Positions 1 through 44,682 of a stretch of DNA of 44,682 nucleotides are shown here, one piece after another. Both the position numbers and the translations under genes were made by a program. Below the pieces are notes generated by a model. It saw only the letters and a list, made by a program, of their open reading frames with translations. It was not told the DNA's origin and made no database searches. The DNA lies in the sequence record PX123008.1. The stretch is one strand, 5' to 3'. Position 1 is the first letter of the stretch. The number at the start of each line of letters is the position of its first letter. This DNA is from a phage.

Positions 1-20
1 TGCACAAAAGGGCTTATATC

Positions 21-572
21 ATGGCAGAAATTAAAGTTAAAGGCCGTCGCGCTAAACTGGACGGACGAGTAGCAGTTACCCCGCGCCGTAAACCAGGCGA
101 GCAAACCGAGCATACCAATCTCGGACCTGAAATCGAGTACGGAAAGCGCCGTAAAGGCGGCAAATGTGGACGCCCTACTGACTACCGATCCGTTTACTGC
201 GACCAGCTTCGCCGCTATTTTGCCGACGCCGACGCCTGGCAGGTTAACTACTCCGATAAAGGCGCTGCGCAAGTAATCCCCCGCAACAAAATGCCGACCT
301 TCGGTCGTTTTGCCGCAGAAATTGGCGTAGGCGTTGCCTGCCTGTACCGCTGGGCGCGCGCACATGAGGAGTTCGCCGAGGCGATGGCGGACGCTATGGA
401 GCTACAGAAAACGTTCCTGATGGAAGCTGGCGGCGTAACCATCGCGGCGGGCTTCGCTACGTTCCTGCTTAAAGCTAACCACGGCATCCGGGACGATGTA
501 CCGCTGGATGACGACGAAGATGATAACGGCGACGTCGTTGTGGAACCTACCGGCAAAGGTCAGGGTGATTAA
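21..572 (+). CDS. terminase small subunit
   Basis: 183-aa ORF immediately upstream of and overlapping TerL by 1 nt; central helical segment (IGVGVACLYRWARAHEEFAEAMADAMELQ...FLLKANHGIRDD) resembles the Terminase_2-type small subunit from memory; acidic C-terminus. Confidence 0.7.
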   Translation: MAEIKVKGRRAKLDGRVAVTPRRKPGEQTEHTNLGPEIEYGKRRKGGKCGRPTDYRSVYCDQLRRYFADADAWQVNYSDKGAAQVIPRNKMPTFGRFAAEIGVGVACLYRWARAHEEFAEAMADAMELQKTFLMEAGGVTIAAGFATFLLKANHGIRDDVPLDDDEDDNGDVVVEPTGKGQGD

Positions 573-1957
573 TGCGTAACTATGCGGCAGAACACCGCGC
601 ACTGGAACGCGCGATCGCAAAGCGCAACCGACCGCCACGCCCAACACGCGTTGCGCAGGCCGTCCGCCTTTACCAGCCGGATTGCTTGCCGCACCAGGTT
701 GAACTACTGCGCGACACGAAGACTAAAATCCTCGGCCTGTGTTCCGGCTTCGGTGGCGGTAAGTCATGGGTAGCGGCACGTAAGGTCATCCAGCTTCTCA
801 CACTTAACCCTGGTCATGATGGCATCGTGACAGAACCGACTATTCCACTTCTGGTTAAAATCATGTATCCGGAATTGGAAAAGGCGTTTGACGAGGCGGG
901 CTTCCGGTGGAAGTTCAATAAGCAGGACAAGATCTACAGCGTTCTGGTGAAAGGCAAATGGACCCGCGTAATCTGCGAGTCAATGGAGAACTACACACGT
1001 CTTATCGGGGTTAACGCCGCATGGATTGTTGCCGACGAGTTCGACACCACGAAGCAAGCCGTCGCGATGGCGGCATATCACAAATTGCTCGGTCGTCTGC
1101 GTGCGGGCTTTGTCCGCCAGTTCGTCATCGTGTCCACCCCGGAAGGCTACCGGGCGATGTACCAGATTTTCGAAGTGGAGAAGGATAGCCAGAAGCGTTT
1201 GATCCGGGCGAAGACTACCGATAACCACCACCTACCGGCAGACTTTATCGACACGCTGCGCAGCCAATACCCGGCTAACCTGATTGACGCGTACCTGAAC
1301 GGCCTGTTTGTTAACCTTACGTCGGGCGCGGTCTACAAGATGTTTAATCGTGAGGAGAACGCCAGCACCGAAGAAGTGCAACCCGACGACACGCTGATTA
1401 TCGGTATGGACTTTAACGTCACGAAAATGGCGGCGGTCGTGTACGTCAGACGGCAGCGCATCACCGAAAACAAGGAGTTCCGCGACGAGATTCACGCAGT
1501 GGATGAATTTGTGGACCTGTTTGACACCCCAGCTATGATTGAGGCGATCGAGGAGCGCTACCCCGATCATTGTGCTGCCGGTCGGGTCGTCGTTTACCCG
1601 GATAGCAGTGGTAAGTCGCGTAAGACTGTTAACGCATCGTCGTCAGATATCGCGCAACTGGAAGACGCGGGCTTCGAGGTGGAATACGACAGCGTTAACC
1701 CGCCTGTGAAAGACCGATTAATCGCGATGAATACGATGATGTGCAACTCGAAGGGTGTGCGCCAGTATTTTGTCAACCTGGATAAATGCCCTACACTAGC
1801 GAAATGCCTGGAACAGCAGGTTTACGACCTGAAGAAAGGCGAGCCGGATAAAACCGCTGGGGTGGACCACATGAACGATGCCGCGGGCTATCCAATTGCG
1901 CACCTGTTCCCAGTGATTCGTCCGATCGCCGTTGTTCCAACTGTAGACTTCTACTAA
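572..1957 (+). CDS. terminase large subunit
   Basis: 461 aa; P-loop-like GLCSGFGGGKSW near the N-terminus and acidic nuclease-like C-terminal half; canonical position between TerS and portal. Confidence 0.88.
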   Translation: MRNYAAEHRALERAIAKRNRPPRPTRVAQAVRLYQPDCLPHQVELLRDTKTKILGLCSGFGGGKSWVAARKVIQLLTLNPGHDGIVTEPTIPLLVKIMYPELEKAFDEAGFRWKFNKQDKIYSVLVKGKWTRVICESMENYTRLIGVNAAWIVADEFDTTKQAVAMAAYHKLLGRLRAGFVRQFVIVSTPEGYRAMYQIFEVEKDSQKRLIRAKTTDNHHLPADFIDTLRSQYPANLIDAYLNGLFVNLTSGAVYKMFNREENASTEEVQPDDTLIIGMDFNVTKMAAVVYVRRQRITENKEFRDEIHAVDEFVDLFDTPAMIEAIEERYPDHCAAGRVVVYPDSSGKSRKTVNASSSDIAQLEDAGFEVEYDSVNPPVKDRLIAMNTMMCNSKGVRQYFVNLDKCPTLAKCLEQQVYDLKKGEPDKTAGVDHMNDAAGYPIAHLFPVIRPIAVVPTVDFY

Positions 1958-1968
1958 GGAAAACGACC

Positions 1969-3489
1969 ATGACCGTTAACGTTGACAACCAGCACCCACT
2001 TTATGCGCGCATCGCGCCAGAGTGGAAAATGATCCGTGATTGTGTAGCAGGGGAGCGCGCCGTGAAGGCGTGCGGCCCTTTGTACCTGCCTCATCCCGCC
2101 AGTGGCGACAATACTGACCCGAAAGCACGGGCGCGGTATAAGGCGTACAAGCAACGCGCTGTATTCCTGAACGCCACCGCCCGCACACTTAACGCGCTGT
2201 TAGGCGTCGCCTTTGCTAAACCGGTAAGTCTGGACCTTTCCGGGGCGATGGCTGACCTGATTGACGACGTTGACGGCAGCGGTATGCCTCTGCCGCAACT
2301 CCTGCGCGGTGCAATGTCGGAAGTTCTGCAATCGGGCCGCGCAGGCTTTATGGTGGACTACGACCGCCAGGCCCACTTTGATGAACTGGGTAATGTAGTG
2401 CCGCAGACCGCCGCCGAGATGGCTACACACCGCCCGCTTATCCGCCTGTATACGGCAGAGCAGATCATCAACTGGCGGCAGACCCACGGTGTTGACACGC
2501 TAATCGTGCTGAAGGAAACGGACGAAATCAGCACCGAAGACCCGGACGACTTCGCAAACCACGAAGTAACCATCTGGACCGAGCTTCGCATGATTAACGG
2601 TGCGGCACACGCCCGCCGCTGGTTTTATAACGCCGACACGTCCGAGGTGCAAATGGACTTGCCGCGTGGATTTACCCGCACCGACCTTGTGCCGCTGGTG
2701 GATGCTGCCGGTAAAGCGCTGACACAGCTTCCGTTTTGCTGGTGTGGCGCGGTGGACAACAACGCAACGCCTGACGCCGCTCCGCTGGCGGATATTGCGT
2801 CCATCAACATTAAGCACTACAACGCCGAAGCGGACGTCGCCGAGATCGCGCACATCGTGGGCCAGCCTACCCTGGTTGCGACGGGCTTGACTCAATCATG
2901 GGCTGACAAGAACCTGAAGGGAGGCATTGCCCTCGGTGCGACTAAGGGCGTTATTCTGGGTCAGAACATGGACGCTAAACTGATTCAGGCGGAGGAGCGC
3001 AACTTGTCGGTTGCACTGTGTGAGCGTCGCGAATTGCAAATGGCTAAACTGGGCGCGGCCCTGGTTGAGAAGGGGACTGCACCTAAGACGGCAACCGAAG
3101 CGGCCTACGATGCGCAGACTGATAACAGTATCCTGTCGCTTATTGCCGGTAACGTTGAGAAGGCTTTCAACCGTGCGCTGCAAATCGTCCAGCTATTCAC
3201 GGGCGACACCGCCGACCAGCGTGTGACGCTGAATAAGTTCTACACCGAAATCACGGTTGATGCGCAGCTTATGACCGCGATGATGTCGGGTGTGCAGACG
3301 GGTACGGTCCGACTGGCTGACTTTATCAAGTGGATGATGGCGCAGGGCGTCATCGACGACTCGCAAACCGTCGAGCAGGTGGAAGACGAATTGCGAAATC
3401 AGAATCCATTGCCTCAAATGTCCCCTGATGCGGTAGAATCTACCGAAGAAGACCCGGACAAGGTAGCGGACAATGGCGAAGACAATTAA
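1969..3489 (+). CDS. portal protein
   Basis: 506 aa directly after TerL with AAGGA RBS; acidic C-terminal tail; size and position typical of portal. Confidence 0.8.
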   Translation: MTVNVDNQHPLYARIAPEWKMIRDCVAGERAVKACGPLYLPHPASGDNTDPKARARYKAYKQRAVFLNATARTLNALLGVAFAKPVSLDLSGAMADLIDDVDGSGMPLPQLLRGAMSEVLQSGRAGFMVDYDRQAHFDELGNVVPQTAAEMATHRPLIRLYTAEQIINWRQTHGVDTLIVLKETDEISTEDPDDFANHEVTIWTELRMINGAAHARRWFYNADTSEVQMDLPRGFTRTDLVPLVDAAGKALTQLPFCWCGAVDNNATPDAAPLADIASINIKHYNAEADVAEIAHIVGQPTLVATGLTQSWADKNLKGGIALGATKGVILGQNMDAKLIQAEERNLSVALCERRELQMAKLGAALVEKGTAPKTATEAAYDAQTDNSILSLIAGNVEKAFNRALQIVQLFTGDTADQRVTLNKFYTEITVDAQLMTAMMSGVQTGTVRLADFIKWMMAQGVIDDSQTVEQVEDELRNQNPLPQMSPDAVESTEEDPDKVADNGEDN

Positions 3490-4576
3490 TCAATATATGG
3501 CGGATCGAATGATTCGCCGTCACATCTTCACCCAGCGCCTGAGCAATGACCAGGCGCGTAGGGTGCTGGCTATGTGGGAGAAGTTCCGGCCCACGTTACT
3601 GGGTAAGCTGACCGAGTTACTTGATGGCAGAAAGTCCATGAACAACAAGGCACTTACCACTCTGTTAACGCAACTCGACAAGACCGTTAAATCAGAACTG
3701 CGCACCGAGTTTAAGGCGCTGGCAGAAAGCCTTCAGGAGTTCGCCGACACGGAGGCTGATTATCTTGCTGACACACTAACGGCAGCGATCCAGCCCGCGG
3801 TCGCCGTACCTGCTGTTGAGGTGGTGGGCGTAGTGACCGGCGCGCAGATCGCAGCGACGGCTATGAAAAACCCGTTCCAGGGTAACACCATGATGCAGTG
3901 GCCCGATTCACTTTCCGAGTGGACCAGGACGCAGATCGGCAATCAGGTGCGCGCCGGATTCATCCAGGGCAAGCCGACGATGGAAATTATTGCGGACGTG
4001 AGGCGCGCGCTAGGCGGTCGTAGTGCGCAAGCAATATCAAGCGTTGTTAAGTCCGCGGTCAACCACTATGCGGCGACCGCCCGCGAATTAATGGTAAAAG
4101 CTAATGACGATATTCTCGAAGGTCGCCAATGGTTGGCTACATTGGACACGCATACTTCTCCCATGTGCCAGCTACGCGATCGCCTGTTTTATCCGGTTGA
4201 TGTTACTCCCGACACAAAAGGGAAGCGCGGCGGAAAAGTGGTGGCGGGATCACAATATGGCGCTGGTCCGGGCAAGCTGCATTATTGCTGCCGTTCGACG
4301 GAGACGTGGAAAGTCAAAGGTATGGAATATTGGCCCAGTGGTAAGCGTCCGGCACTGAAGGCTGACGCAGGCAGATTGCTGAGTGAGCAGGTCGACGCGC
4401 AGACTGATTTCTTCTCATGGGTGCAGCGCCAGCCGCGCCATATCCTGGAAGAATTATACGGGGTGCAACGAGCCGACCAGATTATGCGAGGCGTGAAAGT
4501 GCCGAAGATGTTCACCGATACGGGCGAACTAATGACTATTGCGCAGCTTAAAAACAGGGGGCTATGGCGTGATTAA
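3473..4576 (+). CDS. head morphogenesis protein (Mu gpF / SPP1 gp7-like minor head protein)
   Basis: 367 aa overlapping the portal 3' end; conserved position after portal; assignment from memory. Confidence 0.6.
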   Translation: MAKTINQYMADRMIRRHIFTQRLSNDQARRVLAMWEKFRPTLLGKLTELLDGRKSMNNKALTTLLTQLDKTVKSELRTEFKALAESLQEFADTEADYLADTLTAAIQPAVAVPAVEVVGVVTGAQIAATAMKNPFQGNTMMQWPDSLSEWTRTQIGNQVRAGFIQGKPTMEIIADVRRALGGRSAQAISSVVKSAVNHYAATARELMVKANDDILEGRQWLATLDTHTSPMCQLRDRLFYPVDVTPDTKGKRGGKVVAGSQYGAGPGKLHYCCRSTETWKVKGMEYWPSGKRPALKADAGRLLSEQVDAQTDFFSWVQRQPRHILEELYGVQRADQIMRGVKVPKMFTDTGELMTIAQLKNRGLWRD

Positions 4577-4877
4577 ATACGCGGCGATCGGATTGGTAAT
4601 AGGTCTGGCGGTTGGATTCTGGCAGGGTGATTCCTACCGCACTGGCGTTGAGGCGAGAGCGGCGCAAGAAGCGCAAGCGAAAGCCCAACGGCAGCAAACT
4701 AAGGTTGTCGAGGGGGCAGTGCAGGCCGAACAGGCCCGCGATGTGGAATACCGGACTATCACGAAAGAGGTTGTGAAATATGTTACGCGTCCTAACCGTC
4801 CTGATTGCAGTTTTGATGCTGAGCGCGTGCGGATCAAGCAAAGCGCCATTGATGCCGCTAACCGAGTCGGTCTATAG
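4569..4877 (+). CDS. i-spanin (Rz-like)
   Basis: GTG start with AGGGGG RBS; N-terminal TM segment (IKYAAIGLVIGLAVGFW) followed by a charged coiled-coil-like periplasmic domain; fully overlaps the o-spanin ORF in another frame. Confidence 0.55.
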   Translation: MIKYAAIGLVIGLAVGFWQGDSYRTGVEARAAQEAQAKAQRQQTKVVEGAVQAEQARDVEYRTITKEVVKYVTRPNRPDCSFDAERVRIKQSAIDAANRVGL

Positions 4878-5010
4878 ACCTCCTTGCACCTTTGAGAATG
4901 CCTCGGCAGATCCAGACGAAGACTTGCTGGTTGATGTTAAGAATATGGAGTGTGGTGCTAAGCTAAGGGCGCAAGTGCTGGAGTTGCAGAAAATAATTCG
5001 GGGGCTGTGA
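4780..5010 (+). CDS. o-spanin (Rz1-like outer-membrane lipoprotein)
   Basis: 76 aa; signal peptide with lipobox LSAC; proline-rich mature part; starts inside the i-spanin ORF in the +1 frame. Confidence 0.6.
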   Translation: MLRVLTVLIAVLMLSACGSSKAPLMPLTESVYRPPCTFENASADPDEDLLVDVKNMECGAKLRAQVLELQKIIRGL

Positions 5011-5025
5011 TGGCCCCCTTTTTTG
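5000..5025 (+). terminator. rho-independent terminator
   Basis: GGGGGC-tgtgatg-GCCCCC hairpin followed by TTTTTT; the o-spanin stop codon lies in the loop. Confidence 0.65.
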
Positions 5026-5295
5026 TTAGCGCGGAATGCCGCAAATCTCGTTTAACGTCTTCACGTCCAGCGCCACCGCCGTGGACTTCGGCTTGTCCGG
5101 GTAGGGAATGAACTGTTCCACTTCAGGCCACGCCTTGATCAGCTTCTTATCGGTATTGTGCAAATCCAGCACGCCGGTAACTGTTAGTTTGAACGCGTCA
5201 TACTTCGCACGCAAATCGCGGCGGGCCTTGTCGTTACGGTCCAGGCGCTTACAGAAGTCGTGGTCCGCCGGGTAGTCTATACGACCGCGTGGCAT
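5026..5295 (-). CDS. hypothetical protein; possibly the C-terminal part of the upstream ORF, see (AT)5 finding
   Basis: ORF MPRGRIDYPADHDF...; frame junction with ORF 5277..5792 coincides with an (AT)5 tract. Confidence 0.4.
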   Translation of the reverse strand: MPRGRIDYPADHDFCKRLDRNDKARRDLRAKYDAFKLTVTGVLDLHNTDKKLIKAWPEVEQFIPYPDKPKSTAVALDVKTLNEICGIPR

Positions 5296-5792
5296 ATATA
5301 TATCGGCAGCGCTTTCCCGTCGTCGTCGACTTCGCACACTGACGCTAACAAAATTTCCTCATACCCTGGCACAATATCGCCGAGATCGGGAGACAGTTTA
5401 TTCATGTATTTATACTCCCAGTATCCGCGATGTGCTCGGAATCGGTGTCCGTCTCCGCTCAATGACACGGTACGGACGTTTCCGCCTGCGTTGATTTCGA
5501 AAGTGGCGTCGTAAACGCTGCCTATACCATATGGGTTGTCGGCGTCATGTCTATACGTCGCCTTATTGGTGTACACACAGACGCCGTATATCTGCGACGG
5601 GTCATTGCCGATTGCATAAATGCGCTCACGTAGCTCGGCGAACGTATGAATGCCTTCCGGCATACAGTCCAGCGTAATGGCGTACGCCAGATTTCGAGAG
5701 TCCATCATGATTGATTTGGCTTCGGTCGCGATTTCGTGGTCGCGCAGGATGTTAGCCAGAATCTGGTTTTTAATGTCTTTCGTCAGTCTCAT
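5277..5792 (-). CDS. hypothetical protein
   Basis: 171 aa, ATG with GAGGA RBS 8 nt upstream; no recognisable motif. Confidence 0.5.
   Translation of the reverse strand: MRLTKDIKNQILANILRDHEIATEAKSIMMDSRNLAYAITLDCMPEGIHTFAELRERIYAIGNDPSQIYGVCVYTNKATYRHDADNPYGIGSVYDATFEINAGGNVRTVSLSGDGHRFRAHRGYWEYKYMNKLSPDLGDIVPGYEEILLASVCEVDDDGKALPIYICHAVV
5294..5303. repeat. (AT)5 dinucleotide tract at the junction of two ORFs
   Basis: atatatatat read directly; removing one AT unit would fuse ORF 5277..5792 to ORF 5026..5295 in frame. Confidence 0.9.
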
Positions 5793-5874
5793 TTTTGTGT
5801 CCTCGTTGTTGGGGCTTTCGCCCCTGTTGGTTTAGTTAAACTTGATGTTGCCGCCAATAGGCTGCTTTTGTTAG

Positions 5875-6393
5875 CTACAAACGCATCGGCATGATAACAA
5901 GGAAGGCACCGCCTTTGAACAGCACACGTGTCGCCTTGTCTACTCCCTGAAATTCCAGTTTTAAGCTATCAAACTTACGGTCGAACAATTTAGCAATTTT
6001 GCAGGCGTCGGACAGGTATGCCCCGGCAAACCCTATAGCCTCCACTTTAGCGCTGTCAAAAGACGTAACTCTACGCCAGTCTGGGAATCGGCCGTCTATG
6101 ATCTCTACGGGTATGGTACCGATTAATACGTCTTTACTATCAAAGAACGCAGCGGAGGTGCCGTCTATGTTGCAATATTCGAATTTAGTAGGTAAGCGTC
6201 CTTTAATTGCTACTATTTTACTTTCACCTTCGGGAACAACCGCGGACCCGCAGAACAAGCGATGACCGTCGGTGGCCACAATGAATCCTTTCTCGTCGAA
6301 AAATACACCGTTCAGATAGTATCGCACGTCATTAGTTGCGGCGCACATCATAGCGGCTTTAAGATCAGCATAGTTAACTTTAATCATTGTCAT
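5875..6393 (-). CDS. truncated beta sliding clamp (DnaN domain II-III) homologue
   Basis: 173 aa from ATG with GAGGA RBS; motifs DVRYYLNGVFF, VATDGHRL, DGRFPDWRRV and C-terminal VIMPMRL match E. coli DnaN residues ~145-366 as recalled; no domain I. Confidence 0.7.
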   Translation of the reverse strand: MTMIKVNYADLKAAMMCAATNDVRYYLNGVFFDEKGFIVATDGHRLFCGSAVVPEGESKIVAIKGRLPTKFEYCNIDGTSAAFFDSKDVLIGTIPVEIIDGRFPDWRRVTSFDSAKVEAIGFAGAYLSDACKIAKLFDRKFDSLKLEFQGVDKATRVLFKGGAFLVIMPMRL

Positions 6394-6416
6394 TTCCTCG
6401 TTGTTGGAGTGCAACC

Positions 6417-6446
6417 AATATAGTGCAACCAATACGAGGATTGCAA
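6417..6446 (-). promoter_or_regulatory. sigma70-like promoter (TTGCAA-N18-TATATT) for the clamp-like gene, with ATTGGTTGCAC motif copies
   Basis: hexamers read directly on the minus strand; downstream leader GGTTGCACTCCAACAACGAGGA then ATG at 6393. Confidence 0.5.
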
Positions 6447-6453
6447 GCGAATT

Positions 6454-6481
6454 TTGCGATTATTTTTATCGCTGATAATAT
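6454..6481 (+). promoter_or_regulatory. putative sigma70-like promoter for the scaffold/capsid operon (TTGCGA-N16-TAATAT)
   Basis: hexamer matches read directly ~55 nt upstream of the scaffold start. Confidence 0.35.
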
Positions 6482-6536
6482 TAGAAGCGTGAAGTCGAGC
6501 GGGTGGCCTGCTCTGCCACAATCCCAGGGGGATAGC

Positions 6537-7241
6537 ATGAAACTTACTAAAGCAGAATATGACGCGTTGCCGGAAGGTATGAAGGCGCTTTTTGTTGCCG
6601 ATGGCGACGGGTATAAATCAACTTTCATGACCGCAGAAGAAGTACAGGCGGAAATCAAGGGTCTGAAAGACAACAACGCGAAGCTGGTGAGCGAGAAGAA
6701 AGCAGAAGCTGAACGCCGCGCCGAAGCCGAGCGACTTGCGAAAGAGAAAGAGGAAGCCGCTGCGCGCAAAAATGGCGACCTCGAAGCGATCGACAAGTCC
6801 TGGAAAGATAAGTTTGCTAAACACGAAGCAGACACATCGGGAAAAATCGAAGCCTACCGCAAGCAGATCCACGATCTCACCATCGGCAGCGCTGCCAAAG
6901 ACCTGGCATCGAAGCTGTTCGGTAAGAATGCTGGGATCATGCAACGTCACGTAATGGACCGCCTGACGCTGGAAGACGGCGAAGACGGCAGCTTGAAAGT
7001 GCGTGTCTTGCAGGATGGCAAACCGTCCGCGCTGACTATGGAAGAGCTTGAGAAAGAGTTCCGTAATAACGCCGATTTTGCATCCGTCCTGGCTGGCACG
7101 CCAGCCGGTGGCGCGCCTAGCAAACCGACGCAGGTTGTCGAAGATGTGAAGTCGAAAATCACTATGGGCCACAGCTTCGGTATCACTGACCTTACGAAAC
7201 AGGCAGGTGAAATCATCGCTAAGATGGGCGACGACGAGTAA
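6537..7241 (+). CDS. scaffolding protein
   Basis: 234 aa from ATG with GGGGGA RBS; highly charged, alanine/lysine/glutamate-rich coiled-coil-like protein directly upstream of the major capsid gene. Confidence 0.6.
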   Translation: MKLTKAEYDALPEGMKALFVADGDGYKSTFMTAEEVQAEIKGLKDNNAKLVSEKKAEAERRAEAERLAKEKEEAAARKNGDLEAIDKSWKDKFAKHEADTSGKIEAYRKQIHDLTIGSAAKDLASKLFGKNAGIMQRHVMDRLTLEDGEDGSLKVRVLQDGKPSALTMEELEKEFRNNADFASVLAGTPAGGAPSKPTQVVEDVKSKITMGHSFGITDLTKQAGEIIAKMGDDE

Positions 7242-7338
7242 GCAGATTGCCCGCGAAAGCGGGCAATTTTGCGAGCGCGTAAATCTAAGGTAACATTAAC
7301 GTCACTGGGCGAATGCTCACAACTCAAAGGATTTCGAT

Positions 7339-8439
7339 ATGTCTTTAACAGTGTTCCAGCGTAAACTCGTTACCGCGGTTACGCAAATGATCCCCGACAA
7401 CCTGAACGTTTTCAACGCCGCCGCCAATGGCGCTGTTGTTCTCGGTACTGGTGAAGTGCTGAAGGATGTTATTGAGAAAATGTCCGTAGGCTTGATCGCC
7501 AACCTCGTTACCGACCGTAACGCCTACGCCCCTGTCGGCACTCCGGCAACCGCGAAAGTGCTGGCGCGTATGCTGACCAACTCGGTTAACCTTTCCGCTA
7601 AAGTAGGTCCGGTAGCAATCACGAAGGCCATGATGGCTAAGATCGAAACCAACGTTAACAGCGTTGCGGCTGAGATTGCGGCACAGGCGACTCAAGCGAT
7701 TATGCTGCATTACCTGAAAGCGGGTATCGGTGCGGGTAAAGCGGCGATCGAGAGCAACAACAACGCGGTATACACCCAACCGGCGCGCGTTGACGGCGTT
7801 GGCGGTCGTACCTTCCCGACCCTGGCTGACTTCCCTCTGGCGGCTTCTAAGTTCGGCGATCAGGCGTCTTTGATTAAGTCCTGGTTTATGGACGGCGTTA
7901 CCTGGGCAAACTTCATCGCGTACCAGGCGCTCCCTTCCGCTGAACAGGTATTCGCAATTGGCGATCTTCAGGTAATGGGTGATGGCCTGGGCCGTCGTTT
8001 CATTATCTCCGATGCCGCTGCCGATGCTATGGGTGCTGGTAAAATGCTTGGTCTGGTACCGGGTGCGGTTGCAGTTACCACCAACGGCCTCGATATGCTG
8101 GCGCAGGAAAAAGGCGGCAACGAGAACATCGAACGCTGGTGGCAGGGCGAGTTCGACTTCAACGTGGCGGTTAAAGGCTACCGTCTGAAGGCGTCCGCTC
8201 GTACCCCGATCGAAGGCATTCGCTCGTTCAAGCTGTCAGATATCACCACTAAGGACAACTGGGAGCTTGACCAGGGCCAGGTAGACAACGCACCGGCAAC
8301 CGTGCAGGACGTGGGCGCTGTTGGTGATGGCGATACTAAAGGCCGTCGTAAGACCCAGGCCGCACAGGAAGTGCCGACCCGTCACATCAAGGAAACGGCG
8401 GGCGTACTGGTTACGCTGACTGCGACCAAAGCGTCCTGA
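7339..8439 (+). CDS. major capsid protein
   Basis: 366 aa after the scaffold gene with AAGGA RBS; followed by a strong terminator; position and size typical. Confidence 0.75.
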   Translation: MSLTVFQRKLVTAVTQMIPDNLNVFNAAANGAVVLGTGEVLKDVIEKMSVGLIANLVTDRNAYAPVGTPATAKVLARMLTNSVNLSAKVGPVAITKAMMAKIETNVNSVAAEIAAQATQAIMLHYLKAGIGAGKAAIESNNNAVYTQPARVDGVGGRTFPTLADFPLAASKFGDQASLIKSWFMDGVTWANFIAYQALPSAEQVFAIGDLQVMGDGLGRRFIISDAAADAMGAGKMLGLVPGAVAVTTNGLDMLAQEKGGNENIERWWQGEFDFNVAVKGYRLKASARTPIEGIRSFKLSDITTKDNWELDQGQVDNAPATVQDVGAVGDGDTKGRRKTQAAQEVPTRHIKETAGVLVTLTATKAS

Positions 8440-8458
8440 TCTACGCACATCCCAAATG

Positions 8459-8482
8459 GGCGGGCTTATGCCCGCCTTTTTT
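8459..8482 (+). terminator. rho-independent terminator after the capsid gene
   Basis: GGCGGGC-ttat-GCCCGCC hairpin followed by TTTTTT. Confidence 0.65.
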
Positions 8483-8497
8483 ATAGGAGTGAATACA

Positions 8498-8998
8498 ATG
8501 TATGGCGACCCGCAAACCTTTGTCGATTATGCCGCTGCGCGAGGCGTTGAAATTACGCTGGGCGATGCGACGCGACACCTTACCATCGTTAATGACTTCC
8601 TTAACGGCATCAACTGGATCGGCGAACAGGCGGACCAGACAGGAATAGACGCATGGCCCCGCATCAACTACCCATCGGACGGGAAGCCGGTGCGCGACAC
8701 GCTAACCGAAGTCGTGGCGGTAGTGCCTGTCGGGCAAATCGTAGACTTTGCATCAATCCCCGTTGCCGTTGAGCAAGCCGTTTACCGGCTGGCGATGTTG
8801 GTGGCAGACGAGATCGATATTTCTCCGGTCGGCGATGGTAAAGAGACTATCCGCGAAACGGTCGGCCCGATCACGATGGAATACGACCCGGCGTCGATTG
8901 GTAGCGGGGTGTCGTTTCCGTGGTGGGATGGCTTGTTAGGGCACTGGGTTGATTCTGGCGGCAACGCCGCAGGCAATTTCGACGTATTCAGGGGGTAA
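8498..8998 (+). CDS. head-tail connector / head completion protein (tentative)
   Basis: 167 aa from ATG with AGGAG RBS; first gene after the capsid terminator; no specific motif recognised. Confidence 0.45.
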   Translation: MYGDPQTFVDYAAARGVEITLGDATRHLTIVNDFLNGINWIGEQADQTGIDAWPRINYPSDGKPVRDTLTEVVAVVPVGQIVDFASIPVAVEQAVYRLAMLVADEIDISPVGDGKETIRETVGPITMEYDPASIGSGVSFPWWDGLLGHWVDSGGNAAGNFDVFRG

Positions 8999-8999
8999 T

Positions 9000-9119
9000 A
9001 TGAATCCTGCATTACTCGCGGCGATTATCGCCGCCAACACTAAACGGCAACCAGAACAACCGGAGCCAGAACCAGTACCACCGGCACGGGAGAGTGAAGA
9101 AGATGGCGGGCTTTAATTA
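9000..9119 (+). CDS. small Pro/Glu-rich ORF (39 aa), doubtful
   Basis: ATG preceded by GGGGG; MNPALLAAIIAANTKRQPEQPEPEPVPPARESEEDGGL; overlaps the start of the next gene. Confidence 0.25.
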
Positions 9120-9456
9120 CGCAGGATTAAAGCGGAAAGTGAATCCGCTGATTAAAAAATTCGGCATGACCGTTACGGTTACGCGTCCGGGATCGGTTGA
9201 CCGCGTAGACGGCGAAGAAGTTGTCATCCCACCGACCTCGTTTGACGTCATCGGTCTTCGCGAGGAGTACAAGCCGAGCGAGATCGACGGAACGCGTATC
9301 GTTGCCGGTGATGTGAAGTTTTTATGTTGGGCGGTTGAGCAATTGCGGGTGGGCGACCTGGTTAACCTGAACGGTGCAGACTACCGGGTCGTCAATCCTA
9401 ACCCACTGCAACCGGCAGGCACGACCATGCTGTTTCAACTACAGCTAAGGGGCTAA
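9103..9456 (+). CDS. head-tail joining protein (tentative)
   Basis: 118 aa; position in the neck module. Confidence 0.45.
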   Translation: MAGFNYAGLKRKVNPLIKKFGMTVTVTRPGSVDRVDGEEVVIPPTSFDVIGLREEYKPSEIDGTRIVAGDVKFLCWAVEQLRVGDLVNLNGADYRVVNPNPLQPAGTTMLFQLQLRG

Positions 9457-9457
9457 C

Positions 9458-10051
9458 GTGGCTGAGGTCTACTCATTCGCCGCCACCATTGCTACGTGGG
9501 TGGATAAGACGAAGGAGAACAACGATAAGGCGGTGCGGGCGTACGGTATGCAAATACTAGGACGCCTGATCGAGATCTCCCCGGTAGGCGATCCCCGCCG
9601 GTGGAAGATTAACAAGGCTTACGCGCTTGCACGCGAACACGCGAACAAGGTGAACGCCGCACAGCGCCGCAAGAATGGCGGCAAACTGAAGCGTGGGCAG
9701 AAGAAGCACGCCAGTGTGCTCGTCTCATTCAAGACTAAAAACGGCAACGTCACGTTCCGCCAGCGTGGCTGGGCTGCGAAGAATTACACCGGCGGACGCT
9801 TCCGGGGAAACTGGCAGGTTACGTTCGACCGCCCGGCTGTAGGCGCTATCGACCGCGTGGACAAGGCCGGAACGGCAACATTAGCCGCAGGGCGTGAAGT
9901 GCTGGCACATTACGATTCAGGTGAATACAGGTCGATCTGGTTTACTAACAATGTGCCGTATGCGCAGCGACTTGAGTATGGTTGGAGTAAACAAGCGCCC
10001 GCGGGGATTGTTCGCGTCGTAGCGGCAGAAATTAATTCGAAGGTGAAATAA
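9458..10051 (+). CDS. neck / tail completion protein (HK97 gp10-like, tentative)
   Basis: GTG start with AAGGGG RBS; 197 aa; position between head-tail joining and tail tube genes. Confidence 0.45.
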   Translation: MAEVYSFAATIATWVDKTKENNDKAVRAYGMQILGRLIEISPVGDPRRWKINKAYALAREHANKVNAAQRRKNGGKLKRGQKKHASVLVSFKTKNGNVTFRQRGWAAKNYTGGRFRGNWQVTFDRPAVGAIDRVDKAGTATLAAGREVLAHYDSGEYRSIWFTNNVPYAQRLEYGWSKQAPAGIVRVVAAEINSKVK

Positions 10052-10473
10052 TGAGCAATACTCTAATCCGCAAGGCGCTTAACCGCGTTGTCGAAGAATT
10101 ATCGGTAAGCCTGAGCACTAACCCGCGCCCGATAAAGGTTAACTGGGAGAACGTGAGCGGCGACCACGCAAACGGCAGCGGTGTCTACCTAGAACCATAT
10201 CTGCTTCCGGCCCCTACCCAGTTTGTGGGCTTCCAGCAGAAGGGCCGGATCTATGCAGGCGTGTATCAGATTGCCGTGGTATTTCCTGCGGGCACGGGCA
10301 CACAGTATGCGAGCGAACTGGCGGACGCCATTGCGACGTCAGACAAGTGGCAGGCCGTAAGGCTTACCGGCGCTGCATTCCAGCTTCAGGACGCGCCATA
10401 CACCAGTTCAGTGATTGAGGATGTTGACCGCGCCCGCATCGTGGTTACAGTGCCCTATTCCTGTTGTGCCTGA
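10051..10473 (+). CDS. tail terminator / tail completion protein (tentative)
   Basis: 140 aa, start overlaps the previous stop (ATGA); immediately upstream of the major tail protein gene. Confidence 0.45.
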   Translation: MSNTLIRKALNRVVEELSVSLSTNPRPIKVNWENVSGDHANGSGVYLEPYLLPAPTQFVGFQQKGRIYAGVYQIAVVFPAGTGTQYASELADAIATSDKWQAVRLTGAAFQLQDAPYTSSVIEDVDRARIVVTVPYSCCA

Positions 10474-10534
10474 TTTGGCGCAATTCTGCGCGTGCTGTAT
10501 CATTAAACCGTATATCTAAACAGGAGCGTTCATT

Positions 10535-11260
10535 ATGGGTTATCAACTTCCTAACGGGTCCAGCGTCCAGATTGGGTCCGTACTGGGCAGCGGCATCGCT
10601 GTTACGGCAGCTACCAACGCCGCCGCGTCGATCTCCGACCTTACGCAAGGTTGCGTAATTACCTGTGCGGCTTCGCATGGCCTGGTTGTTGGCGACGTTG
10701 TTATGTTCACTAAAACCCCGTGGGTCCGAGCGCTTAACCGCGCATTCATCGTGGGTAAAGTGGACACCAACGACGTTACGCTGGCGCGCTTCGACACCGA
10801 AGACGTCACAAAATACCCGACCGGCGCTTTCAGCGTAGGCACTCCGGGCGAAGTGGTGAAGGTGTCGGGCTTTATCGACTTCCCTTTCATTACTAACGTT
10901 GCCGTGTCTGGTGGCGACCAGCAGACGACTACCTTCCAGCCGTTGCAGGTGAACACCGCAATCAGTCTGAACACCACGAAAAACCCGTTGGTACAGACTT
11001 ACACTTTCACCCACGACGAAGAAGACCCGATCCGCCCAATCCTGGAAGACCTGGACGACACACAGAAAACCACTGTGATTAAGTTCACTAACCCAGCGGC
11101 AGCAAGCGGCAAAGGTGAGATCCGTATCTACCCGGCAAAGGTATCTTTCCAGAAGATTCCTTCCGCTGAAGTAAACAACGTGGAAACGGTACAGTCTACT
11201 CTGACCATGCAGTCTGATATGGTTATCTACCGTAAGGATCTGGTCGAGGCATTGTCTTGA
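10535..11260 (+). CDS. major tail (tube) protein
   Basis: 241 aa with CAGGAG RBS; followed by a terminator and then the chaperone and tape measure genes, the conserved siphovirus order. Confidence 0.7.
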   Translation: MGYQLPNGSSVQIGSVLGSGIAVTAATNAAASISDLTQGCVITCAASHGLVVGDVVMFTKTPWVRALNRAFIVGKVDTNDVTLARFDTEDVTKYPTGAFSVGTPGEVVKVSGFIDFPFITNVAVSGGDQQTTTFQPLQVNTAISLNTTKNPLVQTYTFTHDEEDPIRPILEDLDDTQKTTVIKFTNPAAASGKGEIRIYPAKVSFQKIPSAEVNNVETVQSTLTMQSDMVIYRKDLVEALS

Positions 11261-11290
11261 TTTGGTCGCTTAAATAGCGAGTGTTAATAT

Positions 11291-11314
11291 GGGGCCCGCA
11301 CGGCCCCTTTTTTA
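11291..11314 (+). terminator. rho-independent terminator after the major tail gene
   Basis: GGGGCC-cgcac-GGCCCC hairpin followed by TTTTTTATT. Confidence 0.6.
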
Positions 11315-11329
11315 TTGGAGAATACTACA

Positions 11330-11692
11330 ATGGCTAAAGCACCACTCTTCACACTTGACCCTAAACCAACCTTTAAGCTGCCGATTGAGATCCCGCGCCC
11401 TGGTGAGAACGAACCCGGCAAGATGACGTTTACCGTACGCCACCGCCCGATCGACGAATTTTCGCAGACCATGCAGGACACTGAGCGCAAGCTATCGGAA
11501 TATGACGACAATGACCCGGACGGCTTTAACGTTATGGTCGAGGCCATCATGCACGTCGCTGAAGGCTGGAACCTGCCGGACGAATTTAACGCGGAGAACG
11601 TCCGCCGCCTGGTGGTCAACTATCCACGTGCGTTCGGTGTGTTCCACACGTCGTACTATCTCGAACTGATGGGATTGCGTGAAAAAAACTAA
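11330..11692 (+). CDS. tail assembly chaperone (lambda gpG-like)
   Basis: 120 aa, acidic, directly upstream of the tape measure gene; ends with slippery heptamer A_AAA_AAC 3 nt before the stop. Confidence 0.65.
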   Translation: MAKAPLFTLDPKPTFKLPIEIPRPGENEPGKMTFTVRHRPIDEFSQTMQDTERKLSEYDDNDPDGFNVMVEAIMHVAEGWNLPDEFNAENVRRLVVNYPRAFGVFHTSYYLELMGLREKN

Positions 11693-12006
11693 TTGAGGCG
11701 GCGCGACGCTTTTATGGCCCGCCGCCACCCTCTGAAGATTTAGCCGCAAGTTTATGGGGTGCGGCCCCCGAAGATGTTTGTCCGCCTGTTGCGCTATGGC
11801 CCGACAACGCGAAGGTAGTCGCAGTCTTCACAGATTGCTCCACGCAATGGCGCACCGGATTTGGTGGCGCATACGGCATCGACTACGGCGTGCTGGAGTG
11901 GTTATTTAAGATGCACGGTATCGAAAACGCGCAACGTGCGTTTAAAGATATCAAGCTAATGGAACGCGTTGCGCTGGATGAAATGGCGCGGCAGAACCCC
12001 GCATAA
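11330..12006 (+). CDS. tail assembly chaperone, -1 frameshift extension product (lambda gpGT-like)
   Basis: slippery A_AAA_AAC at 11683..11689 in the 0 frame; the -1 frame is open from 11689 to the TAA at 12004..12006, about 105 codons. Confidence 0.55.
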
Positions 12007-12010
12007 CGGA

Positions 12011-12327
12011 GCGGGACAGGCGGGACGTCCCGTTTTGTCCCGCACCTCTAAAACTGCATATTTACCCACTTACATTGCATAGATTAAAAGCGGGACAGGG
12101 GTGCTGTCCCGATCTGTCCCACCCCCGAAATGTGAATGTCTATTCAGTTTTCGTGCATAAAACAAACGGGACAGAAAGCGGGACAGAATGAGGCGGGACA
12201 AAGCGGGACAGCACCCCTGTCCCCGCCAGTGCTGCCGCGGGTTTTTAGCCGATCGGGACAGGCGGGACAAGCCCAGTCTTTCAGACTAGACGGGGGTCAT
12301 TGGCCCCCCTCGTCTGAGACTGAATAA
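12011..12327. repeat. iteron cluster A: ~8 direct and 4 inverted GCGGGACA copies plus a conserved ~60-bp terminal hairpin
   Basis: GGGACA at 12013, 12092, 12168, 12180, 12195, 12205, 12255, 12264; TGTCCC at 12036, 12105, 12115, 12218; terminal segment nearly identical to 39366..39430. Confidence 0.85.
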
Positions 12328-12390
12328 GGTTTGTTTTAAATTCGCTGATACAATGACCAACGGCAACTGCATAAAAAGGGGGACTGCATA

Positions 12391-15033
12391 ATGGCAGATC
12401 AGGCAGCGGGCATCACGCTCAAGGCGGACGTCGCGCAAATTAAAACGGCTAATACTGTGCTGGACACATTTGCGCAGAAATCCGAGAACACAGAACAGAA
12501 AGTAAAAAAATTAAACGACACCCTCGGCAAGTCGAAAAAGGTTACTGGCGACGCTGCGGGCGGAATGGAAAAGTTAGCGACTGAATCGCAGCGTGCCGCC
12601 GATGGCATGACGAAACAAGAGCGACTCGCCAGCCGATTAGGCATGTCGACCAAAAACCTGGGATTCGCATCGCGGAACGCCGCATTCCAGTTACAGGATA
12701 TCGCGGTTACGCTTGAGATGGGTATGCCGGTGCACCGCGTTATGCTTCAGCAGCTACCACAGCTTACTGGGGCGTTTGGCGGGTTGGGTAACACACTGCG
12801 TTATGTCGTCGGCACCCTCGGCCCGTTAGGTATCGGCATCGCGGCCTTGACGGCAACGCTTGGCGTAGGGGTGGCAATTACGACCCGCGCAGAGAACCAA
12901 GTGGCGGCGCTTAATAAGACGCTGGCGCTGTCCGGTAATATTTCGGGCCTCACAGCTAACCAGATCCTTGTGCTGTCCGAGAACGCTGAGCGCATGGGCG
13001 GGTCATTTCGCAAGACGCGCGACACAATCCAGGCGCTGGCGGCGGCGGGTGTGAAAGCGGGTGGTGACTTCGGCGCATTGGCTAAGGTAGTTAATGACTT
13101 TGCGAAGGTGTCCAGCCAGCCGATCGAGGATGTGGTAGCGGCGGTGGCGAAGCTGTCAACCGACCCCGTTGGCGGACTGCGTGCGCTGGCGGATAAGTAT
13201 CACGTCGTAAACGAAGCGCAGATCCAGCAGGTACAGTCGCTCGTTGATGCGGGTCGTGAGACAGACGCAGTTGCGTTGGCTAACAAAACAGCCGCTGCGT
13301 CGTTCACCAGCATGACCAATGAGATCAAGGCGAACATGGGTACGCTTGAGCGGTCGATGAACGTCGTCACATCGGCAGCCAAATCGATGTGGGACGCTAT
13401 CCTGGATGTGGGTCGCGCGCAGTCCTCCAATGAATCCGAGATGAAAGCGCGCGAATCACTGCAGCGGCTGACCACGGCTTACTATGCCGAGATGAAAGCG
13501 GTAAACGCTGCCGGTGGGGTAATGACTGAAGCGCAGAAAGCACGTATTAACATGCTTTACAGCGAACTGGTCGCCCAGGAAAAAGTGGTGGCGTCGCTCA
13601 CCCTGCGTAACCGTGCCGAGCGGGACAACGCCAGCGCCGCGGAAGAAGCAGCAAAGGCGAACGAGGAGGCCAACCGCACCGCCCGCGACCGCGCCGCGTT
13701 TGAGAAGGAGTACGCAACCAACGCGAAGCGGCGCGCCGACGAGATCGCCCGCCTCAATTTGCTGAATAAGCGTGGCGTTATTGACGAGAAAGAGCTTGCT
13801 GAGGCGGTGAAGCAGGTCAACGAGCGCTACAAAGACCCGGCACCGAAGAAGGCCGCGGCTGTTCGCGTGGATGCAGGGATGAAAATGCTGGAAGTCGCGC
13901 GCAGCGAACTGGCACAGCTTCGAGAATCAGGCAAGCAGATCGAAGCCAACGCGTCGACGCAGACCCGCACGCAACGCGCTCAAGCGGCCCTAAACAAGCT
14001 GATCGCGGATAATGAGCAGTTAATCGCAGCAAGCAAAGAAAGGGCACTAACGGCAGCAGAAAAGCAGCAGATTGCAGAATTCGGACGCGTGAAGGAAGTA
14101 CGCGAGCAGATCGTCGAAGAAGCCAAATTGCTGGACGCGAAAGAGAAGCAGGTCAAGGCGCACGCGCAGATCGACGCCTTCGTTAAGAACCAGAACGCCG
14201 AGCTAAAAGCCACCGCGGCGGGCTATGCGCTTTCCACTCGCGAAGCGGCAAACCTGCGTGAAGAATTGCAGCTAATTGACCGCCTGAAGCGGGTTGGAGC
14301 TAACGATACTGATATTGATCTGGCGGTATCTAAGCTGCGCGAAGTGCAGGAAGCACAGACCGGTGCTAACGCCTCGCTATGGGATGGCTTCAGCCGCGGG
14401 CTTAAGGATAGCGTGGATGAAATGGGTAACGGCTATACGCAGATGACGTCACTCACAAAATTCACGTTCGGCGCTATGCAGGACACGATGAACGAGTTTT
14501 TTGAGACGGGCAAGCTGAACGCAAAGGATATGGTTAAATCCATCCTGAGCGAATTAATAAAGCTGGCTACCTCGCAGGCATTCAAGTCCATCGTTAGCGC
14601 TTTCGGTGGCGACGGCGGAAAAAACGGATTGTTCGGCGCTATCTTCTCGGGCCTCACTAAGAATGCGGACGGCGGAGCGTACGCAGGAGGCAATCTCGCG
14701 GCATATTCGGGGAAAGTGGTAAGCCAGCCTACCTTTTTCAGTTATGGCGTTCAGGCGTTCGCTAAGGGCGCGGGATTGATGGGCGAGGCTGGACCCGAGG
14801 CCATCATGCCACTGAAGCGCGGGCCGGACGGGAAACTGGGTGTTGCCGCGTCTGGCGCAGGCGGTGGTATGGTCGTGACGACTAACGTTTACACGGGGTC
14901 CGGTAAAACAGATACCAGTGTCAGCGGGCCGGACCCCCGTACCGCGCAGGCGTTCGGCAAGCAAATCACCGAAGCGGTGAAGGCCGAGATCGTGAAAGCG
15001 ACGAAACCGGGTGGTGTACTTTACAAACGATGA
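12391..15033 (+). CDS. tail tape measure protein
   Basis: 880 aa, alanine-rich coiled-coil-like with a glycine-rich C-terminal region; follows the G/GT-like chaperone. Confidence 0.85.
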   Translation: MADQAAGITLKADVAQIKTANTVLDTFAQKSENTEQKVKKLNDTLGKSKKVTGDAAGGMEKLATESQRAADGMTKQERLASRLGMSTKNLGFASRNAAFQLQDIAVTLEMGMPVHRVMLQQLPQLTGAFGGLGNTLRYVVGTLGPLGIGIAALTATLGVGVAITTRAENQVAALNKTLALSGNISGLTANQILVLSENAERMGGSFRKTRDTIQALAAAGVKAGGDFGALAKVVNDFAKVSSQPIEDVVAAVAKLSTDPVGGLRALADKYHVVNEAQIQQVQSLVDAGRETDAVALANKTAAASFTSMTNEIKANMGTLERSMNVVTSAAKSMWDAILDVGRAQSSNESEMKARESLQRLTTAYYAEMKAVNAAGGVMTEAQKARINMLYSELVAQEKVVASLTLRNRAERDNASAAEEAAKANEEANRTARDRAAFEKEYATNAKRRADEIARLNLLNKRGVIDEKELAEAVKQVNERYKDPAPKKAAAVRVDAGMKMLEVARSELAQLRESGKQIEANASTQTRTQRAQAALNKLIADNEQLIAASKERALTAAEKQQIAEFGRVKEVREQIVEEAKLLDAKEKQVKAHAQIDAFVKNQNAELKATAAGYALSTREAANLREELQLIDRLKRVGANDTDIDLAVSKLREVQEAQTGANASLWDGFSRGLKDSVDEMGNGYTQMTSLTKFTFGAMQDTMNEFFETGKLNAKDMVKSILSELIKLATSQAFKSIVSAFGGDGGKNGLFGAIFSGLTKNADGGAYAGGNLAAYSGKVVSQPTFFSYGVQAFAKGAGLMGEAGPEAIMPLKRGPDGKLGVAASGAGGGMVVTTNVYTGSGKTDTSVSGPDPRTAQAFGKQITEAVKAEIVKATKPGGVLYKR

Positions 15034-15039
15034 TAAAAT

Positions 15040-15069
15040 GGCCCTCACATCCATCGTGGGGGCTTTTTT
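15040..15069 (+). terminator. hairpin plus T6 immediately upstream of the gpM-like gene, possible attenuator
   Basis: imperfect hairpin GCCCTCAC...GTGGGGGC followed by TTTTTT abutting the ATG at 15070. Confidence 0.35.
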
Positions 15070-15669
15070 ATGTCACAAGGTACAATCACATTAACTAAGG
15101 GGAGTAAGACCGTTACGGGCGCGGGAACGGCGTTCCTTAGCGAGATCGGGAAGGTACGCGTATTCGCCCGCATCGACGGCAACGACTACACCGGCAAAAT
15201 TGCGGCATTCAACTCGAACACGGTCATTACACTGAAAGATAACTGGGCCGGTCCGACGAAATCCGGTGCGGCATATGAGCTAATCGAAGCACACGACCCA
15301 CGGTCAAACGAATGGCCCTATTACTGGCACATGCAATTGCAGGGCGGCGGCGACGTGCAGTTAGCTTTCCGGTCGGAGGAATTGCAATTCGGTAATGGCT
15401 ACGGACAGAACATCGCGGACGGACCGAACGCAGAAACGAAACAGTTCCCCGTGCAATTCGTCGGACTGACTACTGATAAGTGGTGCGACCCTAAACTGGT
15501 TTATAACTTTCTGCGCGGTCACTTCGTCAAGCCGTTTGTTGTCACCGCTCCGGATGGCGAAACGGGTTTATTCGTGGTCGAGCGTTCGAGCTTGTCGTAC
15601 ACTGACAACGGGCACAACACGGCAACGGTGTCCGCCACCCTTAAGACCGCTATTGGATTCGTAAGATGA
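15070..15669 (+). CDS. minor tail protein (lambda gpM-like)
   Basis: 199 aa; segment FGNGYGQNIADGPNA recalls lambda gpM; position after the tape measure gene. Confidence 0.6.
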   Translation: MSQGTITLTKGSKTVTGAGTAFLSEIGKVRVFARIDGNDYTGKIAAFNSNTVITLKDNWAGPTKSGAAYELIEAHDPRSNEWPYYWHMQLQGGGDVQLAFRSEELQFGNGYGQNIADGPNAETKQFPVQFVGLTTDKWCDPKLVYNFLRGHFVKPFVVTAPDGETGLFVVERSSLSYTDNGHNTATVSATLKTAIGFVR

Positions 15670-16454
15670 ATAAACTATATCGTGAGGCGACGCGCTTTGA
15701 CCCATCGGGACGCGTTCGCCTGATTCACATTGACGCGCAGGACGTGGAGCCTGGAGACGGCGCGATCGGCGCGGGTCATCACTATTTTCACTATTGCTTT
15801 ATTCCGCACACTGCCGAGGATATTGCCGCAGCAGGAGGTGACGAGGACAAGCTAAAACCTAAATCCATCTTCTTCGGCGGGCAGGAGTTCGAATTTTGGC
15901 CCTTCGATTTGTCCGGCCTTAACTTCTCCACATCAACGGCAGCAGAACCGCAGCTGACCATTGTCGATATTGGCGGCATTATCACCAGGCTGTCACTGAA
16001 TCATGACCAGCTACTGGGCGCGAAGGTTGAAATAATCGACACGTTTGCGAAGTTCCTGGATAACGGGTCGGATCCAGACCCGACGCAAAAACGTGTCCAG
16101 GAGTATTACATCGACTCACAGGTTGGGCGCAATCCGGGCAAGCAGATCACCTTCGCATTATCCTCACCTGCGGATATGGAGGGGCAAGTAGTTCCCCGCC
16201 GCCAGATCATGAACATGTGCGAATGGGCGCTCAATGGGAAGTACGCCAGCGGGGACGGCTGCACGTGGAACCTTGCGAAGCCTGGTATCAAGTATTACGA
16301 CGAGCGAGGTAATGAAGTCATCGCGATGAACATGGACCGATGCGGCGGCTGTTTGTCCGACTGTTATCTTCGATTTGGGCAAGGTCTTGCGGACCCTAAA
16401 GCGGCGGTGCTGGACTTCGGTGGCTTTCCTGGGTCCAGATTAATTAAGGGGTAG
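15666..16454 (+). CDS. minor tail protein (lambda gpL-like)
   Basis: 262 aa; C-terminal cysteine cluster (CTW...CGGCLSDC) and GGFPGSRL as in lambda gpL from memory. Confidence 0.75.
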   Translation: MNKLYREATRFDPSGRVRLIHIDAQDVEPGDGAIGAGHHYFHYCFIPHTAEDIAAAGGDEDKLKPKSIFFGGQEFEFWPFDLSGLNFSTSTAAEPQLTIVDIGGIITRLSLNHDQLLGAKVEIIDTFAKFLDNGSDPDPTQKRVQEYYIDSQVGRNPGKQITFALSSPADMEGQVVPRRQIMNMCEWALNGKYASGDGCTWNLAKPGIKYYDERGNEVIAMNMDRCGGCLSDCYLRFGQGLADPKAAVLDFGGFPGSRLIKG

Positions 16455-16456
16455 TC

Positions 16457-17252
16457 ATGTTAACGAAGAAGGTTAAAAGCGATATCGCCGCACACGTCGC
16501 GGCATGTCTGCCGGAAGAAGCCTGCGGCCTGGTTGTCATGGTGGGCCGCAAACAAGTTTTTATCCCGTGCGTTAACGTATTCGAAGACCCTACCGGTGCG
16601 CGCTCGCGTAAGGACGCGTTTACAATCAGTGATACGGCCTGGATGGATGCGGAGGAGCTCGCGTAAGGACGCGTTTACAATCAGTGATACGGCCTGGATG
16701 GATGCGGAGGATATGGGAGACGTCGTTCGCGTAGTCCACTCACACCCAGGTCAGCGCGAGTTAACCCCGTCATTGGGTGACGTCAACGGCTGCAACGGCA
16801 GCGGCGTCGTCTGGACCATCACTAACGAATATGGCGACTTCATCGAGATCGACCCGGAAGACCCGCCGCTGGTAGGCCGCCGATTTGTTCTCGGAATTAC
16901 GGATTGCTATGGCCTCGTAATGGACTGGCACAAAAAGCAGGGCGTGATTCTTCCGGACTTCCGCGTGCCGTACAACTGGTGGGAGGCAGGCGAAAACCTG
17001 TATATGGACAATTGGTATGGAGCTGGCTTCCGGGAGTGTGCGGAGAATACGCCTGGGGCGATGGTCATCATGCAGATTAGCGCGCCAGTGCCTAACCATG
17101 CCGGAATCTACCTTCCGGGCAACCAACTCCTACACCATATCTACGGCAGCTTGTCGAGCGTCGTCCCCTTCCGGGCAGGATTTTTCCGCGACAATGTGGT
17201 TAAATGGGTGCGTCACAAAGACTTACCGTGGGATATCACAGAATGGCAATGA
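16457..17252 (+). pseudogene. tail assembly protein gpK-like (MPN/JAMM + NlpC/P60) split by a 55-bp tandem duplication
   Basis: N-terminal ORF 16457..16666 (EACGL...PCVN) stops inside the repeat; the rest (VVHSHPG...TDCYG...) continues in a frame shifted by +1; removing one repeat copy restores one 247-codon ORF. Confidence 0.7.
16602..16711. repeat. perfect 55-bp tandem duplication (2 copies)
   Basis: 16602..16656 is identical to 16657..16711, read directly. Confidence 0.95.
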
Positions 17253-17860
17253 CCACATTTAAATTATACGGCGTCTTAGGGCGTCGTTTTGGTAAAGTGC
17301 ACAAGCTGGATTGCTTCACCCCGGGCGAAGGTATCACAGGCCTATGCGTGAAGCTGCCTGGCTTACAGGACTTTCTAATGTCGGCCCACCTGGAAAATAT
17401 TATGTTCAAGGTGCGCAAAGGCAATCACACAATGACCGGATACGACGAGTTAGGAGAGTTCCACGGCGACCGCGTAGTTACCATCGCACCGGTTATGACC
17501 GGCGCAAAACGCGGACTAGGCCAATTACTGGCGGGCGTAGCCATCGTGGTGGCGTCGTTCTACACCGGCGGGCTTGCTACTGCCGCTTTCGGAGCTTCAG
17601 CCGCGACCGCTGCCGCTATCGGTACGGCAACGTTTTCGTTCGGGATGTCGATGGCGCTGGGTGGCGTTATGCAATTGCTGTCACCGCAACCGAAAGGATT
17701 GCAGACACGGCAGGACGTGGATAACAAGGCGTCTTATGCGTTCGGCGGACCGGTAAACACGACCGCGCAAGGTACGGCACTTGGTGTATTATGGGGCGAG
17801 CGTGAGATCGGCGGCGCTATTATTTCCGCCGGAATCGTAACCGAGGACTTGAACGAATGA
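17243..17860 (+). CDS. tail assembly protein (lambda gpI-like)
   Basis: 206 aa; start overlaps the gpK-like stop; hydrophobic glycine/alanine-rich C-terminal half; position between the K-like and J-like genes. Confidence 0.6.
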   Translation: MAMTTFKLYGVLGRRFGKVHKLDCFTPGEGITGLCVKLPGLQDFLMSAHLENIMFKVRKGNHTMTGYDELGEFHGDRVVTIAPVMTGAKRGLGQLLAGVAIVVASFYTGGLATAAFGASAATAAAIGTATFSFGMSMALGGVMQLLSPQPKGLQTRQDVDNKASYAFGGPVNTTAQGTALGVLWGEREIGGAIISAGIVTEDLNE

Positions 17861-20800
17861 CGATTATCTACGACGTCACAGGCCATAAAGGCGGAGGCGG
17901 CAAACAGCACACCCCACAGGAGACGCCTGACAGCCTGCATTCGCTGGCTAAAATCCGCATCTTGCTCGCACTGGGCGAAGGTGAGTTCGAAGGCATTACC
18001 GACCCTAACGAATTACGGCAGCGCGTATACCTGGACGGAACACCGATCCAGAACGCCGACCGATCCGAAAACTTCCCCGGCGCGCGCGTGGAGTTCCGTC
18101 CAGGCACACAGCACCAGGATGTGATCCACGGATTTTCCGCAGTGGAAAGCGAGCAAACAGTTGGCGTAAAACTGGAAAACGGCACGCCGTGGGTGCGCCA
18201 GATTAACGACACCAGTTTGGACGCCGTGCGCATTCGAATCGGCATTCCGGCCCTGTACACTAACGAAGATAATGGCGACCTGGTGGGCGGGCGCATTGAC
18301 TATAAAATCGTGGTGTATACGGATAACGCGGATCCGCGCGAGTTCCGCTTCTCTGCCGTCGGTAAGACAATGTCGCTGTACGAGCGCGACCACCGCATTG
18401 AGTTACCGCCGAACGTGAATACCGGCTGGCGCGTGGAGGTGCACCGCACGACGGCAGACTCCACATCGGCGAAAGTGGTCAATGATATTCGGGTGCAATC
18501 CATTACTGAGATTATCGACGCCCGCCTGCGATACCCGCTAACCGCGCTGTTGTTCGTGGAGTTCGACGCTAAGGCTTTCCAGAACATCCCGCGCGTGTCC
18601 ATCAAGTGCAAAGGACGTAAAGTGCTGGTGCCGAACAACTATGACCCGATTAGGCATACCTATTCGGGAAACTGGGATGGCACGTTTAAACGCGCATGGA
18701 CGGATAACCCGGCGTGGCACTGGTACGATATTTGTATTACTGAGCGCTTCGGCCTCGGTCGGCGTATCAAACCGCAAATGTTAAACCGGTACGCGCTCTA
18801 CCAGATTGCGCAGCGCTGCGATCAGCTGGTCAGTGACGGCAACGGCGGACGGGAAATCCGATTTAAGAATGATATGTACATTCAGTCACAGACGGATGCC
18901 TGGACCGTGCTTAAGGATTTAGCCGCTATCTTTGCCGGTATGACCTGGTGGGGAAATCAGATGTTGAATATCGTCAGTGACCAGCCGGTCGCAGCGGTAT
19001 CGCACACCATCACCAACGCCTCGGTCATTGATGGTAGATTCGACTACGCGTCCGGTAGCCAGAAAACTCGGTATTCCACGTTCGCGGTAGCATACGGCAA
19101 CCCGAAGAACCACTATGAAGACGCCATTGCTACGGGGCAGCGTGTCGAACTGGTACGCCGCCATAAGATTAACCGTCTGGATATAACGGCGATCGGCTGT
19201 ACGCGTGAGTCAGAAGCGCAACGACGTGGGCACTGGGCGCTAATCTCCAACCAGCTTGACCAGCAAGTTAGCTTTAAGGTTGGCATGGAGGGACTTTTCT
19301 TTATTCCGGGTAGCGTAGTCGCGATCGCCGATACAAACATTTCTGGCGGCTTCGAGACACGCGGCGGTCGCCTGTTGTCAGATCCAGGCACGCGTACTGT
19401 ACTGAACACAGACAGCGAAATCACGTTCCGCCCAGGTGATAAATTCCTGGTACGCACCGATAGCGGTAGTGTGGAGACTCGCGAGATCGCCAGCGTCAAC
19501 GGCAACAAGGTTACGCTAAAAACCGCACTGGACGCCGACCCTATTCCAGACCAGCCGTTTTGCGTTGATGGCGACGATATCCAGTTGCAGAAATTCCGCA
19601 TCACCGACCTGGAATATGACGACTCTACCAGCACTTTTTCAGTGCGCGGGATCGAGTACAACGATAGCAAATATGATGCCGTTGATAATGGCGCTCGCCT
19701 TGACCCTGGTATTTTCACGCAAGTGCCAGACGGCGTAATGAAGGGGCCGGAGTCCGTGACCATCACCCCGTCGCAGATTTCATCGCAAGGCCAGCTAATC
19801 ACCAACGTGGATATTGTTTTCCCGCCGGTGAAAGATGCCGTGGTGTATGAAATACAGTGGCGACGTACCAGCTTGCAGAATATGGAAATCCAGTGGGGTA
19901 ACGACTGGGTGAACATCCCCCGCACGGCATCGAACGGTGCGCACATCCCGAACGTGTTTTCCGGTAACTATCAGGCACGCGTCCGCGCGATCGGTATGGG
20001 TGAGATTTCATCCCCGTGGGTGTCGTCTGCCATCACGCCGATCGAAGGTCGTCTCGGTGGGCTTAACGCGCCTATCATCACCAACGCGATTTCGGGCCTC
20101 CACCAAATTTTGTGGAAGTGGAACCACAACAACGCCGCGACGGATATTTCGTATACCGAGCTTGAGGTCCGCAAGCGGGGCGAAACGGAATGGAAGTTCT
20201 TGACCAACGTCCCATATCCGGGGTCGGACTATGCGCAAACGTCGCTGGAGTTCGGCATATACCAGCAGTTGCGCGCCCGCGTAGCGGATAAAATCGGCAA
20301 CCTGTCGGACTGGTCTGCCCCGTTTGAAGGCCAGGTGAGTGACAAAGTTGACGAGTACATGAAGGGGCTTGATGACGAGTTCTTGACTTCCGAGGATGGT
20401 AAACGCTTCCAGGAAGCGATCGACACCATGCCGCAAGGCATTTATGAGGCCATGCTCACCGACGCACAGCAGTTGTTTAACGCCCGCGCCGAGTATAAAG
20501 GGATTTATGCGGAAATAACGGTGGCATATAACGTGGCGGCGGACGCCCACAAGGCGGTCGCTCAACTGGAGACGTTGATCGGCACGCGCCTTGACGATGC
20601 TGAAGCGGCGATCCACACGTTGCAGACGGCGCAGAGTACGCAGGAACAAGCGTTCGCCCAGTACCAGCAAACTGTTGCCGCTAAGTTCGCGGAACAGGAA
20701 GCTGCCATCCAGCAGGTACAAACGGCAACGGCAGACGTAGCGGGCGCGCTGGCGGAGTACAAGACCCATGTAGCGGCGCAGTTCGACCAACAGTCCGCAG

Positions 20801-21279
20801 CTATTGAGCAGAAGATGACGTCTTCGTTTAACCATGCTGGCGGTAGTGCCACATACAGCCTTAAGGCTGGCGTGACGTATAACGGGACTTACTACGATGC
20901 CGGTATGCAGCTTTCGGTCGTGGCGGAAGGTGGCGCGGTTAAATCCCGCATCGCGTTCAAGGCTGACCAGTTCTACATCATGCACCCATCTAACGGGTCG
21001 CTTTCGTCTGCGTTTATTGTAGACGGCGGGGCGGTGTACATCGACACGGCACGCATCAAGGACGCGACTATCAACTTCGCGCAGATCACGGACACGCTGC
21101 AATCTAATAACTACGACGGCAGCACGCGAGGCTGGCGCTTAGGGAAAGATGGGACGTTTATCAACCTGGGAACCGGTAGCGGTGGCGGGGCGATGAAAAT
21201 GACGAATGACACAATCAGCGTAAAGGATTCTAACGGGGTTTTGCGGGTCCAGATTGGTAAAATCACGGGGGGTTGGTGA
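17857..21279 (+). CDS. central tail fibre / host specificity protein (lambda gpJ-like)
   Basis: 1140 aa; N-terminus HKGGGGKQHTPQE parallels lambda J GKGSSKGHTPRE; size and position after the I-like gene. Confidence 0.88.
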   Translation: MTIIYDVTGHKGGGGKQHTPQETPDSLHSLAKIRILLALGEGEFEGITDPNELRQRVYLDGTPIQNADRSENFPGARVEFRPGTQHQDVIHGFSAVESEQTVGVKLENGTPWVRQINDTSLDAVRIRIGIPALYTNEDNGDLVGGRIDYKIVVYTDNADPREFRFSAVGKTMSLYERDHRIELPPNVNTGWRVEVHRTTADSTSAKVVNDIRVQSITEIIDARLRYPLTALLFVEFDAKAFQNIPRVSIKCKGRKVLVPNNYDPIRHTYSGNWDGTFKRAWTDNPAWHWYDICITERFGLGRRIKPQMLNRYALYQIAQRCDQLVSDGNGGREIRFKNDMYIQSQTDAWTVLKDLAAIFAGMTWWGNQMLNIVSDQPVAAVSHTITNASVIDGRFDYASGSQKTRYSTFAVAYGNPKNHYEDAIATGQRVELVRRHKINRLDITAIGCTRESEAQRRGHWALISNQLDQQVSFKVGMEGLFFIPGSVVAIADTNISGGFETRGGRLLSDPGTRTVLNTDSEITFRPGDKFLVRTDSGSVETREIASVNGNKVTLKTALDADPIPDQPFCVDGDDIQLQKFRITDLEYDDSTSTFSVRGIEYNDSKYDAVDNGARLDPGIFTQVPDGVMKGPESVTITPSQISSQGQLITNVDIVFPPVKDAVVYEIQWRRTSLQNMEIQWGNDWVNIPRTASNGAHIPNVFSGNYQARVRAIGMGEISSPWVSSAITPIEGRLGGLNAPIITNAISGLHQILWKWNHNNAATDISYTELEVRKRGETEWKFLTNVPYPGSDYAQTSLEFGIYQQLRARVADKIGNLSDWSAPFEGQVSDKVDEYMKGLDDEFLTSEDGKRFQEAIDTMPQGIYEAMLTDAQQLFNARAEYKGIYAEITVAYNVAADAHKAVAQLETLIGTRLDDAEAAIHTLQTAQSTQEQAFAQYQQTVAAKFAEQEAAIQQVQTATADVAGALAEYKTHVAAQFDQQSAAIEQKMTSSFNHAGGSATYSLKAGVTYNGTYYDAGMQLSVVAEGGAVKSRIAFKADQFYIMHPSNGSLSSAFIVDGGAVYIDTARIKDATINFAQITDTLQSNNYDGSTRGWRLGKDGTFINLGTGSGGGAMKMTNDTISVKDSNGVLRVQIGKITGGW

Positions 21280-21282
21280 TAT

Positions 21283-21300
21283 AGGGGCTTCGGCCCCTTC
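21283..21300. terminator. bidirectional hairpin between convergent genes
   Basis: GGGGC-ttcg-GCCCC between the J-like stop and the minus-strand gene at 21303. Confidence 0.45.
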
Positions 21301-21302
21301 TA

Positions 21303-21917
21303 TCAATCGTATTTAGCCGCATCTATTGCGAGTATGGATGGTGAATAATAAACGCCGAGCGGCCCTGGTGTGTGGGCTACTTGCTTAGATATCGAATAAA
21401 TGCCTGTTCCGGATGCGCCGGATTGTGATTCATAAATCGCGTGCCCACCAATCTGAGGGGTGGGAACCGAGTTTATTGCCGTTTGTTGTGGCGATACGGC
21501 ACATGTATACCCCAGATTAACATCAAAAGACAGACCATTTATCGGTATTTGGTGGGCCTCCAGCGGCAGCATTTTCCCGTGGTACACCATATTCCCCGCA
21601 GAATTATAGAATGCGATCCCGTAGTCTCCTGGCGGGGTAACCATATCACTAAAAGCATAAACCTTAATCCATCCTGGATTGTCAGTTTTGTCTAGCCGGA
21701 GCGCATGATAACCACCATTATTTATGTGGGTGAATGCCGTGTATGCACGCCCTCCCATCCTTACAAAGAAAAAGCACACGCGATCGAATGGTATTGGCGT
21801 TGTAAAAACAGAACCGCTATACACCCCCATATCACCGCGACTTATCAAATTAACAGGCGTAAAATCCGGGCTTAACCAAATGGACCCATCCGGCTTTGTG
21901 ATCTGCATTCCGTACAT
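21303..21917 (-). CDS. hypothetical protein
   Basis: 204 aa, ATG with GGGGG RBS; possible own promoter TTTAAC-N17-TATATA upstream. Confidence 0.5.
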   Translation of the reverse strand: MYGMQITKPDGSIWLSPDFTPVNLISRGDMGVYSGSVFTTPIPFDRVCFFFVRMGGRAYTAFTHINNGGYHALRLDKTDNPGWIKVYAFSDMVTPPGDYGIAFYNSAGNMVYHGKMLPLEAHQIPINGLSFDVNLGYTCAVSPQQTAINSVPTPQIGGHAIYESQSGASGTGIYSISKQVAHTPGPLGVYYSPSILAIDAAKYD

Positions 21918-21918
21918 G

Positions 21919-22200
21919 CTACCCCCAATACGTATATATAAATCTTGATTCGCCAGCGTTAAAGCCGCTCCAGGAGACAGTGTTGTCGCTTACGGATATC
22001 GATGGCGCACCCCATGATGTGCCGCTCCAGGTATGCGTACCAACGTAACCTGCCTTTAAACTTTTCCCCGGCGGACGGTTGTGATACGTCTTGCTCCCGG
22101 ATGGTTGTGTGAATTTGTCAAGAAAAAAAACCGGCGTTAACAGGCCGGTGACGTCACGGCCATGTTCGTCATAAATCGCGTACCCATAGTTACTCACTTT
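21919..22200 (-). CDS. hypothetical ORF, doubtful (contains a terminator)
   Basis: open frame with only GTG/TTG starts; a hairpin plus T8 terminator lies inside it. Confidence 0.2.
   Translation of the reverse strand, partial: KVSNYGYAIYDEHGRDVTGLLTPVFFLDKFTQPSGSKTYHNRPPGKSLKAGYVGTHTWSGTSWGAPSISVSDNTVSWSGFNAGESRFIYTYWG
22105..22134 (-). terminator. rho-independent terminator downstream of the lipoprotein gene
   Basis: minus-strand ACCGGC-ctgttaac-GCCGGT followed by TTTTTTTT. Confidence 0.6.
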
Positions 22201-22459
22201 TACACTCCACAATTTCAAATTTATCTTCGCTTTGCCATCTGTGAACGAAAGTTACAAATTTCTGTGATGGGGCTACCCGGTATTGTTTTTCGCCAAATCG
22301 GTTTTCACGCACCGCGTTTAGTTTAACAGGGTAGCTATCGTTTACGGGGAATGTTTTAACTACATATTGGCCTGTGCAATTAATGGCCTTGTAGTTGCCG
22401 TCTGGTGACGCGGAGCAACCGGACAAAAGAACCGCACAAATCATAATTAAAGTTTTCAT
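22190..22459 (-). CDS. small lipoprotein, candidate Cor/Llp-like superinfection-exclusion protein
   Basis: 89 aa, AGGAG RBS; signal peptide with lipobox LSGC; two further cysteines; sits between the J-like and tail-fibre genes. Confidence 0.55.
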   Translation of the reverse strand: MKTLIMICAVLLSGCSASPDGNYKAINCTGQYVVKTFPVNDSYPVKLNAVRENRFGEKQYRVAPSQKFVTFVHRWQSEDKFEIVECKSE

Positions 22460-22539
22460 GGTATCATCTCCTATATTTGGTTGAGTTTTAGTATTACACC
22501 GCTCGATCAAGAATGCAACCAATTTACGAGGATTTAGCT

Positions 22540-23925
22540 ATGGCGGCGGGAACATTATCCGTAACGAATAACAGCAAGGCAGTTGCAGGGGTTGACACGA
22601 CGTTCACCGCGTTTAAAGCTGGCGACTTCTTAACTCTGGTGGTGGGGCAAGTGCCTTACACCGTGGCAATCGCATCCATCGAAAGCGACACCGCGCTTAC
22701 GCTTGTGCTGCCGTTCGACGGACCCACGGCAACCGGCCTCGCGTGGGATGGCGTTAAGCGCGATACCATGTCACTGGCAACGATGGGCGTTACCGTACAG
22801 GCGCAGAAAGCACTGCGCTTGATGATTGCGGACGAAAACAACTGGCGTGCAATCTTCGGAGACGAAGAAGAAATCACGGTAACGCTGCCGAACGGGCAAG
22901 TTATGCAGGGTATGTCGTGGGGATACCTGTCGCAATTGCTGAAGGAAGTTGACCCCGTTGAAATGCGCAACCTGCAACAACAAGCCGCGGCATCTGAAGC
23001 AGCAGCGCAAGGATTTCGCGATCAGGCCAATGCTGCGAAGTTAGACGCACAAGCCGCGCGCGACGCGGCAAAGACCTCCGAGACTAACGCCGAGCAATGG
23101 GCGCAAAGCGTGAACGCCAACAACCTGCTAACAAAATCCGGCAACCTGCTAACAAAATCCGGCAACCTGGCGGGCATTACGGATTCGGCGGAGGCTCGTA
23201 ACAATCTTGGTCTGGGTCCTTTGTCTACAGCAAATGTGGTACCGGTAGAAAACGGTGGTACGGGAGTAACCAGGGCCGAGGATCTATGGCCTGTAGTTCG
23301 ACCTGTCGACGTGTTCGGAAACGTAGGTCACCTTATAGGTATTCCTAACGGTATTACACGAAATCATATCTGGCTGTGGAACACCGCAGATACACCACCT
23401 GCCGGTTGGGTTAACTACATGGAGGGGGGTTGGTTTAATGGTGTATGGCGTTTAGGTGGGGTTCGTGGCGGTAACGAGAACTTATCACATGCGCAGATTA
23501 CCGTTAATAGCGGTCAGGGTTCGGAAGCTCACTTCATGTTTTATCCTGATGGTTCCGCGCTCGCCGCAAACTGGGTGTCAACATCTGACCCACGTGTCAA
23601 GTCTCTGGTTGAGGTTATACCGGACCCTCTTGATTTGATGCGCAGTATCCGGGGTTATTCGTGGTACTACGAGCATACTGGTAGTAAGGGCTTCGGGTTC
23701 CTGTCTTCCGAGGTGAAGGTTAACTTCCGCGGGGCTGTTAAGACATTCGGTGATGCTGAGTTGCCCGATGGCACCGTAGTCCATGATGTAGAAGGTGTTG
23801 ATGTATCTGGTGTATCTGCCGCCCTCCACCATGAAGCCATTCTTGCTTTGATGGATAAAATGGAGGATATGCAGAAGGAACTGGAGGAGTTGAAAACTGC
23901 CGTAGCGGCCAAGACTAAAGCATAA
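22540..23925 (+). CDS. tail fibre protein
   Basis: ATG with GAGGA RBS 8 nt upstream (the track start at 22513 has no RBS); contains an in-frame NLLTKSG x2 repeat; 3' end duplicated. Confidence 0.65.
   Translation: MAAGTLSVTNNSKAVAGVDTTFTAFKAGDFLTLVVGQVPYTVAIASIESDTALTLVLPFDGPTATGLAWDGVKRDTMSLATMGVTVQAQKALRLMIADENNWRAIFGDEEEITVTLPNGQVMQGMSWGYLSQLLKEVDPVEMRNLQQQAAASEAAAQGFRDQANAAKLDAQAARDAAKTSETNAEQWAQSVNANNLLTKSGNLLTKSGNLAGITDSAEARNNLGLGPLSTANVVPVENGGTGVTRAEDLWPVVRPVDVFGNVGHLIGIPNGITRNHIWLWNTADTPPAGWVNYMEGGWFNGVWRLGGVRGGNENLSHAQITVNSGQGSEAHFMFYPDGSALAANWVSTSDPRVKSLVEVIPDPLDLMRSIRGYSWYYEHTGSKGFGFLSSEVKVNFRGAVKTFGDAELPDGTVVHDVEGVDVSGVSAALHHEAILALMDKMEDMQKELEELKTAVAAKTKA
23121..23162. repeat. 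21-bp in-frame tandem repeat inside the tail fibre gene
   Basis: caacctgctaacaaaatccgg twice, encoding NLLTKSG twice. Confidence 0.9.
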
Positions 23926-23981
23926 GGAGAAAGGGCCATACGGCCCAGACTAAAGCATAAGGAGAAAGGGCCATACGGCCC
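23912..23981. repeat. 35-bp tandem duplication covering the tail fibre stop codon and terminator hairpin
   Basis: agactaaagcataaggagaaagggccatacggccc twice; only the second copy is followed by T9. Confidence 0.9.
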
Positions 23982-23990
23982 TTTTTTTTT
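23966..23990 (+). terminator. rho-independent terminator after the tail fibre gene
   Basis: GGGCC-atac-GGCCC hairpin followed by T9. Confidence 0.6.
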
Positions 23991-24564
23991 AGTTTGAGTT
24001 TTCCCAATCCATTTTGCGCCTCACCAGCGGGCTTTCGTAGTATTCCTTACCTTCAACTTCCACTAAAGGCCAATCGTTCACGATCACGTATGGCTCTGCT
24101 ATATCCTCAATCACACCGCTGGCGCTATGTTGTCCGAACGACACACCGACCAGAATAACACCGGCAACTCGACGAGCAAGATACTCGCGAGCGCAACGTG
24201 CCTCGACCAGTCCTCGACGGATGCCGCTGGTGGCTTTGACCTCATAGGTCCAGACGGCATCAATCATATGTTCGCGGAAGTCAGGGCCGGATTTTACCTT
24301 GCGCTTGCCAACCATGATAATATCGCCGCGGTCGATAGTGTTAGCGCTAAACAGGCCGGTACGCATTAGCAAACCTTGCGGGATACAGCTACGCCCGCCC
24401 GCCTGCCCTTCGAGGTACATGCCCGCAAACATTTCGCCCAGCACACCGACGAGTCTGCTTTGCTTGCACGCGTCGGACTTTAAGCGCCACTGATCAAACT
24501 CGATGCTTGCAATCATTGCCGCCAGGTGGAATTGTTTACCGGTTATTTCATACTCGCCGTACAT
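23989..24564 (-). CDS. hypothetical protein, possible PD-(D/E)xK-type nuclease
   Basis: 191 aa, GAGGG RBS; weak D...EVK pattern (IDAVWTYEVK); last gene of the minus-strand early block. Confidence 0.4.
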   Translation of the reverse strand: MYGEYEITGKQFHLAAMIASIEFDQWRLKSDACKQSRLVGVLGEMFAGMYLEGQAGGRSCIPQGLLMRTGLFSANTIDRGDIIMVGKRKVKSGPDFREHMIDAVWTYEVKATSGIRRGLVEARCAREYLARRVAGVILVGVSFGQHSASGVIEDIAEPYVIVNDWPLVEVEGKEYYESPLVRRKMDWENSN

Positions 24565-24606
24565 TGTGAATCCCTCATTGATGCGGGCCGAAGCCCGCTA
24601 TTAGCA

Positions 24607-25104
24607 TTATTTAAGAGCGCCAGTCACCAGTGTTTTTTCCATGTTGCGGAAATCTTCCGGCGTCATGAGGATTTTAGATCCATCCTCGCCGGTTAGCACG
24701 ACCATAGGCTGCGCATCTTGTGCCTCGACAGCCTTAACAGTCTTGCCTGGGGTTAATGCGCCGCCTGTTTTGACGGGCCAACCTTTGAGGCTTTCAAACT
24801 GTTCTGCCGTTGTATCGATCTGGATCTCGTCATGCACGGTCATGTAAGACTCGCCCAGCAGGGCGGCATACGCTACCAGGTCCACGATGTTATCGTCCCG
24901 GTGCTTACGGATCTGGCGCACCAGCTTCAGGCAGATCAGGAAGGTCCAGGCCTCCTGCTCGGTAAGGTCGCGACCGGTAAGCGCGTTAAACACGGCCGCA
25001 ATCTGTTTGGCGATGCGTTCTTCTTTCTCGTTGCCATAGCCGTTTTCTTTCCCGCGCTGTTCCATAGTGGTGGCGGCGTTTTTGCAGTATTCGTATGCTT
25101 TCAC
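24607..25104 (-). CDS. hypothetical protein
   Basis: start placed at GTG 25104 downstream of the promoter at 25151..25180; the track start at 25152 would lie upstream of the predicted transcription start. Confidence 0.4.
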   Translation of the reverse strand: MKAYEYCKNAATTMEQRGKENGYGNEKEERIAKQIAAVFNALTGRDLTEQEAWTFLICLKLVRQIRKHRDDNIVDLVAYAALLGESYMTVHDEIQIDTTAEQFESLKGWPVKTGGALTPGKTVKAVEAQDAQPMVVLTGEDGSKILMTPEDFRNMEKTLVTGALK

Positions 25105-25150
25105 AGTATTACCCTTTTTAGCGAGGGGGCTGTATTGCCCCGACACGTTC

Positions 25151-25180
25151 ACTATAGTGCAACCAACCTATTGGTTGCAA
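25151..25180 (-). promoter_or_regulatory. sigma70-like promoter (TTGCAA-N18-TATAGT) overlapping a palindromic TGCAACCAA-N4-TTGGTTGCA site
   Basis: hexamers and the inverted repeat at 25158..25179 read directly. Confidence 0.5.
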
Positions 25181-25638
25181 GTGAATTTTGCAACGTTTAT
25201 CGCGTAAATTTTCGGGACCAAATCACCACACGCCCGACGAATTGCCGCGATGTTCTTCTCGCAATCTTCAATGATGACCAGTTCCGACACGTCTGCATAG
25301 CAAACCATTTTGAACACGGCGCACGCCTTAAACTCTGGCGGCGGGGTGTCGTCCAGCATGTGGCGCATAAACAACCGGCCTGTCGGGAATACTTCCAGTT
25401 GTTCGGCGGTGGTTTCCCAGCATTCTCGCTGCCGGTTTGTCAGATACGCGATCTCGAAGCCTTGCTCTTTGTACATGCGCAACAGCGGCAGCATATCCAT
25501 GTTCAGGTCTTCGCGTACATGCGCTTTGTGCCACTTTGCCCAAAAGGTTGATTTCGTTTTTATACCCGGCACCAGGTCGGCACGCGCGTCGCTTGAACCG
25601 TTAATAACGCCATCCAGATCACAAATCAGTAGTTTCAT
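25168..25638 (-). CDS. HAD-superfamily phosphatase-like protein
   Basis: 156 aa, GAGGAG RBS; N-terminal motif ICDLDGVI (DxDG). Confidence 0.55.
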   Translation of the reverse strand: MKLLICDLDGVINGSSDARADLVPGIKTKSTFWAKWHKAHVREDLNMDMLPLLRMYKEQGFEIAYLTNRQRECWETTAEQLEVFPTGRLFMRHMLDDTPPPEFKACAVFKMVCYADVSELVIIEDCEKNIAAIRRACGDLVPKIYAINVAKFTCNQ

Positions 25639-25859
25639 TTCAACTCCTCGATAAGATTCGTACGAACAATACGGGCGGAAAACGTGTCACACACAAGATG
25701 CCAGCGGGCCGTCATTACAAGCCAGCCGGTAAGGTCCAGGCCGAGCAATTGCTCCGGGCGGCTGACCCGCCGTACTTTGTTCTCCCTCGGGTTAATTTGG
25801 TAGCGTTTAACAATTTCGTCCACGACGCGCATACTGCGGTCAACGATTAAGATATTCAT
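25635..25859 (-). CDS. hypothetical protein
   Basis: 74 aa from ATG; the track start at 25868 is GTG. Confidence 0.4.
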   Translation of the reverse strand: MNILIVDRSMRVVDEIVKRYQINPRENKVRRVSRPEQLLGLDLTGWLVMTARWHLVCDTFSARIVRTNLIEELK

Positions 25860-26325
25860 GTAACTCACTCTCGCTCATTATTTCAATTTGTGCGCTGCCG
25901 ATTGGTGGCGCTTCGTCAAAGATTATCAATTGCTGGCACTTGTTATTGCTCGGCCCGACTTCACCGGTGACGGCGTGAATGAATCTAATCCGCCAGTCCA
26001 GAAGAATTATCAGGTTTGCAGTCTTCCGGGCCAGCTTCGCCCACTTCGTCGACGTGTCCTGATTCAGTAGCATGACAGTCCGGCGACCGTGCGCTGCGCA
26101 TTCCACCCACGGCAGCGGATCGGAATACGGCGGATTGCACCACTTCCACCCTTTCAACTCTGACCAGTCCGCATCGAGCGCGCTGTGCTCTGCCGTGAAG
26201 TAACGCGGTAGAAGGTGGTTGTCATCGCTCGCCGCCATGTCATAACGGAATCGGAACTTCCGGCGCAGCGGTTTAAATAAAGCTGGCGGCGTGCGCCAGC
26301 TATCTTTTTGCTCACTCTTCTGCAT
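25840..26325 (-). CDS. DNA N6-adenine methyltransferase (phage Dam family)
   Basis: 161 aa with WRTPPALF near the N-terminus and the catalytic NPPYS motif. Confidence 0.75.
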   Translation of the reverse strand: MQKSEQKDSWRTPPALFKPLRRKFRFRYDMAASDDNHLLPRYFTAEHSALDADWSELKGWKWCNPPYSDPLPWVECAAHGRRTVMLLNQDTSTKWAKLARKTANLIILLDWRIRFIHAVTGEVGPSNNKCQQLIIFDEAPPIGSAQIEIMSESELHEYLNR

Positions 26326-26776
26326 GGTCGGTGTCTATCGCATACAGGGCGATTTTATTGCCGGTTTTGAGAATGCGTTGCACGCGCTTTGTCTCCTCAG
26401 CACTAAGCGGGCGCGCGTCCGGGTAGAAGCTGCCATTTGTAGGGTTGCGCCACGCCATAAGCACCAAATCTTTACGGTCAACCTTAGACTGGCGACACTT
26501 CGGTCGCACGTACTCCTCGGCCCGTTTGCAATGCTCACGCAGCCCGTCGGCAGTGATGCGGTTTAGTGCAACGCTGGTGGTGTATCCGGTGCGCTGCATA
26601 ATCCCCATCAATTCGAATAGCAGTTCGAAGCGCTCCTCTAGCTCCTGGCGCACTTTCTTCTCTCCTTCATATAGCGCCTTGTTGGTGTCCGCCAACGCGT
26701 TCGCGCGTTCGGCCTGTTCGCGGGCTTCGAGGCATTGCGCGGCCCAGTAGTTTTTCTCTTCTTGTAAAATTTTCAT
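26312..26776 (-). CDS. hypothetical protein
   Basis: 154 aa, GGAG RBS; downstream of the promoter at 26824..26852. Confidence 0.5.
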   Translation of the reverse strand: MKILQEEKNYWAAQCLEAREQAERANALADTNKALYEGEKKVRQELEERFELLFELMGIMQRTGYTTSVALNRITADGLREHCKRAEEYVRPKCRQSKVDRKDLVLMAWRNPTNGSFYPDARPLSAEETKRVQRILKTGNKIALYAIDTDHAEE

Positions 26777-26795
26777 CGTGTTGTCTCCAGGTATT

Positions 26796-26821
26796 AAAAA
26801 GGGCGTCCAAACCGGACACCC
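26796..26821 (-). terminator. hairpin plus U-tract overlapping the start region of the promoter at 26824..26852
   Basis: minus-strand GGGTGTCC-ggttt-GGACGCCC followed by TTTTT. Confidence 0.4.
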
Positions 26822-26823
26822 TC

Positions 26824-26852
26824 AATATAATGCAACCAATATGATTATGCAA
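26824..26852 (-). promoter_or_regulatory. sigma70-like promoter (TTGCAT-N17-TATATT) with two ATTGGTTGCAT copies
   Basis: hexamers read directly; motif copies at 26831..26840 and 26848..26857. Confidence 0.5.
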
Positions 26853-26857
26853 CCAAT

Positions 26858-27181
26858 TTACGCATAAAAGTTAGGGTCGCGCGCAACGTCCACCAAATAA
26901 AGATTGCTGATCCGGTTGCCGTAGTGGCCTGGTGTGCGCTGGCGACACACAACGGCGAAGCCTGGAGGGATTGTATTGCCCGTCTCTATAATCCACGCCA
27001 CGCGTGCGCCAGACAGCGTCTTGCCGTTGCACTCGATACGTGTTCCGCCGTCGGCAGTGTTAAGGTTGCCAATCTTGCAGCCTGTGGACTTCAGACGGAT
27101 GACGCCGGTCTTGCTGTCGTAGGAAAAAAGCTGATTGGTCATTGCCACTGAAAAGTCGATGGCGTCGAATGCAGTATTCAT
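26858..27181 (-). CDS. hypothetical protein
   Basis: 107 aa, GAGGA RBS; a loose HNH_3-like pattern (GNRISNLYLV) lacks the catalytic histidines, so left unassigned. Confidence 0.45.
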   Translation of the reverse strand: MNTAFDAIDFSVAMTNQLFSYDSKTGVIRLKSTGCKIGNLNTADGGTRIECNGKTLSGARVAWIIETGNTIPPGFAVVCRQRTPGHYGNRISNLYLVDVARDPNFYA

Positions 27182-27873
27182 TTTAAATTTTCCTCGTTAA
27201 CCGCTATCGCGAAGCCGCGCGGGGTGAGCGACCTGATTAATTTGGTGCGGGCGGATTTGCCTCCGAGGCGACTATACTGCTTCGAGTACCCTTTTTCAAC
27301 GAAAACAGGTTTCTTCTCTGGCATACGGAAGCCGTTGCCGGTCCATAAGCAGGTCAGCTTCGGATATGAATCGCGGGCGTTGATGTATTCTGGGAAGAGC
27401 GGGTGTACGTCATCCTCCGGCAGATATCCGCCATACTCCCACGGGTCAAACGAGTGGTCCGGCTTACGCCATTGATTTGATAGCACGCTGCGCGGATTCT
27501 CAATCATATACGGCACTTCAAAGAAATCACCCAGGTAAGCGGCGATCTTCGCGGTGCGCACCGCCTTAAGCTGGAAGGCTGGGTCGCGGGCGCGTTTGCG
27601 CGGGAAAGCTGGCGCACCGCTAACCGCCAGATCCGTGCACGGCGGGAATGCGTATATGATATCCGGCGTACCGAAATCACCATTCATCGCACGGTCTACA
27701 AAGTCCAGATCGATAAACTCATTGCGATACCGGATTCCGCGACCATAAATCCGGTAGTCAAGGTACGACCCGTGATCGGCTTCGGAGTAGTTAAAACAGT
27801 AGCACTTATGCCCCATCTCGGCAGCACGCTCAATCATCAAGCCGCTGCCGTCAAACAATGACCAGATTATCAT
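27178..27873 (-). CDS. DNA cytosine-5 methyltransferase-like protein (short)
   Basis: 231 aa; motif I-like LFDGSG, motif IV-like FPPCTDLAVSG and motif VI-like MIENP in the canonical order; no obvious target-recognition domain. Confidence 0.5.
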   Translation of the reverse strand: MIIWSLFDGSGLMIERAAEMGHKCYCFNYSEADHGSYLDYRIYGRGIRYRNEFIDLDFVDRAMNGDFGTPDIIYAFPPCTDLAVSGAPAFPRKRARDPAFQLKAVRTAKIAAYLGDFFEVPYMIENPRSVLSNQWRKPDHSFDPWEYGGYLPEDDVHPLFPEYINARDSYPKLTCLWTGNGFRMPEKKPVFVEKGYSKQYSRLGGKSARTKLIRSLTPRGFAIAVNEENLK

Positions 27874-29294
27874 TTGCGCGCCTTTTTAGCTTTCATGTAT
27901 TCCATCAAGTCGTCCTGGATATCTCGCTTACTGTCGCGACGCTCGGCGACCAATTCATCCAGTGTCCCACGCGCCTGGATAATGTAGACGAATACCGGAC
28001 GGGGGTGTCCTGCTTGCATCTGGCGAACCGGCCCGATACGTTCAACGATCTGCGAAAAGTGCTCAAAGTTCCAGGTATCGGAGAAGATTGCCAGGTGATG
28101 ACCGCCGTCCTGCAAGTTAAGGCCGTGGCCCGCCGATGCCGGGTGCGCAAACATGATGGGGATCTCGCCTCTGTTCCACGCTTCCATATCCTTATTGCCC
28201 TGCTTACCTTTACCCAGCGCAACGCCGTGCGGAAATTTCTTCTTGAGACGTGCCAGGTCATGTTTGTATTGGTACGCAACGAGCAACGGCGCTCCGTTCA
28301 ACTCCTCCACGATACTTTCCAGCGCGTCCAGCTTCGCGTCGTGAATCTTCACCCACTCGTCGGTCCGTTCGCCGTCTTCGTCCACCTTATACACCGCGCC
28401 GGAAGCAAGCTGAAGGCACTTAATTGTCTTCGCCGCGGCGTTCGCCGCTTCCACTGTTCCGCTTTCCAGTTCGGCAAATAGCTCGCTTTCAAACTGGTCG
28501 TAAATCTTGCGGGCTTTCTTCGGCAGGTCCACAACAACCGGCGTATAGATTGGCTTGTCGCATCCGAAGTATTCAGCCGCGTCAACGGTTAGTGATACGT
28601 CAGACAGGCGTTGTTGTATTTCTTTCTCGGAGTTCTTTAGCGGGGCGTGCTGCATCGTGAAGCTGCCAGGCTTAACAGGCTTGCTAATGAACCAGCGATC
28701 GGTGAATGCCTTATAACTACTGCCGAGTCGTTCACCACCGTCGACAAACCACGTCTGCCCCCACAGGTCTTTCAAGCCGTTTGGCGCTGGTGTGCCGGTC
28801 AGGTTAATCCAGCGCTTGACGTGTTTATGCGCAATCGCTGCCAGTGCGCGTGCGCGCTTACTGCCTTGCTTGCTTCGGTAGCCTTTCAGCTTAGTGGATT
28901 CATCGGCAACAACGACCGTAAATGGCCACGCATCGCCGTAATAGTCAACCAGCCACTCAACCACATCATAGTTAACACAAACCACGTTAGCGTCGCTCTC
29001 AAGCGCGGCTATGCGGTCTTTTTCGGATCCTGTGCCGTCTACCACCAGCAAGGCGGGGAATCGCCATTTTTCTTGCTCCGGGGGCCACGTACCGGACGCA
29101 ACGCGCAGCGGGGCCAGCACCAGTACGCGGTCCTCCAGGCTGGACAGGATACCAGTCTGGAACATTTTATTCAGCGCCCACATTGTCGCGCCGGTTTTCC
29201 CTGATCCCATTGTCGCCCAGATATTACATCGCTTATGCTTGAGGATGAACGCGGTTATCAACTTCTGATATTCGCGGCGTCGGAATCGTGCCAT
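27870..29294 (-). CDS. SNF2-family ATP-dependent helicase
   Basis: 475 aa from ATG 29294; Walker A ATMGSGKTG, motif II VVADEST, motif III LTGTPAPNGLKDLW. Confidence 0.75.
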   Translation of the reverse strand: MARFRRREYQKLITAFILKHKRCNIWATMGSGKTGATMWALNKMFQTGILSSLEDRVLVLAPLRVASGTWPPEQEKWRFPALLVVDGTGSEKDRIAALESDANVVCVNYDVVEWLVDYYGDAWPFTVVVADESTKLKGYRSKQGSKRARALAAIAHKHVKRWINLTGTPAPNGLKDLWGQTWFVDGGERLGSSYKAFTDRWFISKPVKPGSFTMQHAPLKNSEKEIQQRLSDVSLTVDAAEYFGCDKPIYTPVVVDLPKKARKIYDQFESELFAELESGTVEAANAAAKTIKCLQLASGAVYKVDEDGERTDEWVKIHDAKLDALESIVEELNGAPLLVAYQYKHDLARLKKKFPHGVALGKGKQGNKDMEAWNRGEIPIMFAHPASAGHGLNLQDGGHHLAIFSDTWNFEHFSQIVERIGPVRQMQAGHPRPVFVYIIQARGTLDELVAERRDSKRDIQDDLMEYMKAKKARK

Positions 29295-29298
29295 CTCT

Positions 29299-29517
29299 TT
29301 ATTCCGCCTTTTTCCAGACTTCGGTTTCACTGTTCCAGTTCCTTTTTGTAGCGTCGTAGTTGGTGGCGTGTCCGATGTGCACACCGGTAGCCCGGAAGCT
29401 CTTAAATTTTTGCCAGCACACCGTCAACGGCAGCGGATCATTCATGCCCGCGATAAACCATACGCGATCGCCCGGTTTACATTCGCCCAGCTTGGTGAGT
29501 CGGTAATGTTCTTTCAT
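29299..29517 (-). CDS. hypothetical protein
   Basis: 72 aa from ATG with GGGAG RBS. Confidence 0.4.
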   Translation of the reverse strand: MKEHYRLTKLGECKPGDRVWFIAGMNDPLPLTVCWQKFKSFRATGVHIGHATNYDATKRNWNSETEVWKKAE

Positions 29518-29532
29518 CGTCATGTCTCCCAA

Positions 29533-29557
29533 AAATGGCGGGACAAGCCCGCCGTAT
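29533..29557 (-). terminator. hairpin plus U-tract
   Basis: minus-strand GGCGGGC-ttgt-CCCGCC followed by ATTTTT; contains a GGGACA unit. Confidence 0.4.
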
Positions 29558-29560
29558 TAA

Positions 29561-29734
29561 TTATTTTTGTTCTGCACGGTAGCGGCGCTGCCGTTCGCGC
29601 TCTTTCTTATTGCGGCACGATTTGCACTCTGCCCGATACCCGTCTGGACTGCGCGCAGTCTTACCGGTGTATTTGTGGAACTGGGATAGCGGCTTTACAC
29701 AGCCGCAATTACTACAACGTTTTTCTTCAATCAT
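29561..29734 (-). CDS. small zinc-ribbon protein
   Basis: 57 aa from ATG with GAGGA RBS; CxxC...C...CxxC (CSNCGC...ECKSC); promoter-like TTGCTG-N17-TATAGT with motif copies upstream. Confidence 0.4.
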   Translation of the reverse strand: MIEEKRCSNCGCVKPLSQFHKYTGKTARSPDGYRAECKSCRNKKERERQRRYRAEQK

Positions 29735-29774
29735 CTCTAAAATCCTCGATATGGCTAACCGGCACACTATACCG

Positions 29775-30053
29775 CTATGCGACCAATTCAGCAACCAATA
29801 AATCGCAGTCGGCTATGTTGTCGATAACGCGAACGTCAGCACCGCGGCGGGCCATTCGCTCATGTTCACGTACCTGGTGCGGCTTCGGTTTTCCGCCTGG
29901 GCGCTTCACTTCGACGAACACTATTATGCCGTTGATGATAATAATCAGGTCGGGCGCACCTGCGCGCCCCTCCCATGCCAGTTTTCGGCAGAATCCGCCA
30001 ACCTCTTTAACCCGTTTCATAAGGTGACGCTGCACCTTGCCTTCTGGTGTCAT
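29775..30053 (-). CDS. VRR-NUC domain nuclease
   Basis: 92 aa, start overlaps the polymerase stop; PDLIII...VEVKRPGGK PD-(D/E)xK-like core. Confidence 0.6.
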   Translation of the reverse strand: MTPEGKVQRHLMKRVKEVGGFCRKLAWEGRAGAPDLIIIINGIIVFVEVKRPGGKPKPHQVREHERMARRGADVRVIDNIADCDLLVAELVA

Positions 30054-32344
30054 TATTTTCTGTACCTGTACATAATGTCGCCTTCGGCGGCAAGTGGGAA
30101 GCCTTTCGCCCAAATAGGCAGGTCGCACATCAGCGCGCAAAGCTCCTCTGTCGTGTAGTCGTCGGTGTCCGGCACTTCTGTGACCAATTCATCATGCACC
30201 GATAGAACGATTTCATAGCCCGCGGCTTCAACGCCAGGCATTGACCAGGCGAGAATATCACGGCATAACGCCTGTACGATGTTCTCCGTCAGTTTGCCGC
30301 CGTAGGTATACTGGAATCCCCACTGGCGCGTCGTCTGATTCTCGCCCTGGTATTTGATGCGGGTGCTGGTGCGCTTCTTGCCGGTGTCTTCGTCGATCTC
30401 TGTAGTGACAGACAGCGCGATGCCGGGGTAGCTCATGATGCGCCCCGACGGCAACTCAATTTTCAACCACCACCCCGCGGCGTTCGGGTCGTCGCGCTCC
30501 TCGTCAAAGGTTGGGTCGTGCTTCGCCTTCGTACGGACAATCTTGAGCGCTTTTCTGCCGTCCGGGCGAACGGTAGCGCCAGCCCAGTATGCTTTGCCCG
30601 GATTGCGTATTGCACACAACACCGCGTCCTCAAGCTCGGCCCAAAAGGCTACAGTCTTCGGGTGAGCCTCACGCCACATACGTTTGATCGCGTCACAGGT
30701 TAGCCACACGTTTTTAGGCAGTATGTATGTTGGGCGCTCGTCCTTCTTGCCTGGCTTCGGCGGGCGTTTCGCTTCGTTAATGCGGGCGTACTCATAGCCG
30801 CGTTTCGCCGCCGCCCAAATGTGATCCGGGAACGTGCCTTTCATCACGTCAGCCATAGTGTAAAGGTCGAGGCCCAGGTTTTTAGCGAACTGCAAGAACG
30901 CCGCGACGCCGCCACCATAGCCCAGTCCCAATTCGCACGCCTTACCGATCTGGCGTAAGTCCTTGCGGTTGGCTTTAATGTAGTCTGGGTCTAAGCCGAA
31001 CATCTTACCGGCAGTCTCGCAATAGATATCGCGCCCGGCCTTAAACACCATTAGCGCGGTTTTCTCGCCTGCTATCCAGGCAAGGCCGCGCCCCTCCACG
31101 TTGGAGTAGTCAGCTACAACAAACTTCTTACCCTTAGCCGGGATAATGCAGCTGCGTACGGTAGATGCTGTCAGCTTCGATATGTCGTACGCCCAGTGTG
31201 CGGTCCCGCGTAATAGGGAATTGATGCCGTTGGTGAGCATGTGCGACCGGACCCAAAACGACACGTCGCTTTCACCATCACGGCGCTTGATCTTGCCTTC
31301 GTGGTCGTCGCTGTACTCGCCACGCGCCAGGTTTTGAGGCTGAAAACCTTTACCGGCCCAACGCAGTGTACGCTTTGCCCCACCATACTGAATGCAACCA
31401 CGGCGGCGTCCATCGGCAGACAGGCCGTTGACGAGCGGATTGTACTTAGTCGATGCCGTTGATGACGCACCGAGACGCATCTCAATCAGCGCTTTGCCCT
31501 CGTCGGGGAAGTCCGGATCTTCCAGTAGGTCGTTTAGCGTGGATTTCTGCGCGTTGTGGATCGTGAACGCCGGGGCGATATCACGCAGGATTGGCAGGAA
31601 GTCATTGCCTGTCAGTTTACCGCCAAATCGCTCCCAGGCTTCCTCCTTCAATTCTTCCTTATGCGCCTGCACCGCTTTGATCGCGGCGTTCGCCAGGTCA
31701 ACGTCCACATAGAAGCCGCGGTCGTTGATCAACTGGTCGATAAGCAGGATTTCATCTTCCTTCGGAGTATTACCCCAGTCCGGTATGCGCCAGTAGACCT
31801 CACGCATCGCGATAATATCCAGCGCGGCATATCGCAGAAATTTGGCCCATTCTTCAGGGTGAGTCTCGCGCGTGTAGCGGCGTATTTTGTAGGTCTTAGG
31901 GGTAGGCTTACAGAATCGTTTGATCAGCGCCTTGCCTGCCTTATCCTTCGCGTGCTCTGCGTCAACGCCCAGCACCTGACACTGCATATCGAGGCTACCC
32001 GGCAGCGCGTGCCGAAAGGCCATAATCATGGTATCTTCGATCTGGCTTACCGGCAGGTCGATTCCCCACTTCTCACGGATAACCAGGCGGTCAAACAGGA
32101 GGCCGTTAGCCATCACGATTTTTGCTTTCTTGCGGGATACCTGACGGAGCGCCTTGCGCAGTTCACGCGGCATTGTTGGGGGTTCAGTGGCATCCCATGT
32201 CTGCACGCGGCCTTCGTCGATGGCGTAGGTGCAAATCATAATCTCGGTGGTTGGGTGCTCTGCGTAGGCGTACGCCCCTACTTTCTTCAGGTCCACCCCG
32301 CTAAATGTCTCGGTGTCGAGAAACAGACGTTCGAAGTCTTTCAT
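30053..32344 (-). CDS. DNA polymerase, family A, with 3'-5' exonuclease domain
   Basis: 763 aa, GAGGA RBS; exo motif FLDTETFSG; polymerase motif A ADYSNVEGRGLAWIAGE and motif C LSVHDELVTEV. Confidence 0.85.
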   Translation of the reverse strand: MKDFERLFLDTETFSGVDLKKVGAYAYAEHPTTEIMICTYAIDEGRVQTWDATEPPTMPRELRKALRQVSRKKAKIVMANGLLFDRLVIREKWGIDLPVSQIEDTMIMAFRHALPGSLDMQCQVLGVDAEHAKDKAGKALIKRFCKPTPKTYKIRRYTRETHPEEWAKFLRYAALDIIAMREVYWRIPDWGNTPKEDEILLIDQLINDRGFYVDVDLANAAIKAVQAHKEELKEEAWERFGGKLTGNDFLPILRDIAPAFTIHNAQKSTLNDLLEDPDFPDEGKALIEMRLGASSTASTKYNPLVNGLSADGRRRGCIQYGGAKRTLRWAGKGFQPQNLARGEYSDDHEGKIKRRDGESDVSFWVRSHMLTNGINSLLRGTAHWAYDISKLTASTVRSCIIPAKGKKFVVADYSNVEGRGLAWIAGEKTALMVFKAGRDIYCETAGKMFGLDPDYIKANRKDLRQIGKACELGLGYGGGVAAFLQFAKNLGLDLYTMADVMKGTFPDHIWAAAKRGYEYARINEAKRPPKPGKKDERPTYILPKNVWLTCDAIKRMWREAHPKTVAFWAELEDAVLCAIRNPGKAYWAGATVRPDGRKALKIVRTKAKHDPTFDEERDDPNAAGWWLKIELPSGRIMSYPGIALSVTTEIDEDTGKKRTSTRIKYQGENQTTRQWGFQYTYGGKLTENIVQALCRDILAWSMPGVEAAGYEIVLSVHDELVTEVPDTDDYTTEELCALMCDLPIWAKGFPLAAEGDIMYRYRK

Positions 32345-32511
32345 TGCTTTATCCTCACTACGGCGTCAGCGCTGCCGATCATGGAGAAGATGCCGTCTGA
32401 CAGGGCGATCTCTTCGCCGTTGTTGCGAATCTCGGCAACTGTGAAATATTCCCCCAGTAGCTTGGACCATACTTGCATTCCGACTTTTACTTCGCTGGCT
32501 TTAATACGCAT
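32341..32511 (-). CDS. small ORF (56 aa), doubtful
   Basis: ATG with AGGA upstream; stop overlaps the polymerase start codon; not in the supplied track. Confidence 0.3.
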   Translation of the reverse strand: MRIKASEVKVGMQVWSKLLGEYFTVAEIRNNGEEIALSDGIFSMIGSADAVVRIKQ

Positions 32512-32526
32512 TTTTCATTGTCCTAT

Positions 32527-32552
32527 TAAAAAGCCCGCATTAAGCGGGCTTG
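32527..32552 (-). terminator. rho-independent terminator after the SSB gene
   Basis: minus-strand AGCCCGC-ttaat-GCGGGCT followed by TTTTT. Confidence 0.55.
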
Positions 32553-32569
32553 AATAGTGGGCTTTGCCC

Positions 32570-33355
32570 TTAACGGCGGCGACGTTTACGTGGTGCTTCG
32601 TCTTCGTCGTCTTCGTCCTCATCTTCGTCATCGCGGGACTTGCGGCGTTTGCGAGGTTTTTCATCTTCCTCATCGTCGTCGTCATCGCGGCGCTTTGACT
32701 TTTTGGACTTACGCGGCTTGTCGTCTTCGTCATCGTCATCACGACGTTTTGACTTTTTGGACTTGCGCGGGCTTTCGTCTTCGTCATCGTTGTCCAGGTC
32801 TTCGTCGGAACATGAAGACCCGCCACCTCCGAAGGCTTCGCCGTCTTCACGGAAGCGTAAACCCAGCAAGCCAGCACCGAGTCCCTTGCCGTTGGTGTTG
32901 TTCCACGCCCAAATATCAAGGGACACGTTGCAATAACAACCGGAGTAGATCTCCTGGCCTTCAATCTCGTCGCCGTCGATGGTCAGACCTTGTTCAGTCT
33001 GCTTCTCGCCGAGTGACGTTTGAATGATAGGCTGTTTGAACGATTTGGCGTTGATATACAACATGCCTTCGAATTCTTCGGTCACTTCGTCGCGCTCGTC
33101 ACCGTCGCGGACTGCGCATTCCTTCGAATCCTGGGCGTAGTGGCGGTCCATCCACTTATCGGCATTCTTCTCGGATTTCAGCTTGTCGGTGAGCACTGCG
33201 CGTGCTGCCGCTTCCACTTTGTCCACCTGCGGATCTTCTTTATCCAGAAGAATCACGGCACGGTATGCCGGTTTTTGTCCATCCTGTTTAGGGGTGTCAC
33301 GTTCCCAGATTTTCAGGAAGCATACGCGCACATTTTTCAGGTTGACTTTAGCCAT
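32570..33355 (-). CDS. single-stranded DNA-binding protein (T7 gp2.5-like), with a repetitive charged C-terminal tail
   Basis: 261 aa from ATG 33355; N-terminal MAKVNLKNVRVCFLK recalls gp2.5-type SSBs; sits between the Cas4-like nuclease and the polymerase; tail of three ~20-aa K/R-D/E repeats ending APRKRRRR. Confidence 0.5.
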   Translation of the reverse strand: MAKVNLKNVRVCFLKIWERDTPKQDGQKPAYRAVILLDKEDPQVDKVEAAARAVLTDKLKSEKNADKWMDRHYAQDSKECAVRDGDERDEVTEEFEGMLYINAKSFKQPIIQTSLGEKQTEQGLTIDGDEIEGQEIYSGCYCNVSLDIWAWNNTNGKGLGAGLLGLRFREDGEAFGGGGSSCSDEDLDNDDEDESPRKSKKSKRRDDDDEDDKPRKSKKSKRRDDDDDEEDEKPRKRRKSRDDEDEDEDDEDEAPRKRRRR

Positions 33356-33420
33356 TTTCCAATTCCTCATTTTCACATGTATCGGGGTTATTGGAAGCCA
33401 CCCCGTTCGGCTTGGTTGCC

Positions 33421-33449
33421 AATTTACTTGGTTGCGCCTGAGCGGTCAA
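33421..33449 (-). promoter_or_regulatory. sigma70-like promoter (TTGACC-N17-TAAATT) for the SSB gene, flanked by GCAACCAAG copies
   Basis: hexamers read directly; motif copies at 33412..33420 and 33428..33436. Confidence 0.45.
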
Positions 33450-33688
33450 GCATTTTCATTAAAAAGATTTCTGGTCACGTAGTTGGTAGCGTTCTCGATC
33501 CAGCTTAATGGCGGGCGGTCGCCATGTCTCGCGATCCACGCCACGGCAATGGTGCTGTAACCATCGTCCAGCCATTGGGTTGGATGGCGAATCATCCAGG
33601 CCACCATTAACACGCCTTGCACACAATGCAGGATAAAGCCCAGCGCGCCGAGCAAAAACATCAATAAGATCGCAAATACTTTATTCAT
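33446..33688 (-). CDS. small membrane protein
   Basis: 80 aa, GAGGA RBS; two hydrophobic segments. Confidence 0.45.
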   Translation of the reverse strand: MNKVFAILLMFLLGALGFILHCVQGVLMVAWMIRHPTQWLDDGYSTIAVAWIARHGDRPPLSWIENATNYVTRNLFNENA

Positions 33689-35111
33689 TGCTTAAGTCCT
33701 CGTCAGTAGCTACAGACCACGCAGGGCGCGGGTCGTCGATGGGTGCTAATACCGGTTTAGCGGGTGCGCGCGTGATTTTATCACATAGCTTCGCCCATAC
33801 TTTCGGTTTCTCGTCCTTCAGTACCTTCTCGGCATCCGTAGGACTGAGTAATGTTTCTTTGTACATCACATCACGCTTGATCCGGGCCTTCGTGAAGATT
33901 TCAATCACTTCGCTCTCGTCCGCCCACTTACGGATTCCTTCCTTACCGGCAACCATCTTGAGGCCCAGCGATTCGCCATCGCCCGCCATTACGGCCTTGA
34001 ATACTGCGGACTCGATAGCCTTGATGTGCTGGCGCATTGCGTCTAGACCTTCATATGCCTTGCGCAGTTCCGCGGCGGTCATAGCGCCGGGGGCCGCTTC
34101 TTTCTTACCACGCTTCTCACGTCGTGCCGCTTTGCGGGCTTCGCGGGCCATATTGCGGTCGTGATTGGCGCATTCTTCCTCTGTCGCAATACTCACGTCG
34201 TCGCCCAGGTCTTCGTCTGTTGCCGTTGGTTGGGTCATCGTGTCGATTGCAGCCTTAGCGCGGGCGCTACACTGATCCGCAAATCGGCACCACTGACACG
34301 CATCAACGCTCGGACGGAAGTCGGCGCGGGTGAGTCCCTTTTTGCCTCGGGCGTACGCTTCCAGGGCGGCGATAGCACGCTTGGACGCAAACTTAGCGAA
34401 TATCTCCAGGGCTTCTACCGAAATATCCCACTCCGACGCCCCGCCGCAATACGGCTGGAAGATAACCAGGCGCACGGTAGTAATGTCGTACATAGTTTTC
34501 AGCTTGCGCAGCAGGCCGAGCGCGTACAACATAAGCTGTTTGTTTTCTTTCGCCTCGACCTTATGCCGTCCCGTCTTCAGGTCGCCAACAATCAGCATGT
34601 ACGTGCCGTCGGTCTTCTTCATGACCATGACCATATCGGCAGTGCCGAACGTCTTAACCCTGTTGCCGTCGATCTCGAAGCCAGAGTGTAGGACACGGGT
34701 TAGATCGGCGCGCATCTCAAGCTGGACAAACTCCGCAACTTCGAGGAGCGGTCGCCAGTGGTCGATGTACGCGTCGCACTGTTTCACCATATCGTCGTTG
34801 ACCAGTATGCCGCCTTTCGGTGCTTTCGGGTGCGACTTTACCGGCCCCTTACCTTCGTTCTCGACGTAGCACCCTTTGTAAGTCTTCGCGGTTATCAGCT
34901 TCCCCCCGGCGATAATGCGGTTGAGCACGACTTCCGATACGGTGTGCATACTCGTACCGTTAATTGCCGCTTGCCCGGATTCGTTCGGGATCCCTTGTTC
35001 TACCACCAGGGCGGCGGGGCAACCCATCCATTTTTTAGCACCGGATGGGCCGAGTAATGAGTGTTCCGTGTTGCTACCGGATTGCGTTTTACGTTTTGGT
35101 TTAATCGCCAT
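33681..35111 (-). CDS. Cas4-like PD-(D/E)xK exonuclease with C-terminal Cys cluster
   Basis: 476 aa; cysteine cluster YCGG...CQWCRFADQC; charged lysine-rich C-terminal region; commonly next to gp2.5-like SSB and PolA in phage replication modules (memory). Confidence 0.6.
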   Translation of the reverse strand: MAIKPKRKTQSGSNTEHSLLGPSGAKKWMGCPAALVVEQGIPNESGQAAINGTSMHTVSEVVLNRIIAGGKLITAKTYKGCYVENEGKGPVKSHPKAPKGGILVNDDMVKQCDAYIDHWRPLLEVAEFVQLEMRADLTRVLHSGFEIDGNRVKTFGTADMVMVMKKTDGTYMLIVGDLKTGRHKVEAKENKQLMLYALGLLRKLKTMYDITTVRLVIFQPYCGGASEWDISVEALEIFAKFASKRAIAALEAYARGKKGLTRADFRPSVDACQWCRFADQCSARAKAAIDTMTQPTATDEDLGDDVSIATEEECANHDRNMAREARKAARREKRGKKEAAPGAMTAAELRKAYEGLDAMRQHIKAIESAVFKAVMAGDGESLGLKMVAGKEGIRKWADESEVIEIFTKARIKRDVMYKETLLSPTDAEKVLKDEKPKVWAKLCDKITRAPAKPVLAPIDDPRPAWSVATDEDLSNE

Positions 35112-35290
35112 TATTCCACCCGTGTAAACTGGACAATTACATATTTCACATTAGCCATGCCCGCTTTTTCGACGCGGCGCTTAACTTCATTTTGTGCGTC
35201 CACAAAGCAATTGCTTGCGTTGGTGTTTTCAACAATAAAAGAGCAATGGTCGTCTAATTCGTGGCATGTTGCCAGGACGAAGAATTTCAT
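35111..35290 (-). CDS. hypothetical small protein
   Basis: 59 aa from ATG with GGGAG RBS; cysteine-containing (CHELDDHC). Confidence 0.35.
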   Translation of the reverse strand: MKFFVLATCHELDDHCSFIVENTNASNCFVDAQNEVKRRVEKAGMANVKYVIVQFTRVE

Positions 35291-35541
35291 TATTGTGTCT
35301 CCCAGCGGTCGATTGTTTTTGCTTCGGATGCAACAGCGAAGCGAACAAATTCCAGATTGGAATCCGCCCAAATATAAAAGTCGGGATTAATAAAGGTGGT
35401 GCGCTTAATTTGCGCGGGGGTGTTGCGGCGTTTGTCTATTACGGCAACGCGTGACTGAAAATTGCCGATGCGTTCGAATAGCCAATAATATGGGCGTTGG
35501 TCGCGGGAGTCCACCGCCTCGATTAGCGTGAAGCGTGCCAT
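35290..35541 (-). CDS. hypothetical protein
   Basis: 83 aa, ATG preceded by a terminator and a weak RBS. Confidence 0.4.
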   Translation of the reverse strand: MARFTLIEAVDSRDQRPYYWLFERIGNFQSRVAVIDKRRNTPAQIKRTTFINPDFYIWADSNLEFVRFAVASEAKTIDRWETQ

Positions 35542-35556
35542 TGTCTCGTCCTCTAA

Positions 35557-35583
35557 AAAGAGGCCCGCTAATCTGCGGGCCGG
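35557..35583 (-). terminator. rho-independent terminator
   Basis: minus-strand GGCCCGC-agattag-CGGGCC followed by TCTTTTT. Confidence 0.5.
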
Positions 35584-35589
35584 AATATA

Positions 35590-36102
35590 TTAATCTTCCA
35601 GTTCGAAATAGGTTTCGACGATTTCTTTTAACTCGGTGTGGAAGTCTTCGACGTCGTCATCTTCCAGCTTGGCGATTGATTTGATCTCGAACGATTCCAG
35701 CAGGTCGTCGAATTCGTCGTTCGCGTCGTCGTCATCACCACCGGCAATAATCGCGGCATACTGTTTGATTTCGTCGCGCATCTCCGCCAGCGGATCGGCA
35801 TCTTTCTTACCTTTGCCTTTCGCCGGTGCTTTCTTAGCCTTAGCCGGTTTTTCGTCTTCGGCGTCTTCGTCGTCGTCATCTTCTACGACTTCTTTTTTGG
35901 ACTTACCTTTCGCCGGTGCTTTTTTAGTTTTCGCAGGTGCTTCGTCTTCAGCGTCGTCATCTTCGACAACTTCCTTTTTGGCCTTAGACGGCTTCTTGTC
36001 TTCCTGCTTACCAACTGCAGCGCCAACGGTTTCATAATGCTTTGCAATGGTTTCCAGTGCTACGACGCCGCGAGTGATCAGGTTTACGATTTGTTCGAAC
36101 AT
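35590..36102 (-). CDS. acidic tandem-repeat protein, first gene of the leftward early operon
   Basis: 170 aa from ATG 36102 with GGAGATATACC RBS; two ~30-aa repeats (KKEVVEDDDAEDE...APAKGK) and a strongly acidic C-terminus; an in-frame ATG at 36282 has a weak RBS. Confidence 0.5.
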   Translation of the reverse strand: MFEQIVNLITRGVVALETIAKHYETVGAAVGKQEDKKPSKAKKEVVEDDDAEDEAPAKTKKAPAKGKSKKEVVEDDDDEDAEDEKPAKAKKAPAKGKGKKDADPLAEMRDEIKQYAAIIAGGDDDDANDEFDDLLESFEIKSIAKLEDDDVEDFHTELKEIVETYFELED

Positions 36103-36338
36103 GGTATATCTCCGATTGGTTAAGTTTAGGTGTCGGCAGTTAACTTCGTCGGTGGCCTTAACATATTGCCAGGTTACGCGTTCTCCCGTTCGGGTAGTGG
36201 ACCTGGTTATATAATCACGGTTGGGAATCCTGACACTTCGATCCGGCCCCTGCGTTGCCCCTCTCCAGTTTGCGTCCTGCATCCTGTCGACGGAGTGAAT
36301 GATAGATTGGTTGCAGGATGGGTGTCAACAACTAATTT

Positions 36339-36400
36339 CAAAAAAAAGCGCCGAGGCAAAATGCGACGGCGCTAACCAATAAGAGACAATGAGACGAGAA
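36339..36400 (-). ncRNA. candidate small RNA (~60 nt) with its own promoter and terminator
   Basis: minus-strand TTGAAA-N16-TAATAA promoter at 36402..36431; terminator AGCGCCG-loop-CGGCGCT plus T8 at 36339..36373; no ORF. Confidence 0.3.
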
Positions 36401-36443
36401 TTATTATTACACGCGTGCGCGCCCGTTTCAATATCCAAAGGAT

Positions 36444-36472
36444 TTGACACCGTGCGGTTTTGGGTGTAGTTT
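36444..36472 (+). promoter_or_regulatory. sigma70-like promoter (TTGACA-N17-TAGTTT) for the HTH gene
   Basis: hexamers read directly ~30 nt upstream of the GAGGA RBS. Confidence 0.45.
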
Positions 36473-36503
36473 CGTTGGTCATTAACCAACTGAGGACAGA
36501 GCA

Positions 36504-36833
36504 ATGAATGTAAACGACGCAATCGAAATGTTAACGAAGACTGTTTGCAGTGAGACAAGCCGGTCATGGGCTTACACCGATGCCGTGGGGGCGGTGTTAT
36601 TTGAAATCGAACGACTGCGGCTTGCCGAAAAAGAATTGCGCGCCAGGCTGGAACTACTCAATGGTACGGCAGCCAGCAAGCTGCAAAAGCACAATGAAGA
36701 AATGGAAGAATACAAAAAACAGGTTATTCGTTTGCGCGATGAGGGGAAGTCATGGGCGATGATCGCCGAGCTAACCGGAATTAATCAGAGCACCGTGCGA
36801 TCCTGGGTACGCAATAATAAAACCTCTAAGTAA
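36504..36833 (+). CDS. helix-turn-helix DNA-binding protein
   Basis: 109 aa, GAGGA RBS; C-terminal HTH-like segment GKSWAMIAELTGINQSTVRSWVRN preceded by a coiled-coil; directly upstream of the primase-helicase gene. Confidence 0.55.
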   Translation: MNVNDAIEMLTKTVCSETSRSWAYTDAVGAVLFEIERLRLAEKELRARLELLNGTAASKLQKHNEEMEEYKKQVIRLRDEGKSWAMIAELTGINQSTVRSWVRNNKTSK

Positions 36834-36843
36834 GGCAACGGCA

Positions 36844-39108
36844 ATGAGCTTAATTAAATTCGCAGTAACACGACCCGCTAAAAAAGGCGAAAAAGCCAGG
36901 GCGGAAAACTTCCAGATGACCACCGATGAGTTTTTCGAATTTATCAAAGATGCGAAAGAAATCTCCTCGGTGCATATCAACAAGACGGAAGATAAAGCCG
37001 AGTATGCGCGCCGCAAGCGTAAGGCCGATGGCATCGTGGCGTATACCAGTGACGGATTGCGTCGTAAGACCAGTGCGGTGGACCGCTCGATCCTGTTCTT
37101 TGATATTGACCGCACAGACACCCGCACCCTGCGCCGCTGCCGTAAGGCGTTCATCGACGCGGGTCTGGAACACGTATTTCACACCACCACCGGCGATCGC
37201 CACCCGCTGAAGGGCGGCACGCGTTGCGCCCGTTTCCTGGTGCTCACTGACAAGCCTGTACCGGCTGAAGACCTGGGCCGCGTCCAGTATGCACTATTAC
37301 ACCAACTCGGCCTGTCAGATGTGGACTTCGATGATTGCACGAAAGACACAAACCGCCTTATGTACCTGCCTCACCAGCAATCGGTTGTTAAGTGTCACTA
37401 CGGCAAACGTGCCCGCGTCCGTCGTCTGCTTCGCCTGGCGGATAAGCTGGGAGTGAAAAAAGAGGAAGTACGCCGCGAATTAACCCAGGGCGATGACGGC
37501 GTGGCGGACGGCATTCTGGATTGGTGCTTCCAGGCAGGATTCGAACCGCTGTCGTCCGGTCGTGGTTATGAAGTGCCGTGCCCTAACGAACACCTGCACA
37601 GCGGCGAAGGGTCCACCGCTATCATGGTTAAGGATGGCGAGATCCGTTTCAAGTGTATGCACACCGGCAACGAGTGTTGCTCGGAACTGAATAGACACCA
37701 GCACCTGGCGCTACGTCTTATCGGGATCCCGGACCACCTGAACGTCGAACCGCACAACATGTCCCGCAAGCAAATCGCCGCCATCCTTCCGGGACTGGAC
37801 GACGAGGAAGTGGAATCGTGCTATGAACATATCGTTGATGCTGTTGGCGACGGCGAAGAATACGGCGTGTGCACCGATGCGGATCTGGATAACGAGCCGG
37901 TAGCGCTGTTTAGCAAGCACGACCCGATCATCGAGGGGCTGATTAACTTTAAATCGACCTGGTATCTTGCCGGTGAGTCGAACATCGGTAAGTCGTTCTA
38001 TGTGCTGGGCCAGATGGCGTCCGTATCTGCCGGTATCCCGTTTGGCGGTGCGAAGGTCGTCCAGTGCCATAACTTCTATTTCGACGCGGAAGGTGGTGAA
38101 GCCTCCAACCAGCGTAAGGAAGCATTGCAGATCAAATATGAGCACGACCTGGACAAGCTGCACATTATCGATCTGCAATCACGCGGCTGGGATATCACCA
38201 GCAAATCCGGCTTGCGTGAAGTTATCAGCTTCATCAACCGCACCGCTAACGGCGAACCGGTTGGCCTGGTGGCGTTCGACTCACTCAACCAGACTGTTGC
38301 GCTGCGGTCCGCCGATGCGAAGCCGTTCGACGAGAACAACGCCAGCGATATGGGCGAAGTGGTCAAAGCGCTGAAGGCCATCGCGGAAAATACAGGCGGC
38401 AGTGCGGGCGTCATCCACCACCCGGCGAAAGGTGCAAACGGCAGCAGAACGCCACGCGGGTCCGGCGCGCTTCATGGTGCTGTCGATTCTGCGTTCTTCC
38501 TGGAGCAACCGGACGACAATCAGCCCGGCCAATTGAACCTGTATCACGAGAAGGCACGTAACGGCATCAAGCAAGCGCCGCGCGGCTTCGTCCTGCTCAA
38601 GTGCAAGGTTAAGGTGGATCTCCGCAAGTCCGAAGCGTTCGAAGCCCACCAGTCCGCCAGCACCGGGCCGGACTTCGGCGATGTGGTTGCCGGTTGGGAC
38701 GTCAAGCCAATCGCATCCACGCCACGCGACGAGACTCTTTACCTCGTACCGGTCGCCCTGGCACCGTTCGCTATCGAACAGGCAAAGGCCGCTGGCAAAG
38801 CAGCAGTTAAGGAAGAGAACGCCGCAGGACCGCGCAACGAAAAAGAGAAAGTGCTTTATGCGGCGCTGGAAAAACTGATGGAAGATAACCCGGACCATAC
38901 CGGATTCAGTAAGTCGGCAATTGTCCGCCAGGCTGGACTGGCGAAAGGCGGCACATCGACGAAGGCAATCGACGATATGGTCGAGCGCGGCGTACTCGGT
39001 TTTTATACAGATCCGCACACCGGGGCCATCTATGGGTCGTCTAATATCGTCATAAAAACGAATATACCCATCACGCTTTCGGCGACCGATGACGACCTGA
39101 AAGATTAA
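36844..39108 (+). CDS. primase-helicase (AEP-type primase-polymerase domain + P-loop helicase domain)
   Basis: 754 aa; N-terminal ILFFDIDRTD acidic motif; central Walker A LAGESNIGKS and Walker B-like VAFDSL. Confidence 0.75.
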   Translation: MSLIKFAVTRPAKKGEKARAENFQMTTDEFFEFIKDAKEISSVHINKTEDKAEYARRKRKADGIVAYTSDGLRRKTSAVDRSILFFDIDRTDTRTLRRCRKAFIDAGLEHVFHTTTGDRHPLKGGTRCARFLVLTDKPVPAEDLGRVQYALLHQLGLSDVDFDDCTKDTNRLMYLPHQQSVVKCHYGKRARVRRLLRLADKLGVKKEEVRRELTQGDDGVADGILDWCFQAGFEPLSSGRGYEVPCPNEHLHSGEGSTAIMVKDGEIRFKCMHTGNECCSELNRHQHLALRLIGIPDHLNVEPHNMSRKQIAAILPGLDDEEVESCYEHIVDAVGDGEEYGVCTDADLDNEPVALFSKHDPIIEGLINFKSTWYLAGESNIGKSFYVLGQMASVSAGIPFGGAKVVQCHNFYFDAEGGEASNQRKEALQIKYEHDLDKLHIIDLQSRGWDITSKSGLREVISFINRTANGEPVGLVAFDSLNQTVALRSADAKPFDENNASDMGEVVKALKAIAENTGGSAGVIHHPAKGANGSRTPRGSGALHGAVDSAFFLEQPDDNQPGQLNLYHEKARNGIKQAPRGFVLLKCKVKVDLRKSEAFEAHQSASTGPDFGDVVAGWDVKPIASTPRDETLYLVPVALAPFAIEQAKAAGKAAVKEENAAGPRNEKEKVLYAALEKLMEDNPDHTGFSKSAIVRQAGLAKGGTSTKAIDDMVERGVLGFYTDPHTGAIYGSSNIVIKTNIPITLSATDDDLKD

Positions 39109-39183
39109 ATTTTGCGCGCGTTGGTTGCCGATATGGGAATTCCCATATCGCTAAAAGATTAATTTGTGCGCGCGTTGGTTGCC
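39101..39183. repeat. imperfect ~29-bp direct repeats bracketing a perfect 22-bp palindrome
   Basis: aagattaaattttgcgcgcgttggttgcc (39101..39129) and aagattaatttgtgcgcgcgttggttgcc (39155..39183) flank cgatatgggaattcccatatcg (39129..39150); the first repeat includes the primase stop codon. Confidence 0.85.
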
Positions 39184-39250
39184 ATTTTGAGTGTTTTTAG
39201 TTGGTCGCATTGGTTGCCGTGTAGTGTGAATATAATGAATAGTTATGCAA

Positions 39251-39430
39251 TAAAACTGCATAAACTAAGCGGGACAGAAAGCGGGACAAACAAGGGGCGG
39301 GACAAAGCGGGACAGCACCCCCTGTCCCGCCCGGATGGCGCGGCCTGGAGAGGAGCGGGACAAGCGGGACAAAGCCCAGTCTTTCAGACTAGACGGGGGT
39401 CAACGGCCCCCCTCGTCTGAGACTGAATAA
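39251..39430. repeat. iteron cluster B: 6 direct and 1 inverted GCGGGACA copies plus the conserved ~60-bp terminal hairpin
   Basis: GGGACA at 39271, 39283, 39299, 39309, 39357, 39366; TGTCCC at 39323; 39366..39430 nearly identical to 12264..12327. Confidence 0.85.
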
Positions 39431-39585
39431 AATCCGGAGATTGCAAAATACACGGCAGCATGATGCGAAGTGCGGTCGCGGATGAACTAGGCAACCAATG
39501 CTAGTTGCATTATGCGGAGTGGAAAACGCAGTTTGCAGTTACAGCAGATAGCGATCAACTTTTTCATGCGCGTGATTAATATTGG

Positions 39586-39614
39586 TTGCATTCACCCCGG
39601 CACCCTGCTATATT
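39586..39614 (+). promoter_or_regulatory. sigma70-like promoter (TTGCAT-N17-TATATT) with ATTGGTTGCA copies and a conserved leader
   Basis: hexamers read directly; leader GGTTGCACACCAACATGAGGA then ATG at 39643. Confidence 0.55.
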
Positions 39615-39642
39615 GGTTGCACACCAACATGAGGACTGAACA

Positions 39643-39840
39643 ATGGAACACGAAGACCTGGTCGACGAATTGCTTGAGCTGATTGAGGCTGAGAACAAAG
39701 CCGATTTGCAAGCACGCGCAGCATACATGGTCGGCAACATTAAGAAATCGCGCCACTACGCCGGATTGCGTGTAAAGGCGCAAGAGGCATTGCTGCAATT
39801 CCTGGACAGCGTAACCATCACGAAGAGGACTGAACGATGA
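39643..39840 (+). CDS. hypothetical early protein
   Basis: 65 aa, GAGGA RBS, first gene after the consensus-like promoter. Confidence 0.5.
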   Translation: MEHEDLVDELLELIEAENKADLQARAAYMVGNIKKSRHYAGLRVKAQEALLQFLDSVTITKRTER

Positions 39841-40142
39841 GAGCATTAATATGGAATTACACAATGGCTGTGGCGAAGCTGTATGAAGCAAAACACACTA
39901 ACGGCAACGCAGACGACGCGCGCCAGGCTGTCATCCTGGCCCAGCAGGGAATCATGAACGCGTTCGACGATATGTTTGCCAGCCTGGACGAACTGGAACC
40001 GCTGCGCGTGGCAATCTGCGAATATGCGATGGCATTTGCCCGTGAACGCCTGGCGTATCGCTTCGGGATCGGCGAGACGGCAGTGACAAACGTCGCCCGG
40101 ATTAAAGCCCAGCGCGAACTATTCGCCCAGCTTGCGAAATAA
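39837..40142 (+). CDS. hypothetical early protein
   Basis: 101 aa, ATGA overlap with the upstream gene. Confidence 0.45.
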   Translation: MRALIWNYTMAVAKLYEAKHTNGNADDARQAVILAQQGIMNAFDDMFASLDELEPLRVAICEYAMAFARERLAYRFGIGETAVTNVARIKAQRELFAQLAK

Positions 40143-40421
40143 GTGGTAAAAATGGGCCGTAGACGAGCAAAACAGCTTTCGTGGCATATTCCACTGCATT
40201 GCATACGAATATGGGCTAAGAATGCGAATGCGGGGGATTCTGTATTCTGGTGCTATCGCGATGACGTAAAGCCGTTGACGCAGATTCGCTACCTGCACCA
40301 GTTCGCAGCGCAACACGATTTCAGGGTGCGGACCTCCTTGCAACCAATGGGGATTCGTATTACATTACGCCGGAAGCCCGCCGTTGAGCGGGTAGGAAAA
40401 CACTGGAGACTGAGCAAATGA
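40143..40421 (+). CDS. hypothetical early protein
   Basis: 92 aa; start uncertain (GTG 40143 or ATG 40152, both with weak RBS). Confidence 0.35.
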   Translation: MVKMGRRRAKQLSWHIPLHCIRIWAKNANAGDSVFWCYRDDVKPLTQIRYLHQFAAQHDFRVRTSLQPMGIRITLRRKPAVERVGKHWRLSK

Positions 40422-40570
40422 CACCAATGCAAAGAGCACTAATGGCGGGATTCTCGCAGAAGTTTATTTCAGTAGACGCCTGCATAGCTGATTATGAGAT
40501 GGACGGCATCGCTACGGTATGCGATGGCGACTATAAGACTGTTGACGAGATTGAGGAGACTGAGCAATGA
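40418..40570 (+). CDS. small ORF (50 aa), not in the supplied track
   Basis: ATG preceded by GGAGACTGAGCAA, the same context that precedes the next gene; ATGA overlaps on both sides. Confidence 0.4.
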   Translation: MTPMQRALMAGFSQKFISVDACIADYEMDGIATVCDGDYKTVDEIEETEQ

Positions 40571-41094
40571 GATTACTATTCCGCCGCAAATCAGACGGTC
40601 GCATACTGAAGCCGATCCAGACCCTGGATTCCTACGTCCGCTTGCACCGCGCGGCAAGCGATCGGGTATTCCGCGCATCGAAGGGCACATTGCCGCAGTT
40701 CTTCGAAGTCCTCACACACGATATTGAGCGCGGCGATGTGTTGCGTGATATTCGCGACGGGCAATTGTGGGTCGTCGAGTATGTCGGTCTTCATGGCCTG
40801 CGTATGCAATCCCGCAAGGATGGCGTAGCTGGTATGACGTACTTCGGGCTAATCCACTACGTGCGCGTGGGTCGCAAGTACAGCCTTCGCGACCGCCAGC
40901 CGCATGAGCGCGCTACTTACGACGCGACCCAGGTGCAATCTAAAATTCGCCGTGCCGCGCACGAAATCGTCAATCGCTTTGATGCCGTGACGAATGCGCA
41001 GCGCCAGGCACGGGAATACGGCGTCGGGTTTATCCGTGTCGAACCAGACGGCAGCATGAAGGCCATCGACCCGCGCTCGGTGATTCTGAAATGA
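40567..41094 (+). CDS. hypothetical protein
   Basis: 175 aa, GGAG RBS. Confidence 0.5.
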   Translation: MRLLFRRKSDGRILKPIQTLDSYVRLHRAASDRVFRASKGTLPQFFEVLTHDIERGDVLRDIRDGQLWVVEYVGLHGLRMQSRKDGVAGMTYFGLIHYVRVGRKYSLRDRQPHERATYDATQVQSKIRRAAHEIVNRFDAVTNAQRQAREYGVGFIRVEPDGSMKAIDPRSVILK

Positions 41095-41231
41095 GTGCGA
41101 CGATCCGTGATATGCTGATGCACAACCGCTTTGAGATAGGCGGTCGTGTGTTCCGCAATTACTTCGTGGCGCGAGCCTGGGCGCGCCATATTGGCAAACC
41201 AGAGGGGGCAATACGATGCTACACGATTTGA
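41091..41231 (+). CDS. small ORF (46 aa), doubtful
   Basis: ATGA overlap with the upstream stop; overlaps the next gene start. Confidence 0.3.
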   Translation: MSATIRDMLMHNRFEIGGRVFRNYFVARAWARHIGKPEGAIRCYTI

Positions 41232-41503
41232 TTTATTGGTTTGGATTGGGGTGCGCGACACTCTTTGTTACTGTGCTGGCGCTGTTGGTATGGGTGTTCC
41301 TGATTTGGCCCGCGGTGGAAGCCGCCAGCATTACCCGCATGACGTTTCAGATATACAAGCGCCGTGGCATCACTGAGCACCCTACCAGGTTGCGCATGTG
41401 GTGGCTATGGTATCGGGATATGATAGGGGGCAGGATGTTCGAGGCCGTCCGATCGGAAGGGTGGGAGTGGAAAGGCGTCGGCAAGTGGTCCATTTTCGAT
41501 TAA
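41216..41503 (+). CDS. small membrane protein
   Basis: 95 aa, GAGGGGG RBS; N-terminal TM segment (YWFGLGCATLFVTVLALLVWVFLIW). Confidence 0.45.
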   Translation: MLHDLIYWFGLGCATLFVTVLALLVWVFLIWPAVEAASITRMTFQIYKRRGITEHPTRLRMWWLWYRDMIGGRMFEAVRSEGWEWKGVGKWSIFD

Positions 41504-41520
41504 ATACGCAAGCGTGATAT

Positions 41521-41555
41521 AGTCCCAGTGAGATAAAACTTACTGGGACTTTTTT
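41521..41555 (+). terminator. hairpin plus T6 immediately upstream of the holin start
   Basis: AGTCCCAGT-gagataaaactt-ACTGGGACT followed by TTTTTT, then ATG at 41556. Confidence 0.5.
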
Positions 41556-41846
41556 ATGGATAAGCTAAACGAGTGGTTATTTGCCATCGCATGTCTGGCT
41601 GGCGGCTTCGTAGGCGCACGCATTCATGGCGAGGCAACGAAAGGGCCGTTGAACTTCGTTTTATATATCGTGGTTGGCTTCCTGTGTGCCATATTTGGTG
41701 CGCCAGCTATCGCCGAGTGGTCTGGTTTGTCCGGCGAGCGCACTGTCGCCGGTTTGGGCTTCGTAACTGCCATCTTCTGGATGCCAATCGCCGATCGGAT
41801 CAGGGAGACTATTGCGTCGTTCCGACTTCCGGGGGGTGCAAAATGA
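41556..41846 (+). CDS. holin (class I-like, three predicted TM segments)
   Basis: 96 aa with three hydrophobic segments and a charged C-terminus; first gene of the lysis cassette. Confidence 0.6.
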   Translation: MDKLNEWLFAIACLAGGFVGARIHGEATKGPLNFVLYIVVGFLCAIFGAPAIAEWSGLSGERTVAGLGFVTAIFWMPIADRIRETIASFRLPGGAK

Positions 41847-42088
41847 TTATCACCGTCCTGTTGTTTGTTATCATAGGGGCTTCGTCCCTGTTTAACGTGT
41901 ATGCGCCGTCCGTTCAGGATGGCATTTTAGGCCGGGTGTTATATCTGCTAACGGCGATGATCTGCGTTATCGGATTGTTGCAAACAGGAGACGTATCTGA
42001 CACCACCTGGACCGCGTTAATCTGGCTGTTTGCATTGCGCACGCTGCGTAATGCTGTTTTAAATGGGGTAAAACATGCGATTCAGTGA
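41843..42088 (+). CDS. second holin-like membrane protein (holin/antiholin or pinholin candidate)
   Basis: 81 aa, GGGGGG RBS, two hydrophobic segments; ATGA overlap with the holin and overlap with the endolysin start. Confidence 0.5.
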   Translation: MIITVLLFVIIGASSLFNVYAPSVQDGILGRVLYLLTAMICVIGLLQTGDVSDTTWTALIWLFALRTLRNAVLNGVKHAIQ

Positions 42089-42566
42089 CAACGGTCTAAG
42101 ATTTACGGCAGCATGGGAGACTTTCAGCCCAGTGCCGTATTTCGCGACTAAGAAAGAGCAGGCCCGCGGCCTGTACACCTGGGGATATGGTCACACCGGC
42201 ACTAACCCGCCTCGAAGCATTACCCGCGCGGAAGCGCTGGAGCTACTTAAGCGCGATGTGGCGTATGCTGAGGACTGGGTGAATAAATACGCACATCCCA
42301 GCATCAACCAGGCGCAATTCGACGCGCTGGTGGACCTGGTAATCAATGCAGGTCCGGGTCCGATTGTACCGGATAACGTTGCCAATGACTTCGATGATGC
42401 GGTGCGCCTGGGTGACTGGGCGAAGGTCCGTGCTACTCTGCCACAGTTCCGCAAGCAAGGTGGGGAAGTGCTGAAGGGGTTAGTCCGTCGAGCAATCGGC
42501 AGGCAGGCGCTATTCGATGGTAAGCAGTGGGACGTTGCCGAGAAGATCGGACGTAACGCAGCATAA
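42075..42566 (+). CDS. endolysin, GH24 lysozyme family
   Basis: 163 aa; FSDNGLRF...WETFSPVPY...YTWGYGHTG and QAQFDALVDLVINAG match the phage lysozyme pattern from memory. Confidence 0.85.
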   Translation: MRFSDNGLRFTAAWETFSPVPYFATKKEQARGLYTWGYGHTGTNPPRSITRAEALELLKRDVAYAEDWVNKYAHPSINQAQFDALVDLVINAGPGPIVPDNVANDFDDAVRLGDWAKVRATLPQFRKQGGEVLKGLVRRAIGRQALFDGKQWDVAEKIGRNAA

Positions 42567-42582
42567 TACGGGGTAACACAGT

Positions 42583-42996
42583 ATGTTAAAAAGTATTCTT
42601 GATCATAACGCCGACGCGCTCGCCGCGCTGGCTAAAACCAAAGACCCAGGCGCACGCGCTATTGTAGCGGATACGATCAGCCATGCGGGGGTCTTCGACG
42701 CGAAGTTACCCAGCCCGCCGGAAAGTAAGCCGGTGACAAGTGCAACCGTAACTATCACACCGGAATCCGCCGCAGTTGGTGCGAAGGCCACCGCTTCGGT
42801 TGCGGTACAGCCATCCGACGCAACTAACAAGGCCGGGTCGTGGGTGTCGTCGAATCCTGCCTGCGCGGCAATCGATCAGACTACCGGAGAAATCACAGCC
42901 CAAACGGAAGGTAGCGCCCACATCTTTTGGGTGGCATCCGACGGCAGCGGGGTGCTAGCGTCCGCCATCTTCACCGTAACGGGGGCAGAAGAATAA
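42583..42996 (+). CDS. bacterial Ig-like (Big_2-type) domain protein
   Basis: 137 aa; C-terminal ~80 aa resemble a Big_2 fold (TVTITPESAAVGAKATASVAV...SWVSSNPACAAIDQTTGEITAQTEGSAHI). Confidence 0.55.
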   Translation: MLKSILDHNADALAALAKTKDPGARAIVADTISHAGVFDAKLPSPPESKPVTSATVTITPESAAVGAKATASVAVQPSDATNKAGSWVSSNPACAAIDQTTGEITAQTEGSAHIFWVASDGSGVLASAIFTVTGAEE

Positions 42997-43003
42997 AACC
43001 ACA

Positions 43004-43028
43004 AGCCCGGTTAATTCCGGGCTTTTTA
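43004..43028 (+). terminator. rho-independent terminator after the Ig-like gene
   Basis: AGCCCGG-ttaatt-CCGGGCT followed by TTTTT. Confidence 0.65.
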
Positions 43029-43032
43029 TTGC

Positions 43033-43061
43033 TTGACTTGCAACCAATTAATAGCTCATAC
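43033..43061 (+). promoter_or_regulatory. putative promoter (TTGACT-N17-TCATAC) containing TGCAACCAAT
   Basis: good -35, weak -10; followed by leader GCGACCAATCAACGAGAGGAG and a 26-codon ORF. Confidence 0.35.
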
Positions 43062-43093
43062 TGCGACCAATCAACGAGAGGAGTGGTAAACTA

Positions 43094-43174
43094 TGGCACG
43101 TAATGATATTTGGGTATTGGCGATCTGGTCAGCCGCAGCATTTATCGGTATGGTTATTTGCGAATTGCTATAAC
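43094..43174 (+). CDS. small hydrophobic peptide ORF (26 aa), doubtful
   Basis: ATG 9 nt after GAGAGGAG; MARNDIWVLAIWSAAAFIGMVICELL. Confidence 0.3.
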
Positions 43175-43234
43175 CCGCCACAATAGGGACCGTGGTATAT
43201 TGTCCTCGGTCCCATAATCAGGAAGTGGATTAAT

Positions 43235-44377
43235 ATGCACCCGCAAACTAAAATCACCGACGAGCAATTGATTGCTGAATTACAATCCGGCGCTACATCG
43301 AAAGAGATTTCTAAGAAGTACGGTTTATCCCTACGAAACGTCTACATGCGCAAAGCACGCCTGTCGAAAAAGGGGATCGGGCACGGTAATGATGCCGTAA
43401 TCCGTAAGCGCGTTGCCGATGGCTTCGGCGTTAAGCGCGTATCCGCCCTGGTGCGCGGCAATGGTGAAGAGGTCATGTCGTGGGTCATCACCGAGCAGGA
43501 CAAGGAGCGCCAGCTTGAAGCAATGCGCGCCGTTGTCGAGGGCATGAACAGCGAAATCACACCGGCAGCACCCGTAAGCGCCCCGCCTATCCCGATCCAG
43601 GCACTTGACCTACTCAACCTGTACACCGTGTCAGACTTCCACCTGGGCATGTTGGCCTGGGGCGAGGAGACTGGCGAAGACTGGGATATGGCGATTGCCG
43701 AAGACCTGTTCTACCGCTGGTTTGTCGAAGCCTTCGCACGCGCACCGGACGCAGGCACTGCCGTAATTAATATTCTCGGTGATATGGCGCACTTTGATAG
43801 CCTCGATGCCGTCACCCCAGCCAGCGGGCACGTACTGGACGCGGATACTCGCTACCAGAAGCTGGTCCGCTACATGATTCGCATGGTGCGCAACGTGGTA
43901 GACCTGGCGCTGCAAAAACACCACAAAGTCAAACTGCTAATCGTCCAGGGTAATCATGACGAATCGGGTATGATTTGGCTTGCTGAGATGTTCAATACTC
44001 TGTACGAGAACGAGCCGCGCGTCGAGGTGGACACATCCCCGGATGTGTACAAAATGGTGCAGCACGGTAAAACAACGCTGTTCTTCCACCACGGGCACAA
44101 AGCACGTTTTGACGCTATTGAAACCGTCATGATTTCCAAATTCAGACAGGCTTTCGGGGCCAGCGAGTACAGCTACGCGCATGTAGGCCACTTGCACCAC
44201 CAGAAGATTGTAGAATCCCGCAACATGATTGTTGAACAACACCGGACCCTCGCAGCGAAGGACGCCTATGCCAGCCGCGGCGGTTGGATGTCCGGTCGTA
44301 GCGCCAACGTCATCACCTATAGCGCCAACTACGGCGAAGTAGCGCGCTTAACCATTAGCCCGGAAATGTTGAAATGA
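43235..44377 (+). CDS. metallophosphoesterase (calcineurin-like) with N-terminal HTH-like segment
   Basis: 380 aa, AGGAAG RBS; motifs SDFHLG, GDMAHFD, QGNHDE, HHGH, GHLHH; N-terminal SKEISKKYGLSLRNVYMRKARL. Confidence 0.6.
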   Translation: MHPQTKITDEQLIAELQSGATSKEISKKYGLSLRNVYMRKARLSKKGIGHGNDAVIRKRVADGFGVKRVSALVRGNGEEVMSWVITEQDKERQLEAMRAVVEGMNSEITPAAPVSAPPIPIQALDLLNLYTVSDFHLGMLAWGEETGEDWDMAIAEDLFYRWFVEAFARAPDAGTAVINILGDMAHFDSLDAVTPASGHVLDADTRYQKLVRYMIRMVRNVVDLALQKHHKVKLLIVQGNHDESGMIWLAEMFNTLYENEPRVEVDTSPDVYKMVQHGKTTLFFHHGHKARFDAIETVMISKFRQAFGASEYSYAHVGHLHHQKIVESRNMIVEQHRTLAAKDAYASRGGWMSGRSANVITYSANYGEVARLTISPEMLK

Positions 44378-44586
44378 TTAGACAAGTATTCATGAGCACG
44401 CAGGCGGACCGCCTGAAGGAACTACGCAAGCAACTCGAAGGCTTGCGCCGATTCGAACGAACGGCAGCGGCGATAGGCATGTCTATCAGCGAGAGGATCG
44501 AGATACTGACTCAAATACGCTACACAGAAGGCGCCATAAGCGAAGTAGAAAGCATGTTAACCCGATACTACGGGCGCGCCGTTTAA
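44374..44586 (+). CDS. hypothetical protein
   Basis: 70 aa, ATGA overlap; followed by a terminator. Confidence 0.45.
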   Translation: MIRQVFMSTQADRLKELRKQLEGLRRFERTAAAIGMSISERIEILTQIRYTEGAISEVESMLTRYYGRAV

Positions 44587-44593
44587 CCCTCCT

Positions 44594-44619
44594 AGCCCAC
44601 CGATTTGGTGGGCTTTTTT
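44594..44619 (+). terminator. rho-independent terminator
   Basis: GCCCACC-gattt-GGTGGGC followed by TTTTTT. Confidence 0.65.
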
Positions 44620-44682
44620 GTGCCTGTTATAATCCCCTTAGATGGCAGGGCCGTCTCTTATGTTGCCGATGGTCGGCGCATA

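Follow-up and report, generated by a model that had tools for sequence, protein, structure and literature searches.

Element B, a cluster of short repeats (iterons) ending in a hairpin downstream of the primase-helicase gene, is probably the replication origin of the phage, and the multidomain protein encoded upstream of it is likely to be its own initiator. The similar element A would be a later duplicate of B, which acts as a second origin or as a partner of the first. This assignment is drawn from the comparison of sequences and from structure models of the protein.

Genome and previous annotation

Dhillonviruses are common E. coli phages, which are present in the BASEL collection and are used for therapy and engineering work. 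To our knowledge, the Dhillonvirus origin of replication has not been defined so far. The DNA analyzed here (PX123008.1, 44,682 nucleotides; the whole stretch is referred to as the window) is that of a Dhillonvirus (HK578 / SSL-2009a / SO-1 group), an E. coli siphovirus, and has the size of a complete genome. The element region was matched by 159 phage records at 76–94% identity. A BLAST search with element B in genomes and plasmids of E. coli gave no meaningful match, which indicates that the element is neither host-derived nor plasmid-borne.

'Region A' and 'region B' of Sodalis phage SO-1 (GenBank GQ502199 / NC_013600) are the orthologous DNA, being 88–90% identical. In that record, both places are already labeled as repeat regions, with direct, inverted, and palindromic repeats, mutual similarity, and some 'possible' function; the A/B repeat itself is therefore not new. 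The SO-1 annotation is a database note only, and it does not link the repeats to protein domains or to other phage groups. In other records, small iteron palindromes carry the label of terminator or repeat_region. No paper discussing the SO-1 regions or Dhillonvirus origins was found in the literature searched, and searching by the motif string returned primer noise only. What is new here is the domain assignment of the adjacent 754-aa protein, the array 3' of the gene in the relatives, the joint change of unit and recognition helix, and the accompanying hairpin.

Layout of element B

The unit GCGGGACA was found 17 times in the window, as compared with 2.1 expected copies, and none of 100 shuffled sequences reached this number. 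Fourteen of the 17 copies fall within two clusters, A and B. Short repeated units clustered far above chance are expected of an iteron origin, and GCGGGACA shows this behavior. The features of B are as follows:

39108 to 39643: element B, in the intergenic DNA that follows the primase-helicase stop (39108) and precedes the next + strand gene (39643)
39225–39268: A+T-rich leader of B (tgtgaatataatgaatagttatgcaataaaactgcataaactaa), containing TATAAT; candidate DNA-unwinding element
39269–39371: iteron array of B, with GCGGGACA on the + strand at 39269, 39281, 39297, 39307, 39355, and 39364, and on the − strand at 39323
39295–39332: palindrome of B, GGGCGGGACA..GCGGGACAGCACCCCCTGTCCCGCCC, comprising the fourth direct unit and the inverted unit
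39377–39425: terminal imperfect hairpin of B, CAGTCTTTCAGACTAGACGGGGG-tcaac-GGCCCCCCTCGTCTGAGACTG, 49 nt

The six direct units and the one inverted unit reported in the preliminary description were thus located again, and its distance of ~140 bp from the primase-helicase stop was right (stop codon at 39106–39108, TATAAT at 39231–39236). The order is leader, four direct units, inverted unit, 24-bp spacer, two abutting direct units, and hairpin. The spacing of the iterons is irregular (12, 16, 10, 15, 33, and 9 bp), which counts against the origin reading. The palindrome of B folded with −26.2 kcal/mol as RNA and −19.8 kcal/mol as DNA. The inner palindrome GCGGGACAGCACCCCCTGTCCCGC of the window has the core CGGGACA(g)CACCCC in common with distant helicase loci, where CGGGACA(g)CACCCC..TGTCCCG was found again. 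The motif GAATAGTTATGCA is shared with Salmonella phage vB_STM-ZS and a Kagunavirus, where it also adjoins the arrays. The GC and AT skews follow the direction of transcription only, and mark neither A nor B.

Domains of the primase-helicase

The genes next to element B and the proposed DNA-binding module are the following:

36504–36833, + strand: small HTH protein, 109 aa, directly upstream of the primase-helicase (Pfam HTH_23 / Sigma70_r4_2)
36844–39108, + strand: primase-helicase gene, 754 aa, proposed initiator
38839–39054, + strand: winged-helix coding region, proposed iteron-binding module according to the structure model

The AlphaFold model assigned an AEP primase fold to residues 1–~205 of the primase-helicase. 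The model of residues 1–345 (pLDDT 83.5) matched LigD/Prim-PolC and the eukaryotic/archaeal PriS AEP primases. A Cys/His zinc module follows at residues ~240–290. Residues D87, D89, D118, and H120, together with the Cys/His cluster (C246, H252, C271, H273, and C279), were invariant in 26 homologues. Residues 357–531 form a RepA-type AAA_25 helicase, which was the sole Pfam match in the protein; Pfam gave no Toprim match. PHROGs describes the protein as a replicative helicase-primase, and the PDB profile search matched RSF1010 RepA, while a PDB sequence search with the single protein returned nothing. The structure model further revealed a C-terminal winged helix at residues ~666–737, with the predicted recognition helix GTSTKAIDDMVER at residues 703–715, and the protein ends in an acidic tail (DDDLKD). 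With the C-terminal 174 aa as the only query, a search of the protein database returned nothing. The protein unites, as a fusion, three activities that are divided among RepB', RepA, and RepC in RSF1010.

Linkage of the gene and the array across phages

The link between the helicase gene and the array was approached from both sides. For the motif-first search, IMG/VR was scanned for two nearby GCGGGACA units. This yielded at least 120 loci, 56 of which carry clusters of five or more units. Their GC content ranges from 34% to 72%, and almost none resembles the window at the DNA level. The primase-helicase was the only protein of the window with recurrent homologues in these loci (20 by BLASTP, 26 of the 56 by HMM), with helicase cores that are ~25% identical. 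The array in the motif-first loci starts 0–60 bp after the helicase stop, or overlaps the last codons.

For the protein-first search, 79 distant helicase relatives were picked by protein similarity alone, using a six-sequence helicase query; the helicase relatives in IMG/VR number more than 583. At least four copies of CGGGACA within 500 bp downstream were present in 39 of the 79, and none of the 79 had two or more upstream. Most of the others carry 5–11 copies of CCGGACA, CGTAACA, CGCAACA, CGTGACA, TCCGACA, or GGGGACA at this place. In Rhizobium phage 16-3, about twelve unannotated GCGTGACA units run from the stop codon of p101 onward, and end in a terminal G/C hairpin. The array is still present at helicase-only proteins of 380–420 aa, which retain just the C-terminal domain.

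Across the window, its relatives, and the distant phages, the array lies 0–160 bp 3' of the helicase gene, and this is the conserved linkage to an initiator gene that is expected of an iteron origin. As judged from these contigs, the gene-plus-array layout recurs in hundreds of unrelated phages. The proposal that B is an iteron-type origin beside its initiator gene had been made from a single genome; the 3' position and the joint change of unit and protein described below now lend it strong comparative support. Absence of the repeats and the hairpin from homologous genomes would have spoken against the proposal, and both were conserved there.

Joint change of unit and recognition helix

A relative with 69% identity to the window protein retains GCGGGACA and the same hairpin. 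The relatives with 44–49% identity carry GGGGGAGA (Salmonella phage vB_STM-ZS), ACTCGCAA, or other units at the same place, and each of these arrays is followed by a different hairpin. In these proteins, the helicase core is 63–76% identical to that of the window protein, as compared with 25–35% for residues 671–730. The start of the recognition helix changes from GGTSTK to SGNYKK, GGDRYK, or GGKRRP. A similar relation was seen in the distant family, where proteins with KAFxRA have (C/G)GGACA units and those with TWxRT have (T/C)AACA units. A repeat that varies together with its cognate initiator is a further property of iteron origins, and it was observed for the GCGGGACA, GGGGGAGA, ACTCGCAA, and CGTAACA types. 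The pattern is as expected of initiator-specific iterons that would be read by the C-terminal domain.

The motif is not confined to this helicase family. CGGGACA arrays in one orientation were found inside genes of ~250-aa winged-helix initiators preceding Toprim/DnaB-type helicases, in a lambda-O arrangement. Such arrays also adjoin Toprim + D5_N (P4-alpha-like), Zn-ribbon/Toprim, and DUF1376 proteins. Since the arrays occur in these other contexts of replication, the GCGGGACA-type motif appears to belong with replication modules in general. In the distant helicases, the C-terminal domain showed no similarity to the lambda-O-like initiators (hhalign probability 0.1), and no sequence similarity to the Dhillonvirus winged helix was detectable in an alignment judged by eye. 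The reader domains being without detectable similarity, the sharing of the iteron cannot be put down to a single reader domain of demonstrable homology.

The small HTH protein (36504–36833) has to be weighed as a different binder of the iterons. It would act as a RepC-like initiator recruiting the primase-helicase, and the winged helix would be used otherwise, e.g., for RPA32C-like contacts. A small HTH gene is found at this upstream position in all relatives, with a varying type (HTH_23 vs. HTH_3). Because the type changes together with the iteron in the same lineages, the small HTH protein is a confounded alternative to the winged helix. We nevertheless consider its role as the iteron binder unlikely. 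No small-HTH homologue recurs in the distant GCGGGACA-array loci, where the helicase alone does; the helicase-only proteins keep the array; and it is the predicted helix in the helicase that tracks the unit. Moreover, ATTGGTTGC is scattered genome-wide over intergenic, promoter-like regions (33 copies vs. 12.9 expected), and offers a more natural target for a small regulator. The small HTH protein is thus more likely a binder of ATTGGTTGC than of the iterons. With ATTGGTTGC as the scattered motif and GCGGGACA restricted to A and B, the latter does not behave as a general transcription signal.

Element A as a duplicate of B

Element A shares the array and the hairpin with B, and has an additional upstream part:

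12006 to 12391: element A, filling the 384 bp from the end of the tail-chaperone extension frame (12006) to the start of the tape-measure gene (12391)
12011–12122: extra upstream part of A, two iteron palindromes with A+T-rich DNA between them; missing from B
12011–12043 and 12090–12122: the two palindromes, GCGGGACAGGCGGGACGTCCCGTTTTGTCCCGC and GCGGGACAGGGGTGCTGTCCCGATCTGTCCCAC, respectively
12167–12269: array of A aligning with B, with (C)GGGACA on the + strand at 12167, 12178, 12193, 12203, 12254, and 12262, and a degenerate inverted unit at 12216–12223
12274–12322: terminal hairpin of A, 49 nt, equal to the B hairpin except for two loop bases

That B is a second copy of A, as stated in the preliminary description, was borne out by the alignment of 12130–12345 with 39225–39445 at 86% identity; the duplication is longer than given there. 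The two elements lie 27 kb apart in the same orientation. The extra part of A starts 5 bp past the end of the tail-chaperone extension frame. Together with segment 12192–12223, the upstream palindromes of A make up an inverted repeat of 32 nt with 91% complementarity, which encloses the A+T-rich segment 12124–12166. A+T-rich stretches flanking the arrays were read from the sequence at 39225–39268, 12044–12089, and 12124–12166. Both elements had been said to begin with taaaactgcata. The motif is present in both, but the copy in A (12049–12060) sits in the extra upstream module, ~115 nt ahead of the segment aligning with B, and in the alignment the taaaactgcata of B pairs with ttttcgtgcataaaa of A.

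A 1-nt indel separates A and B directly upstream of the hairpin, and because of it the open reading frames of the two copies are read in different frames. These frames (39166–39420 and 12136–12327) were rejected as genes: the open stretch is broken in some relatives, and the peptides are iteron-encoded low complexity.

Nearly every one of the 159 Dhillonvirus records retains both elements (352 and 417 places), and Salmonella phage vB_STM-ZS has no second copy of the element. The position of B is common to all relatives, and this, together with the single copy in vB_STM-ZS, points to B as the ancestral element. On this comparison, A is best described as a Dhillonvirus-level duplication of B. 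The variants of the last two units form a mosaic over A and B, pointing to occasional exchange between the two.

Constraint on the terminal hairpin

The hairpin of B folded as RNA with −27.9 kcal/mol (z = −3.1). The hairpin cores of A and B differ in the loop (TCATTGG vs. TCAACGG), so the earlier remark that the differences are limited to the loop was accurate, with two differing bases within the 49-nt cores. In 15 Dhillonvirus B regions, the hairpin stems were the best-conserved part of the intergenic DNA (35 of 37 columns invariant), and the proportion of invariant columns was 71% for the iteron units, 45% for the inter-unit spacers, and 38% for the hairpin apex. A 20-mer of the 5' side of the hairpin was found in IMG/VR only in ~44-kb Dhillonvirus contigs. 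It mostly occurs in two copies per contig, with paired copies on the same strand; three contigs gave a single match. Nine of 12 genomes have different loops in A and B, with invariant stems, and for this reason the conservation of the hairpin is not just a result of homogenization.

The loop-only differences had been taken as a sign of selection on the stem. Both arms are indeed constrained in sequence, but pairing itself was not supported: a covariation check on 14 distinct hairpin variants showed all 18 predicted pairs to be essentially invariant, with no compensatory changes. As far as the alignment goes, the hairpin data indicate sequence constraint on both arms, and not selection for pairing as such.

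A hairpin accompanies the array in the distant phages as well. Of 74 distant loci, 70 have their strongest 50-nt hairpin on the 3' side of the helicase gene, with a median of −19.6 kcal/mol as compared with −12.8 kcal/mol inside the gene (p = 5e-13). Typically, it consists of an iteron, a C-run, a 4-nt A/T center, a G-run, and an inverted iteron. A strong G/C-rich hairpin thus appears as a general part of the gene-array module.

The elements could instead serve as transcriptional punctuation, with the hairpins as terminators or RNA-stabilizing 3' ends, and the repeats as sites for a regulator or an antiterminator. Both elements are situated between co-directional genes, at operon-like boundaries, and the hairpins fold stably as RNA. 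Furthermore, the records of CS16 and HK578 have small iteron palindromes labeled as terminators; in the HK578 record, the counterpart of 12021–12038 is annotated as a rho-independent terminator. We regard this explanation as quite improbable. The terminal hairpins are followed by GAATAAAATCC and GAATAAGGTTTG, neither of which contains a U-tract. The scan for rho-independent terminators gave 0 sites in 38900–39800, and A had no match relevant to the + strand. A terminator would drift with compensatory changes, whereas the stems are invariant. Punctuation would also leave unexplained why the array follows helicase genes in unrelated phages whose neighboring genes differ, and why the unit and the C-terminus change together.

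It is very doubtful that A and B are transcribed from the TATAAT box into a small non-coding RNA, or into an RNA rich in repeats that serves as a protein sponge, with its end at the hairpin. The stable terminal hairpin would fit such a transcript, and an RNA-binding protein might, in principle, be sequestered by its repeated units with GGGA. The TATAAT sequence described in front of B is present at 39231–39236, but as a promoter it lacks a −35 element: the sigma-70 promoter scan around it gave 0 matches, and the −10 box is not conserved, reading TATAGT or TAAGTG in many relatives. Rfam 15 gave no covariance-model match at the gathering score in the whole window, nor at E ≤ 1 in 39100–39660, and the tRNA/tmRNA scan returned nothing. 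The suggestion of a stable RNA from the hairpin region thus found no backing, with neither an Rfam match nor a U-tract terminator in B. The lack of covariation also argues against an RNA, as do the relatives that keep the architecture with entirely different units tracking the DNA-binding helix.

It is highly improbable that the elements are signals for packaging or for the genome ends, or that they are copies of a small mobile element. In favor of such readings, the segment is duplicated, and several public assemblies have an end placed exactly within A or B. However, the terminase genes are elsewhere (at the start of the window), and the record ends vary by isolate, as expected where assemblies break at a repeat of 200 bp. 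The 200-bp unit is flanked by neither terminal inverted repeats nor target duplications, the positions of A and B are fixed across the genus, and no copies were found in E. coli genomes or plasmids.

Comparison with known replication systems

P4 alpha combines a primase, a hexameric helicase, and a C-terminal winged-helix origin binder in one polypeptide (PMC4234260 and general knowledge), and the same combination is predicted here by the model. Its 8-bp binding units form two separated site clusters, ori and crr (PMC4234260 and general knowledge), and the window has two clusters too. P4 alpha uses a Toprim primase, an SF3 helicase, and the unit TGTTCACC, whereas the window has an AEP fold, a RepA/AAA_25 helicase, the unit GCGGGACA, and a conserved hairpin ending each cluster. 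Accordingly, neither the Toprim domain nor the SF3 (D5-like) helicase of the P4 alpha type was found; the winged helix (in the model) and the two separated iteron clusters are shared, with a putative role for the former as the binder.

The RepA-family helicase and the RepB'-like AEP primase are shared with RSF1010 (IncQ). At the oriV of this plasmid, RepC, RepA, and RepB' are separate proteins, and two ssi hairpins are located on opposite strands of one origin. In the window, by contrast, the three domains are fused, each element has one hairpin, and both elements have the same orientation.

As in the window, a small DNA-binding regulator gene precedes the AEP primase-helicase-winged-helix gene in pRN1 (ORF904) and Bordetella phage BIP-1, whose origin lies just 3' of the gene and contains an essential stem-loop (PMC4234260, PMC3869888). 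The AEP fold, the winged helix, and the 3' stem-loop of this type are present in the window, and the SF3 helicase is absent. ORF904 has an SF3 helicase and an origin made of a ~100-nt stem-loop without iterons, while the window has a RepA-type helicase and the iterons dominate. P4 alpha and pRN1 ORF904 themselves combine the same three activities by means of different domains (PMC4234260). The domain combination and the architecture found here differ from those of P4, RSF1010, and pRN1.

Bacillus phage SPP1 carries two similar elements of repeats and A+T-rich DNA, oriL and oriR, one of them at the initiator gene, as is the case here (PMC6316719). The distal copy of SPP1 interrupts an otherwise conserved late structural gene order, as A does, and has been proposed to stall the fork and to trigger the switch from theta to sigma replication (PMC6316719). 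The likeness is one of architecture only: the SPP1 initiator gp38 is a separate replisome organizer that acts along with a loader and a helicase of the DnaB type, and gene 38 contains oriL.

Proposed mechanism and significance

With B as the probable origin, initiation may proceed in four steps. First, the C-terminal winged helix would bind the GCGGGACA units. Second, the direct and inverted units would set oppositely oriented protein assemblies on the palindromic core. Third, the RepA-type helicase ring would open the A+T-rich leader, extrude the G/C-rich hairpin, or do both. Finally, the N-terminal AEP primase might make the first primers, with the hairpin as a sequence-specific entry or priming site. 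This last step is speculative, and the role of the hairpin is assigned by analogy with ssiA/ssiB, used by RepB' in RSF1010, and with the pRN1 stem-loop. The primase-helicase might use element A as a second origin, or else as a partner site in cis or a pause site, like P4 crr or SPP1 oriR, which is likewise speculation.

A wider proposal, whose parts we put forward jointly and tentatively, is that the helicase, the C-terminal winged helix, the 3' CNNNACA array, and the G/C hairpin may constitute a widespread, self-contained, and exchangeable cassette. It includes a possible specificity code between helix and iteron, with the GCGGGACA array used by at least four other initiator architectures, as well as the possibility that the invariant 49-nt hairpin is the entry or priming site of the AEP primase and that A, as a second origin or a fork-pausing partner, sets the mode of replication.

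An origin together with its reader domain would provide a handle for minimal replicons and phage engineering. Knowledge of the origin would aid the reading of defense systems that target replication, and it explains the assembly breaks at the 200-bp repeat. The natural protein–DNA pairs are many, and could be used for working out how winged helices choose their sites. The arrangement of two copies would make the questions posed by P4 ori/crr and SPP1 oriL/oriR testable in an easy E. coli system. The rule that the array follows the gene may allow origins to be predicted from sequence alone in hundreds of uncultured phages.

Sequence environment of elements A and B

The iteron array and hairpin 3' of the primase-helicase gene (element B) are preceded by a 54-bp tandem duplication (AAAGATTAA.TTTGCGCGCGTTGGTTGCC, 39100–39183), within which sits a perfect 22-bp palindrome (CGATATGGGAATTCCCATATCG, 39129–39150). 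This duplication was present in only six of the 15 Dhillonvirus B regions, and is therefore an indel polymorphism. Element A, the second copy in the tail genes, starts 5 bp after the stop of frame 11692–12006, a homologue of SO-1 gp16/HK578_016 (DUF1799). The first start codon of this frame does not occur before 11890, a pattern that fits its translation through a frameshift that extends the tail chaperone (11315–11692).

ACTGCATAA was found in three copies in the window, against 0.25 expected. Two copies (12366–12391) immediately precede the tape-measure start codon, and the third lies in the element B leader (39255–39263). Most relatives have an additional copy 3' of the B hairpin (GAGACTGCATAAAATCC).

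Allowing at most one mismatch, ATTGGTTGC occurs 33 times in the window (12.9 expected), mainly in intergenic DNA and usually in pairs.

Sites of ATTGGTTGC in the window
6411–6433, 25159–25178, 26832–26857, 29779–29799, 33411–33435, 36306–36314, 43040–43071: scattered sites
39120–39620: six sites

Copies flank element B on both sides, and one pair overlaps a promoter-like TTGCAT-17-TATATT at approximately 39587–39615. The corresponding places in relatives hold GTTGGCCGC, GTTGGCAGC or ATGTTGGCTGC instead. ATTGGTTGC is probably an operator or promoter motif, separate from the iterons, and its reader is perhaps the small HTH protein encoded directly upstream of the primase-helicase gene (36504–36833, + strand).

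Several public assemblies start (IMGVR_UViG_3300045988_009799) or end (LR990702, OX460974, NC_073065, PV610739) exactly inside A or B. Most likely these record ends are not real genome termini but points where the assembler broke off in the 200-bp repeat.

Arrays beside related primase-helicases

In Rhizobium phage 16-3, approximately 12 GCGTGACA units, direct and inverted, begin right at the p101 primase/helicase stop codon (L272 3540–3915; NC_011103 ~56239–56614) and terminate in a G/C-rich palindrome with inverted units on its flanks. The array is not annotated in the NC_011103 record. The locus shares the architecture of the window, with a unit differing by one base. Salmonella phage vB_STM-ZS has a GGGGGAGA array, direct and inverted, with a hairpin at the B-equivalent position (L124 4798–5165; MZ004649 ~4020–4385), 3' of a primase-helicase 44% identical to the window protein. 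This is the single GGGGGAGA cluster of the genome, with none in the tail genes.

The 69%-identity lineage (L255, L147; IMGVR_UViG_3300045988_050407, ENA k141_244659) retained GCGGGACA and the hairpin, with GAGACTG replaced by TCAGACTG. The lineage may lack the A copy, since the hairpin 20-mer gave a single hit in its 44-kb contig.

CGGGACA arrays with other initiators

CGGGACA arrays were also found at loci with other replication genes.

CGGGACA arrays in other phages and viral contigs
L052 1221–1372; L057 10764–10905; L075 2147–2290: inside ~250-aa winged-helix initiator genes
L095 4052–4248: immediately 3' of a Toprim_3 + D5_N + DUF5906 (P4-alpha-like) gene
L036 8798–9153: immediately 3' of a Zn_Ribbon_Prim/Toprim gene
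L119 3118–3216: within a DUF1376 gene

The winged-helix arrangement recurs at about 10 other loci. These in-gene arrays comprise 3 + 4 units spaced by 11–12 bp and code for SGT/AGQ/RDS linker peptides, and Toprim/DnaB-type helicase genes come next. The origin-in-gene layout resembles that of lambda O, with the CGGGACA unit of the window. Several unrelated initiator architectures share one predicted iteron sequence, CGGGACA.

Follow-up and report, generated by a model that had tools for sequence, protein, structure and literature searches.

The hairpin that directly precedes the putative holin gene of a Dhillonvirus genome was found to hold the holin ribosome-binding site in its 3' arm, to touch the holin start codon with its U-tract and to carry an extended -10-like motif against its 5' arm. 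It was analysed in a window of 44,682 nucleotides, this being the whole stretch of DNA in sequence record PX123008.1, and by comparison with relatives. What could be observed directly is how the hairpin is built and conserved, how its pairing is compensated in three lineages, where the Shine-Dalgarno (SD)-like element lies, and where the -10-like motif stands and how well it is kept. Termination, translational repression and a transcription start are what we infer from these observations. The hairpin probably shields the lysis genes from early transcription, and the account that we favour, at close to though short of an even chance, is that it would terminate upstream transcripts and silence those that read through, with holin mRNA starting within its 5' arm.

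On its sequence relationships the phage is a Dhillonvirus, i.e. an HK578-like virulent E. coli siphophage. A 2.1-kb stretch around the hairpin matches 157 phage records at 80-99% identity, mostly from E. coli phages; five of these are named Dhillonvirus, and each record that was opened falls in this genus. The gene order, derived by mapping the SECphi18 proteins onto the window, places replication and recombination genes on the minus strand from 21303 to 36282, followed on the plus strand by an upstream replication/early block (36504-41503) that encodes an early protein with a sigma-70 region-4-like HTH (36504-36833), a helicase/primase and small ORFs, and ends with the gene directly upstream of the hairpin (41216-41503). 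The lysis cassette, on the same strand, begins with the putative holin of 96 aa (41556..41846; PHROG 2359 'holin', E = 1e-31) and continues with a second holin-like gene (41843-42088; PHROG 2508 holin), an endolysin (42075-42566; Pfam Phage_lysozyme) and a protein with an Ig-like domain (42583-42996; Pfam Big_2). It is closed on the plus strand by a terminator at 43003..43029, AAGCCCGG-ttaatt-CCGGGCTT with a T-run, which is annotated as such in the records PTXU06 and WFI. A phosphoesterase gene at 43235, placed by the same protein mapping, comes after the cassette, and beyond it lie the terminase and structural genes, running across the window ends.

The holin assignment and its start codon are well defined. 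The protein has three hydrophobic segments, holin is also annotated in the records of relatives, and the N-terminus is kept in the homologues, which were collected by a homologue search (4 proteins) and a profile search (30), those of five lineages aligning from residue 1. The ATG at 41556 is the sole possible start, since a TGA lies in frame at 41529-41531 and no ATG, GTG or TTG occurs between the two. Internal TTG or GTG starts were considered and rejected, as they would lose the first transmembrane segment and conflict with the homologues. The next Met is residue 76, no Met-Lys-Met is present, and the homologues likewise have a single start.

The hairpin reads AGTCCCAGTGAG-ATAAAA-CTTACTGGGACT-TTTTT-ATG over 41521-41558 of the plus strand. 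The first-pass annotation of this DNA had correctly recognized an inverted repeat with 9-bp arms, AGTCCCAGT (41521-41529) being complementary to ACTGGGACT (41542-41550), but its 9-bp stem and 12-nt loop have to be redrawn, because three further pairs (G.U, A-U and G-C) extend the stem to 12 bp and leave a loop of 6 nt. The pyrimidine-rich 5' arm, an anti-SD-like strand, thus spans 41521..41532, the loop ATAAAA 41533..41538 and the 3' arm 41539..41550, and the stem comprises six G-C pairs and one G.U pair (G41530.T41540). The run of six T described earlier is also present, made up of T41550 and the T-run at 41551..41555, but it ends 0 nt and not 1 nt before the ATG at 41556, so that the U-tract abuts the start codon. 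Folded by itself, the hairpin has a free energy of -19.3 kcal/mol (z = -6.9), and none of 200 shuffles folds equally well. When the whole window was dinucleotide-shuffled 200 times, a T-run preceded by a perfect stem of 12 bp or more arose on either strand in only 2 cases. It is the longest stem-plus-T-run in the window and came first in a regional terminator scan. Stem and U-tract lie on the sense strand, 17 nt past the stop codon of the gene at 41216-41503, and show the features of an intrinsic terminator, namely a G+C-containing stem within the range of about 5-14 bp, a short loop and an adjoining U-tract. The GenBank records of the relatives PTXU06 and WFI indeed annotate this hairpin as an ARNOLD-predicted terminator. 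An Rfam scan of 41000-42200 gave no family at threshold, the best match being NsiR1 with 26.2 bits against the required 39 bits, a generic terminator-like similarity. The GTCCC of the hairpin arm resembles the YTGTCCCGC repeats, and a link between the two was looked for and not found.

The same structure encloses the translation signal of the holin gene. It had been proposed that no purine-rich ribosome-binding site precedes this gene; the site is weak, in keeping with that impression, but it exists, as GGGA at 41545-41548 within the 3' arm and 7 nt from the ATG, and relatives have GGAGGA at this place, so that the absence of an SD is unsupported. When anti-SD hybridisation was computed for 57 mapped gene starts, GGGA paired at -3.9 kcal/mol as compared to a median of -6.1 kcal/mol, which ranks the holin 47th of the 57 and upholds the described contrast with other genes. 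An SD-like element at functional spacing from its start codon therefore lies inside a stable helix. In predicted folds, an RNA beginning at 41504 forms the hairpin together with a weak outer helix, CGUGA/UUAUG, over the AUG, and for an RNA beginning at 41530 the minimum-energy fold leaves nucleotides 1-33, with SD and AUG among them, unpaired.

Conservation of this region was assessed in 21 distinct Dhillonvirus-like sequences. Over the 5' flank, both arms and the T-run only 3 of 38 alignment columns are variable, as compared to 77-79% of the third-codon columns in the two flanking genes. These few changes are spread over the flank 41512-41520 (1 of 9 columns), the 5' arm (1 of 12) and the 3' arm (1 of 12), with none in the five columns of the T-run. 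Free variation is seen in the loop (3 of 6 columns), as expected of a loop, and in the spacer past the stop codon (3 of 8). Such a distribution is what one would expect if the hairpin is functional and the 5' flank (CGTGATAT) is too. The terminator features, the strong purifying selection and the overlap with the initiation region together make a role in the control of holin expression well founded, as the first-pass annotation had suggested, although neither its leaderless mode of initiation nor its missing SD is part of it.

More distant holin lineages retain the pairing with altered sequences. In L065, a metagenomic Dhillonvirus-like phage whose holin is 70% identical, the hairpin reads CGTGATATAGTCCCCAGTGAG-gtttaat-CTTACTGGGGCTTTTTTATG, in which a T-A pair is replaced by C-G and GGGA by GGGG, with loop and holin N-terminus also different. 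Kagunavirus and Jerseyvirus phages (holin 46-49% identical) carry ATCCTCCAG-(14-22 nt loop)-CTGGAGGAT-TCATC-TTG, where a canonical GGAGGA, ideally spaced from the TTG start, makes up the 3' arm and no U-run follows; the Snoke record annotates the GGAGG of this hairpin as the holin ribosome-binding site. Within this group, a T-to-G change in the 5' arm lengthens the stem in L043, and changes on the 3' side lengthen it to 13 bp (-21 kcal/mol) in LSPA1. In the KW1E_UTAR lineage (holin about 30-36% identical), TCCCCGGA-7-TTCGGGGA is followed by T8 and the ATG, the arms being UCCCCGGA/UUCGGGGA, and its relative L073 has ATCCCCAAA-7-TTTGGGGAT, then T7, catc and the ATG, with arms AUCCCCAAA/UUUGGGGAU, which differ from those of KW1E by a G-C to A-U double change and hold GGGGA in the 3' arm. 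Compensatory pairing is thus found in L065, in L073 versus KW1E and in L043 and LSPA1, as tabulated by hand without a formal covariation statistic; a covariance-model alignment was not used for this purpose, as it mixed in reverse-strand palindrome matches and missed Kagunavirus. At the homologous place the SD-like element of relatives (GGGG, GGGGA or GGAGGA) is always paired, and across lineages the hairpins have folding energies of -14 to -21 kcal/mol, which implies an off state needing some release. Since the Kagunavirus/Jerseyvirus hairpin does without a U-run, occlusion of the ribosome-binding site, rather than termination, is the more widely conserved property.

A different arrangement is found in LIET2-like and MED16-like Pantoea phages, where the spacers are longer and a stand-alone terminator lies about 60 nt upstream of the holin gene, followed by an obvious -10 sequence (TATAAT in LIET2, TGcTATCGT in MED16) and a free SD. 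The covariance model of the Dhillonvirus element matches the LIET2-type terminator with 25.9 bits. As judged by these comparisons, two themes appear to run through this holin family, the cutting off of the lysis cassette from upstream transcription and, in compact genomes, the pairing of the SD.

The conserved 5' flank, GCGTGATATAGT at 41512..41523 of the plus strand, shares its last nucleotides with the first 3 nt of the hairpin and contains the motif TGaTATAGT (41515-41523), with TG at 41515-41516 and the hexamer TATAGT at 41518-41523. It reads as an extended -10 element of a putative promoter, with TG at -15/-14, T at -12, A at -11 and T at -7, and all of the Dhillonvirus-like sequences keep it. 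The positions that matter most for -10 recognition are -14G, -12T, -11A and -7T, and it is these that are kept in Dhillonvirus, Kagunavirus and the KW1E lineage, with variation at -10 to -8. By holin lineage the flank reads CGTGaTATAGT, CGTGsTATCCT, GGCGtTACTAT and CGCGaTAACAT; CGTGnTAT is kept in Kagunavirus and Jerseyvirus too, and the motif of the KW1E lineage lacks the T of the TG. In all lineages the C-run of the 5' arm begins directly at the end of the hexamer, so that a start 7 nt downstream would lie in the loop or in the part of the 5' arm next to it. The candidate promoter has no recognizable -35 element (TTCGAT, 2 of 6 matches) and its discriminator is GC-rich. The flank could instead pair with the start region, as CGUGA/UUAUG in Dhillonvirus and as GUG/CAU in Kagunavirus.

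The motif recurs at a few other places in the window. TGNTATANT occurs four times when both strands are searched, always on the plus strand (41515, 43193, 44625 and 39606), and three of these sites fall in the non-coding 8% of the window (p = 0.002), with 39606 lying inside an annotated small gene. The looser pattern TGnTAnnnT is likewise enriched in non-coding DNA (17 of 72 matches, p = 5e-5), a frequency of -10-like matches that is inflated by the AT-richness of intergenic DNA. The site at 43193..43201 (TGGTATATT, plus strand) lies 42 nt before the gene at 43235 and is kept in SECphi18, rolling and L065 despite differing flanks. The site at 44625..44633 (TGTTATAAT, plus strand) comes just after a terminator at 44594-44619 and upstream of the small terminase gene, and its context GCCTGTTATAATCCC resembles GCGTGATATAGTCCC at 41512. 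SECphi18 and rolling keep all three of the intergenic sites; in L065, of which a 3.3-kb stretch was retrieved, the two that this stretch covers (the equivalents of 41515 and 43193) are kept with different flanks. A hairpin around the extended -10 at 43187-43214 was considered as a parallel case and rejected, as it has an A.A mismatch in SECphi18 and rolling and is unconserved.

These features can be combined into a scheme in which one hairpin would insulate the lysis cassette in two ways. The 12-bp stem and U-run would end transcripts of the early block (36504-41503) at about the holin start codon. In any RNA that reads through, GGGA, the only SD-like element of the holin gene, would be paired to the C-rich 5' arm, and the outer helix may also cover the AUG, and hence such RNA would be poorly translated. 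Productive holin mRNA would come from the extended -10 element at 41515-41523 with a start near G41530, inside the 5' arm. As such an RNA begins within the arm it could form no hairpin and would not be terminated; it would carry an unstructured, U-rich leader of 26 nt with a free SD and would run to the terminator at 43003.

A possible, if on balance doubtful, alternative is that the hairpin is a leaky attenuator, where most transcripts stop and rare read-through is the sole holin mRNA, whose slow translation from an occluded SD would give the low and delayed holin synthesis that suits a lysis clock, the -10-like flank being incidental or serving to pair with the AUG. The canonical terminator features and the ARNOLD-based annotations in PTXU06 and WFI agree with this reading, as does the presence of about 15 sense-strand terminator-like hairpins between co-directional genes of the window, many of them directly before the next SD; the capsid gene (8458) and the tail-tube gene (11291) are each followed by such a site. 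With so many intra-operon terminators placed ahead of genes that need to be expressed, read-through or antitermination is clearly common in this phage, and the minor tail protein gene at 15070, inside the tail operon, also has a U-run abutting its ATG. An incidental or AUG-pairing flank would fit the predicted outer helix CGUGA/UUAUG and also the LIET2 lineage, where no -7 T is present in the flank (TATAGC or TATATA) beside a homologous-looking terminator, so that similarity of the flank need not always denote a promoter. Against AUG pairing, however, the first start-codon base and the base opposite it show no co-variation (U/A in Dhillonvirus, U/U in Kagunavirus, C/A in L073), and the conserved flank positions are exactly those important for a -10 element. 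Simple attenuation is also at odds with the Kagunavirus/Jerseyvirus hairpin, which buries the SD and is kept, in some isolates in a stronger form, without a U-run, so that transcription attenuation is not its conserved function. Moreover, a rule relating the stability of a hairpin over an SD to translation, reportedly established by de Smit and van Duin, comes into play here, and a hairpin of -19 kcal/mol over an SD of -3.9 kcal/mol predicts very little translation.

Antitermination of the lambda Q/tR' kind is an unlikely explanation, in which a phage factor would modify RNA polymerase late in infection so that terminators are read through and the lysis and structural genes are turned on. The many terminators within co-directional gene blocks would suit such a mechanism, as would the position of one of them just upstream of the lysis cassette, like lambda tR', and a factor might be sought among several upstream ORFs with no assigned function or in the sigma-70 region-4-like HTH protein. 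However, no Q, N or other antiterminator family was recognized among the ORFs scanned over 36504-41503 with Pfam, PHROG and PDB, and upstream no arrangement of a promoter with a short leader is visible. Antiterminated RNA would still have its SD buried in the hairpin, and the hairpin is kept in relatives that have no U-run to be read through.

Very unlikely is an element acting at the level of DNA, where a phage regulator would bind the repeat as an operator or cruciform and the likeness to an RNA hairpin would be deceptive. This would suit an inverted repeat that is perfect over 9 bp and overlaps with a promoter-like motif, and in Kagunavirus another conserved palindrome (TAGGATAATTCCTA) lies just upstream of the hairpin; but in DNA the G41530.T41540 pair does not match, both T-run and SD content belong to one strand only, and the arm sequences differ wholly between lineages with their position to the start codon fixed. 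Leaderless or otherwise SD-independent initiation at the AUG, raised by the first-pass annotation, is barely tenable even though the SD is weak and U-rich tracts can recruit ribosomal protein S1, because TGGGAC stands at 41544-41549, where a start at A41556 would require its -10, and no -10-like hexamer stands at the distance needed, and because relatives have strong SDs at the homologous site, where the Kagunavirus TTG is also poorly suited to it.

Physiologically, a holin made too soon kills the host before any progeny exist, and it is a genuine question how a virulent phage without an RNA polymerase of its own avoids holin expression early in infection. Public annotation already lists the hairpin as a predicted terminator, but that it contains the holin ribosome-binding site, and that a hairpin burying this site is conserved with compensatory change across several phage genera, appears not to have been described in the literature searched. 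The existing annotation is thereby corrected, since the ribosome-binding site lies inside the 'terminator', and the burying of this site in a hairpin is seen to be conserved across genera. Dhillonviruses and Kagunaviruses are often isolated for phage therapy. Under the scheme of a terminating hairpin with an internal start, transcription should begin at about 41530 and 3' ends should lie at about 41555; were the hairpin a simple attenuator, there would be nothing unusual about it. In the literature searched, no 5'- or 3'-end mapping was found for Dhillonvirus or Guernseyvirinae phages, and a Kagunavirus time-course RNA-seq paper gives no resolution at the hairpin site.

Guarding of a gene by structures at its 5' edge is known from mobile elements. 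In IS200, a terminator at nucleotides 12-34 acts against impinging transcription, transcription starts at about nucleotide 40, and a stem-loop sequesters the SD (PMC4513863). For IS10, sequestration of translation signals in secondary structure is attributed to Davis, Simons and Kleckner 1985 as that work is cited in PMC13181058. Like IS200, IS10 and IS50, the holin gene has at its 5' edge a terminator and/or fold-back hairpin that would block outside transcripts or pair the SD, and its own transcript is predicted to start beside or within the structure. Unlike in those elements, a single hairpin would be both terminator and SD trap, the guarded gene encodes a phage holin and not a transposase, and no antisense RNA is evident at the holin.

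In phage lambda, the intrinsic terminator tR' lies upstream of S-R-Rz, hundreds of nucleotides before S, and does not include the SD of S. The Dhillonvirus hairpin is similarly a predicted intrinsic terminator directly upstream of the lysis cassette that would part it from earlier genes, but here the U-run touches the holin ATG, no Q-like gene was seen among the ORFs scanned over 36504-41503, and no pR'-type promoter with a short leader RNA was found. A stem-loop at the 5' end of the lambda holin gene, sdi, governs ribosome access to the start region of S (PMC3359269). The two cases share RNA structure at a holin start, but sdi sets the ratio of Met1 to Met3 starts and hence of antiholin to holin, whereas only one start is available to the holin studied here, whose gene is followed by a separate second holin-like gene. 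With intra-operon attenuators, such as T1 of rpsU-dnaG-rpoD or those after capsid and tail genes, the element shares a hairpin and U-run between co-directional genes. Attenuating terminators inside operons lower downstream expression. They normally leave the next SD outside, unlike the stems at the holin and at 15040, which contain it. As in riboswitch expression platforms, one helix can affect both transcription and translation, but here there is no aptamer, alternative antiterminator fold or Rfam family.

A similar geometry is found elsewhere in the same genome. At 15031..15069 of the plus strand, TGATAAAAT is followed by a hairpin, GGCCCTCAC-7-GTGGGGGCT, by T5 and by the ATG at 15070 of the minor tail protein gene, with a G-run in the 3' arm again serving as SD; SECphi18 and rolling keep this module with a variable loop, and model R1 matches it weakly (13.1 bits). 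A third case, on the plus strand at 11282..11313 after the tail-tube gene, consists of TGTTAATAT, GGGGCC-cgcac-GGCCCC and T6. A -10-like motif stands against the 5' side in 3 of 15 sense-strand terminators as compared to 1.7% of non-coding positions (p = 0.002). A broader proposal, which is tentative and to which we would give less than an even chance, is that Dhillonvirus phages combine terminator and promoter in one compact fusion, of which Kagunavirus, Jerseyvirus and KW1E-like phages would have modified versions. In such a fusion the -10 element would lie against the 5' arm and the SD of the next gene would form the 3' arm, so that the same 40-50 nt would stop transcripts, silence read-through and launch a hairpin-less mRNA. 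It would be a guard in the style of IS10 and IS200, recruited so that a lethal lysis gene stays off while early genes are transcribed, with the holin as the clearest example and recurrences at 15031-15069 and 11282-11313. If confirmed, a fusion of terminator, promoter and ribosome-binding site would be a variant of known mechanisms and not a new category, and a module of such compactness would, if true, be useful for phage engineering and as an insulator in synthetic biology. The modules at 15031 and 11282 are both conserved in other Dhillonviruses.

A second hairpin whose U-run touches a start codon is present on the + strand at 15031-15072, between the tape-measure gene and the minor tail protein gene. 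Its 3' arm holds a G-run Shine-Dalgarno sequence, and its 5' arm is adjoined by TGATAAAAT, a sequence that shares bases with the TGA stop codon. The hairpin is kept in the Dhillonvirus relatives SECphi18 and rolling. Within the lysis cassette, the 3'-terminal part of the second holin-like gene contains a hairpin of 10 bp on the + strand at 42032-42054 (GCATTGCGCA-cgc-TGCGTAATGC, then TGTTTT). It is located about 6 nt upstream of the GGGG Shine-Dalgarno sequence of the endolysin gene, and a G.U pair is replaced by A-U in phage rolling. This hairpin may mediate transcription attenuation or site occlusion between holin and endolysin.

In Kagunavirus, the palindrome TAGGATAATTCCTA, found at approximately 1133-1146 of the Snoke holin locus (L020) and also in all the Kagunavirus loci L029-L060, is positioned 5-6 nt 5' of the conserved CGTG flank and about 11 nt ahead of the 5' arm of the holin hairpin. 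This palindrome, which contains GATAAT, is kept regardless of the upstream gene, with two different upstream contexts represented. It may serve a regulator as a binding site that covers the -35 region, or it may fold into a small hairpin.

Further extended -10 motifs occur on the + strand of the window. TGGTATCAT at 22459-22467, located 45 nt upstream of the tail-fibre gene starting at 22513, overlaps the start codon of a cor-like gene in the opposite orientation and is kept in SECphi18 and rolling. An extended -10-like motif, TGATATGCT, lies at 41108-41116 within a 46-aa ORF (41091-41231) and is kept in three Dhillonviruses; if it is active, the gene at 41216 and the terminator at 41521 would make up a short transcription unit of their own. 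A 109-aa protein is encoded by the gene that opens the + strand early block (36504-36833, +), and its C-terminus matches Sigma70_r4_2 with 26.8 bits (cut-off 25.7) and also HTH_23. As a candidate transcription regulator of the phage, this protein could target the promoters lacking a recognisable -35 element.

Downstream of the lysis cassette, between the terminator at 43003 and the extended -10 motif at 43193, a small ORF (MARNDIWVLAIWSAAAFIGMVICELL; 43093-43173, +) encoding one hydrophobic helix has a strong GAGAGGAG site and is preceded by TTGACT-18-CATACT. The entire segment of about 150 nt carrying this ORF is absent from SECphi18.

The 9-mer YTGTCCCGC forms two clusters of about eight copies apiece, mostly on the - strand, at 12011-12270 and 39269-39372. 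Allowing at most one mismatch, 27 matches were counted against 13.9 expected, a number reached in none of 100 shuffles. These clusters look like iterons or sites bound by a phage DNA-binding protein, possibly marking an origin, and a repeat_region is annotated in the phage rolling record at the position equivalent to the first cluster.

Follow-up and report, generated by a model that had tools for sequence, protein, structure and literature searches.

A predicted helix-turn-helix metallophosphoesterase in a Dhillonvirus-like genome is a member of the common but uncharacterised phage family of coliphage T1 gp16

Phage metallophosphoesterases (MPEs) that invite comparison with the protein described here belong to separate PHROG families, namely T4 gp47 (PHROG 100), T5 A1 (PHROG 1745), Bxb1 gp47 (PHROG 221), and lambda NinI (PHROG 246), and our query belongs to yet another, PHROG 704. 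The mycobacteriophage MPE A10ZJ24 Gp48 is a phosphodiesterase that damages host DNA (PMC12287305); its role is one of counter-defence, and its PHROG differs from 704. T5 A1, according to its record annotation, is required for the breakdown of host DNA, acting together with the DNA-binding protein A2. Like the query, the Bxb1 gp47/Gp48 proteins and T5 A1 are stand-alone phage MPEs; unlike it, they have no fused helix-turn-helix (HTH). Lambda NinI (lambda-PP) belongs to the same MPE superfamily, and its stop codon overlaps the start of Q. For PHROG 704 itself, full-text literature searches found no functional study, biochemical or genetic, of any member; membership names the family without explaining its function.

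In the current study, we describe a PHROG 704 gene in a window of 44,682 nucleotides (the whole stretch of phage DNA analysed, record PX123008.1), which is a complete, closed Dhillonvirus-like genome. The gene is a real open reading frame (ORF) with an ATG start, encoding 380 aa, and it lies at just the coordinates first given for it. It and its surroundings comprise the following features (window coordinates):

43235–44377, + strand: HTH-metallophosphoesterase (MPE) gene, PHROG 704 / T1 gp16 family member (ORF and profile match)
43247–43378, + strand: predicted N-terminal tri-helical HTH, residues ~5–48 (AF2 model 2 and family profile)
43421–43609, + strand: family-specific connector, residues ~63–125 (AF2 structure and alignments)
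43610–44374, + strand: predicted metallophosphoesterase catalytic domain, residues ~126–380 (motifs I–V)
44374–44586, + strand: 70-aa ORF of unknown function, PHROG 20931, its start overlapping the MPE stop codon (ATGA)
44594–44614, + strand: downstream intrinsic terminator, ending the MPE unit ahead of TerS (scan and energy)
43221–43226, + strand: Shine-Dalgarno-like AGGAAG, 8 nt 5' of the ATG (sequence; kept in the Dhillonvirus alignment)
43193–43201, + strand: candidate extended -10 element TGGTATATT, ~35 nt 5' of the ATG (conservation)
43094–43174: 26-aa hydrophobic ORF within the MPE unit, 5' of the MPE gene
43003–43024, no strand assigned: upstream intrinsic terminator hairpin, bidirectional in the scan, closing the lysis unit (scan and energy)
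42583–42996: Ig-like 137-aa ORF, between the endolysin gene and the upstream terminator
21–572: TerS
572–1957: TerL
1969–3489: portal

The upstream hairpin folds at -15.0 kcal/mol (z -3.86) and the downstream one at -15.5 kcal/mol (z -3.71), and in each case 0 of 200 shuffles folded as well. In the genomes of relatives, annotated terminators stand at the position of the upstream hairpin, and TerS follows directly 3' of the downstream terminator. The first-pass annotation, made from the sequence of the window, had given the gene a terminator-bounded unit of its own between the lysis cassette and the small terminase gene; the two hairpins bear out the first point, and the second is correct after circular closure. 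Since TerS and TerL lie at the start of the window, the MPE gene is upstream of the terminase only when the window is taken as a closed genome. The 70-aa ORF that overlaps the MPE stop codon is specific to Dhillonvirus and is no family-wide partner of the MPE. It shows weak similarity to the ORF downstream of the MPE gene in Jerseyvirus.

In the family profile search, residues 5–380 match positions 2–390 of the 390-position PHROG 704 profile at E 1.9e-160, coliphage T1 gp16 matches at 7.2e-155, and the Vibrio VP-1 and Campylobacter F361 homologues match as well. Of 50,697 phage records, 2055 contain the family by tblastn, among them Dhillonvirus, Jerseyvirus, Drexlerviridae, Klebsiella siphophages, phages of Vibrio, Campylobacter, and Ruegeria, and a cyanophage. 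An exhaustive HMMER scan gave 4669 representatives at 50% identity, of which 1137 fall below 1e-30. This spread, together with the full-length profile match, argues that the 380-aa ORF is not a chance reading frame. The gene is persistent in 508 of 522 Drexlerviridae, the classical phage T1 included; metagenomic members lie on phage-sized contigs, and E. coli chromosomal copies lie in prophages. Deposited Dhillonvirus proteins are 96–98.7% identical to the 380-aa protein, and the DNA of the MPE region is 91–94% identical to many Dhillonvirus genomes, while the T1-like (Hanrivervirus) homologue shares 48.5% identity. T1 gp16 resembles the query over its full length, with HTH, hairpin, and MPE and the same five motifs, and its gene likewise forms a terminator-bounded unit adjoining the lysis cassette, although its order relative to the lysis genes differs: before them in T1-likes, after them and before TerS in the Dhillonvirus genome studied here.

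Near-identical deposited proteins go under the names 'hypothetical protein', 'DNA repair exonuclease', 'putative phosphoesterase', and 'HTH luxR-type domain-containing protein', and database entries elsewhere carry conflicting or erroneous names ('DNA polymerase II', 'oxidoreductase', 'DNA methylase', 'UDP-N-acetylmuramoyl... ligase', 'Rrf2 regulator'). The label 'DNA repair exonuclease' used by PHROG and Pharokka is itself a mere remote-homology annotation. The gene is very common, already deposited, and annotated inconsistently; the phage family to which it belongs is known but uncharacterised. Searches with the single 380-aa sequence returned only sub-threshold matches in Pfam and NCBIfam, and phmmer against the PDB returned only spurious matches to designed repeat proteins. 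At the level of the family, G77, W83, T194-P195, D202, D204, R206, and the DAYAxRGGW region are all present in the query, and in the 101- and 135-sequence alignments each is either invariant or conserved in 90% or more.

The N-terminal segment SKEISKKYGLSLRNVYMRKARL (residues 22–43 of the 380-aa protein), in which a helix-turn-helix had been suspected, is modelled as part of a three-helix unit (helices 9–17, 22–29, and 33–44, with pLDDT 88–92 in AF2 model 2). A profile of 50 diverse N-termini from the family matched LuxR/GerE-type DNA-binding domains in the PDB (RhlR 4.7e-7, DesR 5.4e-6, NarL 5.5e-5, GerE 1.2e-4), with sigma factors at ~2–4e-4 and LysR HTHs matched too. Pfam searches of the 50 members gave HTH_1 in 19, Sigma70_r4_2 in 16 (best 5.6e-11), and GerE in 10 (best 1.4e-9). 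At family level, the N-terminus thus reads as a genuine HTH of the LuxR/GerE/sigma-70-region-4 type, its subclass being ambiguous as the LysR-type HTH_1 was matched as often. The 380-aa protein alone scores 15.2–17.2 bits for GerE, below the cut-off of 23.5. Longer family members have a second HTH rather than another type of domain. Conservation along the protein is lowest in the HTH, whose recognition helix is poorly conserved, and a 317-aa Campylobacter phage homologue lacks the HTH altogether while keeping the connector hairpin with G77 and W83. Because the HTH is so variable, sub-threshold here, and missing in some homologues, DNA tethering may not be essential. The connector consists of a long beta-hairpin (64–73 and 79–88), a helix (90–105), and a variable linker; its G77 (91%) and W83 (93% to invariant) are near-invariant, and its hairpin and helix (63–105) are taken as part of the conserved core because they are kept in the HTH-less Campylobacter homologue.

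All the phosphoesterase motifs first read from the sequence are present: motif I, D134-x-H136-L-G (DFHLG, 134–138); motif II, G182-D183-x2-H186-x-D188 (GDMAHFD, 182–188); motif III, G239-N240-H241-D242 (GNHDE, 239–243); motif IV, H286 (HHGH, 285–288); and motif V, G318-H319-x-H321 (GHLHH, 318–322). The five follow the superfamily pattern DxH / GDxxD / GNH[DE] / H / GHxH, and the metal ligands D134, H136, D183, N240, H241, H286, H319, and H321 are all intact. Across 135 representatives at 50% identity, D134, H136, G182, D183, T194, N240, H241, H286, G318, and H321 are 100% conserved, and H186, D188, D202, and H319 are 95–96% conserved; a 101-sequence alignment gave the same pattern. A family-specific loop, VTPxSGHxLDxDxR, occupies residues 193–206. 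The invariance or near-invariance of the metal-ligand and transition-state residues of the five motifs indicates that catalytic activity is under selection, and the binuclear metal site strongly so. In Pfam, the 380-aa protein scores 23.1 bits for Metallophos_2 against a cut-off of 27, and Metallophos and Metallophos_2 both lie just under the gathering score for the query and above it in some relatives. Since Pfam is sub-threshold for both domains, the domain calls rest on family-level evidence, which supports the prediction of a calcineurin-like metallophosphoesterase with an N-terminal HTH. Contrary to what would have spoken against the first reading of the gene, the predicted N-terminal fold is a DNA-binding one and the protein falls into no well-characterised housekeeping family.

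The beta-sandwich MPE fold is present in the query, and structural comparison placed Staphylococcus aureus SbcD (14.8) and T. maritima Mre11 (14.6) first, followed by the PolD DP1 exonuclease (13.8), the Pol delta B-subunit (13.7), MJ0936 (13.7), LpxH (13.3), and Vps29 (13.0). Six further Mre11/SbcD entries scored 12.1–13.1, a P. putida nuclease MPE scored 9.4, and PP5 and calcineurin scored at most 9.3. The best structural matches are nucleases, with a small margin over the small-molecule phosphodiesterases MJ0936, LpxH, and Vps29; with a first, poorer structure model, MJ0936 was in a tie for top place. The similarity to archaeal PolD DP1 and the eukaryotic polymerase B-subunits is one of fold only (13% identity), and the query has neither an OB fold nor a partner PolD catalytic subunit. 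The DNA polymerase of this phage is family-A-type by annotation. As for the ligase-associated nuclease PdeM and the P. putida MPE, neither a TIGR04123 match nor close structural similarity was found.

An Mre11/SbcD-like nuclease was among the functions first proposed for the gene, and of this proposal the structural resemblance stands, whereas family membership by sequence does not. A PDB profile search gave SbcD and Mre11 only at E ~1.5, and PHROG 100, which T4 gp47 matches at 2e-141, was not matched by the query. T4 gp47 shares the DxHLG form of motif I (DWHLG in gp47), and hhalign of the family against gp47 brings motifs I–V into register, weakly (E 0.021, probability 2%). Compared to the Mre11 family, the query has no capping domain, ending 58 residues past motif V, and it differs further in its N-terminal HTH and its family-specific VTPxSGHxLDxDxR loop. 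The annotation of a Dhillonvirus genome of 92.7% identity contains no Rad50/SbcC/gp46-type gene, and no Rad50/SbcC-type gene lies next to the MPE gene in the annotated or Pfam-labelled contexts examined. The MPE domain thus resembles the Mre11/SbcD catalytic core and plausibly works likewise, without the protein being a member of the Mre11/SbcD family.

Alignments by hhalign to Bxb1 gp47/Gp48-type proteins and to T5 A1 were partial and non-significant. The T5 A1/A2 pair was also considered as an unfused equivalent of the query; A1 aligned at motif III only (hhalign probability 0.9%) and A2 gave no alignment to the HTH profile, so that homology was rejected and the pair is retained as an analogy.

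A protein phosphatase acting on Ser/Thr (or Tyr), equivalent to lambda NinI, would share the MPE fold, and in lambdoid-like contigs the family gene sits where ninI would be: NinG precedes it, and the start of Q overlaps its stop codon, as in lambda. The catalytic motifs, however, point elsewhere: NinI has GDLHG, GDLVDRG, and GNHE, which fit the PPP signatures GDxHG, GDxVDRG, and GNHE, where the query has DFHLG, GDMAHFD, and GNHD; neither these signature motifs nor profile or structural membership of the PPP Ser/Thr phosphatases was found for the query; and hhalign of the family against NinI put nothing in register. The Ser/Thr phosphatase suggested in the first-pass annotation is already close to refuted, and we regard it as a most improbable function.

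Position in the genome differs between lineages. In Dhillonvirus, the MPE gene adjoins TerS and TerL on their 5' side, and it adjoins the terminase too in one unrelated phage from metagenomic data, whose terminase is of the lambda Nu1/GpA type. In T1 and Hanrivervirus, it comes after the helicase and Dam genes and before the lysis cassette, a long way from the terminase (in T1, 40.8 kb versus 8.4 kb). In Jerseyvirus, it occupies an island on the opposite strand among the tail genes. It is the last gene of the primase operon in Jedunavirus, and is found near the primase gene in a Vibrio Ackermannviridae phage, immediately downstream of a DNA ligase gene in Campylobacter phage F361, between an O-like replication initiator and DnaB in an E. 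coli prophage, and, in another context, downstream of a NusG-like gene. Among 80 IMG/VR loci, a primase or helicase gene on the same strand lies upstream of the MPE gene in 13 and downstream in 0, and TerL or portal on the same strand lies downstream (within 6 kb) in 25 and upstream in 2. NinG/Rap lies upstream in 8 loci of the survey, and in 9 the next gene downstream encodes a HAD-PNKP phosphatase, with a ligase gene after it in one case. The survey used phmmer with a handful of seed proteins, and its locus counts are therefore lower bounds; apparent matches to lysin or HNH seeds from ORFs in other frames across the MPE gene were discarded as artefacts. What the lineages share is a location at the 3' end of the replication (delayed-early) module, beside nucleic-acid processing genes, and not the packaging module.

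The MPE stop codon overlaps the start of the next gene in 56 of 92 loci. The overlapping gene varies, encoding Phage_antitermQ PF06530 (48 and 41 bits), a HAD-PNKP phosphatase (73 and 59 bits), HNH, or Lar. A conserved two-gene module of the MPE and a small downstream protein was accordingly rejected, the downstream gene differing between lineages.

HNH proteins assist HK97-type terminases, and a nuclease that helps the terminase to recognise or cut pac or cos sites would fit a gene lying immediately upstream of TerS/TerL in Dhillonvirus and in the Nu1/GpA phage, as well as the downstream TerL or portal genes of the IMG/VR loci. That bias, however, is expected for any gene ending the early block, Q and lysis genes usually intervene, and adjacency is lost in T1, Hanrivervirus, Jerseyvirus, Jedunavirus, the Vibrio Ackermannviridae phage, and the E. 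coli prophage, which makes such a packaging function very unlikely. DNA-end processing linked to packaging, another function first suggested for the gene, falters on the same point, since Drexlerviridae, Jerseyvirus, and the E. coli prophage keep the gene away from the terminase; the synteny that was to be checked in related phages holds within Dhillonvirus and is lost in other families that retain the gene.

Upstream of the gene, the element TGGTATATT is contained in CCGTGGTATATTG, which is common to six Dhillonvirus upstream regions, and its core CCGTGnTATATTG is kept in 6 of 6 aligned regions, two of them without the upstream small ORF. It is bracketed by the inverted repeat GGGACCG (43186–43192) / CGGTCCC (43207–43213). 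TGGTATATT is a candidate promoter of the MPE gene, and the repeat a possible operator. A consensus promoter scan passed over TGGTATATT because a -35 element is absent; the same scan gave a TTGACT-18-CATACT match 3' of the upstream terminator.

The protein might alternatively be a transcription regulator whose HTH binds phage promoters and controls the late-gene switch or the protein's own expression, with the MPE domain as a sensor or accessory module. The HTH is of a class typical of transcription activators, and the gene stands directly before late genes (Dhillonvirus), lysis genes (T1-likes), or Q, or after the NusG-like gene, all of which would suit a regulator, as would the inverted repeat around the conserved -10-like element. 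Yet selection has held the catalytic residues most firmly and the recognition helix poorly, some homologues manage with no HTH at all, and lambdoid members already have Q, so that regulation as the main function appears distinctly unlikely. Regulation and nuclease activity are compatible with each other.

The MPE domain might instead degrade a small nucleotide (a cyclic mono-, di-, or oligonucleotide, Ap4A, or an alarmone), making the gene an accessory counter-defence function in the form of an anti-defence or signalling phosphodiesterase. We consider this unlikely: a fused DNA-binding HTH has no obvious role with a soluble small substrate, the top structural matches are nucleases, near-universal persistence in Drexlerviridae looks like that of a core rather than an accessory gene, a PADLOC search gave no match, and the characterised mycobacteriophage MPE, in PHROG 221, itself acts on DNA.

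The explanation that we favour, at about even probability, is that the protein is tethered to DNA and serves phage DNA metabolism, independently of Rad50, as a nuclease or phosphodiesterase that depends on Mn and is of the Mre11/SbcD structural type; it would act late in replication, on the ends or intermediates of phage DNA or possibly on host DNA. This explanation is favoured by the conserved MPE motifs, with motif I as in T4 gp47, and the DNA-binding HTH at family level; by the polar gene order, with primase and helicase genes upstream and TerL or portal genes downstream, and the position between initiator and DnaB in the E. coli prophage; and by neighbours in other lineages that are nucleic-acid end-processing enzymes (DNA ligase, HAD-PNKP, NinG/Rap). 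Against it stand the small structural margin, the non-significant sequence links to Mre11/SbcD, the absent capping domain and Rad50 partner, and an HTH that is variable and missing from some homologues. What probability remains belongs to an explanation outside this nuclease and the four alternatives weighed above.

Observed directly are the ORF, its domain architecture, the conserved active site, the structural neighbourhood, and the position of the gene in different lineages; from these we infer nuclease activity, a DNA substrate, the identity of the metal, the timing of expression, and a biological role as follows. The LuxR/sigma-70-region-4-type HTH would tether the protein to DNA, where an MPE domain of the Mre11/SbcD/PolD-DP1 structural type with a binuclear metal site (probably Mn2+) would hydrolyse phosphodiester bonds without a Rad50/SbcC ATPase. 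Expression would come from the gene's own small unit between the two terminators, where the replication (delayed-early) block ends, and the enzyme would most likely trim or open DNA ends and intermediates as the phage replicates and recombines its DNA, ahead of packaging; in a variant of this activity, it might degrade host DNA. A bolder proposal, which we hold to be fairly unlikely, is a class of Rad50-independent, HTH-guided, Mre11-like nucleases acting at specific sites or structures of phage DNA at the transition from replication to packaging. Members of this class might open or trim intermediates or make the ends that start recombination-dependent replication, and they may have displaced lambda-PP from the ninI slot in many lambdoid phages. 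If this were true, T1 gp16 and thousands of relatives would represent a new core DNA-processing function of siphophages.

PHROG 704 is among the larger phage protein families without a tested function. A definition by HTH and Mre11-like MPE, with no capping domain and no Rad50 partner, encoded where the replication module ends or where ninI would be, makes the family a well-posed target for simple biochemical and genetic tests in easily handled coliphages such as T1 and the BASEL Dhillonvirus isolates. The window itself adds nothing new, as near-identical genes are already in GenBank.

One further phosphatase of Dhillonvirus could be confused with the present protein, namely the one neighbouring Ksap1, the Dhillonvirus trigger of KpAvs2. 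Its identity with this MPE was rejected, because that phosphatase adjoins a methyltransferase gene; by synteny with Dhillonvirus McMelon, it is probably the polynucleotide kinase/phosphatase gene located elsewhere in the genome.

Three features precede the gene for the helix-turn-helix (HTH) metallophosphoesterase (MPE) in the window:

42583-42996, plus strand: 137-aa ORF, 3' of the endolysin gene
43094-43174, plus strand: 26-aa hydrophobic ORF MARNDIWVLAIWSAAAFIGMVICELL, 3' of the upstream terminator and 5' of the MPE gene
43186-43213, plus strand: inverted repeat GGGACCG...CGGTCCC, flanking an extended -10-like element, TGGTATATT

The extended -10-like element is located approximately 35 nt 5' of the MPE start codon, and its core is kept in all six relatives in the aligned Dhillonvirus upstream regions. 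Judged from sequence, TGGTATATT and the surrounding inverted repeat may constitute a promoter plus an operator bound by the HTH of the MPE protein itself. The 26-aa ORF, which is preceded by a strong ribosome-binding site (GAGAGGAG), is kept in four of the six aligned Dhillonvirus sequences and missing from the other two; among the four that carry it, changes within the ORF are mostly third-position. In one relative, a different but overlapping ORF of 35 aa is annotated in its place. The first 48 residues of the 137-aa ORF are covered by a match to PHROG 11068, and the remainder forms an Ig-like (BIG2-type) domain of a type present on capsid or tail decoration proteins. Since the counterpart in phage McMelon comprises only ~60 aa, the Ig-like part is variable.

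Homologues of the MPE gene occupy several distinct positions in other phages. In lambdoid-like viral contigs, the gene order is NinG, HTH-MPE, and Q antiterminator (PF06530), with the MPE stop codon overlapping the Q start (regions 3' of the match in loci L041, L045, L047, L050, L051, L056, L057, L059-L061, L063, L067, L076, and L089). In lambda, by comparison (L019:1225-2510), the same slot, with the same stop/start overlap onto Q, is held by NinI (lambda-PP), an unrelated MPE; this looks like a non-orthologous replacement of one MPE by another. In an E. coli prophage (L103:4665-9559), homologue P0176 is flanked on one side by an HTH_36 initiator-like gene, accompanied by a 330-aa insertion with faint homing-endonuclease-like matches, and on the other by a DnaB-type helicase gene; it thereby takes the place of lambda P within the replication module.

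In unrelated phages, the site straight 3' of the MPE gene often holds an inserted HNH homing-endonuclease gene; this is the case in T1, Jerseyvirus KE06, cyanophage Pam1, and a Vibrio phage, and in 7 of the 80 surveyed IMG/VR loci. In KE06, the HNH gene stands between the MPE gene and the small ORF that usually follows it. Outside the IMG/VR loci, the HNH genes lie at the following positions:

L009:42028-42510
L004:5159-5659
L008:5225-5941
L021:4510-5019

L043 and one Jerseyvirus-like clade have a HAD-PNKP-type polynucleotide 3'-phosphatase as the overlapping downstream gene (directly 3' of the match in L026-L028, L031, L033, L034, L037, L039, and L043). In L043, this gene is followed by a ligase-like ORF ~1.2 kb downstream, and together these neighbors suggest an end-healing and sealing cassette.

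Several MPE homologues have been deposited under clearly wrong product names (phage records H33, H38, H56, H57, and H62; protein entry P0191), namely 'UDP-N-acetylmuramoylalanyl-D-glutamate--2,6-diaminopimelate ligase', 'DNA polymerase II', 'oxidoreductase', 'DNA methylase', and 'Rrf2 family transcriptional regulator'.
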